DNA of 63,294 nucleotides, filler included, from Folioceros fuciformis (lineage: Eukaryota): assembly GCA_049999805.1 (NCBI GenBank). It is 9 parts of 9 records of this genome, joined end to end, with 100 filler letters (N's around TTAATTAATTAA, not from the genome) between each part and the next. Parts side by side here need not be neighbours in the genome. Positions count along the whole stretch, not along the records: positions 44,179 to 55,677 come from JBNGIO010005786.1; 8 more parts are not named here. One strand, given 5' to 3'. The notes below the pieces were generated by a model. The model was not told the DNA's origin. It worked only from the letters and a program-made list of their open reading frames with translations, and ran no database searches. The position numbers and the translations under genes are program-made. Every line of letters begins with the position of its first letter. Positions within the stretch are counted from its first letter, which is position 1. Shown one piece after another: positions 1-63,294 of the stretch.

Positions 1-1058
1 CTGCCTCCCTGCCTCTTCCCCTGCGCTGCTTGTGGTTTGCTTTCTTCCTTGTCACGTTCCGGGAGCGACTCACTCGCTCCTTCCAGCTAGCAGGTGTGAG
101 TGGCGCCTGCTGCTGTAGGCGAAGCTGTGGCAGCAGCACCACTCTCTCCTGCTCCAGTCCATGAAGGCCGTCTTTGCGGTTCGGCTTGCGCTGCTGCTCT
201 CTCGTTGTTCTCATGGGGGATCAGGCCCTGCTCATGACGAGGGAAGAAGTTCTCCTTCCCTCCCTCGGCCCGCTCGTGCTCGCGCCTGCCCACGGATGTC
301 GCCTGCGGTACCTGCCTACCTCTCTAAGCCTTTGGATGTGCGTCGTCGTCTGCCGTCTCGACAGATCTAGCTCCTCTGACTCTAACTTGTTTCTTCTCCA
401 GCTTCGCCGCGACTCCTTTGCGCCGGACTATTAAGCTTATGGCTCAGATTTGGAGCTCCGCCGTCATATGACTGTCATGTAAGTGNNNNNNNNNNNNNNN
501 NNNNNNNNNNNNNNNNNNNNNNNNNNNNNNNNNNNNNNNNNNNNNNNNNNNNNNNNNNNNNNNNNNNNNNNNNNNNNNNNNNNNNCTCTGCGCCTGCACT
601 CTCCGCATCATGTGTTTTGCATGTCCTCGTCTCTTTCCTCACCCTTCTTTGTGATGTACCAGGTGTCGTAGGCTCGCTGGCCGGCGGCATGTGTAGATTG
701 TAATGGTCAACGTAAAGCAGATGGGTATCAAGGGGTTGCAGTTTCGGCCCCGGGAAATTTCGTGCCACTGCATAGCGTAGGATGTGAATACATCTTGCTG
801 GGACAATTTACTCTTCTTGTGGGTAGCCGACGTCTGTGACGGGTCCATGGCTCCTCTTACGGGGGAGGAGGTAGTGTGCCCTTGGCTGTTGACAGTAGAA
901 GGCACTGTGTTGGAGAAGCACATGCAACAGATCTGGGATTGGAACAAGTGCCCAGGTTCAGATCAATCGGTGCTGTGTGCTTTTCCTCGTTTCCATCTTA
1001 ACACTATCCCTATCCCAACTTGCTGAAACCCATATATATACGCCAGCCGGTTGCCGAC

Positions 1059-4127
<3,069 letters not shown>

Positions 4128-4569
4128 TCGCGTCGTTGGACAGGGTTAGGGCGGCATAGTTTTGGGAAGGATCAGATCTGTGCGGAGTAGTGTGGCCGGT
4201 GCCTGTTTTGTGGCTGTCGCTCCGTCGTTGTACGGTTGATACTACTAGTGTGAAGACGTGGTTGGTTGGGAGCAACTGACGTATCCTTACCCCAGCCGTA
4301 ATATTAATGAGGAATACAATATTTACGGATGGCGACCTACTCCCCACCGTTTCCAAGCTGATGCCAGATAATTGTGGAGGTATGGGCTTCTAGTTAATTG
4401 AGACGGCTTACTCCTTTCGAGCCGAACAGAAACATCTTTGCACTTCTATGTGAAAACGTTTCACTGTTAGGTTTATTACAGTTGCAGACTAGTCTTTCCA
4501 CTCTTGCATTTTGGGCAAAGGGTTTCGTGGGGCTAGTCCCTGGTTTTAGTGAGTAGATGGGTTCCATCT

Positions 4570-7420
4570 CTTCTTTTATATTAGATTTTTTTATTTATCT
4601 TCAAGTTTTTATTAGGGGAAATAGAGATGGGAACAAATCATTTTTTCAGGGAGAGAAAGTTGACAACTGTTTATCATTAGGCGTATGCAGCTGTGAGGCT
4701 ATGACGTCGGAAAGTGANNNNNNNNNNNNNNNNNNNNNNNNNNNNNNNNNNNNNNNNNNNNNNNNNNNNNNNNNNNNNNNNNNNNNNNNNNNNNNNNNNN
4801 NNNNNNNNNNNNNNNNNTAGTAAGAGCCTTGAAACATCTGGATCCAAGTGTTGCGAGTGGCCATACACTGGCCAAGGATGTGGTGACGAGTTTCTTCTAA
4901 AGACCTGCATTTTCGACAAAAAGGATCCTCTGCAATGTTGAATCTCCTAAAGTAAGCCCCAATAGCCATATGCCCAGTCCAAAGCTGGGTGAGAAATGAT
5001 GAGAGCTTACGGTCATGGAGACCAAAGCATTGTAGCATCGAGGCCGAAGGGCCACCAAGCACCACCCTCTTAAGCGCAGAAGCCTTAGTTGAGGAAACCC
5101 ACCGTAAACGCCACTCCTGTAGACTTACAGCATGAATTTGCTAGTGAGCTCTGGACATTGATAGGATCCGGTCTTCGCGGGAAATGAGAAGAAGAGTAGC
5201 AGCCTTAGCGGTTAACCCTGCATGCTCATTACCAACTATATTGTGATGGCCCGGAATCCAGTGGAGATTAAGGGAAACCTCCAGATGAGCAATCGAGAAG
5301 GCATGGAGAGATGTCCTAGCTTGGAGAGATATGGCTTGGGCTGGGCGAGCCGAAGTGTCCGTTAAAGACATGATAGCTGCTTGATTATCAAGGAAAATTG
5401 AAATTGATGAAATCTTGGGGATGGAAGCAAAGAGGGTGGGCAGGCATGAAATTGCTTTGACCACAGAGAGGAGTTCTACCTCATAAACCCCGTAGTATGT
5501 TTCTAAACCAAAAGATAATTGATGGACAATATCCCCATTGAAGTAGAAAACAGCCGCACCCCTGGCATGACCATCTAGAAGAATGGCAAGGGCATCAGGA
5601 GTCAACAGATGTAGGGAATGTGACGCAATAGCAGAAGTGGGAGATTGTAAAATTACGATAGTTGTGGGTAAAGAAAGAGGAGAGGCCCAGGGAGGCACGA
5701 GTCGAGGAAAAATAGTCTCAATGGCAGTGGAGGTGGGCAGTCCTAAAGCGGAGTACAGAGTACTAGGGGAAAGAAGTGTGAGGCGACTGCGGATAGCATT
5801 GTGGTAGCATTTTTTGTAGTTAGCTGTAGGAAGAAAGACTTGATGAATGGGGTGAGAGGGAGGGCAGGAGACGTTGCAGAGGAGAGAACGGAGAGAATGG
5901 CGTTGGAGGCGCAACTCCGTGGGCAGAAGAAAACCTTCAAATTCCGGGGCATTAGTGGAGGTAGTTCGAAACGCACCAGTAATGGCCCTACAGGCTAGAC
6001 GTTGGACCCGTTGGAGGTGTTGAATGTGTGTACGACCTCCGTTGAACCAGATATTGTAGCCGTAATCGAGCTTGGGCAGGACAACACTGATGTATAGTTG
6101 TCGAAGAAGCTTGGCATTGAGGCCCCAAATTGAATTCCCAAGAGAGATTATAGCTGACAAAGTACGCATTGCGGAAGCCGAAACCTGATGAACATGCGTG
6201 TTCCAAGTTAACTTGGAATCCAAATAGAAGCCCAAAAACCTAATACCCTCAGAGGGAGTGATAAGGGACCATCAGGTAACGAAAGAGTATATTCCTTTCT
6301 TGATTCCTTACGCTTCAAGGAAAAATGAATAAGTTCAAACTTGTTAGAATCAAACTCCACGAGGTGCGTGGAGGCCAACTCCGATGCCACACGAAGCATA
6401 GCCTGAAGTTTTTTTGTAGACTTTTTGCATGAAGGAGCAGTGACATATGCCCCCGTGTCATCAATCCAGCTAGTGCCACCACCCATGGTTTGAAGTTGAG
6501 TGATGAGATTAGAAGTGAAGAATAGGAAAAGAATAGGCGAGATTGGCGAACCCTCGGGTAACCCACAACTGATGGGAGCAAGAGTGTCATATTGACCATC
6601 CAGGCAAAGTGTCATCGCCCGCTGAGACAGAAAGTGGAAGACCCAATGGATCAGCGGAGTTGGAAGGCCCTTTCTGCATAAGATAGATAAGAGAATCTGG
6701 TGGTTAACTGAGTCATATGCACCTTTGATATCCATGAGGAGCAGGGAGAGAACATGTCATTGACCCCAAGCCCGACGGATATCCTGAACAAGGAGAGCTG
6801 CTGCATCGCTTGTACTCCGACCAGGCCGACCCCCCAAATGATCGGAGGGAAGGAGGCCATGATTGTTCTCAACCAAGAAGGAGAGACGTGAAGCCATAAA
6901 ACCCTCTAGGGCCTTGCCTAAGCAATTAAGAAGAGCAATAGGGCGATATGAGCGGGGTAACGAATAATTAGCCCGATTGAGTTTGCGGAGAATGATGGTG
7001 AGCGAGTGACGCCACGTCAAAGGATGATAACCCAAAGTGGAGCAGGCCTGGAAGATATATAAGTAAAATTGTTTGAGGAGGTCCCAACCCCTCTGAAAAA
7101 AAACCTGCAGCAATAGTGTCCGGGCCTGCCGCTTTCCAGGCCTTCGCACCAAAGAGAGCCTACTGCACCTCGTGCAAAGCAGGGGTGGGCCATGGGAAAA
7201 GGGAAGCAGCGGACAGGGGAAGAGGAGGGGTGTCTGAAGAAGAGAGGAATAAAGCAGAACGGAGGACAACACACTTGGCAGCATGAGAGTAAGCAAGTGA
7301 CCTGTCTCCAGAGAGTAAAGGAGGAGTGAAAGACGAGGAAGCAGGTTTAGTGGAGCGATAAATCTTCCAAATATCCGAGCCGCTAGCCTCCATCAGAAAT
7401 TTCTTCCAACAACTGTTTCT
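4570..7420 (-). mobile_element. Non-LTR retrotransposon (I/Tad1-like LINE), RT + RNase H + C-terminal Zn finger, degenerate and 5'-truncated
   Basis: Frameshifted ORFs contain YRPIALLNCLGKALE, GGRPGRSTSDAA, DIKGAYDSV, GLPEGSPISPILF, WIDD, GFYLDSKLTW, RNase H LDNQAAI..HWIPGHHNIVGNEHA and CRKC..ETRHHILGQC. Confidence 0.9.
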
Positions 7421-10400
7421 TAATATTATAACAACATTGCATGATACTTTTATCTTGCAACGTTTTTTATAACTGGATTAAAGTACAAATAATTAAATAT
7501 TCAGTTCTAAAAGATGTTGAGTATGGAGTAAGGAAGTCTTTGCATATGGCTAGGCGTAGCTATGGGGGGAAATGTGTTTAAATGTAAAAGAAAAATCCAT
7601 TACATGCAACAATGTATGATTTTGTGCACGCATTATGATGTACTGGTGTGGCATACCAAAGAGGGAGGGGACGGGTTAGAATTATTTCTACAGTTCTATT
7701 GCACAGTATGAATGGTTTGCTGGTGAAAGTGAAAGTGTGGCCATCCTCCACCTCACAAGGAAAACATGGCTCTCACCTTAAAACTTCACTACCATGCTCT
7801 TATAGTTTGCTTTCCTTTCTTTCCTTCCTTTAAATCCTACACACATGTGCATGTTGTTAGTGGTAGTCCATACTAGCCTTGCTCAAGGACCCATCGATTT
7901 AAGATTGCTCTGCATACAATTGTCTTACCCCAATAAGTAGTGCAACCATTTGTAGTGGAAAAGCTTCATCATCGTTGGCATGAATACTACATGTAATGAG
8001 CTGACATACCACAATTTTACCAACTCTAGGTTGGCCTACAAGCCTTGCATGTATCCCTTTTTTTTTCAAGGATCTCCAAAAGTGTTCAATAATTTTTTTG
8101 TAAATTAAGCCACATGTACATTGGTGTCCTATTTATGTAAGGCGGCTACTACACATGATTCTTTACATGGAGTGCCATTGCCTCCAACCGCATTATCCGT
8201 AGAGTAGCATCTAATTTCCTTCTTGGCACCATGTGCCCGCGTCCAGTAATGTTTGCTTCACTACTCTTACCTCCCAAGTAATAGCATACTACTGTATAAG
8301 CGCAACCAAGTTCTCTAATGACCTTTGCAATCCAATGTATGCACCACTCCACCTAGGGGCACCGTACTATCCACCTACTTAGTGTCCCCATTGAGCACCC
8401 TATATTTGGATCCAACTCTTTCAATGCATCACTATGTTGGCACCTCTCCATTACAATACATTGTAGTGGAGAGGCCCTTTTAAGAATTATATAGTCCTTA
8501 TAGTGGCAAGAGGCTAAGGGCATACTCATAGCCGCTCCTTGGTCCACTTTTGTCCTTTTGTCATTGTATTTAGCTCAATTGAGTCCTCAATAGCATCATC
8601 GCTAGTTGTACTTGATGCTTTGTCTTCTTACAAACTTCCAATTGTGCTTGTGGTATCCATCTCTACTCTCGGGACAACACATCTTGTAGAAACTCTTCTT
8701 GACTTTACAGTCCCCTCGCCCTCCCAAAAGCGCCTCCTTTTCTCTTCACGTGCATGTGTTATGCATATAAGCCTTGGCTCGTGTNNNNNNNNNNATATAA
8801 GCCTTGGCTCGTGTTGTCATTTTCTCTTCACGTGCATGTGTGATGCATATAAGCCTTGGCTCGTGTTGTCATTTCTCACCCGCCTTGTGAGGCCCCTTTC
8901 CGCTATTGCCCTTGCCAACCCCCCTTGTCTCTACCTTTCCCTACACCGTTTCCCCACCACCACGAGCATGTGCCAGGTCAACCCCCACCTCACCTCCTAT
9001 CTACAGGCTATATCCTATCCCCAATCGTGTGAGTTTGTGAATTTGTGGGGTGTCTCTAGTACAGTCCAACGTTGTAGAATTCCCTCTACATAGCTGCAAA
9101 TGCACCACCCCCCTCCTATGCGTGCTTTCAAAAGGCAAAATTAGCGGGGTTACATTTTTCTTGCCATTCAATGGGCAAGGATCCCATCTCACGGACCCCA
9201 TATCCTTGGGGCCCAAACTTGCACTCTGATGGCTTGGCTGGGCACGTGCATGGCAAATAAAAACATAAGTCTTCTAGTAGCTAAGATACCACCACCACCC
9301 TCTTGATGTGGCAGACCATAGTTTGAATGATGCTCCAAGATTACACGTGCTACCTACAACACCTCCCCCTCCATAAACTTGCTCATCAAACTATCCATGA
9401 GGAGAATGTATAACTCTTGATTCTCCAGTAGAAGTAGTTCTCGACATTGTCATATTGTTGGTATACTCATGATTGTTCTAGCCTGTGTGATCGTCGTATC
9501 AAGTTTGTGCCCATTGTGCAATGCGATCATCACTCCAAGTTTGATAATTGAACTTGTGCACACATCACTATTGGATTCATTTGTGGAGGGTCCATATCCT
9601 ACGTGCTCTAGTCTACCCCTTCCCCACACAAACCACCCTTGCAAAATTTCATCAAAGAGCTTCATTCTCTTGCTCCCATTCTCTAATATAGAATGAGGGA
9701 GTTGCACTGTAGGCATGGTGTACATGACAGTTGCATCAAGTAGGTAATTGTTGTGGTCAAGAGATACAATGTACATTTAGGTCACATGTGTTGCGATGTA
9801 GACCATCACATTATGCTAGCATTTACCTCTCTTTGCCACCACACTATCACATCGTGTAGCGCAAGTGCAAACTCCATAACCTTGCATATCCCCTTGTCAT
9901 TCATCATGGGCTCTACATTAACCCACGAGGGTGGCACACTTGTGGGTTGATTGTGACATATCGTTCTCGCTACACCAAATGAATGCATGTGCCTAAAACT
10001 AAACCCCCATTCATCCTCACTTTGGCCCCCTCCTCCACCATATGCATGCTCTAGTGCCGAGTTGGGTCCTCCTCCTCAATTGGCATAGATGCCACTCTCT
10101 CATCCACAGCCAGGCAAACCAGCAGGGGAGGTAGTGTGAGAGTGAGAATCACTCCCCTAGAGACTCAAGCGCCACCCCCACCGGTGGAGGATAGCGTCGC
10201 TAAGCGATCTCAAAGTCTCCAGTCTGGCAGAGCTAGCAACATGCGAGTGACCCATGGTTTGTAGGAGGCTGAGCAACCTAGCCAATGCAGGAGGGCGCCT
10301 CCACCTGTGCAATCTCCTTATAATTACGATGAAACTATGGTTTTGAAGAGGTTGTTGGCACAAATTTAGGTAACAAACCTAGCGGAGAAGAGTTGGTGGC

Positions 10401-10642
10401 TGGTGCAAGAGGAGGAACTGGAGGACGAGGGGGATTTCTGGACTCCAATGTATAAGCTATTTGTCATGGGCTTCAAAGGCCCATATCCAAACCAGCGAGC
10501 AAGAGCATGGTGGTTGATTTGGGCAACTCTCGAGATGAATGTAAACGGATTGTGTGATGCCTATTTGCTATGCTCAACTAAGCCTTCCCAGTTCAAAGAC
10601 CTTGACACAAAGCTTGATGGGTACAAGAGTTTTTGGGTTTCA

Positions 10643-10863
10643 TGTTAAGATAAATAACCCCTTAGTTCGTTATCTATATAAGTACACGATGTTTTGTTAG
10701 GGTTAGTTTGGTAGAGTGAAGGGGCACCACCCCGTCCCACAACCCAAGTTATTCATATTGTACATTTTTGGATCATAATACTTACACATTCAAGTTTTGA
10801 CCACTTGTTGTTTTGCCTGTTCTCTTCCATCACCATGCTTATAGCATATATAGATTTCTGACA
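10643..10863 (+). repeat. 5' LTR of Copia 1 (221 bp, TG...CA)
   Basis: Runs TGTTAAGA...TTCTGACA, contains a TATATAA motif and is immediately followed by the PBS. Confidence 0.8.
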
Positions 10864-10875
10864 TGGTATCAGAGC
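10864..10875 (+). promoter_or_regulatory. Primer binding site (tRNA-iMet)
   Basis: TGGTATCAGAGC directly after the LTR terminal CA. Confidence 0.9.
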
Positions 10876-12345
10876 TCCGGTTATGGCAACTAGCTGGTAA
10901 AATTAGAATTCTGCAAGCTATCTAGAATTCGTGAAAGCATGAAGTATGGACTACATGCAGTATTCTGAGTCTACCACTACATAGTAGTTAATAACTGCTA
11001 TGTATAACTGCTACCCTTAACCCTTCTTAGACATAATATGTCTAAGAATCTCTTCCTTTAAATCTAGTAAGAAAGGTGGCAAAAAATAATATTGGGCATG
11101 CAATTTAGTAGCCAGGAACCCTCACAGCTCCTCAGTCGTGTGCTTAACATATTCTCGTCACTTGCACTTTAGATATGAGTTAGAGATATAAACAAACGAA
11201 GAACAACTTCCGCTGCACTTAAACTGGCTACCAGAGGATTGTATCCCTGAAGATGCCGAGTCGCAAAGCTTGCTGGCAACCACGCTCCAGGAGCCAGGCT
11301 TATAGGAATGCAGGAGATCTTTCTCAGCCCACCAAGTCGCATATGTTGGTCGGCCAATTTCTTGCATTAACCATAAGCCGAAACCTGATTAGCAATTTTC
11401 CGCGAGTGCCCCTCTCATCATCAAGGAGATTTGACCCTACCAGACAAGTTGAGTGTTGTGAGCATTACCGTTTAGGAGTGCAGATTGTCCCTACCCTGCC
11501 TGCAAATCCTTTGGAGCACACCTGCCCCGTGTGTGAGTGGCAAGTGCCATATGAGCTCATTTGACAAAAGGAAGACATCGAGCAAGTGAGTGCGCAAATA
11601 CACAACCTTGTAGCGGATGTGCAAAAGTTGAGCCAGCATCTGAGGGAGACCTTGGCGCTGGTTCTCGGATCGTGGAGCATGTGCCTACGATCCACAATCT
11701 TTTGAGATTTGCGATCAATTTCCAGGTGGTGGCAGCTTGTGCAAGCCTCTCGCAGATTTCCTCTGTGAAACTGGGAGTTGCGAATTGCCGCAGGCAATGG
11801 ACTCTCATAGGGCTTCACCTGGCCCCCTAATCACAAGCAATGGAGAGGCACATTAGACTTTGTGGTTGTTGCATCCCCTTGATTCTATGGTGTGTACCGG
11901 CGTGGAAGAAGTTCGTGACTCCAAGCAGCAAACAAGCACGAGAGGAGTAGCTACTTACCTTGTCGAGAGCCGGCAGACTCTTCTAACGAAGAGTGGCATT
12001 GGGAAAACGGTTGTTCTCCCCCTTCTACTGATCCGATTAGAAGTGATGGCCGTCTTCTAAGAAGAGTTCTACACCTTCTACATCGTCTTCACCATCGCCA
12101 CCTCCCAACACACCAAGCACCCAACGTCAGCGCATGCCTCCACCTCCGCCTTATGTCCTCCTACCACTTGCATTCATGCAGCCTGCATACTCAACCGATT
12201 TCAAAGAAAAAGATTGCTTTAACGACACGAAGTATGAGGTCTGGAGTGTTAGGATGCGATCTGCTTTGGAGGCACGGAATGTTTGGAGTGTGGTATTTGG
12301 AGCTTTGCCTCCACCTAATGGCAAGTGATGCAAAAAAGGAAAGAT

Positions 12346-12609
12346 TGTTGGAGAAAGATAGGTTTAGCGCCGACAGATACCCGTAACTTAATTTAGGGCA
12401 CGTTTCATAGACATGCTAGTTAGGTATAGCGTAGTGGTTAAAGAAGTTAAGTAAGGTACTCAAGTTATTAACACATTAATCGTAGTAATAACTAAATACA
12501 CTTGTATAAAAACTCATATCATCAATGTTCAAAGNNNNNNNNNNTTGTATAAAAACTCATATCATCAATGTTCAAAGTATCAATTCCGAGCGATTCTTGT
12601 CGCGCTACA
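12346..12609. mobile_element. Solo LTR nested in Copia 1 gag
   Basis: TGTTGG...CTACA, flanked by the 5-bp TSD AAGAT (12341-12345 and 12610-12614); AT-rich. Confidence 0.88.
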
Positions 12610-13515
12610 AAGATGGGGCAATACAAACAACGTTGCCCGTGCCTTCCTGATCAGTGGTCTTGATGAAGTCTTGGTTCTGGATGTTGCTTACCTGACTAAG
12701 GCATCTGAAATTTGGAATCAGCTCTCACAAACATAAGAGGTGAAGAACATTCCTACCTTATGTGCTGTTCGTGGAGAGCTGTTTTCTCTGAGGATGCGGG
12801 AAGGCGAGAAGGCTGCAACTTTTGTTGGCAAGTTTCGTCATCTCCGTTCTCAACTGATTTCACTTGGCTCCACCATAAGTGAACTTGATGTTGTTGCTTA
12901 ACTCTTGACAAGCTTGCCTGAAAGTTATCAGCTTTTTGTCTCTAGTTACGGAGCTTCTCTTCGTAATGCAAGAGTGGCTATAGCTATAGGACGACTAAGC
13001 ACCATTAGTTTTACAGACGTAGTTGGTGCACTTTTTCAAGAAGAGCTAAGTAAGGCTAAAGTCATGATTGAGGACATACAAAGACAGACAAAGTTTTGTA
13101 TGCATCAAAAGGGAAATAACTAAAGAACAAAAACTCTCCTCGTTCTGGATCTCCCAAATCAGGACAACCCAAGATATCTGGGTCTTGCAACTGGTGTGGT
13201 GCACAAGGGCACTAGGAAAGGGAATGCAGAAAGAAGAAATTTGGTGAACCACAGAAAGCCGAGAAGTCCTCTAAGCAGGCATACGCACACGCCATCACCA
13301 TGGATTGGCCTCTTCAGGCCACCACTTCTTCTAAGCATCCCGTGGTTATGACTGCTTGTCTCTCCACCTCCTCAAGTGACTGTGATAGCTGGTACCTCGA
13401 CTTGGGTGCTACCTCACACATATGCAAGGACAAGGCATTGATGAGTAATTTCACACTAGCAAGTACAGCTGAACGAGTGCTGTTAGGTGATGAACACACT
13501 CACACTGGCCTGAAG

Positions 13516-13702
13516 TGTAAATCCTCAAGTGGGAGCGGAAAACTTGCTTGAGTTCTTGTGACTTGATTAATTAACAATGATGTACAAAAATATTTTAAAT
13601 ACGACATCTTTGTGTCTTTTGACGTTTTAACCCTAAGTCGAATGACCACTATATATATGACGTTATGTTTAGGTTTAACTAGGATAAACGTCTATCATAA
13701 CA
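13516..13702. mobile_element. Solo LTR nested in Copia 1 protease region
   Basis: TGTAAA...ATAACA, flanked by the TSD TGAAG (13511-13515 and 13703-13707); host protease-like sequence resumes after it. Confidence 0.88.
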
Positions 13703-16115
13703 TGAAGATCCTTGGTACTAGTACTTGTTCTTTTTGACTTGCTGATGAAAGTATGCTCTACCTTGATCATGTGCTTTACGTACCTGCAATGGCCAAGCAT
13801 TTAATATCACTAAGCTAGCTTATGAGTCTTTGTCGTTTTTATATGCTATTCACATCCACTGGTTGTGTTCTAACCATTAAGGGGTCACCTACACGCATAG
13901 TGGCAAAGGGGGTGCGCTTTAATGACCTGTACAAACTTCACATGGTCTGTTGCTGTCCACCTAGCTTGCACATGGCAAAGAAATATCATGTTGTTCAAGC
14001 ACAATTATGGCACGCCAGGCTTGGTCATGCCAATAAATAGAAGCTGGTAAAGATGTCTTCTATGGACTGCTACCGTGAACCCCTTCCAACATGTTTTAAG
14101 GAACTCCCTTTGTGCAATGCATGTGTGATTGCTAAGCAAAAGGAGTTGCCTTCCCTGGCTACTCTAGCTTACAGAACTATGCATGTTCTTGACCTGGTGC
14201 TTGCCAACAGTTCGGGTAAGATTCATGTTTCCTCTCTAGGAGGAGCTTCTTATTATCTTACTCTCACCTATGACTACAGCTGTTATTCCTGGACTTTTCC
14301 TATGAAGGCAAAGTTAGACACTTTCCCTCTATTCTAGGAATGGGTTACTATGATTCATCAGCAAATTGGTCGACTCTTGCATTGCTTGCATTTTGATAAT
14401 GGTACTGAGTTTAAAATGCTCCCTTTGATCAGTTCCTGGCAGCTCAAGGGATCATTAGACAGCTCATCAGTCCATATACCCAGCAACAAAACGGGGTAGT
14501 AGAATGATGCAATCATAATTTACTCGAAATGACATGCAACATGCTTGCTTGGTCCGGGTTGAGTAAGGCTTATTGGGGAGAGGCAGTTGTCACTGCTACT
14601 TACATTCTCAACAGGCTGATCACTTCAGCTGTTGTTGGGAAGACTCCGTATGAGCTCATGTGGGGAAGAAAGCCGAGTACTTTGCATCTTCATCTGTTCG
14701 GTTCACCTGCTTATGCCTATGTTCCCTTTGAGTTGCATCGAAAATTGCAGGACAGGGCCAAGACTTTGGTTTTTGTTGGCTACGGGGAGGAAGCTAAAGC
14801 TTATAAGCTCTATGATCCTTCTGCTCATCAGTCTATCCTTGCTCGTAGTGTCACGTTCAAGGAACTTTGGCAGCCTGCCAAGCCTCATTTCTGGGATGTT
14901 GTCTCTCATTCTCTTGATACTACACGTTCTAATCCTCTTGCTGATATGGATGACCTGGATTCATATGATCTTTCAGTTTATCTGCAGGATCAGTCAGTTG
15001 TAGCTTCAGGGGGTGAATTTGATGAACCCCGTACTGCTTATGAACCTGCTACTATGGATGTCTCTGCTACTGTGTCTAGCTCTGAGCACCTCAAGGCTAG
15101 GGCTACTGGTGTTGATGACCATGCTGAAGCTGTTGTCCTTGATAATACTTCTAAGGTTTATTCCCAGGATGATGGTGATATCGACCAAGCTGTGATTTCT
15201 AATGAGGATTTTCAGCTTGTCGACGAGGCTCCTGTAGTAGTTGTTCTAGCATTAGTTTATGAGCCTGTAGTGCCTGCTGAACTAAATGCATGTACCCTTC
15301 GAGATATAGACCTCCTATGGATCAATGGATAGAAGTACCTTATGCAGCAGTTGGCTAGCGAATTCCCCGTGCATCTAGTGTAAGTCGTGACTCCGTTGAC
15401 CTAGGTATAGGCCATCCTCCAGAGCCTCACACATATTAGGAGGCCATTACAGGCAAAGACAAGGATAAGTGGATCCCTTCTATCAAAGAGATTCTCTCAT
15501 AAAAAATGGGACATGGGACCTTTGTCCTTTACCTGCTGATCGAAAAGCTGTGAGTTGCAAGTGGGTGTTTAAGCACAAGCTTAATGCACAAGGCCAAATA
15601 GCTAGATACAAGTCTAAACTAGTGGCTCGTGGTTTTTCTCAGGTTGCAAGTGTAGATTACACAGAGACCTTCAGCCCTGTTAAAACCCAATCAATTAGGC
15701 TTATTCTAGCACTTGCAGTTGCTCGAGATCGGGACTTGGAGCAAATGAACGTATCCACACCATTCCTTTACGGGGAGTTAGAAGAAGATATATTTATGGA
15801 GTAGCCCGAAGGCTTCGTGGATCCTGAACATCGCACATGGGCTTGTAGTTGAAGAAAACCATGTATGGCCTAAAGCAAAGTGCACGTGAGTGGTATAAGA
15901 CCATAGATGCCTACCTGAAGTCCATTGGTTTTCTCTAGAACCTTGCAAATTCCAACGTTTGTGTATTTTAAAGATGGCCACATGGTGTTGCTAGCTCTTT
16001 ATGTTGATGATGCAATTCTAGTATCTGACAATCGTGAGCTGTTAAACTAGGTTAAGCAGATGCCCCACAAACAATATGATATGAAGGATATAGGGACAAT
16101 CAGCTTTGTGCTTAA

Positions 16116-16154
16116 TGTTAGATGAATAATAGATTGTACCCCGTCCTAGGGTTA
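16116..16154 (+). repeat. Probable start of another LTR inserted in Copia 1 RT
   Basis: RT-like sequence stops abruptly at TGTTAGATG..., which resembles the other LTR starts; it is truncated by the spacer. Confidence 0.45.
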
Positions 16155-16254
16155 NNNNNNNNNNNNNNNNNNNNNNNNNNNNNNNNNNNNNNNNNNNNTT
16201 AATTAATTAANNNNNNNNNNNNNNNNNNNNNNNNNNNNNNNNNNNNNNNNNNNN
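16155..16254. other. Artificial scaffold-joining spacer (N44-TTAATTAATTAA-N44); others at 24707-24806, 27084-27183, 29505-29604, 36770-36869, 44079-44178, 55678-55777 and 60627-60726
   Basis: Identical 100-bp construct with stops in all six frames, repeated eight times. Confidence 0.98.
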
Positions 16255-16337
16255 GTATCAAAGTGGTGTGGTCGCCGCCAACAGTTTGATAAACATGTAC
16301 GCGAAGTGTGGCAGTTTCGAGCATGCTCGGACCTCGT
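16255..16337 (+). pseudogene. PPR gene fragment
   Basis: Translates YQSGVVAANSLINMYAKCGSFEHAR, a PLS-class PPR motif. Confidence 0.7.
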
Positions 16338-16466
16338 AAGGTGTAGCACCCTATTCCGCTTCCTCGTGTTGTCAGCCACCTTGGTAAACTCCCCTCCCCT
16401 CCCCGGTTGCTCGCTTCATGTCTATTTGGACCTCATCTTCCAGCTCCAGCTGACTCATACCCTTCC

Positions 16467-19400
16467 TAAAGGAAATTATGTTAGTTTAGGTTAGTAGTTT
16501 CATAATCAGTTATNNNNNNNNNNNNNNNNNNNNNNNNNNNNNNNNNNNNNNNNNNNNNNNNNNNNNNNNNNNNNNNNNNNNNNNNNNNNNNNNNNNNNNN
16601 NNNNNNNNNNNNNTAGAAACATGGCTTTCATGCCTATTTTATTAATTTTATGAAGTGTGGCGAATCGCGAGGAGGTAGATGGCTACTTCGGCCTGAAGGC
16701 TCAACCCGAAACTGTACAGGGGATGGAGAAGGCAGCCTGCAACGATAATTCCAGTCCGCGGCGTGCGATCTCAGCATTTCGTCTTGTGATTTCCCATCGG
16801 CATGCTGCGGCCTGAAGCGCGTACAACAAAAGGAGGGCTTCGCATGGCAATTTGAAGCCGGGCAGTGGGAGCAGATGACAGCCCCATGGCCGCACGCGCC
16901 CTGAATCAAATCGTCCACTAGGAACGCCTAGCATGCAATCCGGTTGGCGCTCTCAGAGGCATAGTTTGTAGTTGGGAGCACCCACAGGCTCTTTGGATGT
17001 GAAGATTTCTGTGGGTAGACGATGGTGATGGGATGGAGATCGCAGCACCAAAGCGCGCCATACCCTGATCCAGATTTCCAGCAACCTATTGCCGCGATGC
17101 ATTTTTCTGGTTTGGCAGGGTACATGGATTGCGGCATTTCGTGGCCCGGTGTGAAGTTCTTGGCAGGAGCGTCATAGATGTTTGAGATCCGATTACAAAT
17201 TCTGAGGCGCTCACGGTCTGAGGATTCAGGACATTATAACGCTGATTTGCAGCCGCGCATGGGAAGGAGATGGCAGCCCCATCGCGGCGCTGCCGGCACC
17301 ACTGCGGCCATGACCAGTTTTGATTTTCACCACTTCGGAGTGTTTACAACCAGTTTTTGTAGCCGGGCAGTGGATGGATGCGCCTCGCGGCCGGTGTCAC
17401 ATGCTGGGCAGGAGTGCCTTCGATTTTCGTGCTTCATCACGATTGCTTGGAGCCATGGCCTGCGGCGTGTGAAAGACACAGCAAGTTGTCAATGTTGCTA
17501 TAATTGATGATGCTGAGACGCGGATGAAGATGCCTAGGCGTAGGACATCTTCTTGTGCGCAGTGGAGGAGAGTTCACCCTCAAGCCTCACCACCATCACC
17601 GTCACCCAGATCAGATCGTGGTTTCTTTTGTTTTAGATTGCAAGTTGAAGGCGTCTTGTGACAGAACCTCTCAACAACATTTTATCCATGATTTACAAGA
17701 TTTTCTTTCCAGTCTCCTAGCGGGAATTCAGCAATTATTTTTGTTGTCTACTCCATTTGAAGAGGAAAAGCGTGTGCATTTGGCTAGGACTTTTCCAACG
17801 GGACGCTCACGCGTGCCCCGTCCTTAACATTTGAAGTTTGGACATGCAGCCAGGTTCGCCATCATCAGGGTCTGACGNNNNNNNNNNNNNNNNNNNNNNN
17901 NNNNNNNNNNNNNNNNNNNNNNNNNNNNNNNNNNNNNNNNNNNNNNNNNNNNNNNNNNNNNNNNNNNNNNNNNNNNNACATGCAGCCAGGTTCGCCATCA
18001 TCAGGGTCCGACGGATCAAATGAATTCGAAGATTTGGACCTTGGCAGATTGAATTTGCCGGAGGATGCAGCTTCACCTGTTGTCGATCCCACAACTGGTA
18101 TTGATGAACAGCAAGTTACATCTCCCTCTTTTGACTATTTGAGAAGTTTTTGGGGCAACCCCCCTCAGCCTAGGTCAGGCTTAGGTAGTATTCCTTCTCC
18201 TACAGCAGGCAACCCTGCTAGTTCTGCAAGCACCCTTGCAGGTACGGCAGGCAACCCTGCTAGTTCTGCAAGCACCCTTGCAGGTACGGCAGGCAACCCT
18301 GCTGCTGGAGTTGGAGTTTCTACTGGTCAAGCTGCAAATTTTGCACAAGCTATGGCGATCACTCCAGGTTCCTTGAAGATTGAATTCAAGGATAGGGATC
18401 GCTTTAATGGTAATGATTACCACATCTGGGCGATGAGGCTGACCCAGATTTTGGAGGAGCATGAGCTCATGTCCGTTGTGGACGGGACAGAACCAAAACC
18501 AGCAACACATGCCAACAATGCAAATGCTGCTGATATTTTTGCATGGCAAAGGAAGGACAGGCGAGCCCGATCCATCCTTTTGGCATCCCTTGACAGGAAC
18601 ATGATGCCGCACACTATGGATGCTGACACTTCAGCAGCAGTTTGGAACAACTTCAAACTCATCTATAGAGACAAGAGTTCTGTTTCCCTTGTTTTAGCGC
18701 ATCGGGATTTTTTCAATATTCGCATGAAGGATAATGAGACTGTTGAGTCTTATATCAATAAATTTCGCATAGCTCGTGCGACTCTTGCATATTGCGGGAC
18801 TACCTTCACTGAGTTTCAAGCTGCTGTTTCCTTTCTAGCATCCCTGCCTGATAGTTATTCTCAGTTTATCAGTTCTCAGAATGCAACTCTTCAAGCAGCT
18901 GGACCTGGCGCCAATGTGACGTTGGAGCAGATATTTGGAGCTTTGATTGCTGAAGAACGCCGTAGGAGCCTTCACAAGTCAAAGCCTACCATGCAGCAAG
19001 GTAGCAGAGTTTTGTTTGCTTCTAGAGGACGCGGAGGCAATCATGGCAGAGGACGTTGGGGCTCAACACGAGGAAGAGCTTCAACCTCTCGACAGCCCAA
19101 CCTTCAAAGGCATACTTTTACTTGCAATTGGTGCAAGATACCAGGTCATTTTGAGAAGGACTGTAGGAAGAAAAGGGCTGGTGAGCCCCGGAAGGAAAGT
19201 TCAAGTTCCGTTCCAGCTTCTAATGTAGCCACGTCCAAAGGTCTGCCCAAACCACCCGCCATCTTAGCAGTTTGCTTATCTTCTATCCAGATCCAGAATG
19301 ACATGTGGTTCCTCGACTCTGGGGCAACTAGCCACATTTGTTTTGATAGGAATGCTTTCACTGTTTTTGATGTTAACCCAGCTCATCACTAGTTTGTTCT

Positions 19401-22400
19401 TTTGGGTGATGACAGTGGTTTATCCATTAAGGGTATAGGATCAGTAAAGATACAGCTTCCTAGTAGTTCCTCTCTTACAATCTCAGGTGTGTTGTTTGTC
19501 CCATCCATGACCAAGAATCTCATGTCAGTTATGAAGCTCATGGAGGAGCACTCTTGTAGAGTTTGTTTTGACAATACAGGTTGTTCAGTCATTAGCAATA
19601 GCATTGGAACTGACCTTTTCACAGGGACACCTTTCCATGATTTGTATCTTTTGAATGTGAGAACTTTGTATCATCCACATGCTACTGCTAACGTTACCCA
19701 AGCTTCTGGTCTCTCTCCTACTCAGCTTTGGCATTGCTGATTAGGGCATGTGAATTTTAATAGGCTTTCCACTTTAGTCAATAACTCAATTTTTAGAGAT
19801 CTTTTGTCTTTCTCTTTTGATAATAGAGCTTTTTGTGACTCCTGTCAATTGAGCAAGGCAATTTCACAGCCTTTCAAAGACCAGAACTTGTTAAGAGCTC
19901 CTTGTCTTCTTCACACTGTTCATAGTGACATCTGTGGCCCCATGTCAACCATGTCATTTGGTGGAGCATCTTATTTTATCACTTTCATTGATGAATGGAG
20001 CCGCTATTCTACAGTGTTTGTTCTTGCCCACAAGAGTGAAGCCCTGTCATGTTTTCAGACGTATTTAGCTGCTGCTCAGCATCAAACAGGCCATCAGCTG
20101 AAGATTTTTAGGACTGACAACGGAGGCGAATATACCAGTAATGCCTTCACCGAATTTTGTGCTGGAGAGGGAGTTCTTCATCAGTTTACAGTTCCTTATA
20201 CTCCAGCTCAAAAGGCTTTTGCTGAACGCAAGAACAGGACACTTCAAGAGGCTACTCTTTCTAGTTTAGCCTTTGCCGGTCTCACTAGGGGATACTAGGC
20301 TGAAGCCCTTATGGCAGCTAATTATGTGCATAATAGGTTGCCTACGAAGGAGCTTGGTTTGGTTACCCCATACGAGCGCTGGACTGGGAAGAAGCCCCGG
20401 ATTACTCATCTACGTATTTTTGGAGCACCAGCATATGCCTTGATCCCTTCTGCACTTCGGAGTAAGCTTGATCCTAAAGCTGTCCGCCATATTTTTATTG
20501 GTTATTCGGACGAGGTAAAGGGATATAAGCTTTTTGATCCAAGTACTAGGCAAGTTTCCATTTCTCGGAGTGTTGTATTTCATGAGAATGCTCTTCTCCG
20601 ACGCCATGATGCTGCTTTGGATCCTACTTCTTTTGATTCTACTGTTTCTATCCATGGAGTGGATGATCTAGCTGATTACAATACAGCTGCTGATGCTGAT
20701 GTTTCTATTTTTGATATTGATGATGTTTCCAGTTCACCTTCCTTGGCTTCAGGGGAGGCTACAACATCTGGTTCACATGCACCTAGTGCTTCTCCAGCAC
20801 CTGACTCTAATCCTGAGCCCACACCTGATCCAATTGAGCCTACACCTGAAACAGTTTTTTCGTAGATCTCGCCGCCATAGACCAACTCGGAAGTTAGTGG
20901 TTTTGCCTAAAGGTCGTAAGCCAATTGCTTGTAAATGGGTATTTAAGAAAAAGCTTAATACTGATGGCAGCATAGGTCGCTATAAAGCAAGGCTAGTTGC
21001 GAAAGGATACAGCTAGGTAGCAGGACTTGATTACAATGAGACTTTTTCTCCAGTTGTAAAGTCTACTTCGATAAGGATTTTGCTGGCTTTATCTGCTCAT
21101 TATGGCCTCTTAGTTCATCAGCTAGATATTAAAACAGCTTTTCTTAATGGTTCTTTGCAAGAAGAAATTTATATGTGCCAGCCCGAAGGCTTTGAAGTTG
21201 ATGAGGACAAAGTTTGCTTGTTGCTGAAGACATTGTATGGCCTCAAGCAGTCTAGCAGAGCATGGAATGAAACCTTTCATGCTTTATTGGTAGAATTGGG
21301 TTTCACTTGTTTGGATGCAGATAATAGTGTATTTCTTATGTGGGAAGGAGACAACTTTCTTATCCTAACCGTTTATGTTGATGATAATTTCTTGCTTAGT
21401 ACATCAGCACAACTAATGGCCAGGATTAAGGGTGTTCTCCTTTCCCGTTTTGAGATGACTGATTTGGGCCAGCTTACTTTCTCACTTGGTGTGCAATTCC
21501 ATTTTTCAGAAGACAGGCACACCATAGAGATTCATCAGGAGCATTTTGTTCGCGAGCTTTTGCAGCGGTTTAACATGGCTGATGCTCGCCCCGTTTCTAC
21601 CCCTATCTCAACAGGTGAAAAACTCTCTAAGGAGCAATGCCCTTCATCACAAGCAGAGAAGGATTTGATGGCAACTCGTCCTTATAGACAAGCAGTGGGT
21701 AGTTTGCTTTATCTTGCTGCTTGGACAGCTTTGATATTTCTAGGGCCGTAAATAGTGTATCTCAATTCTTAGAGAACCCAGGGGAAGCCCATTGGATGGC
21801 AGTTAAAAGGATTTTTAGATACCTCAAGGGGACTTCTAGTTTAGGACTTACCTATACTAAGCAGACTAATGGATTAGTGCTCACTTCATATTGCGACGCC
21901 GACTGGGCTGGCGATCCAGATGGTAGAAGAAGTGTGGCAGCATATTGCAATCTACTTGGTGGGTCAGCCATCTCTTGGTCTAGTAAGAAGCTGTCTACCA
22001 TTTGCCTTTCATCTACTGAAGCAGAGTATGGAGCTTTATCTCAAGCTGCTAGAGAGGTATTATGGATACGCTCATTTTTTAGAGGAATTCAGCAGTTACC
22101 AATAGGGGCTACAACTTTGTGGTGCGATAATCAATCAGCAATTGCACTTTCTAAGAATCCGGTATTTCATGTGAGGTCAAAGCATATTGAAATAACGCAT
22201 CATTTTATTAGACAAGCTGCTGATACAGGCGAGGTTGAGGTTCATTATATTCCAACAGGTGACAATATAGCGGATCTTTTGACCAAGCCACTACCAAAAG
22301 TTTCTCATGGCAAGCACTCCGCAGCAGCAGGTCTCAAGTCCATTACTGCAGTGACCAAAGTTGGTACTGCACACTAAAGTCAAATGTTGATTAGCGCAGT

Positions 22401-22685
22401 GGATGAAGCTGCAATGTTTTGTGCTAATCATGCGCTTTTTAGCAAGGACATCACCCTCTTTTGGAGTTTAAGAGGGAGCTAGTAGTATGTTTGAGATTTA
22501 GTGTTATGTTTTCACTAGCCTAGTTTGCATATTTTATCCTTTATTCTGATTATTTCAACTAAGAGGGAGTAAAGGAAATTATGTTAGTTTAGGTTAGTAG
22601 TTTCATAATCAGTTATAACCACTCTTTTAAAATACTCATATATACTCTTATTCTTTTTTTTTGGTAACAACAATAACTACCTTTG
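16467..22685 (+). mobile_element. Ty1/Copia LTR retrotransposon 2, near full length
   Basis: Direct repeats at 16467-16513 and 22570-22616 (LTRs); PPT AAGAGGGAG at 22561-22569. The gag-pol at 17980-22377 has a CCHC knuckle (CNWCKIPGHFEKDC), WFLDSGAT protease, integrase (HSDICGP, RTDNGGEY), RT (YVDD) and RNase H (YCDADWAG), with a few stops and frameshifts. Confidence 0.95.
18205..18303 (+). repeat. 42-bp in-frame tandem repeat (AGNPASSASTLAGT) in the gag N-terminal extension
   Basis: GCAGGCAACCCTGCTAGTTCTGCAAGCACCCTTGCAGGTACG x~2.4. Confidence 0.95.
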
Positions 22686-22958
22686 CCCCTCATGCCTCGT
22701 GCGCTCTCGCTCCCGTGCTCTCTCCCACAATTCACACAATGCAAAACTTCCTACCCTGGAGGTAGTATGGTAGAAGTCGATCATCTGGCTGTGCATCGCT
22801 CACTTGGGCCTTCACCTTAGTCTCTTGTGTTTGCACGGCATCCATGATGCTACACTCACAAGTGTGGAGCACCCTCCATCACTGGGTACTGCTTTGCCTT
22901 AAGCAGTTTGTAGCCAAGCTAAGCCAAAGTCTAACTAAGTCTAACATTCAAACCTAAG

Positions 22959-23560
22959 CTAGAAGCTACACATACGGTAGCCAATGCCTGGTCGAATGTC
23001 AATGGGATGATGTTGGTCAAGGAGAATGTACCCGCCTGCTCGACCTAACTCAAATCTTAACCTCGATTTTTCTTCATGAATATGCTCCGACAAGACCCTA
23101 TAGATCTGAATGAGCTTTGCTGCCTGTACCGGGCGGCTCCATCCAGCTGAAGCCTCTAGGCAATCCTGCAAAGGCCTATTCGAATGTAAGATCTCCTTCC
23201 AGTTCTTAAACCAATCCCTACCCTCCAAAGCATGAGCAATAATGAGCTCCTCCTGAAGATGTTCCCACAAAGCTCGGAGCGTTGTAAGCCCCTTGCTCTG
23301 TACTAACTTGAGGCGCAGATTGTGCACCTGTTCCTCCAAAACCCTTACCACATGTTCCTCCAGAGCTCGGATGAGTCTGTCTTTCACAGAACCCACAGCA
23401 AGAGTCTGTTGGACAATGCTCTCGAGCTGAGAGATCTGTTCCTCGATAGCTAGGGCTCTGGTCAGATGAGTCTCTTGTCTAAGTTTTTAAACACCTCAAA
23501 CACAAGACCATAGAACATGGAACTTGGGCAGTTCTTGTTGTCTTGAGCCACAGGAGCCAT
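22959..23560 (-). CDS. Uncharacterised intronless coiled-coil protein with an IYxxLSxxIH motif, probably frameshifted
   Basis: The 145-aa ORF extends upstream in frame (LRQETHLTRALAIEEQISQLESIV). With one frameshift in an A-run it reaches an ATG at 23558-23560. Confidence 0.5.
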
Positions 23561-24806
23561 TCTATATATCAAATCAACGTCCTAAGGGATTAGGCCAGGG
23601 AGAGGAGACAGAGGCCTGTACAGCAGAGACCAGCCGTCAGAACCAGCCTCAAGGAGTCCCGGACCCCTAGAAACCAGCGACAAACCTGAACCGAGCTACC
23701 AAAACCTTACCTAAAGCAGAGAGGCGAGCTAAGAGCGGGCACACATACCTGCTTCTCAGCGACGTTCGCAGAGGTAGGTGGGCACGGCGTTGGCAGCGCT
23801 CAAGCTGAAATCCCCACCGATCTATGTCTGTATAGCAGCAGAACCAGGTAGGAGCAGCCCCGGACCCCTAGAACCAATCGAAAGCGGAACCGAGCTACCA
23901 CGACCTTCCCCAAAGTAGAAAGCCGAGTTACCACAACCTTACCCAAAGCAGCAAGGCGAGCTAAATATGGTCTTGGAAATGGTAGGCGCCACTTACGAGC
24001 CATACGATTTCAAATCACCGCCCATGAACCGGCTCACTAGAACCCAACTCGACACGCCATTCATCAAGGACTGTGAGTGATCAGTCGGGGGGACATACAT
24101 ATGTAGATGTTTGAGGCTGTTGTTCCAAAGTAGACCTTCAGTTGTCTCGGATTCCATATCAAGTCTCTTTGGCACTTATCAAGGGGTCAATGCTACTCCT
24201 ATGATCCGCAAAAATCTAAACCATACACAGGGGGGATCCTTTCGGCCTCCATTTGTGCTCTGTGCGGCTCGGTTACAATGAGGCCTCCTTGGTTTCCAAT
24301 GGGAAATGGCACTTTTAGCACCCTTCAGCAGAATTGGTCCTTCATCAGAAACATTATCCCCCACAACTGTCAAGGATTCGGACATGATTAGTTTCTGCTC
24401 CGGGGAAATCATGGCAATTGGAAACAGTCCCATAGTCACATTCCACATCAACAATCCTGCTCTTCACGCAATTCGATAATATTCTTGGTCACCTTATCCA
24501 GCGCTTGCAGCTGCTCCCGATTCCGTTTCCTGCCCCTCATAAGCTCAGCCTCTTCATCCTTCAAGAGCTGCCCAGCCACCTACTGCTGCTGCAATCATAT
24601 CTTTCCTCGCAATACATCCCTTGAGAACCCGGTAGAAAACAAAATCTAGAACATATTCATCATCTTGCACCAGGAGTTCCAAGGCCAGCACAGACTCACA
24701 AACCCGNNNNNNNNNNNNNNNNNNNNNNNNNNNNNNNNNNNNNNNNNNNNTTAATTAATTAANNNNNNNNNNNNNNNNNNNNNNNNNNNNNNNNNNNNNN
24801 NNNNNN

Positions 24807-27083
24807 CCCTCCTCAAGAAGTATCCTATGGACGCAAGTAGTAGGGCTTATTCCCTTGATATCCGCCAATGTCCATCCTATGGCGGTCTTGTGTTGCTTCA
24901 ACATTTCCACCAACTTCTCTTCTTGTGGAGTCGTTAGTGCAGAGGACACAATCACTGGTAAGGTCTCCTTGTCCCCTAAGTAGACATACTTCAAATGGTC
25001 TGGAAGAGGTTTTAGCTCAAGTTCTGGGGCCTGGACCACTGAAGGTAATGTCTTGTTAGTGGATAACTGAATGGACAAAGGAGAAACAGACTTACCTATN
25101 NNNNNNNNNNNNNNNNNNNNNNNNNNNNNNNNNNNNNNNNNNNNNNNNNNNNNNNNNNNNNNNNNNNNNNNNNNNNNNNNNNNNNNNNNNNNNNNNNNNA
25201 CGTTTTCAATGATTTTCTCCTCACAAGTGTCTTTCAACTTGTCCTCTGAGATGGTGACGCCTTCCTTTGTATAGCCTACCCCACTCTCAAGGGTAGTGAC
25301 TAGGGTATCCTCATGCATAACATCAAACATTTTCTGCGCAAGTTCATCCAAAATGTCAGCAGAAAAACAATCATTAACCTCTAGGGGATACCTCATGGCT
25401 TCAAAGATGTTAAAGCCAATAATGTCACCATCGAACTCCATTGTAAGAGAGCCTTCATACACATCAATCTTCGTCCTAGCTGTCCTTAAGAAAGGACGTC
25501 CCAAAAGCAATGGAGTGGAACTTACAGGGGAGTCCTCCATTTCCAATACATAAAAATCAGCTGGGAAGATAAGATGGTTAACCTGTACAAGCACATCCTC
25601 CAACAAACCTCTAGGGTATGCATTGGATCTGTCAGCTAACTGAATGATAACATTGTCAGATTTAAGTTCCCCTAGACCTAGGGTTTCATAAACAGAGTAG
25701 GGCATAACATTAACAGATGCACCTAGGTCTAGCATGGCATTCTTAAATCTAGAGTTACCAATAGTACAAGGAATGGTAAAGCTTCCAGGATCCTTACACT
25801 TTGGAGGGATCTTCCTCTGAATTAGGGCAGAGACATTCTCACTTACCTTTACCACCTCCTTTTCACGGTTTACTCTCCTAGTAGTGCAAAGCTCTTTGAG
25901 GAACTTGGCATACTTAGGGACTTGCTTGATGGCCTCTAGGAGGGGTAGGTTTACTTGCACCTTCTTGAAAGTTTCCAAGATAGCTTGGTCACTTTCATCC
26001 TTCTTAGATTGGGCAAACCTGCGTGGGAAGGGCATGCAAGAAGAAGAAGGGTTAGCAATAACCGAATTTGATAAGTTAGAATTATTACCTTTGATTTCCG
26101 GTTTTGCCTTTAAAGATGAGGATGCCTTGGTCTCTTCCTTTGACGTTGCAGGGTCCTTCTCAATACCCAACTTGGTGGGTTCTTGGTCTTCCTCAATTTC
26201 TATGCTCATTTGGACCTTCTTGGGTTGCTTGGGTGGATCCACAAATGGTCTCCCACTCCTCGTAGTCACAACTGATGCATTCTCCACATTACCCTTAGGG
26301 TTAGGTATTGTGCCACTAGGAAGCTTCCCAGTCTCATGAATCTTGCTCATGAAGTCCACAACTTGGCCCATCTGTTTCTTAAGATCTGCAATATCCTTAG
26401 TGTGGGTCTGTTGTCCTTGAATCAAAGCTTGAGTAGAGTTTGTCAAGGCTTGGGTAGAACTAGTCAAGGCTTCCAACGTTTTGTCATAGTGAGACATTGA
26501 AGGTCCTGAGTTCTGTTGAGGAGGAGGCATGTAGGGCCTTTGAAAAGATGATCCTTGGAATGAAGGCCCTTGAGGACGTTGGAAGTTCCCACCAAGAGGA
26601 TTCTGAACGTTATCATTGTTGGTCCACTTGAAGTTGGGATGGTCCCTCCATCCTGGGTTNNNNNNNNNNNNNNNNNNNNNNNNNNNNNNNNNNNNNNNNN
26701 NNNNNNNNNNNNNNNNNNNNNNNNNNNNNNNNNNNNNNNNNNNNNNNNNNNNNNNNNNNGTTGGGATGGTCCCTCCATCCTGGGTTGTACGTATTGGAGT
26801 AAGGATCATGTCTAGGACGTTGAGGTCCTCCTTGGTATCCTCCTTGATATCCTCCAATAGCATTTGCAGATTCCCATCCTCCATTCTCATTAAGTTGAGG
26901 GCACTGATCTGTAACATGCCCTTGCATAGAGCATACCCCACAAGCTATTGTTGCACTTGGTCCCTTGGAACTTACCACTTGGTTCATGAGTAGAGTAAGC
27001 TTATTCAGTTGGTCCTCAATTGCAGTATTCTTGCTCATCTCATGCACCCTACGAGTAGAGTGTCCTACCCCCTCATATTGTTG
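24807..27083 (-). mobile_element. Ty3/Gypsy Athila-like gag-protease-RT start fragment
   Basis: Stop-free frame with YNPGWRDHPNFKW, VNLPLLEAIKQVPKYAKFLKELCT, KCKDPGSFTIPC, AMLDLGASVN and ELKPLPDHLKYVYLG..AIGWTLADIKGISP. Confidence 0.93.
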
Positions 27084-27183
27084 NNNNNNNNNNNNNNNNN
27101 NNNNNNNNNNNNNNNNNNNNNNNNNNNTTAATTAATTAANNNNNNNNNNNNNNNNNNNNNNNNNNNNNNNNNNNNNNNNNNNN

Positions 27184-28521
27184 GCTTCCGGATATGGGGA
27201 CTTCGGCCGCCTTCTTGGACTTCTTGGATTCCGGGGTGGAGAAGATGAACTCCCCGGTCCCGGTTTCGTCCAGGAACACGCCTGGGAGGGAGACGTCCGA
27301 AAGACGGATCTCCCTTGGATCCTTTGCACGCAGTAGCTCCTCCGTGCTACTGGCGATCCGATCCGCGGCTTCTCGTCCTAACCGCATAAGTCCTTCAATT
27401 CTCTCCGCACAGTCGGAGAGAATGGCGAGCATCCTGGATCCGGAAACTTTCCGTTCCTCCAGGACCTTCGCGTCAAAAAGCTGAGCTTTCGCCACTGCCT
27501 CTCCAGGCGCGCCCAGCGTTTCCTTGATTTGGCCCGCCACGACCATAACTTCCTTGGCGATTGTCCGGGTTGCTGCCGAATCTTCCTTCGCCAGCAGCAG
27601 CTCGGCCTTGGTCCGGTCGAGTTCTTCCGTCAATTTCCGGACTTCCGCTCGTTGCTGCTCCATTTCCCCCGGATCTACTATACATTCTGCCACCTTGGCC
27701 GCCAGGTTCTTATCCGGTCGTACTCCGACCACGTTGGCGACCTCGATGAGGACCTGGTTCTTGCTTTCCAGATCCACCCGGATGTTCATCACTGCGTCGA
27801 GCAGTGGTGTGACCGGATCNNNNNNNNNNNNNNNNNNNNNNNNNNNNNNNNNNNNNNNNNNNNNNNNNNNNNNNNNNNNNNNNNNNNNNNNNNNNNNNNN
27901 NNNNNNNNNNNNNNNNNNNAAGAGGTAGGGACTCAGAGGAGTTGCCCTACTCTTTCCGACCCTACTCACCAGTTGCGAGACCAGATCATGTATGATCCGG
28001 CCCCAGTCAACTTTCCGGTCCCCAGCCAGGGCCCCGAAAATGGTGTTTGCGAGGGTTATAGTAACCCTCGTAGGCTTTTCCGGATGCAGGATGGGGAGCA
28101 AGAACTCCAACAACCTGCGGTTCCGGTTCGTTACGCAATCCTCGATTGCGTAACCATCCTTCGGGTTGACCGGTCCGCGGAATTTTCCGCGAACCCAGTC
28201 ATCCTTCCGGCTTGCCATCCCCAGCCCTCCGGAGCGGAAGCGATAAACTTCCCTCCAGAGCTTTTCCGTCCATTTGGCTGGGTCGGCACGGAGCGATCCG
28301 TTGAAAATGTTGGAGCGGCCTCCGACCAGCTCCCTAACAACTAATTCCTCCTTAAACCCCCAGGGTTTAAGGAGTAGCTCCGCGCAACCCATGGAGTTAA
28401 GATCCTCCAGGAGCGCTCCCCGTTCCTGCTCAGAGTCAGGAATAATAGGGACTACCTTCCGGAGCTTTACTCCGGAAGGTGAGGGAGCGGGTGGTGCTGC
28501 TTTACGCCTCGTTGGCGGCAT
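27184..28521 (-). CDS. Uncharacterised ORF, probably a retroelement accessory (antisense) protein with a C-terminal coiled coil
   Basis: Long ORF (MPPTRRKAA..LLPILHPEKPTRVTITLANTIFGAL..WG..PLSPYL; coiled coil EVRKLTEELDRTKAEL). A second copy has only synonymous changes. Confidence 0.75.
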
Positions 28522-29099
28522 GGAGACTAACCTCTCCGATTCACTCTCTAACCTAGCCGCACGTCCCGTTCCTCACGTCCCTCTCCGATCTCAACCGGAA
28601 TGCAAACACTACACACTGTACACACCTCACAACGACAATCTACGCACGGAAACTTCGCTGAAGCAGCGAAGTCGCGCAGACGCACACTAAACGACAAGGG
28701 AAAAAGAGTTGAGGCGCGGCCAGGTTCTTGCCTTTTATACTCTGGCGACCGTCCGGACAGTTATCATGACCTGTACCGGTCCGGTTTGCGCCGCATCGAA
28801 TTAACTACCCGGTCGTGCCCTAATCCGGATAGGATCCGAGCGCCGCCTGGATCGGAATCATTCCGGATCCGGGCAAACCTCTTACTTTCCGTAAGATCGC
28901 AACTCTGTTCCAATTCTCCTGTGAACCGCTTTCTAATTTCCGGTTATTCATCAATTTATCATCTTAACACAAAAAAAATTGGAATTTTGAGTTGTCACAN
29001 NNNNNNNNNNNNNNNNNNNNNNNNNNNNNNNNNNNNNNNNNNNNNNNNNNNNNNNNNNNNNNNNNNNNNNNNNNNNNNNNNNNNNNNNNNNNNNNNNNN

Positions 29100-29504
29100 G
29101 GAGTAACTCCGCGCAACCCATGGAGTTGAGATCCTCCAGGAGCGCTCCCCGTTCCTGCTCAGAGTCAGGAATGATCGGGACTACCTTTCGGAGCTTTACT
29201 CCGGAAGGTGAGGGAGCGGGTGGTGCTGCCTTACGCCTTGTTGGCGGCATGGAGACTAACCTCTCTGATTCACTCCTAGCCGCACGTCCCGTTCCTCACG
29301 TCTCTCACCGATCTCAACCGGAATGTAAATACTAAATACTATACGCACCTTACAACGACAGTCTACGCACGGAAACTTCGCTCAAACAGCGAAGTCGCGC
29401 TGACACACACTAAACGACAAGGGAAAAAGAGTTGAGGCGTGGCCAGGCTCTCGCCTTTTATACTCTGGCGCTCGCCCGGACAACTATCATGACCTGTACC
29501 GGTC
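29100..29504 (-). repeat. Second, diverged copy of 28371-28781 (ORF N-terminus plus upstream region)
   Basis: Directly alignable; identical 50-aa translation; TATAAAA conserved on the minus strand at 28733-28739 and 29456-29462. Confidence 0.93.
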
Positions 29505-30377
29505 NNNNNNNNNNNNNNNNNNNNNNNNNNNNNNNNNNNNNNNNNNNNTTAATTAATTAANNNNNNNNNNNNNNNNNNNNNNNNNNNNNNNNNNNNNNNN
29601 NNNNAGCTGGAACAGGATGTCCCTCACTCAAATCGCATCTGGAGCTCCTCAAGAGCCTTCATGTAACAGTGACACTAGACAGAAGCGAGCGGCAGGTCAC
29701 TGGACGGTCACCATTGCCGCTGTGGTGCATCAGACGAACGGATGCTGTGAAGAGACCGTGCGAACCCTTGCAGCAACTGTGGACCCCTTTGAAGGGGCAA
29801 ATGAATGAGTTGGTGTAGGAATGGTGGAGAAAGGGCGCTGTGGTAGATGTAGGCGGTTGCTCCTGTGCTGTAGGTTGTCCATGTTTTGCATGCTATCGAG
29901 ATGGTTGTGCAGAGACATGTTGTTGTGGCCCGTTGCTATTGCTATTGCTATTGCTGTTGTGTTTCATTCCGTCCATATCTCCATCGTATGCCATTTATGT
30001 GAATAGCTAGGAGCAGTCACCACGAACCCATGTCCTCTCAAAACTTGGGCATCCTCAACGGTTGCAGTCCTTGTTGTCAGGTTTCCTGAAAGGTCTTCTT
30101 GCCTGCACCAATAGCGGCTTACAATGGTAGCATACGCAGGTCCAAGGCTGCAACATGCAACATCATGGAATCGCCAGAATTTGTGTTGTTGATGCCAGCA
30201 TAGATTTCATTGAGTTTGCCGAAATGGCGAGCAAGCATGTACAAGTCGATCTCCGAATCTGCCTCTAGTCGTCTTCCAAGATGTGAACGTTAATTTCGTT
30301 GCCCTTCCGAAAGGCTTGCTAACTCAGCCCATTCAGGATGTGTCCAATCCTCATAGCTCTGCCTGTGGGCAATCGAG

Positions 30378-30777
30378 GGGAGAGGTTCCGCGGCGGAGTG
30401 CGGGAAGTTGCTGCGGGTGGGATCATTCTGTACCTTGTCACTCGTGCTCATGGAGGTCACGCCTCATGAAGTGAGGATGAGCTCTTCAAGAGTTCTGACC
30501 GTCAGGAATTTGTTTTTGATCGAACTTGGCCCACTGCTGGAAGAGTGTCGGATCGATCATGGTGCATGCTAGTCCTCGGGACTGGGATTTTAATGCCAGA
30601 ACTACAGCAGAAAGGGAATAGTAGGATGGGGTTGATTGTGCAAAGCCGTGATGCAGACCAGATTTAGTCCCCGCGGCCGGGTGACGGAAATGCGTCAGGT
30701 GTATGTCGAGCCTGGCGAGCTTGGCAGTGCCACACAAGTAATGCAGTGGAAAGCGTGCGCATCTGCCTGGCTTGAAG
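30378..30777. repeat. Dispersed repeat, copy A (copy B at 53627-54086)
   Basis: Shared blocks include GAACTTGGCCCACTGCTGGAAGAGTGTCGGAT, CCAGATTTAGTCCCC and CAGTGCCACACAAGTAA. Confidence 0.93.
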
Positions 30778-32986
30778 AACTGTCGCAGCCCTTGTGTTGC
30801 TTGTTCATGGTTTGATCTTTCTGCTTGCTTTCAGGTGGACCAAGGGCACGTCAGGCAATGTGGGACAATTTCATTGCTGACAGCACCACTGGCAAGGTAT
30901 GGTGCTCTGGTGGCTAAGGATTAGCTGTTGAATTCGAGAGCACCCAGGCACGGACTGACCCGCACTTGGTGTACTGCAAAACCAGGAGAGCTGCTTGGCT
31001 CGAATCCTGGTCGAACCAGGTGCAGTGCAGATCAGCTGCCCTCAATCGTTCCTTCAGCCAGGGGATCTACTCTCAATCGTTCATTGGCTCGTTCATCCAG
31101 GGTGGGCATCCAGCCAGCACACCACATCCTCCAGCGCCTGAAAAATGATCTCATCACGTTCCCCCTCCTTCGTAGCATGCCTTGCATCCTTATACAAACG
31201 CTACGGCTTGTCAAGGCTGCTGGGCTTCTCCTTCAGCGCCGTGCAGACAGAGGGATGGATCCGTTGCCATGTCCGCCGCCTCGTGCAGCACAAGCAGTCC
31301 ACTCATGGCCGCTGTGGCGCATGAGACGAATAGATCGTTGTTCAGAGGAAAATCCCACAACGGACATCCTCCAGCATCGAAGAAAAAACAGCTCTGGAAC
31401 CTTGACGCCTCCCTTTCACCCGACTGTTCCTTTCACATCATTCGCGATTCCACTTTTTTCACGGGCGTCTCTCAGTTTAGGGGTGATCGATGCAGGCGAC
31501 ACGAAATGCATGATACAGCAAACCCAAATCCCCCGATCTCATGCACCATTGCCCGTCCCTTTCCGTTCCCGTGCAGTGGTGTCTACGTCTTGTCCCATCC
31601 TGTGCCCCTCGCGTCTTCTTCTCCCACACCTTTGAATCAACAATTAGCCCAGAGCTCAAAGCCTTTCTTTAGGGCTTGTTGCCGCTGCATAGGCATTCAT
31701 AGTAAGGTTGTCCATGGGACAATGCTGCATGTTTGTTATGTTTTTGTACCATTTGCATATTACTAGAATATTACTAGTATCCTTCTCCTGTTTCTTTCCT
31801 TCCCCTACTTCCATCAAATTTTACACTTGAACATCTTTGTGTGAGCTAAGAACCTAATCCAAGAGTTTTGTTCTCGCTCAATATTCATAAATTAACACAC
31901 TCTTCACAAAGGTACAGTGANNNNNNNNNNNNNNNNNNNNNNNNNNNNNNNNNNNNNNNNNNNNNNNNNNNNNNNNNNNNNNNNNNNNNNNNNNNNNNNN
32001 NNNNNNNNNNNNNNNNNNNNACTTAGGTGGATTTCTTAAGTAAGTGATTAGTTATTTTCTTAGTTATAGATCACAACAATCTTTCTTATAAAGGTATTTA
32101 CTTTCTACTCTTAATGCACTACACAACACTAGAGCTAGTCTATGATTCTCATCAAATATGACTCTAGGTACTTCTCTAGTGGTTGATTTATTTCTTCTTT
32201 AGTTTCCTTATTGTCTAAGTTTACCATGTTGACATGTTTCCTCTCTAGATTCCTCGTTACCTAGTTCACCACGTTCACATAATCTGAGTTTCCCCATGTT
32301 GAATTGTTTTCCCTTTAACTTCCTTATTATTCAAGTGTGCCATAATCTACATTACTTCTTCTCTATGACTCTTTCAAACCACTCAGCAGCACTTAATTGC
32401 ATTCTCCAATCAATGGGTTTGATATTAGATGTCATTGAGGACCCATTACATAAATTTATGACTTACAAGCAAGAACAACAAACAACTTGTTCTAAGACTA
32501 TTCATTTTTTCAGCTTTTATAGACTACAGAAGTCTAGGTTGCGCTAAGTCTCATTACATTCTTTAAGCCTCACCACTTCTCATTACATTCTTTAAGGCTC
32601 GTCACTTCTCGTTAGGTTCTTTAGGGCTCGCTTCGTTATAGTCTTGCCAAGAGGTTTAAAGTACTACTACTCTTAAATATAGAAACTTCTCTCATATTAC
32701 TTAGAAACATATATTACAAATCCGTCGCACATAATATGAAAGAATAATATTGTACATATTTTTCATGGCATATAAGGATTATGGCTATTGTGTCTAGTAC
32801 AGAATTTTGTACAAGACATTTCTAGTGCAAATATTATCCATGGGTTTGAGGAAGAGTGAAAGTTTAGGGTTTGAGATTACCTCCATCCACAAAATCGGGC
32901 TAGTGAGTAACATAAGAGCTGCAAACCAAAAAATAAAATATATGATGCCCAATGCTGAGTACGTAGATACAATGCCTAGACCTCGG

Positions 32987-33179
32987 TCATCATGTCAAAG
33001 TGATGAGTCACCATCTCAAAGTGATGCATCATCATCTCAAAGTGATGCATCATCATCTCAAAGTGATGCATCATCATCTCAAAGTGATATATCATCATCT
33101 CAAAATGATGAGTCATCATCTCTAAGTATGCATCATTATTTCAAAGTGATACATCATCATCTCAAAATGATGAGTCATC
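32987..33179 (+). repeat. 21-bp minisatellite (TCATCATCTCAAAGTGATGCA)
   Basis: About 9 degenerate copies; reads (SSSQSDA)n in ORF 32807-33271. Confidence 0.92.
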
Positions 33180-33797
33180 CCCAAACTGAGCTTGAAGCTA
33201 TCTCACCATATACCCGTGCTATTCTACTCTACTCCGAAAAGCCTCAATTTTCAATCCCTAGTCTCCAATAGGAGGCCGCCGCGGCGGGTGGCCACTGTGA
33301 CCACGTATCGTCTGGTGTTTTTCTCGTCAAATACAAAAAACAAGTGGGGCCTGCTTTAGAAGCATGCTCTGCAAGAAAACCATTTTGCTTGTTTTCATGT
33401 GGCAGTTCCCTATTGCGACTTGGTTGAAATAACGTTTTACCATGAATGGCACACAATAGATTTTTGAATTGTCGCCATTGTTACTTTTAGCTAAAAGACT
33501 TCTCGAATTATAAGGGAAGAAAACTGCTTTTATTCTATGAACCCTGGATGCTAATGGTGCCCGAAAAGCGGAGCGCCGCACTCGCTTATAAAGCTCAGCA
33601 TTCCTCCCTAAACCAAAATCTCAAAGTGAGGCATTGAAGTTTTCTCAAAGTTTTTGTTATCATACAAGTTTTTAAGTCATAATTAGAGAGAGTGATCTTA
33701 AGTTACGTTAACTAACATGTATGGGTTAATTTTATGTTTCACGTTTTAGCACAAAACATGGCGCAGGCCCAGTTGGTGTCTCCATGTTCCATTGCAT

Positions 33798-34035
33798 TGA
33801 AGTTGTAGCAATTACTAGGATCTCGAATGAACTAGTATCTTCTTGAATGACTGGTGTTGGAACCATGGAATTGAAGTTCTAGCTATTACTAGGATCTCGA
33901 ATGAACTAGTATCTTCTTCAATGACTGGTGTTGGAACCATGGAATTGAAGTTGTAGCTATCACTAGCATCTCCTCAAATGAGCATCTCCTCAAATGAGTT
34001 GGTGTTTCATGAAATTGAAGTTGTAGCAATCACTA
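33798..34035 (+). repeat. ~73-bp tandem repeat
   Basis: The unit TTGAAGTTGTAGC..ACTAGGATCTCGAATGAACTAGTATC..GGAACCATGGAA recurs about 3 times. Confidence 0.88.
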
Positions 34036-34067
34036 ATCTCTCCTTGAATGAGTGGTTTGCATGCTTC

Positions 34068-34810
34068 ATGTTTGACAGTTGTGGAGTTGGAAAGTTGCAC
34101 ACAAGGGACCAGGATTGGCTGCAGCTCGAACATGAAATCCAGGCCGAGGAAGCTTTGCAACAGCAAGGCATTATCTTTCGACAAACATCCTGTACAGTCT
34201 CCTGCAAAGGTGCATTGAAAAGAAAGATTTGGATGTGGGCAGANNNNNNNNNNNNNNNNNNNNNNNNNNNNNNNNNNNNNNNNNNNNNNNNNNNNNNNNN
34301 NNNNNNNNNNNNNNNNNNNNNNNNNNNNNNNNNNNNNNNNNNNTGGGTGGATATGCCCAGTATGAAGATGGTAAAATGGCCATTCAGCTCTTCTATCAAA
34401 TGCGGAGGGAGGGCGTACATCCCAACAAGGTCACATTCGTCTGTTTACTGTCTGCGTACAGTCACAGTGGCCTATGAGAGGAAGGAACCCGCCTCTTTCA
34501 GGCCATGTATGAGCAATACGGTGTGGCTGCTGACATGGACCACTATTTATGCATGACCGACATGTTAGGAGCGTCAGGTCGCCTAGACGAAGCTCACGAC
34601 TTCATCACCAGTCTGCCTGTGCAGGCGGACAGCAGTCTGTGGATGTCTTTGCTGGGAGCGAGCCGGATCCACAGAAACGTGGACATGGGAAAACTCTCAT
34701 AGAGGCCATCTTAAAGCTAGACCCAACCATCGCTGCATCATATGTCATCATGGGAGACAACCATGGTGCTGCTGGCAGGCTGGACGACAAGGCAAGCATA
34801 AGGAAGATGA
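34068..34810 (+). pseudogene. PPR (PLS-E class) pseudogene, paralogue of 47431-48985
   Basis: GGYAQYEDGKMAIQLFYQMRREGVHPNKVTFVCLLSA and DHYLCMTDMLGASGRLDEA..WMSLLGASRIH, with frameshifts; nucleotide match to 47504-47675 and 48356-48822. Confidence 0.9.
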
Positions 34811-34954
34811 GTTTTGCAATGGCATTGTTTTTGGCATTGAGGTCATGCTATTGCAGCAACTCCTCCTTGACTGTGTAGCCAAGAGACTGCCGGGAGCCGC
34901 ACCGTTTGGACAGAGAATGTTTGAACCTTCTCATGCATTATAGTTTGATCAGTC

Positions 34955-35779
34955 TTACCATGACCCCATGAACGTCTGGCACACTGAAAAGTTCCGCATC
35001 ACTTCCAGAATCACCACATACGAGGGGATTGTAATCCGTAGAGAAATTCCCTCCGCCTCGTACCTGCGCACAAGGTAAGCCAGGGCCTCTCCTTTCACCG
35101 CTGCTGCTGGCAACACTTCCAGATTAGCGCGCCCACTGTAGACGATTTTAGCTTCCAGCTGTTCACAATCGCACATGCTTCAAGGTTAGAAGCCAACCTC
35201 CGCAAAGCACAGAAGGAAGGCAGCAAAGGCCCGTACGGAGCCTCGTTTTGGTTGTGATTCGGAACCTGGGTAAGCATCTTAAAGAGGACTTCAACATCCA
35301 CTCCTCCATAACAGATCAAAGCCCCTAAGCAACACACCTGAATGTTCAGCTGGGAGTACTTTTCCGCCGCTTCCACCACAACACTCCCAGCCCGCCCTCC
35401 AGTGAGCACCTCCTCGTAAGCAGACTCAGGAGTCGTGGCCTCCCCGTCCATGATTTCAGTCCCAACCAGCATTCACAACGTGTGGTGTAGCCAAGGGCTG
35501 AGGTGAGGTCCTAGCACAACATCGGAGACCTTCCGATGGAAAACACCAGGGAAAGCGCGGAGTCAGGATTGGACTGCGTTTGCTAGGGCGCATTGAACAT
35601 AAGTACCCAGGTCTGATCCTCATCATGATGATCACCTGCAACAGCAATTTAAGCGTTCCACACCTGCCACTCTTGATGCCAGACTCCACAACAAAATCAC
35701 ACATCCAAGTCCAAAGCCGCTTGGTGTGATCAAGCTCCGGGACGATCATGAGTCGTGGAGTTGAACTTAGCCGCGGCAT
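34955..35779 (-). pseudogene. SPP: Sucrose-phosphate phosphatase (HAD family) pseudogene
   Basis: MPRLSSTPRLMIVPELDHT (cf. plant SPP PRLMIVSDLDHT), [40 protein letters not shown] and a shifted [20 protein letters not shown]; it has stops, frameshifts and remnant introns. Confidence 0.88.
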
Positions 35780-38700
35780 TCTGCAGCCGTCGTAGAAAGA
35801 AATCGATTTTCACAACTTTGCTCGGCAGCAGCTGCCGGCAGGAACAGAACAGGAAACTAGAGGAAATCTCCGTCGTGCTCGCGCAAAGCACTACTGCTGA
35901 GCTCAGTCGATTCCAGAGGTTTCACAGGTGACGCCCTACTTTCGTCATTTGTTGGACAGGCCACGACGGGAGTCTAAAGTCAACATCTGCCTGTCCCCCA
36001 CTCGCCGATGCTTAGGAATGCTCAATTAGGGGTAGGCTCAGAGAGTGCCTATTATTTCCACCTGTTACTTACTTGTCCCAGGAGCAAAGTGTAGGCAAAT
36101 GCTGGGATGAGTGGTAGTCGATTGTGTGCTGCTTCCTCGTACACTGTACAGCAGTTACTGTTCTTGTGGCAGGACGAGAGCGAAGCGATGCAGGGCACAA
36201 ATCTTGAGGTCCGTGTGTGGGCGCGAGTGAGAGATTCTGATGGACTGGGTAATTTCCTGCTCTCTAAACGCACAAGCGACAAATGCATTCTTGCTTTGAG
36301 TGACAGCAGCCTGTGGTGACTGCATTCCTGAGCCACGAACGCAGACACTGGTGAGGAGAGATTTGCTTGCAGGGCTAAATCAATGCGAAACAAGGTGAGT
36401 ATGTGCACCCTATACTTTTCTTCCACAGCAGGATGCGAGTGTTCCAAGAGAACATGTCGGGCAAGCACAGCCTGTTGCAGGAGGCGAAACCTTCAGTCTC
36501 CGATGTGGCAAGGCGGTTCAGGTTCAAGTCGTAGGCAGAGCTTTTGTGGTTCCCGTTGGTTTGGAAAGAGTGTGGGACAGATTACTCTGGAGGTGTGGGA
36601 TGGATTCCGGACACGTGTAGAAGCACCTGATGTCCGTCTGTGGCTCACCCTGATTTCCACAGCTGAGCCAGAACTCACTCTTCGTGTCTGTGCATTCGCA
36701 TGCACACACACGAAGAGGAACTATGCAGACTGTGGTGCATGCTCGAGAATTCGAAGCTGCAGGGTGCCCNNNNNNNNNNNNNNNNNNNNNNNNNNNNNNN
36801 NNNNNNNNNNNNNTTAATTAATTAANNNNNNNNNNNNNNNNNNNNNNNNNNNNNNNNNNNNNNNNNNNNACAGTCTCAATGGAGACCGATGAGCTTACAG
36901 AGGGCAGCACGATTTGAAAATTTGCATTTTGTGTAGATGAAACCGTAGACTGACTATGAGAATCTGACACAGCATCTTTCCCTGACGCTGACGCAATCAT
37001 GGCTCGGCGGAAGAGGACTCAAGTTGCTTGCGGGAAAAGTCAGACGACGACACGACGGGTGGCCAGTGTGATAGGCTGGCACTTGCTTTCAGCATTTTGA
37101 CCCGGTGCCATAGAAACAGGAGAACGAAGAAAAGATAGGTACGTTGTTTAGTCTTCCATAGGCTAGCCACCACAGAACAAGTATGCCCCGGTAGCATGAA
37201 ACAGGATGCAGACAGTCGTACCAATAAGCTGGATGCCGGCGGCAGGACCCAGGGGGTGGACGAATTTGGGACACAGTCGATTCCGAGCCCTGCGCCCTCA
37301 CCCTTCGGGAACTCCATAGAAGAGGAGAAGGAAAATGCGGAAAAGCTCTGGCGTGTGCTTTTCGAACCTGTCGCGGTAGTGGGACGATAGGTCTAGGAAG
37401 AGGTATCCCAGTGACCCTAACTTTGTGAAGAAAGGGACGAGAGAACAATTGTGGGCTGAGAGCTCAACTACTCCTACCTGGGTGAAAGGGGAGCTTGCTC
37501 AGTTCCGCCACCGAGCAGGCCGCCTCCTAGAGGTTATGGGAATCAGGGTGGATACGGGAACCAGGGGGGCTATGGTAATCCAGGATATAGATCGCCAAAC
37601 CAGGGATTCTCACAAGCCGGTGGAGTGGGGAATGCAGGTAATGGTTCCCAGTGGAGTAGCAGCTCGGGGGTTACAGCGAGAGAGTCCAACCTACTGTGTC
37701 GCTAGGTGGAAGAGGAAGGCCTGCGGTACCTCCAGAGGAACAAGCAAGACGGGACGAGTTGGCAAGACAGATTCTTGCAGGGGAGTTCGGTAAGAGCAGA
37801 GTTGTGTAGCCTTCTGCTCCCCAGGGAACCAATCTTGAAGCGGGGGCCAAGCTTTCTGTCGATGAAGGAGGGGAATATCAAGCCCGATGTGAGCAACAAT
37901 TTTCCAAAGCCACCGAGTGTGTTGGATTCTGCAGGGAAAAGGACGTGAAGGTTGTCCTTCTGACCTGCCCACCGAAGCGTCCCCAATAGAGTTGGGTAGT
38001 TAGGATAGACGTGGTAGGAGGGGTGGTTTAAGCGTTTAAAGACACTGTTTAATACGCTTAAGCACTGTAGCAGGTGAGGGACCATCAATGGCTGCCTACC
38101 CGATCAACCACCCCAACCGACAGTAGCCAGGAACTCTATAAGAGTCATAGGGCTCAAGAGATAAAGTGGTCGGTCTTTGTTTCTTACCAAGCCTGAACAC
38201 ACTTGTTCGTGTTCCAACAAGTGCGCTCCTGCCGGCTGCGTCGTCTACAGTGCCTGGTAGCTTGGTGGGGATCGTGACGGCCCAGACGCCTGGGTGTGAG
38301 GTGCCGTGTTTCGCACGCACACTCGTGGGTGTCCTACCGGAGTGAGTCGCCGACAGCAGAGGCGTGTTTAGCAGGCAGGAGGTGTATTCAGGTTCGCGAG
38401 GGTCGTGGTAGAAGAGAGGTTTGAATAGAGTCGCACACACACAACTGGGACAGGCCCTCCTTCGAGGGAACGAAACCTGCTAGACTACACGACAGCGGGA
38501 TAGGTGTGGCCGCTAGAGGAAAGCCCCTGGGTGTCCCCGGATTCTTTCCGCCACAACTTACTATAAAAGCTGACCACATGGCGCTGATACTCGCGGCAGT
38601 GCTCTATCCTCACTCGCATCATCTTCAGATGGGTGTAAGGGCACTTATACCACAAAGGGCTACAAGGAATAGCAAAAGAACCAAGGCTCACAATCTTGGT

Positions 38701-38909
38701 TTCCTCATCAAAGTGTGTTGAAAATGGAAATCTTATCGGCACAGTAGGCCTATAGTCAGAATCAGCATACGCGAACTCACCAGCTTTGAAGCGGAGCTTG
38801 GCACTTTGATCCGTTGAAAGAGATTTCTCTTTAGGGGTAGCCGTCTTGAGGGGAGCTGCCTTACACGCAACACCAGCCTTTGTCTTATAGGCTGTAGTCT
38901 CTGACGAGT

Positions 38910-39055
38910 GCCGCTGATTAAGAAAAGCTTTGGTGGTGCTGCATGGCCTCCCTCGCGAACGCCTCCCGCCGCTGATTAAGAAAAGCTTTGNNNNNNNNNN
39001 AGAAAAGCTTTGGTGGTGCCGCGTGGCCTCCCTCGCGAACGCCTCCCACCGCTGC
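38910..39055 (+). repeat. 58-bp tandem repeat spanning a small gap
   Basis: GCCGCTGATTAAGAAAAGCTTTGGTGGTGC..CCTCGCGAACGCCTCCC repeated with mismatches. Confidence 0.75.
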
Positions 39056-39482
39056 CACCTTGAGCAGCAGGAGCAAGCATCTTTGCCGATCCTTGCTGCT
39101 GAGAGGAGGTGGCTGTTCTAGTCGGCTTGCTCACAAACCGCCCTAGCTTGTCACGATGGCAGACACGGCGCTTTGTAGGAGGGGAGTCAGTAGCTGAAGA
39201 CGACATCTTGAGCTTAGAGATCCTACGCCCCAACAACTTACAAATAAAGGACTTGAAGCGAGGAGGGATACTATAAGGGTCGCGACGCACCTGCTACCCA
39301 AGTTTGTGCAGATACGCTCTATCGCGTTTCTTTAAAGGCAAAGGTGTCGGCGCAACCCAGTACATGCACACAACGGAACTTTCAGCTCAACTCACAGTCT
39401 CACATTTGACCCGTGTTAGAGAAGGCGAAGAGGAGACGTCCGAATCGTCATAATCCAACAAGTGGGAGTGAAGGAGTATTGA

Positions 39483-39718
39483 TGTTGGCATAATGAGATT
39501 AGGGTTATATTATATCCAATTTCATATTGTGTGTATAGTTTAAAATGTCTTACCTCTTCGCTAGGGTTACGACTGTTAGTAATAGTCACACCCATTCATG
39601 AATAGTTAATTTTAAGCTTTAATGTTTTACTTACACTCTTTTTCTAATATATACAATGTTATTTTTATAATAAATCTACATTTGCATGTAATTTCTTATA
39701 TGTATGGTGTCAACAACA
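39483..39718 (+). repeat. Probable 3' LTR of an unclassified element inserted just before the Copia 3 protease
   Basis: AT-rich TGTTG...CAACA block preceded by the purine tract AAGTGGGAGTGAAGGAG; no TSD seen. Confidence 0.55.
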
Positions 39719-39719
39719 T

Positions 39720-42700
39720 CTAATAAGCATGTCTGGTTAAGAGACTCCAGGGCTTCATCCCATATCTGTCACTACAAGAAGTCGTTCTCTGAGTATAGGA
39801 ATGTGACACCTGGTCAGTTTGTACTTCTTGGGGATGACAGTGGCCTCCAGATCGAAGGCATAGGGTCTGTCCCTGTCTTACTTCCAGATAGAACAATGTT
39901 GGGATACCTGGTTACAAGGTTCATATAACCACGTCACTCGGGTTTAGTATATTTAAGTTATCTAGCCCTAATCTGAACAGTCACTTAGTCTTTGTGTATT
40001 TAAACACTTTGTTGATTGCTAAATGATATATCTTTTGCCAAGTTTCTCTTCTCATGCTCTCTGCTCTAGGAAACCTGACAAACAACACTTGTTCTTATGG
40101 ATGTCCTCCATGTACCCTCCATGGTCAAAAACCTTGTGTGTGTATGCAAGTTAACAACACACAACTATCTAGATGTCTCTTTTAAAGGCCTGCAATGCAC
40201 TGTCACAGATCCCCAGTATAAGAATAAGGTCTTAGCAACAGGTGCTCCCTTTCACGACCTGTATCAGCTGAACATTTCCTCCAAGCTTGGTCTCAAACCT
40301 ACACACGCACATGTCAACATCAGTCTTGAAACCAAGAAGAAAGAAGCAGTCATGTTGTGGCACTGCAGACTTGCTCATGTTAACTTTGACAAGCTAAAGG
40401 TGACGGTGGCCAGCAACAATCTCTACAGAGAAAGATTTATGCTTCAATTTGCTGACAGACAGTTCTGTGAGTCATGTGTGTTTGGTAAACATCATCGGCT
40501 TCCATACAAGGATGTGAACCCTACTCGAGCTACCAAGGCACTAGAGCTGGTCCACACTGACCTGTGCGGGCCTATGTCCACAGCATCCCTAGGCGGAGCC
40601 CTATACTTCTTAACTTTTCTGGACGACTGGAGCAAGTACGTAGTGGTGTACCTCATGAAGGAGAAAAGCTAGAACCTTGGCTGTTTCCAAGAGTACGTTC
40701 CATATGCACAATGGCATACTAGAGACACTCATTGCACTGCGCAGCGACAACGGTGGTGAATTTACATCAAATACTTTCAAGGATTATTGCAAGGAGCTGG
40801 GGATAGTCAAGCAACTCACCGTACCTTATACTTCCTTGCAAAATCCACTTGCTAAGCTCAGTAACAAGCATCTTCAGGAATCTGCTAAGTCCATGCTTAA
40901 GCTGTCCGGTCTTTTCCGTGAGTACTGGGTAGAAGCCATAGCTACAGTAGTCTACGTCCGAAATAGGTTACCTATGAGTGCTTTCTCGGGTGCCACTCCC
41001 TTCCAACGATGGACTAATCATAGGCCCCGTATTAACCACTTAAGGATATTTGGCTCCCCAACTTACGCACACCTGTCTGAACAACAAAGGATTAAGTTAG
41101 ATTACAAAGCTCGTAAGTATGTCTTCATTGGATATACAGAAGGCATCAAAGGGTATAAGCTATTTGATCCCTCTGCTAGGACAATAACACGTGCACATAG
41201 TGTCGTGTTTAACGAGCAATTACTTCTAATACATACCTTAGTAGATGAATCACAATCTGGCCCGGATGATAGCCAAGAGGGCATTACAAGTCAGTCAGCC
41301 AGTCTCCCTCATCTTCCAGTCAACCAGAACCCAACTAGTTCAAATTCACATCACTCTGATAGTGACATAGAGGAGGAACTCTCGGACTTCCCTGATGATG
41401 ATTATGAGGGATGTTCCGATAATGATACATTTGCACCAGAGATGGACACTAGTCAACCCTCCATGGAAGAGGACTCGGTAATTGAAGAACTGCAAGATAG
41501 CATACCTGAACCCGAAGAGGCTAAAGCTCCAAGGCGAAGTTCTCGCAGACACACATCAACTCTTGCAGACTCGAAGGAACCCCCACTGACATACCAGTCA
41601 TTTCTCGTACAAGACGGTGCTGAACCTTTGGACCTTGGAGAGCCGCAATCCTATCAAGAAGCTATTAACTCTACAGACAAAGAAAAATGGATTGCTGCTA
41701 TTCAACCAGAGTATTAGTCCATTGTGGACAACAAGACCTGAGTACTTGAGGACCTACCCCCTAGACGAAAGCCAGTCACTTGCAAATGGGTGTTTAAAAA
41801 AAAGTTGGTTGCAGATGGTACTGTTGCACGTTTTAAGGCAAGACTCATTGCCCGAGGATACAGCCAAGTTGAAGGGTTGGATTACATGGAGACATTCTCC
41901 CCTGTGGTACGTGCTACCTCGATTTGAGCCTTGCTTGCAGTAGCTACACAACACGGTTACATGTTACACCACATGGACGTCAAAACAGCCTTCCTGAACG
42001 GAACACTTGAAGAGACTATCTATATGCGGCAACCTGAAGGCTTCGTCAACCCAAAGCAACCAACAAAAGTATGTAGACTTGTAAAAACTCTGTACGGCCT
42101 CAAGTAGTCCCCTCAAGAATGGTATAAGCGTATCGACACTTACCTGAAAAACTGTGGGTTTGTCCAGAGCATTGTAGACTCCAATGTATACATGCTACAT
42201 GATAGTAAGGGTGTCTGTTTCCTTGCTTTATATGTCGACGATGTAGTGATAATTGTAAGTAGTCCTGAGCTGATGTCAAAAGTCAAAGCCATTTTGACAT
42301 CCGAGTTTTCAATGACAAATCTTTGTCAACTTAAGTTCTTCTTAGGTGTACAAATCCAGCAAAACCTATCTAGACACGTGGTCTTCATTCACCAAGCACA
42401 CTTTGTGCATCAAGTCTTGGCACGTTTTAGGCTCCAAAATGCATCCCCTGCAGCCACAACCATGGTAGTAGGAGAAAAACTATCCCTTGAGCAATCACCC
42501 AAAACTAAAGATGAAAGGATGCAAATGGAAAAAATACCGTACAGATCTGCAGTGGGAGTGCTGATATATTTCTAGAACTTGACAAGTTCGGAGCTGTCTC
42601 ATGCAGTTGGAGTCACTTCCCGATTCCTCACCAACTATGGCTCAACTCATTAGGTAGCTGTACAAAGATGCATGCGCTATCTTGGAGGCACTCCGAAGCT

Positions 42701-43230
42701 TGGGCTACTATACAAACAACGACCTACAAACCTGCGCCTAACATGCTTCTATGACGTAGAATGGGCTGCTGATATTGACAGCCGACGCTCAATCTCAGCC
42801 AACTGTCTGATGCTAGGAATCGACGAGCATCAAGCCACAATAATCTCATGGCACAGTAAGAAGCAACCCATAGTAGCTCTCTCCTTCACCGAAGCTGAGT
42901 ACATTGCTGCAACGACGGCAGCACAAGACATCTTGCATGGGAGAGAGTTATTGGGCTCACTAGGAGAAACACAATCAGCACCTAACTTGTTGCTGAGCGA
43001 CAACCAGCTGGCCATTGCGCTAGCGCAGAATCCAATCCTCCACTCCAGAACAAAGCATATTGAGATCAAGCATCACTTTATCAGACAGGTTGTAGTAGAA
43101 GGGTAGGCCTCACTACTCTATGTGTCCACACACGAAAATATATCAAACGTGCTCACAAAATCACTACCCTGGGACAAGCACGAGAGATTCACAGAAGCCA
43201 TGGGGTTAGTGGAAGATCCGCATGCATAAT
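39720..43230 (+). mobile_element. Ty1/Copia retrotransposon 3 pol region, degenerate
   Basis: Protease WLRDSRASSHIC, LWHCRLAH, VHTDLCGP, RSDNGGEF, RT YVDD and RNase H FYDVEWAAD..RTKHIEIKHHFIR. Confidence 0.94.
39897..40080. mobile_element. Solo LTR nested in Copia 3 protease region
   Basis: TGTTGG...CTGACA with the TSD AACAA (39892-39896 and 40081-40085). Confidence 0.9.
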
Positions 43231-44178
43231 CTGCATCACCCACCTAGCTAGCACTACTTCTAATCCATAGCAGCACCAGCAGAAACAGAGCGGCCTGCAC
43301 CAGCTCGCCCTCGGCCATCTCTCAAACCTACAAAAGGATTCAAGCATACTGTGAAGTTACTAGAGAGTAAAAGCACACGTAATACTTGTGTGATCCTCCA
43401 AAGTTTGGGGTAGTAGTTTGTTTTGGTTGAAAAAGGGTTAATAGTGGTATGGTTTGGTTTTCTTTTTCTACTTATTTTCCCTAATTTTCCTTTATTTTCT
43501 GGTCATTTTTCCTATTTTTCTTTGTGCTAATTAGGTTAATTGACTAGGAAATAGTTGGTTTCGTTATAAGAGTGGGTATAGGTTTGGTCCCAGACGTGGG
43601 AAGGTTTAGGTTCGGTACCAGGCCATAGGGTTGGGTAATTAGTTTAATATTAATTAAAGGTATACAATATTAAATGATTAAATAATAAAATAAAATAATA
43701 AAATAAAATAATGGTTTGAACATAGGAACGGGTATCTGGGTATGTCAGTGTCAAGGGTCAAGGTCTGACGATAGGCTGGCTGATTGCTTGGCTGGCATAA
43801 AAGGCCATGGAGGCCATGCCCTAGCAAGAGCTAGAGGCAGGGGTTGCGGCCGCCCCCATCCCTTTTCCCCCTTTCTCCCTTCCTCCTCCATTCCCTTCTT
43901 GCCCCCTTCCTCTTCTTCCTCCCTTCTCAATCTTCCCTCCCTGTTTCTTCTTTGAATCTAGATTGCAGGCAAGAGGAGGGATCGACGAGTGATGGGAGCG
44001 AGTGTGTGCAGGAGAGGAGGCTAAGGCGAGCTGCAGGATCCGGTTGATTCCCGGCCAGGCCTGCTTTCTTCTTCTTTCNNNNNNNNNNNNNNNNNNNNNN
44101 NNNNNNNNNNNNNNNNNNNNNNTTAATTAATTAANNNNNNNNNNNNNNNNNNNNNNNNNNNNNNNNNNNNNNNNNNNN

Positions 44179-47146
44179 CTAAGGTACTGGCTAACCGAAT
44201 TACTCCCTTTCTTGATGATTGGATTAAGAAAGAACAGCAAGGGGTTATTCAAAACAGGTGCATCTTGGACAACCTTTTACTCTTGCGGGAAGCAAAATAC
44301 AACACTCAGGCACAGAAGAAAGCCGTCGTCTTCATTTCCCTTGACTTTTACAAGGCCTATGATTTTGTTGAATGGCATTTCCTGTGGCGATGTTTGCGTA
44401 GTTTCGGGTTTGGGAACAATTTCTGCAAATGGACTGCCATTTTGTGTGAAGACGCAGGAGCCAAGGTGGCTGTAAATGGGTCCTTTACGGAACATTTTGA
44501 CATCTCTTGGTCGGTACATCAGGGTTGCCCCCTTGCTCCGTTCTTATTTATTATCGTCACTGACTTCTTTCTCAGAGCAGTCAAGCAAGATCCGGCAGTG
44601 GTGGGAATTCAAAACCCAAATGGAACGCAGTTGAGGGTCTCTGCATTTGTAGATTATACTCTACTCTTTTCTTCGGCTGAGAAGGCCTCATTGAAAGCGC
44701 TGCTCCAACAAGTCAAGGTCTTTGGCGAATTATCTGGTTGTAAGGTGAATTGGAGTAAGACGCGCATGATGTGTCTCCACTTGGATGGGGGGCTTACCCA
44801 ATGCATCAACCACATCAGGCGAGTGACTCCGGGTTTGACGCACAAGTATTTGGGGCTTCCATTTCAAGAGGAGGATGAGAATGGGGAGATTGGGAAGTAT
44901 GTTTGCCTCAGGGTCGTTCGCAAAGCGGCTAGTCTTCAGCTGCTTGAGCTCAATCTGGCAGGTAGGTTGGTAGTGATTAATCATATCCTTACTGCCTCTT
45001 TATGGTATTATCTGTTCTTATGGGCCCCTTCCAAGTTAGAGGTGAAACGCTTACAACAGGTGCTGACCTCCTTTCTGTGGAAACACTCGAGGAATAGCAT
45101 GGCCGGGTGTTCTAAAGTGGCTTGGCAGCATATTATTTAGGCACGTGGGTTGGGGGGTCTTGGGGTGGTGGATCCGGTCCCCAAGATGAAAGTGTTGCAT
45201 GCCCAGTGGGTTGTCAGGGCAGCCGATCCGGCGTCCTATACTTGGAAGAGCCTTCTAACTCAACATCTGGACTGCACCCAAGCTGTCCCCCGGGGAAGAA
45301 GATCTATCGACAACATTCTGGCCGACAAACCGATTCTCAATATTGCTGGATGCTCCCCACTCTTCAAGTCCCTCTAGAGCAGCTACTTGGAGGTTAACCG
45401 ATACCTTACTCTGCGAATGATGTTCTTGGTATTCCTTTGCAGGGTCTCGAGGTTGTGGGTGCAGGAATTCAGGTCAAGGGTATATCGGTCACAAATTTTT
45501 GGGTTGGCCTACCGGAGAGGCGTGATCCAACTTGGCCATCTATGGAATAGATCTGAGTCTCGGTGGAAGGAGATAGAGGAGGTCAAAGGGGAGTTTGGTC
45601 TAGGGACCCGGCAGGTCAGACTCATCTTTTCGTGGTTGCACGAGGGTTTGGAGGAAAAGGTGCAACAGGTCTTAAGGCGACAACCAGTCTTGGGAGGGGA
45701 TGGGTGGTATGTGTACCCCATGGATAGTAGTGGAGCCGACTTGGAGGAGGAAGATGACCAGGCGGAAGACTTAGAACTAGATAAGGCAATCTGGCTTGCC
45801 AGATCGGATGGCAATGAGACGCTGAAGTCGTTCAAGGTCGTGTTACCGGATGGACTTTTGGAAGAGCAGGGCAGGGAGGACGGGGTAGCCTGAGGAGGGG
45901 ATTTTCGGGCTATGACTGTCCTCGTCAAGTCCTTTCGGGTAGGGCGATGGTGCAGCACAGGTGAACTCCCAAGTGGGCCGAAAGTCTTCGACAAAGCAAA
46001 GGTCCAACACTAGTTTCGACTTTGCGAGAATTGGGCCCTGACCCTCAGACCAAATCTCTAAAAGTGGCCCAGACGACCGGGATGCAAGAAGGCTACCCCT
46101 CGGTCCTTCTTCAATTTCCCGACGGCGGACCTGTTTCTCTGGTTGGTGCGCGTGCAGAAAATCATTCGAAGACAACCAATGGCCCCCCGATTGCAATTAG
46201 CTGGACAGCGTCAAAGGGAAGCCATCAAAATTCTTTGGAAGTCCGCTGGTATCCCTCCCAAGGTGAGATATACGGTNNNNNNNNNNNNNNNNNNNNNNNN
46301 NNNNNNNNNNNNNNNNNNNNNNNNNNNNNNNNNNNNNNNNNNNNNNNNNNNNNNNNNNNNNNNNNNNNNNNNNNNNCCAAGGTGAGATATACGGTTTGGT
46401 GTTTTTTTCAAGCGTGTTTGCCTAATGCGGATTGGTGGGATGGCCTTTTAGCCGCAACGGGGGAGGATGTGTGTCGATTGTGCACCGCTGGGGCCTCGAA
46501 CAAGAGCCAACATATGTTCTATCATTGCAACTTTGCCCAAGAGATCTGGAGAGAGGTTGGCATGTGGCTCTGTTTGATTTTTCCTAGCGCAAACCTCAGG
46601 ATAACGGCACAATCAGTCTTATTTGGGCTGGACGCATCCTCATGCAAACCTCTCCTTAAAACATAGTGGTGGGGATTACTGTGGTTGTCTTGCATTTTCC
46701 ATCTATGGGTCAACTAGTCCGCAGTGGTTTATGGAGGAAAGGACTCAGCCTCTGCGAAAACTTTGTTGTGGCGCATATGGGAGCATTTGTTGACTGCAGC
46801 AGAAGCGTTGGAGCAATCTCGTCGGAAGTGGTTTCAGCGAAAAGATTGGAGGATGGCGGGTTTCCTAGCACCGGGGAAGGTACACGCTGGAATACTTGTG
46901 CCCCTGGGCACGATGAGCCTCAAAGGCCGGGGGAGACCCCAAAGGGTGAGTATAAATGGCTTAGGCAGTTTGAGGGCACCATAGTGTAGGGGAGTGCTCC
47001 TTGAGCGGCTTGTCCTGAGTTTTGGACTCAAAGACCTTTTTTTCTCCCCCTCTTCTCTGGTGCCTGCGCTTGTACATACGTTTGAAGGTCCCCATAGTGG
47101 TGGGCCTCTGCCAATGAATCAGATGTTTTTTCGCGATAAAAAAACA
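44179..47146 (+). mobile_element. L1-clade LINE ORF2 (RT + zf-RVT), degenerate, with A-rich 3' end
   Basis: LDFYKAYDFVEW, VHQGCPLAPFLF, KYLGLP, KVAW, GGLGV and CRLC..HMFYHC..AQEIW; ends in TTTTTTCGCGATAAAAAAAC. Confidence 0.92.
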
Positions 47147-47430
47147 AACTTCCTTCCCCGAACCAGTCCTTGGTTATGCAAAACTGCGCAAGCTGGCCAT
47201 CTGCCTCTTCCTACTTAAACGTGCAATAGTAGCTGTATTCGAAGAATTGACCCTGCGGATACGTCACTGACAGGCAGTATCAGAACTCTTCAGCCATTTC
47301 CAACACAGAGCAAAGGGGTGGCTATGGAATAGCAGAAAAGCAGTTAGTGGTCAGCAAAGGGCAGCATCAGGAGTTGCCCAAGGAGCAATTGGTTTGTGGC
47401 AAGTAACTCCTCTTCCTTACCTTCCTGGAT

Positions 47431-48985
47431 GTGCATCTTCCTGTGTGCTCATATACTGAACAGGGCCCCACCTTCTGCATGCAATGTTGCAGATTGGGAC
47501 GAGATGACAGTTGTCGAGTTGGAAAGTTGCATGCAAGGGACCAGGACGAGCTACAGCTCGAACATGAATTGCAGGCTGTGGAAGCTTTGCAACAGCAAGG
47601 CATTCGTCTTTTGACAAACATCCTGTACAGTCTCCTGCAAAGGTGCATTGAAAAGATAGATTTGGATGTGGGCAGACGAGTTCACTCCGTTATTATCAGA
47701 AGTGGATGTCAGTCCAACGCGTTTCTTGGAAACCACCTGATCCGGATGTATGCTGCTTGCGGGAGTTTGGCGGAAGCTAAGGAAGTGTTCAGCAGACTGC
47801 ATGCTCCGAATGTGTTTGTTTGGGAGTCAATGATATCAATGATACCCTTTCCAACATTCTGAAAGCATGCTCTAGTGTGGCAGCACTTGACGAAGGCAGG
47901 GCAATACGTGCTCGCATCGTGGAAATCAGCTACGACTCTAACTTGTATATCGGAAGCAGTCATTGATATGTATGTCAAGTGCGGGAGCTTGTGTAATGCA
48001 CGCAGGGTGTTGGATAGAATGCCAAAACGTGACAGGGTGGTATGGACTGCCATGCTTGCAAGATATGCACAACATGGAGATGGTAATGAAGCATTCCGGC
48101 TTTTGCAGCAGATGCAATCAAAGGGAATGCGTCCCGACAAGGTGACGATGCTGAGCATCCTCAAAGCATGTTCCACCATAGCTGCTCTGAAGCAGGGTCG
48201 ACAGCTTGATGCACATACCGTGGAGACTGGCCTTGACACAGATGTGTCTATGGGCAACACTCTGATTGACATGTATGGAAAATGTGGGAGTTTGGAAGAT
48301 GCAAGAACCGTGTTCCAAGGACTGGCAGAGAAGGATCTGGTGTCTTGGAATGCGATGGGTGGATATTCCTAGTATGGAGGTGGTGAGATGGCCCTTCAGC
48401 TCTTCTATCAAATGCGGAGAGAGGGCGTACATCCCAACAAGGCCACATTCGTCTGTTTACTCTCTGCCTGCAGTCACAGTGACTTGTTAGAGGAAGGAAC
48501 CCGCCTCGTTCAGGCCAATGAGTATGAGCAATACGATGTGGCTGCTGACATGGACCACTATTTATGCATGATCGACATGTTAGGCCGGTCAGGTCGCCTA
48601 GACGAAGCTGACGACTTGATCACCAGTCTGCCTGTGCAGGCCGACAGCAGCTGGATGTCTCTTCTGGGAGCAAGCCGAATCCACAGAAACTTGGACATAA
48701 GGAGAACTCTCATTTGAGGCTATCTTAAAGCTAGACCCGACCATCGCTGCATCATATGTCATCATGGGAGATATCTATGGCGCTGCTGGCAGGCTGGACG
48801 ACAAGGCAAGCATAAGGAAGATGATGCAGAAAGCGGGTGCAAGAAAGGAACCTGGACGCACATGGATGGAACTTGACAGCCGGGTCCGCACCTTCCTCGT
48901 CGAAGACAAAGAGCATCCTGAAAGGATCTTAAGAAGTCTACACAAATCTCGATGGAATCAATGGGAACATTGCAATCGCAGGCCT
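47431..48985 (+). pseudogene. PPR protein, PLS class with E/E+ domains, pseudogene
   Basis: Repeats NHLIRMYAACGSL, DMYVKCGSL, WTAMLARYAQHG and NTLIDMYGKCGSL; E+ segment KEPGRTWMELDSRVRTFLVEDKEHP; several frameshifts and stops. Confidence 0.93.
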
Positions 48986-49139
48986 GCTGTGATTGCTGCC
49001 CTGTCCCACCCTGTCCCAACAGATCTATGAGGCAGCTTGTCTGTGGATCAGGTAGCATATACTGGATCCTTCCCAAAAAACTTGGCCATAAGGCTAACGG
49101 AGCGAACGTTGGATTACATCTCCTCGTCACGTGGACGGA

Positions 49140-50366
49140 TGTTATTAGACTAAGTTTCTATAGGACATTGACACGATACGCCTATTATCTCGAACTTGGA
49201 CATGATAATGAGACACAATAAGCGAGTTATCGGGCAGATTGAGTCTACTTAGCCGACTTCACGACCGGCTGAGTTGGATTGAGTCGACTCGGCGGGCAGA
49301 ACCAGAGACTTGCGTAGGCGCAGTCCTGGAGCTCGGCGAGAGTTTGAAGAGGAGCCAGGGTGCAACAGTCGCGTCAAAGCCCGCTCGATGGTTTCTCGGA
49401 AGAGCAAGGACAACGACAATGGGGCTGCACAACTAGCACGATGGCTGGCGAAGTCACCGTGGGTGAAGACAGGGAGGGCATAGTCCGTATGCTAGCTGTT
49501 CTTGTTTTGGGGAACCTCCCAAAAGTAGACCTCGGGCCTGAGGCTCATCATTTCGGCACAGCAACAAGTCTTGATACATGGTACTCATCGCTGGCTGCAG
49601 GGCATGGCATCAATCCTCTAGTCCCCACAATTTAAATGCGTACATGCCCACCAGGCTGGTGCCATATGTCATTGAGGCAGCAGCGTCCTCACCTGTTTAA
49701 TGCACTCACAGCTTAGAACGAAAAACGGACTGTTCCTCTTTCGCCTATGCAAGCAATCTGACTTTTTCTCCCCGCAACAGGCATGATGCAGTATGTGTAT
49801 CCGAGGTACAGTGTAATGGTCGATTTGAAGGAACCCAAAAGGGCATTCTCATTCAACGCGCTTGGTCCAGACTAACCGCGTTTTTCTCCTGATGAGGCCA
49901 AAGGAAGGGAGCTTAGGTGCTGGGTCCTAAAGCTGATTTTTCATTCAAAATGAATTCACGAAATTTGGCCCTTCGTGCTTGGTCTGGACAAACCGCGTTT
50001 CCCCCTGATGTGAGTCCGAAGGACGGGTCGTGCCGATGACTGGGCTAGGAACCTTGCTGACCAGTGAGCTGAGCTGAGCTCAGTTGGGTCCTAGCGCCTA
50101 GATACCTGCTGTACTGTCATGAACCGGATTTCGTTGAGCAACGAACAGACACGGGAACGTACTTGCATTAGGAATCAGTCCCCCTGCTAGCCACGAAGCC
50201 GGGCATAAAAGGTCGAGCTTGCGGAGTACATGCCACATATTGCGGTGATAACCTCACCGTGATTGTGGCTTAGAGCGGTTTATCTGCCTGAGACTACTAT
50301 CGCCATGATCGCCGTGATCATGGCTTACAGCGGGTTATCTGCCTCTAATGCCATTTGCCCGCGACA
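49140..50366 (-). repeat. Probable 3' LTR of the chromoviral Gypsy
   Basis: On the minus strand it begins TGTCGCGGG right after the chromodomain and a short purine run. The far end (TGTTA at 49140 on +) is tentative. Confidence 0.4.
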
Positions 50367-52440
50367 ACTTCCCGGGGGAGAAGAGGCTGCGTCCTCGAAG
50401 CCGGGAAGACAGAGGTAGTGAGCACGAGCATAGGCGCGAATAAAGTCAAGGGAGCGAGAAAGATTGGGAAGGGATTCCCATGAGGCATCGCTAATAGGGA
50501 AACGTTTCCGAAGCACTAGGAACTCATACCGATGGCGAATACGGCGATGACGGATGAGGCTCTCTACTTCGTATGTGGGGCCATCATGACAAGTATCTAC
50601 CGGGGCCGGGACAGCACGTGGGTGGCCACGATACAATTTGAGCAGGGAAACATGAAAGAGAGGATGAACACGAGATTCGGGAGGAAGGGCATTAGGCAAC
50701 AAGGCCAATGCGCCTGAGGATACGGTAAGGACCAATAAAGCGAGGGAAGATCTTTCGAATGCTCGATAGGGACAGATTCCGGGTAGACAAGCAAACCATA
50801 GGTACCTACCGTAAATCCTGAGGGCGCCGACGCTGATTGGCATATTGGGCTTGGCGATTCTGGGCCTCATGAGTGAACTGGCAAGCCTGCTGTTGGACTT
50901 GAGTACGCTGGTGGTATCAGAGCAAGCGGCATTAGAGGCAGATAACCTGCTGTAAGCCATGATCACGGTGAACTGCCTGCCAGAAATGGGATGTAAATCT
51001 AGAGTCACGGTCGCTCACAAGGGAGCGAGGCAAGCCATGGGCACGATAAACCACCTTCAAGAATAGATCAGTAGTCTGTTCAGCAGAGCATGTCTCCGTA
51101 GTCGGGGCAAGAAGCACTTGATGGGTGAGTTTATCCGTGAAGACCAGCAACGTATCAAAGCCGGTATTGGTGCGAGGCAGGCCAGTTACAAAGTCAAGGT
51201 AACAGGCAAGGGTTGGAGCAAGCCGGCAGGTCGTTGGTAAGAGGCTTTGTTGTGCTGACATAAGTCGCAGAGAAGAACATAGTCTCGAACATCCTGATTG
51301 AGCTAAGGCCAAAAATAATGCCGACTGAGGGTGGTGGTAGTACGATTTACACCCTAATGACCTGCAGATGGGGCATCGTGGGCCTCGGAAAGCAAAACCC
51401 TGCGGATATGGGGAACCTGTGGGATGAAGAGCCGGTGACGATACCATAGCAAGCCATCCTCTGCTCAGTCCAGTCAGTGGAACCATCTCGAAGAGCCTGA
51501 AAGGCACATTTAGCATCCGCATCCTGTAGAAGGGCCCTGGCAATTTCATCCCGCCAATCGGATTGAATCCGTAAGTCCGACAGTGCGTTGGTTGAACCCT
51601 ACTCAAAGCATCAGCAACTTGGTTATGATGGCCTTTGATGGACCGGATCTTGTACTGGTATTGCTGGAGCAACTCAAGCCATCAGGCTTGCTTGCGAGAG
51701 AGAGTGGTCTGTGTCTGGAGATAAATAAGAGGGCAATGGTCTGTCTCAAGTTCGAAAGGGGCGCCCTCTAAAAAACAACGCCATGTCTTTAATGCCAGGA
51801 TCTGAGCCAAGGTCTCCTTCTCGCTGGTTGTCCAGTTCAAATCGGCACCCTTCAACTTTCGCGAGAAGTACGCAATCAGTTGGTGGCCTTGGCCATAACG
51901 GCAAGGTCGGAGGCATCGGCTGTAACAATAAAAGGTAAGGCTGGGTTTGGGTATGCCAACACAGGGGCAGTCACCAAAGCAGTCTGGATAGCACGAAAAG
52001 CGTTGTCTTGAGCAGCACCCCAAGTCCAAACTTGGCCGCATTGAAGTAATTGCGTGAGTGGGCCAGCTATATGAGAAAATCGTGAAACAAACTTACGGTA
52101 ATATGATGCAAGGCTGAGGAAGCTCTGTACATCGTGTGCTTGCCGAGGGATCAGCCAGTCCTTAACGACTTGAATCTTGGCGGGGTCTACACGAATACCC
52201 TCAGCATCAATAATATGCCCTAAGTATTCCAGGCGCTTCTGCAAGAACTCACACTTCGGAGCTTGGACATAGAGATGATGAGCCCACAATCGTCATAACG
52301 CCTCTCTCAAGCGTCAATCATGTTCCTCACGGGTAGCCCCATACACCAGGATGTCATCGAGGTACACAAGCACCCCTTGATTAATCATGCCATAAAATAC
52401 TTTGTTCATTAGGGTTTGGAACGATGCTGGCGCGTTACAA
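50367..52440 (-). mobile_element. Ty3/Gypsy chromovirus pol (RT-RH-INT-chromodomain) with internal deletions
   Basis: KCEFLQKRLEYLGH, FIVTADASD, AYFSRKL..ETDH, DFVTGLP, SDRDSRF, VHPLFHVSLLK and chromodomain YEVESLIRHR..EFLV..DASWES. Confidence 0.93.
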
Positions 52441-52535
52441 CTGGCTACATACCTGAAGGGGGCGGCCCTATTGTGGTGGGTGCACTTGCTTCAGTCGATT
52501 TCGCAAGGGGCGGCCACAGCGCCTCGGAGCTAGTA
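52441..52535 (+). mobile_element. Gypsy gag fragment in opposite orientation to the adjacent pol
   Basis: Translates LATYLKGAALLWWVHL, a retrotransposon gag motif. Confidence 0.55.
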
Positions 52536-52873
52536 ACGCTACAAACGTTGTAGCCAGACGGTTTGTCGTCCAGGCTTCTTTCCAAGATTCCAGGTAAGTT
52601 ACCTTGTGAGGCCTGTGACATTTCGTTAGTAATATATGCTCTCTTTGGCTTTCATGACATGGCCAATGGTTGTGCGTTACAGGTTAAGTTACGACAAATC
52701 TTGTTTAATGGACCCTAGGGTATGCAGTGTCATCCATATAGCATTGCATATACGTAATTTTGGACGTATTTTTNNNNNNNNNNNNNNNNNNNNNNNNNNN
52801 NNNNNNNNNNNNNNNNNNNNNNNNNNNNNNNNNNNNNNNNNNNNNNNNNNNNNNNNNNNNNNNNNNNNNNNNN

Positions 52874-53580
52874 ATCCAAAGTCAGTCACAGGGACCGCCT
52901 CTAATGAAGTCAGGGAAGGAACCGTCATATCCAAACAAAAGGGTGAAAGCATGTCACGGGCAAGGTCTTGCAATGATATGATAGTCAGTATAGAAAAAGG
53001 CAGAGATGGAGGATAGCTAGACAGAGGGCAACTCGACGTTCTTCTCCGTGGTCTGCCCTTGAAGTTTGAGATAGTCTGTATGGTGGACGATCTTAAGGAA
53101 GCGAAATCAACATTGGAATCAACATTGGAGCACGTTGTCAGGCATCCTTACTTCGACAAGGACAAACCCTTTCTGTTTTGCGTAAATGCCCATGGTGAGT
53201 CTGAAGATGATGGTAGAGAGTATGTTTGCTTAGGTGAAGTAGACAAGGCATAGAAGCTTTATGTTGAAGAAGTTATTTTGAATTCCATCGTTGAATGCAG
53301 GAATTTGGCAAACAAGCCTAAGGTGGTTGTCATAAATGTTTGTCGAGGCACTAGTAGTCTTGCCAAAAGCGTGAAAGCGCAGCGTTCAGGCACCGCCAGC
53401 CTTGCCACTACTAGCAAAGCCATGGGCTCAGACGTAGAGGAAAGCTAGGGTCCCAGCAAGAGAATTCGACCCGTGTATTATACGAGCAACTTTCTCACCG
53501 TGTACTCCACCAGTCCTGGAGACGAATCTTTGAGAGATGTCAAGAAAGGCCCAAACTTCATCATAGCTTTCATGAACTTC
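52874..53580 (+). pseudogene. Caspase-like (peptidase C14A type) gene, disrupted
   Basis: Removing a 5-bp duplication (ATGAT, 52973-52982) and reading through three TAGs gives SYPNKRV..GLAMIVSIEKGRDGG*LDRGQLDVLLRGLPLKFEIV..FLFCVNAHG..ECRNLANKPKVVVINVCRG..NFLTVYSTSPGDESLRDVKKGPNFI. Confidence 0.85.
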
Positions 53581-53626
53581 ATCATAGCTTTTGTTTTTGT
53601 ATGTTTGCTTAGGTGAAGCAAACAAC

Positions 53627-54086
53627 GGCGAGAAGCTCCGGCAGAGTGTGGTAAGCCACTACTGGTGGGATCATTGTGTACCTCATTGCCCGTGGCTGAG
53701 GCCACCACGTGATCTCATCGTCACTTGCTTAACAGAAAGAGATATGAGTGATGGTCATGGAGATCACCCCTCATGAAGTTAGGATGAGGTCTTCAAGAGT
53801 TCTAACCATTAGGAACCTTCTTTTGTTTATTGAACTTGGCCCACTGCTGGAAGAGTGTCGGATTGATCATGGTGCATGCTAGTCCTTGGGACTGGAAATT
53901 TAATGCCAAAACTACAACAGAAGGGAATAGTAGGATGAGGTTGATTGTGCGAAGCCGTGATGCAAACCAGATTTAGTCCCCACGGCCCGGTGACGGAAAT
54001 GTGTCAGGTACATTTCAAGCCTAGTGAGCTTGCCAGTGCCACACAAGTAAGGCACTAGAAAGCTTGCGCATCTGCCTGGTTTGAAG
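53627..54086. repeat. Dispersed repeat, copy B (copy A at 30378-30777)
   Basis: Direct alignment with transition-type mismatches. Confidence 0.93.
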
Positions 54087-54705
54087 GCATAGGATAGACT
54101 GTTTGTCTAGCATTGCTTGGAGAGGGAATCAATGCGGTGGCAGGCGTATTCGCATGAAGGAGGGCAATTGACCTTCCTTGGATTTTATTATTCCCTCAAC
54201 AATAGCTAGGACTTCCAACAACACCAAGGTGGGTTCTAGGAGCAGAGACAGTATCCCCTCACGGAGTATCCTCTCAAGGCACATGAGCAGCAATAATAAT
54301 TGGAGAAGTTGACCCAGCAAGTAACCATGCTGCTAGCTTCTCGACAAGAATTATCGTAAGAGGTCATAGTATGTGGGAGGGACCTCACAAAATTTGAGGA
54401 AATGAGAAAGGTAGTGGATGGAAAATTATAGGAAGAAGTGTCTCATGAAGGATCTACTTGGCAAGCTGGATGAGCTAAAGGCACAAACTACTAAAGCGAA
54501 CGAGGAACTACCAAAGCATCTTGAAGTGGGTCAGCAAGAGCGAGTAGAGAGGGAACATTTCACCACCCCATTAGAAAACCTCTAGAGCGAGAAAGCAATT
54601 TAGGTAGTTGAGCACAAAGCCAAGATTCATAAGATGCTTGTGGTCTGGGCTAAGGTTTTGTGATGATTAGGTGTTGGTGCTTGGGTGCATGACGAACGCA
54701 AGCTT

Positions 54706-54831
54706 CATGCATATCATAAGGAAAACCTCAACCTCCAACTAAAGGCTCCATGCATATCATAAGGAAAACCTCAACCTCCAACTAAAGGCTCCATGCATAT
54801 CATAAGGAAAACCTCAACCTCCAACTAAAGG
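54706..54831 (+). repeat. 43-bp tandem repeat x~3
   Basis: CATGCATATCATAAGGAAAACCTCAACCTCCAACTAAAGGCTC repeated. Confidence 0.95.
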
Positions 54832-56099
54832 TAGGGATTGCAAACCAAGATGGCTGTGGGACATCTACAAGAGTAGGTGCGAGGGGGGCGATTGGGCTGT
54901 TGACTTGGATGGCATGGATCTGGCACAACATAGTCGTAACCTCCACCTATGCCAACATCTCCTTATCCATCACAAGAAACTAGTGGCATTTGCGAGGCAA
55001 TGGTATCTTGGGCCACATGATGATGATTGCAAGGCCATGGTGGCCATGCCCTTAACATCAAATTTTCAAGAGGATAGCAGCATGGATCTACAAAGTTCGG
55101 ATTGGGAAAGCCATCTTGGACCGAAATGAGCACGCGGCAAGAGGGATGGGGAGGTCACACCTCGAGTAGTATAGGATTTCGAGCTGGGGAAAAGGAACCT
55201 ACCCACGTAGTGAAGCTATCTACGATGGGAGTAGTAGGGAACCTACCTACGCAAGTTGTAGTAGTGTGTGCCAACCTATGGCAATCGTAGCAATGAGCCA
55301 ATTGTAGACAGAAAAAAGTTTAAACATCCCCTCGCCAAGTGTAAGACTCGGTGTTTTCTTTGTTTTTAAACAGGGAGGATGCGAAAGCGGCTTAAGTTGG
55401 GGGTAGGGAGGGGTATATATGCACAAGACCTCCTTGGGTCTTGAAGTTTTGAGATGGATCAATAACTGGACCAGGGGTCAGGTTGGGACAGGTGCTACTT
55501 GGTCCTTGGGTCTTGGTGTTCGGGTGAATTCTGGAGAGTCCAGCAGCTGGGAGTCGGGAGCAACAGGGAGTTTCGACGAGGAGGCCATTGTCAGTAGGAA
55601 GAGGAAGGCAGGGGCCGGGCGGAAGACTCCTACTAAAAGGATGAAGGTCAGTGCGCGTACCACCAGGGTGGCAAGGGNNNNNNNNNNNNNNNNNNNNNNN
55701 NNNNNNNNNNNNNNNNNNNNNTTAATTAATTAANNNNNNNNNNNNNNNNNNNNNNNNNNNNNNNNNNNNNNNNNNNNATCTTCAACACTTCGTCTTAATG
55801 AAGCTTGAGAGCGGCGATGATTCCTTGCCATTTGTGAATTGGGAATCTAGTGTAGAAGAGGAGACTTGCAAAGGATGGCTTGTAGAGAAAACGGTGGAGG
55901 GAAAAGAAGCGTTTAGGGCTCCTTCTCCCCTACTTTCTCGTTTAAATGCCATTTGCTTATACCCCTTTAGATCCCATTCAAGAATTGTTTCTAGCGTTTG
56001 CTTTTTGACTAAACTATCATTCACACATCTAAATGTATGAACTACTCCATGATCTAAACATGATGCCTGGAGACCATGGAGATGGTCCTAGAGCCTAGG

Positions 56100-56356
56100 G
56101 CTCTGATACCAAGTTGGAAGACTACATGCGGAAGCGTGTCTTCAATACAAAAGATAAATTAAGAATAATACAAAATACAAATAGTTGTCCTTTTATAGGT
56201 ATCACCCTAAAGGGTGTGACTTTTCACTAGCCTAGCAAATTAACATAACTCTTGGTTGGCTAAACTAGTATGACTTATGGTTACTTAACTCTAGTGGACT
56301 GGTACCCCTTCTAACTAAATTCAGTCGCATCCTGCAGCACACAAGGTTTTCCAACT
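56100..56356 (-). mobile_element. PBS (tRNA-iMet) plus 5' LTR of a minus-strand LTR element
   Basis: GCTCTGATACCA at 56100-56111 is the reverse complement of the PBS. It is followed by an AT-rich block bounded by the inverted 8-mers AGTTGGAA and TTCCAACT. Confidence 0.7.
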
Positions 56357-56638
56357 GCTATCCAGCTTCTTCACTGCAAAGAAGACTAGCAGCCGACACT
56401 CCCAGCTCGTGATCTGCCAACGCTGATCCATCGCGAATTCTTTCCAAGCATGGCGGCGGGCCATCTCAGCTCTGCCTCGCGCCCTTTTTCTCTACTTCCT
56501 GGCATCCTTGCAGCGATGCTAGTATAGCAGGAACACAGCTATGACGAAGGCGCAGAGACTAAGGCACTGTGACAGTGCTCCCGCCATTGCTCGTGGTTCG
56601 ACGCTCGCAGCTAACAATCTGCTGTGTTTACAGGGGCG

Positions 56639-56838
56639 TGTTTGGAAGTAACCCCGTTAGGGTTAGCTTTACTTAAACATAGCAGCTGTTAGGTTATGAA
56701 TATATACTTTAGGTTTGAGCTATTGCCAAAGGTCATGACTCTTCAAGAGTCCTGTATATAAACACTTTTGTTGATCATAATTAAACATCTTTTGTGCATA
56801 ATATTCTTCCTATAATACTCTTATGTTTACACCCAACA
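56639..56838 (+). repeat. Probable 3' LTR (200 bp)
   Basis: TGTTTGG...CCCAACA preceded by PPT-like AGGGGCG; internal TATATAAA. Confidence 0.65.
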
Positions 56839-58498
56839 GTAGGCAACCTGGTAGCGGCAAGCGGGCTGGGGCTGGCCAATGCTGGGTCAGGCAGGTGACC
56901 AAGCTGGCGATCCGGCAAGGTAGGCCGAGCAGGTTCGGGAAACCAGTAGGTAGTTCANNNNNNNNNNNNNNNNNNNNNNNNNNNNNNNNNNNNNNNNNNN
57001 NNNNNNNNNNNNNNNNNNNNNNNNNNNNNNNNNNNNNNNNNNNNNNNNNNNNNNNNNCCTGCGGGGGCTGAGTCGCCGCGGCTGTGTGATCAGCTGGCCG
57101 GACCGGGGCTAAGGACGGGGCTGGCTAGCTGGGTGCAGCTAGCCGGCAGGGCACTTCGGGGCTGCATCAGTACCAGATCCAGGAGGCAGGCCATGGCGGC
57201 TGGCGACTCGGCATCCAGGTGGAGTGCAGGTAGCCGAGCTGGGTGGCTACGGCCGGTCGGGGCTGGAGGTAGTCCGGGGCGTCGGCATGCAGGTAACCCG
57301 ACAGCAATAGCCCAGCCGATCAGGCTATTGACAGGTAGCTGGCAGGGGCTACAGGGAGGTGTGCGGGCTAGTCCAGGGCAGGGCGGCCTGCGGGGGGGGG
57401 AGACCAGGCTGGCAGATCGAGGCAGGCGGCTGGAAAATTAGCCAAGGGTGTGCCATACTCGAGCCGGACGCACTGGCCGGCAAGGCAGAGAGCGGGAGCT
57501 CGGGGGGCTAGGATGTGAAGAAGGCTAACAGCGGAAGCAGGAGCAGGAGATTGACAGGCATTTGGAGATGGACGAAGAGAGGCGCGTTGAGGGGGACGAG
57601 ATTGCTGCCGGAAGTGGCCGCTCGGTTGAGGAGACTGGATCGGGGAGTGGCGAATCGGTGCAACATCAGGCTGAGGTTCCCGAGGGGCAAGATCATGAGG
57701 GGTCCGCTTCCTGTGCAAACCGGGGGGTTGTTGGAGAGCATTCTGAAAACCAGAGTGAACATGTCCTTGAGAGTCGCGTGGGCGGAGGGGATGGAGTCGA
57801 CGGGGGATCAACCGGTGAGGATGTAGCTGACAGTCTCGAGGATGGTTTGGCGAAGGAAGGGGGAATAATTGATCATGAGCGAAATGTGACCAAACCAGAC
57901 ACTTATCTTCCGCTGGAAGAAGAGCTACTGGCTGAAAACTCTGACAAGCCATCTAGAAGTCCCTAGTAGGGGGGAGAAGGGCCGTGGGTTTCGAGAAGGG
58001 CGGATGATGAGAAGAGCGATGGTGCCCTGGGGCAAGGGATTTCTCTGAGGAGTTTCTCCTCCAACGAGCACATGAAGAGAAGGTCGCAAGCTTTTGGATG
58101 GGGGGGCAGACCAGTTCCCACTAACCGTGACGAGTCGAGAGAGCCATCTCTTCAAGTTAAACCTGATGTACTTGTTGGAGCCATGCATGCAGCTGCACAA
58201 AAGCAAGATGAGACAAATACCCGTGAGTTTAATAGGTCTCTGCAGAAGTTAAGGAAAGAGCGACAAATACCCGTGAGTTTAATAGGAGGAAAGAGCGACA
58301 AATACCCGTGAGTTTAATAGGTCTCTGCAGAAGTTAAGGAAAGAGCATGCGCCCAAACTGAAAGATGCTCATGCAAAGGAGCTGATGAAGGCCGAAGCCG
58401 CAAACCGTCTACATAAGGAGCAACGGGAAGCTGACGAGAGGGTGAGGCCATTGCAACAGGCAGTAGAGGAGAGACTGAAGAATGAACTCACGCGAAAG

Positions 58499-58602
58499 GA
58501 TAAAAACAGCTTGAGTCTAGCGATAAAAACAGCTTGAGTCTAGCGNNNNNNNNNNCGATAAAAACAGCTTGAGTCTAGCGATAAAAACAGCTTGAGTCTA
58601 GC
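58499..58602 (+). repeat. 23-bp tandem repeat
   Basis: GATAAAAACAGCTTGAGTCTAGC x>=4 across a 10-N gap. Confidence 0.88.
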
Positions 58603-60726
58603 TCCGATTCGAGTCTGGCTTCAAGCAAGGGGGTTACGGTGGCCTGGACAAGGATCGGAGGCGCAAGTTGCTAGAAGAATGTGTACAGGCGTACACATTC
58701 AATTAGTACAGTCGTGCTGCTAGTGGGTGGGAAGCCCAGTGATGGTTATGTTGACAGGAATGGTGGGATGTCATCTCCAGTGCCAAGTGTGGGGGAAAAT
58801 ATTGCACTCGGGGGTGCTGCGAGGTCCACACAAACCCTCTTTGTCGTTATACCATTGGGATTCAATTCCAAGGGAATGATTTGTGTTAAATAATGTAGGT
58901 TGTCTCACAAAGTCAATTACTACCTTAGGTCAGTCTAGCATGGCTACTACTACCACCTGCCCGGCTACCTTGACTTGACCACGACTCCACTACCAGCATC
59001 GCCCCCTCAACTACCTTATCCCCGGGCTACCTTGCGATCGGCCCAGCTGCTCTGTCGCCCCTACGGCTATTACTGCTCTCGGCTACTTCCATTTCCCCCT
59101 TGACAACGGTCGCCCAACTGGCTACCTCAGTGGGGTCCACACACTCTCTCTTTCTCTCTCTAACTCACACTTTCTCTCTTTATCTCTCTCTCTCTGTACT
59201 CCCTCTCTCTACTTACCCCACGGCTTACTTTTCTGGCTTATGCCTCCTTTTGGATGAGATCCACCGCGGATCTCTCTCTCTTACTGGGGATCACCCTTTC
59301 CTCACGGCACACACCCCTCCATCCACTCACGTCTACTCACTGCCCCTCTCAAGGATCAAAGGCACTCAGTTCACACACACACACACAGACACGAACCTAC
59401 ACATACCTACCCGGCTCTCAATCAGTCAGTGCGCCCTCCTCCACTGCCGCATTCTGCTCACAACCCCAGGCCAGACTCCTCACGTCCACTCACGCATCCC
59501 TGTGCTTCAGTCAGATACACACCTATAAACTTCTCTTCACCTCACAGCATCCCGTCACAGCACATAGGCACATCTAGTTCTCGTCACACTCTCGCTCTAT
59601 TTATTCTCTCGTTAGCCGCGACTACACACCCGCGGCGCTCACCCTCACCGCTCCGATTTTACGGTTCCTCAGCTCCACTCTCGACTCACTGCTAACTCAC
59701 ACACAGTCACCCCAATCGTTCAGTTCCACAGTTTCTTCCTCCTGTTATCACCACACCCGCATTCTGCGTCCACTCGCAGCTCTCACTGTGGCAGCCACTC
59801 AGGCCCACCCGCTTGCTTTACCAACACACAATCCTCGACACACTCTCAATTCTTAATCCACTCACGACTTTCGACTTCTCTCACCAGCGCGTCCCTTCTG
59901 GGCCTTCTCTTCTCTCTGAAGTTTGAAGGAATGGTGGGTCACCGAAGGCTAAGGGAAGAGGTATCCACTTCCACTCCGAACTCGCGGATTCGGCCTCCAG
60001 CACCTTTATCACTCCACGCAATCGTCACAGGAATAGCTGGGGAGTTCGTCTCCCACTCGATGAGGTCTCTCCTCTCGATTCGTTCCCGGTTTTCGATTAC
60101 GAAGCATCCACCACATGCACCCACACCTTCAAAACACTACGTGCGCTCGATTGCCTGGACTTCCTGTCCAGCAATAGCCATCACTAGGCTTCCTCAAGGT
60201 CGGAATGTCTGACTGGTTTCTTGCTGATTTTTCCGAGGCCTCAAACTGGCCTCTTGTACACGGTAGTGGCGGTCTTTCCGCCATAAAGTCTGTCAGGAGT
60301 CAGTCAGCGCTCTTAAATTCTGAGCGGCTTAGGTCCAAGCAAAAACAATCTAAAAAAAACTAGTCTGGATTGTAATTACTGTTGCCTTCGTATTTGCCGC
60401 TGGCGCCTTCCTCCTGGCCGTCACGCTCCCCCCCCCTACTGGTCCGCCTTTGGCCCTCCTGCCCCGCCGCTGGTTAAGCAGGTCCTCCCACATGACCTCC
60501 ACCTCACTACTGCTGCTGCTGGCCCTCGCTGGTGGCGGCACAGGTGGGTTCCGTTGCAGGAAATTCCTCTCCTCCCTCTGTTGCCGATTACTGAGGATGA
60601 GGACAGGCTCCCGTTCAACCCACCGCNNNNNNNNNNNNNNNNNNNNNNNNNNNNNNNNNNNNNNNNNNNNTTAATTAATTAANNNNNNNNNNNNNNNNNN
60701 NNNNNNNNNNNNNNNNNNNNNNNNNN

Positions 60727-62985
60727 CCTGGAATGGGTAACGACCCTTGTTCGTTTGTTCAGCACCTTGTAGCCCTTAATGCCTAAACCCTCTATGAACC
60801 CAATGAAAATGCATGAATTTGACTTAGGTTTGAACTTTCTGCGCAGGTCCTTATGGATTTGTGTGTACACAGTCGAGCCAAACACCCGAAGGTGAGAGAG
60901 ATTGGGCTTCTTGCCTGTCCACATTTCGTAGGGAGTTTTTCCCTTCACTGACTTGTGAGCAATCCGATTCTAGATGTAAGTAGCATAGCTGATTGCCTCT
61001 GCCCAGTAAGCTTTGGGCAGGTTTGCATAGTGGAGCATGCTGGAGGCTGAGGTCTCCAAGGACTGATTTTTGTGCTCCGCCACCCCATTCTGCTGTGGGG
61101 TATATGCATTTGTCAGCTGCCTCGCTATGCCATGTGTCTTGCAAAATGCATCAAATTTGCTAGAGGTAAACTCTCCTCCACTGTCTGACCGCAAAATCTT
61201 GAGGCGATGACCAGTGTGAGTTTCTACCCATGCCTTGTACTCCATAAAACAAGCGAACGTTTCGGACTTGTGCTTCAGAAAATAGACTACACAAAAGCGG
61301 GTGTAGTCGTCAATGAATGTGGAAACATATTCCTTCCCTCCTAATGATACTGGCAGCTTGCCACGAACATTGCTGTGCACCAAGCCTAGTATTTTAGTTG
61401 CTCTTGTGGCTTGTCCAACAGGGAAAGAGGAACGCTTGTGCTTGCCAAGCACACAAGCTTCACAAACTCTGAAGATATGCAAATTATCCAAGGTGATGTC
61501 CTCGACCAGCTTGTCCTTATACATGTTGACCAACTTCTGGAAATTAACTTGACCCAGGCGGAGGTGCCACAGGTATGTAAGCGAGGGCTGTGCATAGTGT
61601 GAGGAATCTCCAGCTGAATATGCCTTGGCTTCCTTCATATCGAGGTGATACAAATCATCCGTTTGCAGATGTCCAGTGGCCAAGAGAGTACCACTTTTGG
61701 TCTCAACAACGCATCTGCCTTCTCCAAAACATACATAACAGCCTGACTGATCTATTTTGCGTACTGAAACCAAGTTCTTGGCCAGTCTGGGCACATATAG
61801 GACATCGGAAATCTCCAAATGCTGATCAGGTTGCAAGTCTAGTTGTATGGTCCCTTTGTCCAGCAATCTCGTACTGTGAGTCGTCTCCTAAACAAACGTA
61901 CTTGGCAGGGCTGCTCTCTTTGAGCTCAGTGAAATATGCAGCATGAGGTGTCATATGCTGCGAGGCCCCACTGTCGACATACTAGGCATGGCCAAGTTGG
62001 CTGGCAAAACAGGTAACTACGTTGCACATGCTTTGATCGTGATCTCGAGGTGAGATCACTTGTGTGTCAAGAATGACACTAGCACAGAATGCTCTACTAT
62101 ACTTCTGCATTGTTATTGCCAGCTGCCCAAAGGGTCCTCCTTCTCTAGCCAGTCGTTTCCGACAAACTTCCCAGGTATGATTATTCATACCACAGAATCC
62201 GCATGATGGCCTACCTTTGCTTGTGCCAAACGCTAGAGGCCTTGGGGGCATGCCTTTGCCTCTACCCCTGCCTCGTCCAAAGGGGCGACCTCGTCCCCTA
62301 CCTCGTCCAAGTTTGCCCATCCACAGGGCCTTGTCAGCTCCTCCTGAAACAAAGGTATGCACTATTTTCCTTTGAGATTCTTCAGTGAGCATTGCTGAAA
62401 TAACTCGGTTTACTAATATTGGCCTCACATCTTGCAGCCCTTGGACCACACTTGTCCATGTCTCCGGCAGTGTGGTGAGAAGGATAACTGCTAGTAGCTC
62501 CTCCTCGAGTATAAACCTGCCGACACCAGCCTGGCTCTGCAGTTGCGAAAATCCAAGACATGCTTGTCGACGGGGTCAGACTCCTTCATCTTTTGTTTAA
62601 GTACATAGGTCTGCAACATGAGGTCCCGCAAGTCATAGAGTAGCTTCACTTCTTTCCACCAGGTTGCTGCACTCTCGTCAGCTCCCTGGAACACTCCAGT
62701 GTGGGAGCTCTTCACGCTGAAGTGAAGGAGGGTACAAGCCAGTTGGTCAACCTCCTCCCACCTAGTAACTGAATCAGAGTCAGTGACCGGAGGTGTGGGT
62801 GTGGGAACTGGCGGATTTCCCACACCATGAACATGCGCCCATAGTTTCCTGGATTTCAGGATTTCTTCCATGCTTTTCTTCCATACATGGTAATTCTCTC
62901 CATCAAACTTGTCTTCCTTAGGAATGTTGATGGGGGCAATTGATGCAACTTGCTGTTGTTGTGCCATTGTACTCCATACTCTCAC
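60727..62985 (-). mobile_element. Ty1/Copia retrotransposon 4 (gag-PR-INT), degenerate
   Basis: gag KFDGENYHVWKKSM, CGFCGMNNHTWEVC, protease VDSGASQHM, LWHLRLG, RSDSGGEF, YTPQQNGVAE and PYEMWTGKKP. Confidence 0.94.
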
Positions 62986-63294
62986 TTTTACATGGGTGCA
63001 AAGTCCACCTTGAAGGAAACGTGCTGACCAGGTTCTTTGCAGGCTTCCAATTTGACCTTGAGGGTTAGGACTTCACTCAGAGAGTACTCCAACAGGATAT
63101 GATGCAGGGTATGTGATGGATACTGCCTGACTATGTAAGTAGGTTGCTCCTCATCTTGTCTGGAAAACAATTGCTTCAAGTGGTGATACAAATGTTGAGT
63201 GGCTGAATCTGCTGTAGTGGGAAAATGTAGAAAAAGAAGTTCTTGATTGGAAGGGAGCAGCATTTTGGTCAAAGAAGATCAGAAACATCAATGC

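Follow-up and report, generated by a model that had tools for sequence, protein, structure and literature searches.

A caspase-type Peptidase_C14 relic in land-plant DNA from Folioceros fuciformis

In land-plant DNA from Folioceros fuciformis (assembly GCA_049999805.1), we identified a caspase-type Peptidase_C14 domain at 52874-53592 on the + strand (Pfam, E 1.3e-12). All positions refer to the window, that is, the whole stretch of 63,294 nucleotides, filler included, that was analyzed. The domain is very probably a pseudogene fragment, non-functional and in part rearranged, that lies in DNA rich in retrotransposons. Its parent would belong to a plant family of caspase-type (MEROPS C14A-like) cysteine proteases that is small and little known and has intact members in liverworts and a hornwort. 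Passages in three papers state that plants lack caspases (PMC13272413; PMC12521494; PMC10565124). The original prediction took the same view, that land plants have only metacaspases, which is indeed what the papers state; public databases, however, already hold liverwort proteins named 'Caspase family p20 domain-containing protein', the names being automatic only.

Sequence and lesions of the relic

The read-through protein of the relic (P0002, window 52876-53613, with X at each stop) matched PF00656 over residues 41-233 with 48.3 bits against a cut-off of 21.4, far beyond chance, and the domain thus scores as Peptidase_C14, as had been predicted. Coding sequence is continuous over ~216 codons without intron-like interruption. 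The N-terminal piece (52874-52981, +), assigned to the caspase domain because its motif and spacing match the family, lies in an upstream frame that reads ..SYPNKRVKACHGQGLAMI and then runs into a stop caused by a frameshift. The shift (+5) comes from a tandem 5-bp duplication, ATGAT-ATGAT (52973-52982, +), read directly from the sequence. This frameshift is real, since the frame from 52874 continues the family homology with a Tyr-to-Gly spacing identical to that of P0026 ('YPNSNVRKGMKRGVAVIISME') and Riccia P0041 ('YRNLNVRRKKLRGLALVVSME'). Translation, Pfam and PDB alignment place the p20 core, a linker of ~40 residues and the start of p10, up to 'GPNFIIAF', in the main frame (52978-53592, +). 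Three in-frame TAG codons, all on the + strand, break this frame. By translation and family alignment, the first (53014-53016, X47) lies inside the conserved R.GG-x-DRG motif; the second (53251-53253, X126) is GAG at the matching place in a partial copy at 53599-53637; the third (53446-53448, X191) falls in the inter-subunit linker. The three stops and the frame-shifting duplication were correctly placed in the original prediction. It passed over two further in-frame tandem duplications, of 12 bp (STLE-STLE, 53105-53129, +) and of 21 bp (NFIIAFM-NFIIAF, 53554-53591, +), as well as the 3' rearrangement, an Asn in place of Gln and the assembly gap upstream, all described below.

The 3' end of the relic is a rearranged truncation. 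Family homology stops after 'GPNFIIAF' (~53592), at the 21-bp duplication, and is followed by a 39-bp copy (53599-53637, +; 85% identical) of the internal segment 53220-53258, which stands in place of the remaining small subunit. The C-terminal ~60-70 residues of p10 are thus missing, and with them a complete set of large and small subunits; the conserved C-terminal block of the family (..Q.P...S.L.K.L.W) is absent, with no match downstream. A six-frame Pfam search of 53600-55677 found no family, so that neither the missing C-terminus nor transposable element genes lie downstream. Directly 5' of the relic is a 100-N assembly gap (52774-52873), and because the element begins right after it, the 5' end and any N-terminal domain are unassembled. 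Whole-protein tblastn searches of the window with P0005, P0022, P0025 and P0026 matched only 52876-53613 and no hydrolase domains, the sequence upstream of 52874 being the gap.

The relic lacks the open reading frame of a functional gene, being interrupted by three TAGs and a +5 frameshift and scrambled at its 3' end; the premature stops, the frameshift and the missing small-subunit C-terminus mean that it cannot make a protease. That it is instead a live gene, its stops and frameshift being due to errors of sequencing or assembly or to introns that went unrecognised, would agree with the retention of all (near-)invariant family residues in the covered region except one, a Gln where 90% of the members have Arg, just before 'G.A.I'. 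We consider this very improbable, as five independent lesions occur in ~720 bp, in addition to the loss of the C-terminal block and the scrambled 3' end, and as the first two TAGs lie in conserved, aligned coding columns and not in introns.

The catalytic residues of the relic are His106 (CAT at 53191, in 'NAHG') and Cys156 (TGT at 53341, in 'INVCRG'); they occur in the order His (xHG), then Cys (xCxG), and align to the dyads of caspase-3 and caspase-1. The S1 pocket of caspases is made up of two Arg and a Gln (Arg179, Gln283 and Arg341 in caspase-1). The first S1 Arg of the relic, Arg43 (AGA at 53002, in 'GRDGG'), aligns with the second Arg of caspase-1 'RRTGAEVD', and the second, Arg220 (53533, in 'SLRDV'), with caspase-3 'SWRN'. 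Both the positions of these four residues and the match of the two arginines to those of the caspase S1 pocket, as originally proposed, are borne out. The position of the caspase Gln (QACRG) is occupied by Asn (53335). Conservation was counted over 17 aligned members (alignment A4), nine of which are unnamed records: the first S1 Arg is found in 17/17 and the second in 16/17, His and Cys of the dyad in 16/17 each, and the Gln position holds Asn in 15/17 and Ile in 2/17. These residues suggest that the caspase-type plant family may be Asp-specific, an assignment that the replacement of the S1 Gln by Asn (or Ile) leaves less than assured.

A bryophyte family of caspase-type proteins

A phmmer search of 1.84 billion representatives with the relic returned 21 proteins at E<=0.001, the top identity being 34% and the identity to any relative about 27-34%. 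The nearest relatives belong to one small family, characterized by the motifs YP..G.A.I.S(M/I)E..R.GG..DRG, AHG and KPK..IN.CRG; its named members are from the liverworts Marchantia polymorpha, M. paleacea and Riccia sorocarpa and from the hornwort Nothoceros. Among those carrying the signature motifs of the relic are P0022 (M. polymorpha MARPO_0108s0037) and P0025, a Nothoceros aenigmaticus transcriptome protein (EukProt). The P0022 cluster has nine members, and all seven that are named are from M. polymorpha (Mp_6g00860, Mp_6g00900, MARPO_0052s0114 and others). When the Marchantia caspase domain was used as query, 7 of 992 candidates matched at E<=0.001, all of them from liverworts; named among these were two from M. 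paleacea and four from Riccia sorocarpa, on contigs of up to 56 Mb. The original prediction held that intact paralogues might exist elsewhere in the genome of the relic; intact relatives do exist, and were found in other plants, namely the liverworts and the hornwort. They are 412-1113 residues long and match PF00656 at E 1e-21 to 1e-39. The liverwort members contain one to three alpha/beta-hydrolase-like domains, instead of which P0005, P0025 and P0026 have an N-terminal region without Pfam assignment. This region (the first ~170 residues of P0005, common to the other two) gave no Pfam match and a fold of low confidence; a putative COR-like domain would be a guess. We found no description of bryophyte caspase-type genes in the open-access literature, though supplements or other papers might mention them.

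A word-index homologue search with the relic gave 0 of 690 candidates at E<=0.001; when family alignment A2 served as the query, just 4 of the 8000 candidates that were scored reached E<=1e-5. Pattern scans of 185,579 prokaryote genomes and of viral contigs yielded 101 and 78 matches, respectively, with no relative confirmed in either set. The viral result speaks, weakly, against a giant-virus origin. Four short metagenome loci (L001-L004, alignment A3) matched generic animal-type caspases equally well as or better than the family and were dropped.

In the trees, which are unrooted, the relic groups with seven named bryophyte domains and eight unnamed proteins, and the animal caspases fall outside this group; the relic thus shares both the signature motifs and the tree position of the bryophyte family. 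Support for the group was 86/92 in a 25-row tree and 91/88 in a 21-row tree, with neither branch starred and with unnamed records supplying 8 of its 16 rows. The branch of the relic is the longest in both trees, and no starred branch contains it. P0003, the top single match of the relic, lies outside the group in the 25-row tree. With the trees unrooted and the family only ~25-35% identical to animal caspases, either of the origins put forward in the original prediction, horizontal transfer or retention from an ancestor, may apply.

Both the sequence profile and the predicted fold of the family are closest to those of the true caspases, with the paracaspase and the metacaspases scoring lower; these comparisons were made with the family, and for the relic alone with a sequence match to the PDB. 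In that match, the best 60 of 132 hits (E up to 1) were all caspases, the best having E 0.0018, which upholds the original identification of a relic of caspase rather than metacaspase type. The family profile matched caspase-3 and caspase-6 over p20 and p10 at E 1e-37 to 5e-35, and only caspases were seen among the 60 matches listed. In the AF2 model of P0005, the block-mean pLDDT of the caspase domain was mostly 81-98 outside the disordered linker, and the top Foldseek matches of this model were caspase-7/3/6/9 and CED-3 (target TM 0.76-0.86). A wide VIA-align search with the family fold placed caspases at Z 23.9-28.5 (20-29% identity), MALT1 at Z 21.7 and 19.3, metacaspases at Z 19.1, 18.4, 15.6 and 12.9 (13-18% identity), Geobacter GSU0716 at Z 17.8 and legumain at Z 17.0.

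Metacaspases are the C14 proteases known from plants; they have an acidic S1 pocket and a D-x-C-H-S-G motif, and cleave after Arg/Lys. The relic has neither feature, its motif being I-N-V-C-R-G and both S1 positions being Arg. We regard it as extremely improbable that the gene is a divergent form of a metacaspase, a paracaspase or an orthocaspase-type gene of bacteria. PF00656 does span all these types and the Gln of QACxG is missing, but the N-x-C-R-G motif, the arginines in place of acidic residues, the ranking of the structural matches (caspases at Z 24-28, above MALT1 at 19-22, metacaspases at 13-19 and Geobacter GSU0716) and the lack of any confirmed relative among the 101 prokaryote and 78 viral pattern matches all argue against it.

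Genomic context of the relic

The window is a chain of small scaffolds with 44N-TTAATTAATTAA-44N spacers between them. The scaffold of the relic (JBNGIO010005786.1, 44,179-55,677) also carries a PPR gene of the PLS class (47407-49030, +), which has an E motif and is broken into four pieces by frameshifts, and a Ty3/gypsy-type polymerase remnant (50328-52490, -; RT, RNase H, integrase and chromodomain) that lies between the PPR gene and the relic. PPR genes of the PLS/E-motif type are plant-specific and a hallmark of land plants, and the presence of one on this scaffold argues against contamination. Between the relic contig itself (52874-55677, 2.8 kb) and the PPR-bearing contig, the only join is the 100-N gap, so that the physical linkage of the relic and the PPR gene depends on scaffolding. 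Downstream of the relic are a 336-bp dispersed repeat (53752-54086), which shows 88% identity to 30445-30777 in a different scaffold of this assembly, and, in the non-coding remainder of the contig, a 43-bp x 3 tandem repeat (54702-54831). A PPR segment at 48356-48824 is ~90% identical to 34344-34810 on the other scaffold; in all, two PPR segments and the 336-bp repeat are common to the two scaffolds. With a GC content of 0.472 and a CpG o/e of 0.49, the relic contig is within the range of the other contigs.

This context bears on whether the 2.8-kb contig might be a contaminant from an animal, a protist or another organism, mis-scaffolded beside plant DNA. A contaminant would fit the shortness of the contig, which has a gap at one end and a spacer at the other, and the derivation of several relatives from metagenome or read-assembly records without a name. 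It would also fit the ESM-feature neighbors of P0004, a protein of the family, which are caspase clusters of chordates and arthropods. Against this, the closest relatives that have a name are proteins of liverworts and a hornwort, lying on plant contigs of chromosome scale, the relic groups with bryophyte proteins rather than animal caspases, the repeat and the PPR segments tie the relic contig and its scaffold to a second scaffold, and GC content and CpG depletion match the neighboring contigs; contamination is accordingly improbable. The original prediction argued against it from the 336-bp repeat. The repeat is real, but it is linked to the PPR gene of the other scaffold only across two 100-N gaps, which is weaker than was claimed, and the better case is made by the PPR/E-motif gene on the relic's own scaffold.

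A variant of the pseudogene explanation is that the fragment did not decay in place but was moved by a transposable element or segmentally duplicated together with the PPR pseudogene. Truncation at both ends to the protease domain alone, the ~216 codons without an intron-like break, the adjoining gypsy polymerase remnant in DNA rich in transposable elements, and the recurrence of PPR segments and 336-bp repeat on the second scaffold are in line with such a move. It is nonetheless unlikely, as the six frames of the relic contig contain no transposable element termini, gag or other transposable element domains, and as the window has no second copy of the caspase segment, the second scaffold having the repeat and PPR but no caspase.

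Proposed function and comparison with known systems

If the relic is a decayed member of the bryophyte family, its intact relatives would, judging from the conserved residues, be His/Cys-dyad proteases. A basic S1 pocket with two conserved arginines leads us to expect an acidic P1 residue in their substrates, and activation would probably occur by cleavage in the disordered inter-subunit linker. In the liverwort members, the caspase domain is joined to alpha/beta-hydrolase domains of the type found at the head of bryophyte NLR receptors, which suggests a role in immunity or cell death. One Riccia NLR, R1sor_014661, carries a catalytically dead caspase copy at its C-terminus, which may be decoy-like. 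It is possible, if on balance doubtful, that a caspase-type family with an Arg/Arg S1 pocket is still at work in non-seed land plants, cutting after acidic residues and wired into NLR-style immunity; such a family would correspond in plants to the NLR-caspase death axis of animals, would have been lost from seed plants and would persist in this genome only as a relic.

Debate over the source of the 'caspase-like' activity seen in plant cell death is long-standing. Such activity in flowering plants is left unexplained by the present finding, no member of the family having been found there in limited searches. Although dead, the locus points to a multi-copy caspase-type family that is intact in model bryophytes, Marchantia polymorpha among them. 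As genetics and biochemistry are easy in such plants, a possible past use of true caspase-type proteases by plants, the cleavage targets of these proteases and their possible membership in bryophyte immune receptors are directly testable.

Among known systems, the animal caspases (MEROPS C14A; caspase-3/-7/-6/-9, CED-3 and Dronc) are the best sequence and structure matches of the family. Common to both are the motif order R-x-G, (S/A)HG, KPK..I.xCRG and ST.xG..S.R..G..F, the His/Cys dyad, both S1 arginines and the p20-linker-p10 layout. The family differs in an identity of only ~20-35%, in Asn (or Ile) for the S1 Gln, in AHG for SHG and in that the plant members showed no CARD, DED or pyrin prodomain, and the copy in the window differs further in being a broken, truncated pseudogene. 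The liverwort hydrolase-caspase proteins (MARPO_0108s0037, Mp_6g00860 and Mp_6g00900; Mapa_005981 and Mapa_003498 of M. paleacea; R1sor_005450, R1sor_005452 and R1sor_005733 of Riccia sorocarpa) and the Nothoceros aenigmaticus transcript EP00246_P009471 belong to the same group as the relic; they share with it the lead-in Y-x-N..V..(R)G.A.I.S(M/I)E..GR.G, the N-x-C-R motif and the position in the trees, but are intact and ~27-33% identical to it. Plant metacaspases (C14B; AtMC4 and AtMC9) resemble the family in their caspase-hemoglobinase fold (clan CD) and in having a His/Cys dyad, whereas their structural match is lower (Z 19.1 and 18.4, 13-14% identity) and their S1 pocket is acidic where the family has Arg at both positions. 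The paracaspase MALT1 shares the caspase-like fold at 15-17% identity, but has another domain context and is Arg-specific.

The caspase-type relic and its lesions

On the plus strand, the frame at 52876-53613 translates into a product of 246 residues that is broken by TAG codons at three points (53014, 53251, and 53446). The frame that starts at 52874, upstream of this main frame, reads ..KEPSYPNKRVKACHGQGLAMI and then meets a stop because ATGAT occurs twice in tandem at 52973-52982; past the duplication, the main frame reads ..IVSIEKGRDGG*LDRGQL. The two S1 arginines (53002 and 53533), the catalytic histidine (53191), and the catalytic cysteine (53341) were all found by translation, on the plus strand, where the original prediction had placed them, and its stops and 5-bp duplication are likewise present in the sequence. 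When the stops are read as X, this product matches PF00656 (Peptidase_C14) with an E-value of 1.3e-12 and a score of 48.3 bits (cut-off 21.4), and the best 60 of 132 PDB sequence matches (E up to 1) were all to caspase-1, -3, -4 or Dronc. Arg43 of the relic aligns with the second arginine in caspase-1 'RRTGAEVD', Asn154 and Cys156 with the Gln and the first Cys in caspase-3 'QACRG', and Arg220 with the Arg in caspase-3 'SWRN', confirming the caspase motifs predicted for the locus.

Tandem Repeats Finder detected an in-frame duplication of 12 bp (53105-53129, STLE twice), and also a slippage array (53554-53590) that on inspection by eye is a 21-bp duplication (NFIIAFM/NFIIAF). Right after the latter, the internal segment 53220-53258 recurs at 53599-53637 with 85% identity, and this copy has GAG where the original segment has the second TAG. 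Homology to all relatives stops at ~53592, and a six-frame search of 53600-55677 matched no Pfam family; the small subunit has therefore lost its last ~60-70 residues. At its other end, the sequence starts directly 3' of a 100-N gap (52774-52873). The relic (52874-53592) is a pseudogene, that is, a truncated, frame-shifted, stop-ridden, and locally scrambled gene fragment.

Genomic setting of the relic

The window contains 33 N-runs, and remnants of Ty1/copia and Ty3/gypsy elements predominate in it. Eight breaks (16155-16254, 24707-24806, 27084-27183, 29505-29604, 36770-36869, 44079-44178, 55678-55777, and 60627-60726) consist of 44 N + TTAATTAATTAA + 44 N, which looks like a six-frame-stop spacer chaining separate scaffolds. 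The window is not one contiguous chromosome piece; small unplaced scaffolds appear to have been chained together artificially, and neighbourhood across the spacers is therefore without meaning.

The scaffold of the relic (44179-55677) is composed of three contigs with 100-N gaps between them, and includes a PLS-class PPR gene at 47407-49030 on the plus strand (PPR repeats, E 2.7e-19; E motif PF20431, E 2e-10) that is broken up by frameshifts. PLS-class PPR genes with the editing-factor E motif are a hallmark of land plants. Within the PPR region, 47505-47676 and 48356-48824 are 91% and 90% identical to 34073-34243 and 34344-34810 on the scaffold at 29605-36769. The relic contig itself shares 53752-54086 with 30445-30777 of that scaffold at 88% identity, which is the 336-bp repeat that the original prediction had described as common to the two. 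The GC content of the relic contig (0.472) and its observed/expected CpG ratio (0.49) both lie inside the spread of the other contigs. Because of the PPR gene, the shared segments, and the base composition, a plant origin is much more likely than contamination. The links between the contigs are putative, consisting of scaffold joins.

The two ~90% identical copies of the PPR gene, at 47407-49030 and 34073-34880 on different scaffolds, are both disrupted by frameshifts or a stop, and may be pseudogenes from a segmental duplication that also carried the 336-bp repeat. In the non-coding part of the relic contig, 54702-54831 contains three copies of a 43-bp unit (98% matches), and an ORF at 32900-33100 on the other PPR-bearing scaffold encodes a Ser/Asp/Gln-rich repeat (SSSQSDA repeated). 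The relic is an inactive, decaying fragment in repeat-rich DNA, and may have been brought in by a mobile element or together with the PPR pseudogene in one duplication.

Bryophyte relatives and their active sites

A word-index search found no relatives of the relic. Using phmmer over 1.84 billion cluster representatives, we identified 21 proteins at E<=0.001 (best identity 34%), about half of which are ordinary animal caspases, including those of the mite Oppiella, a fish, and a tunicate, pangolin caspase-13, and elephant-shrew caspase-10. The remaining proteins share a distinctive motif set with the relic: Y-P/x-N..V..(R)G-x-A-x-I-x-S-(M/I)-E..R-x-G-G..D-R-G-x-L, A-H-G, K-P-K-..-I-N-x-C-R-G, F-S-T-..-G..S-x-R....G-x-x-F, and a C-terminal L-x-K-x-L-x-W. 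Cluster records put names to two of these relatives: P0022, the 807-residue Marchantia polymorpha MARPO_0108s0037 ('Caspase family p20 domain-containing protein' in UniProt), and P0025, a transcript in EukProt from Nothoceros aenigmaticus, a hornwort. The 90% cluster of P0022 has nine members, and all seven named ones, including Mp_6g00860, Mp_6g00900, and MARPO_0052s0114, are from M. polymorpha. With the Marchantia caspase domain as query, seven of 992 scored candidates reached E<=0.001, every one from a liverwort: P0022, M. paleacea Mapa_005981 (80% identical) and Mapa_003498 (55%), Riccia sorocarpa R1sor_005450, R1sor_005452, and R1sor_005733 (46-48%, on a 56-Mb contig), and the Riccia NB-ARC protein R1sor_014661 (33%). 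Intact relatives, which the original prediction had thought possible as paralogues elsewhere in this genome, exist in other plants, namely liverworts and a hornwort.

The liverwort members have one to three alpha/beta-hydrolase-like domains N-terminal to the caspase domain. P0005, P0025, and P0026 have in common an N-terminal region of ~100-190 residues (..EAIIRPAC..) that matches no Pfam family and is folded with low confidence; this makes a second, non-hydrolase architecture of the family.

Among 17 aligned family members, the first S1 Arg is present in all, and the catalytic His, the catalytic Cys, and the second S1 Arg in 16 each (the exceptions being Tyr in P0023, Gly in P0026, and Pro in P0023, respectively). 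The position of the caspase Gln is occupied by Asn in 15 and Ile in two, and by Gln in none. It is reasonable to infer that the S1 pocket is basic and would therefore favour acidic residues at P1, within which strict Asp specificity is a possibility. Lacking catalytic residues, P0026 and P0023 are probably pseudoproteases.

In an unrooted 21-row tree, from which P0007, P0008, P0014, P0019, and P0020 (multi-domain or partial) were left out, the relic fell inside an 11-row group with motif-sharing proteins and the Marchantia domain (support 91/88). An unrooted 25-row tree, made without P0007, P0008, P0019, P0020, and P0024 and with the cluster mate P0036 in place of P0021, gave a 16-row group (support 86/92) of the relic, all seven named bryophyte rows, and eight of nine unnamed rows, with all eight animal-type caspase rows outside. 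Against this grouping, the branch of the group is starred in neither tree, the terminal branch of the relic is the longest (2.7-3.0), and P0003, its best single match, falls outside the group in the 25-row tree.

Plants are described as lacking caspases in passages of three papers (PMC13272413, PMC12521494, PMC10565124), and we found no description of bryophyte caspase-type genes in the main text of open-access papers. Public databases nevertheless already list the family proteins, with automatically assigned names. The relic is therefore a new, dead member of an apparently undescribed family; as a pseudogene the locus is ordinary, and the real interest lies in the family behind it. The original reading is partly supported: a caspase-type relic in plant DNA stands, Asp specificity is a possibility, and horizontal transfer and ancestral retention are both possible origins.

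Relation to caspases and proposed role

A seven-member family profile matched caspase-3 and caspase-6 chains in the PDB over both subunits (E 9e-38 to 5e-35), and all 60 rows listed were caspases. An AlphaFold2 model of the relative P0005, made from an alignment of 17 sequences, has a mean pLDDT of 67, with 10-residue block means mostly of 81-98 in the protease domain; the linker between the subunits (310-333) and the first 170 residues are modelled with low confidence. In the PDB, Foldseek matched this model to caspase-7, -3, -6, and -9, Sf-caspase-1, and CED-3 (E 7e-20 to 3e-17, target TM 0.76-0.86). An independent all-against-representatives structural search ranked caspases -9, -8/-3, Sf-caspase-1, -4, CED-3, and Dronc highest (Z 28.5-23.9, identity 20-29%), followed by c-FLIP (22.8, 18%), MALT1 (21.7 and 19.3, 15-17%), Arabidopsis metacaspases 4 and 9 (19.1 and 18.4, 13-14%), Geobacter GSU0716 (17.8, 16%), legumain (17.0, 10%), yeast Yca1 (15.6, 18%), and Trypanosoma brucei metacaspase MCA2 (4af8; 12.9, 14%). 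The ESM-feature neighbours of P0004, another relative, were chordate and arthropod caspase clusters (score 0.90). Profile, predicted fold, and feature neighbours thus place the family closer to true caspases than to paracaspases or metacaspases.

The parent family would use a caspase-like mechanism with a His/Cys dyad and an Arg/Arg S1 pocket, and would be activated by cleavage in the disordered linker. We infer a role in immunity or cell death because of the fusion to alpha/beta-hydrolase domains of the type that heads bryophyte 'Hyd-NLR' receptors, two Marchantia examples of which gave HR-like cell death in Nicotiana benthamiana (PMC11218826). A further pointer to such a role is Riccia R1sor_014661 (P0042, 1079 residues), a hydrolase-NB-ARC-LRR receptor whose C-terminal caspase-like tail retains the S-M-E..R.GG.DR lead-in but is missing the segment with the His and carries Gly in place of the catalytic Cys; the tail has the look of an integrated decoy from the family. 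These proteins form a variant type of caspase, in which N-x-C-R stands where caspases have Q-A-C-x-G and which includes hydrolase or NLR fusions.
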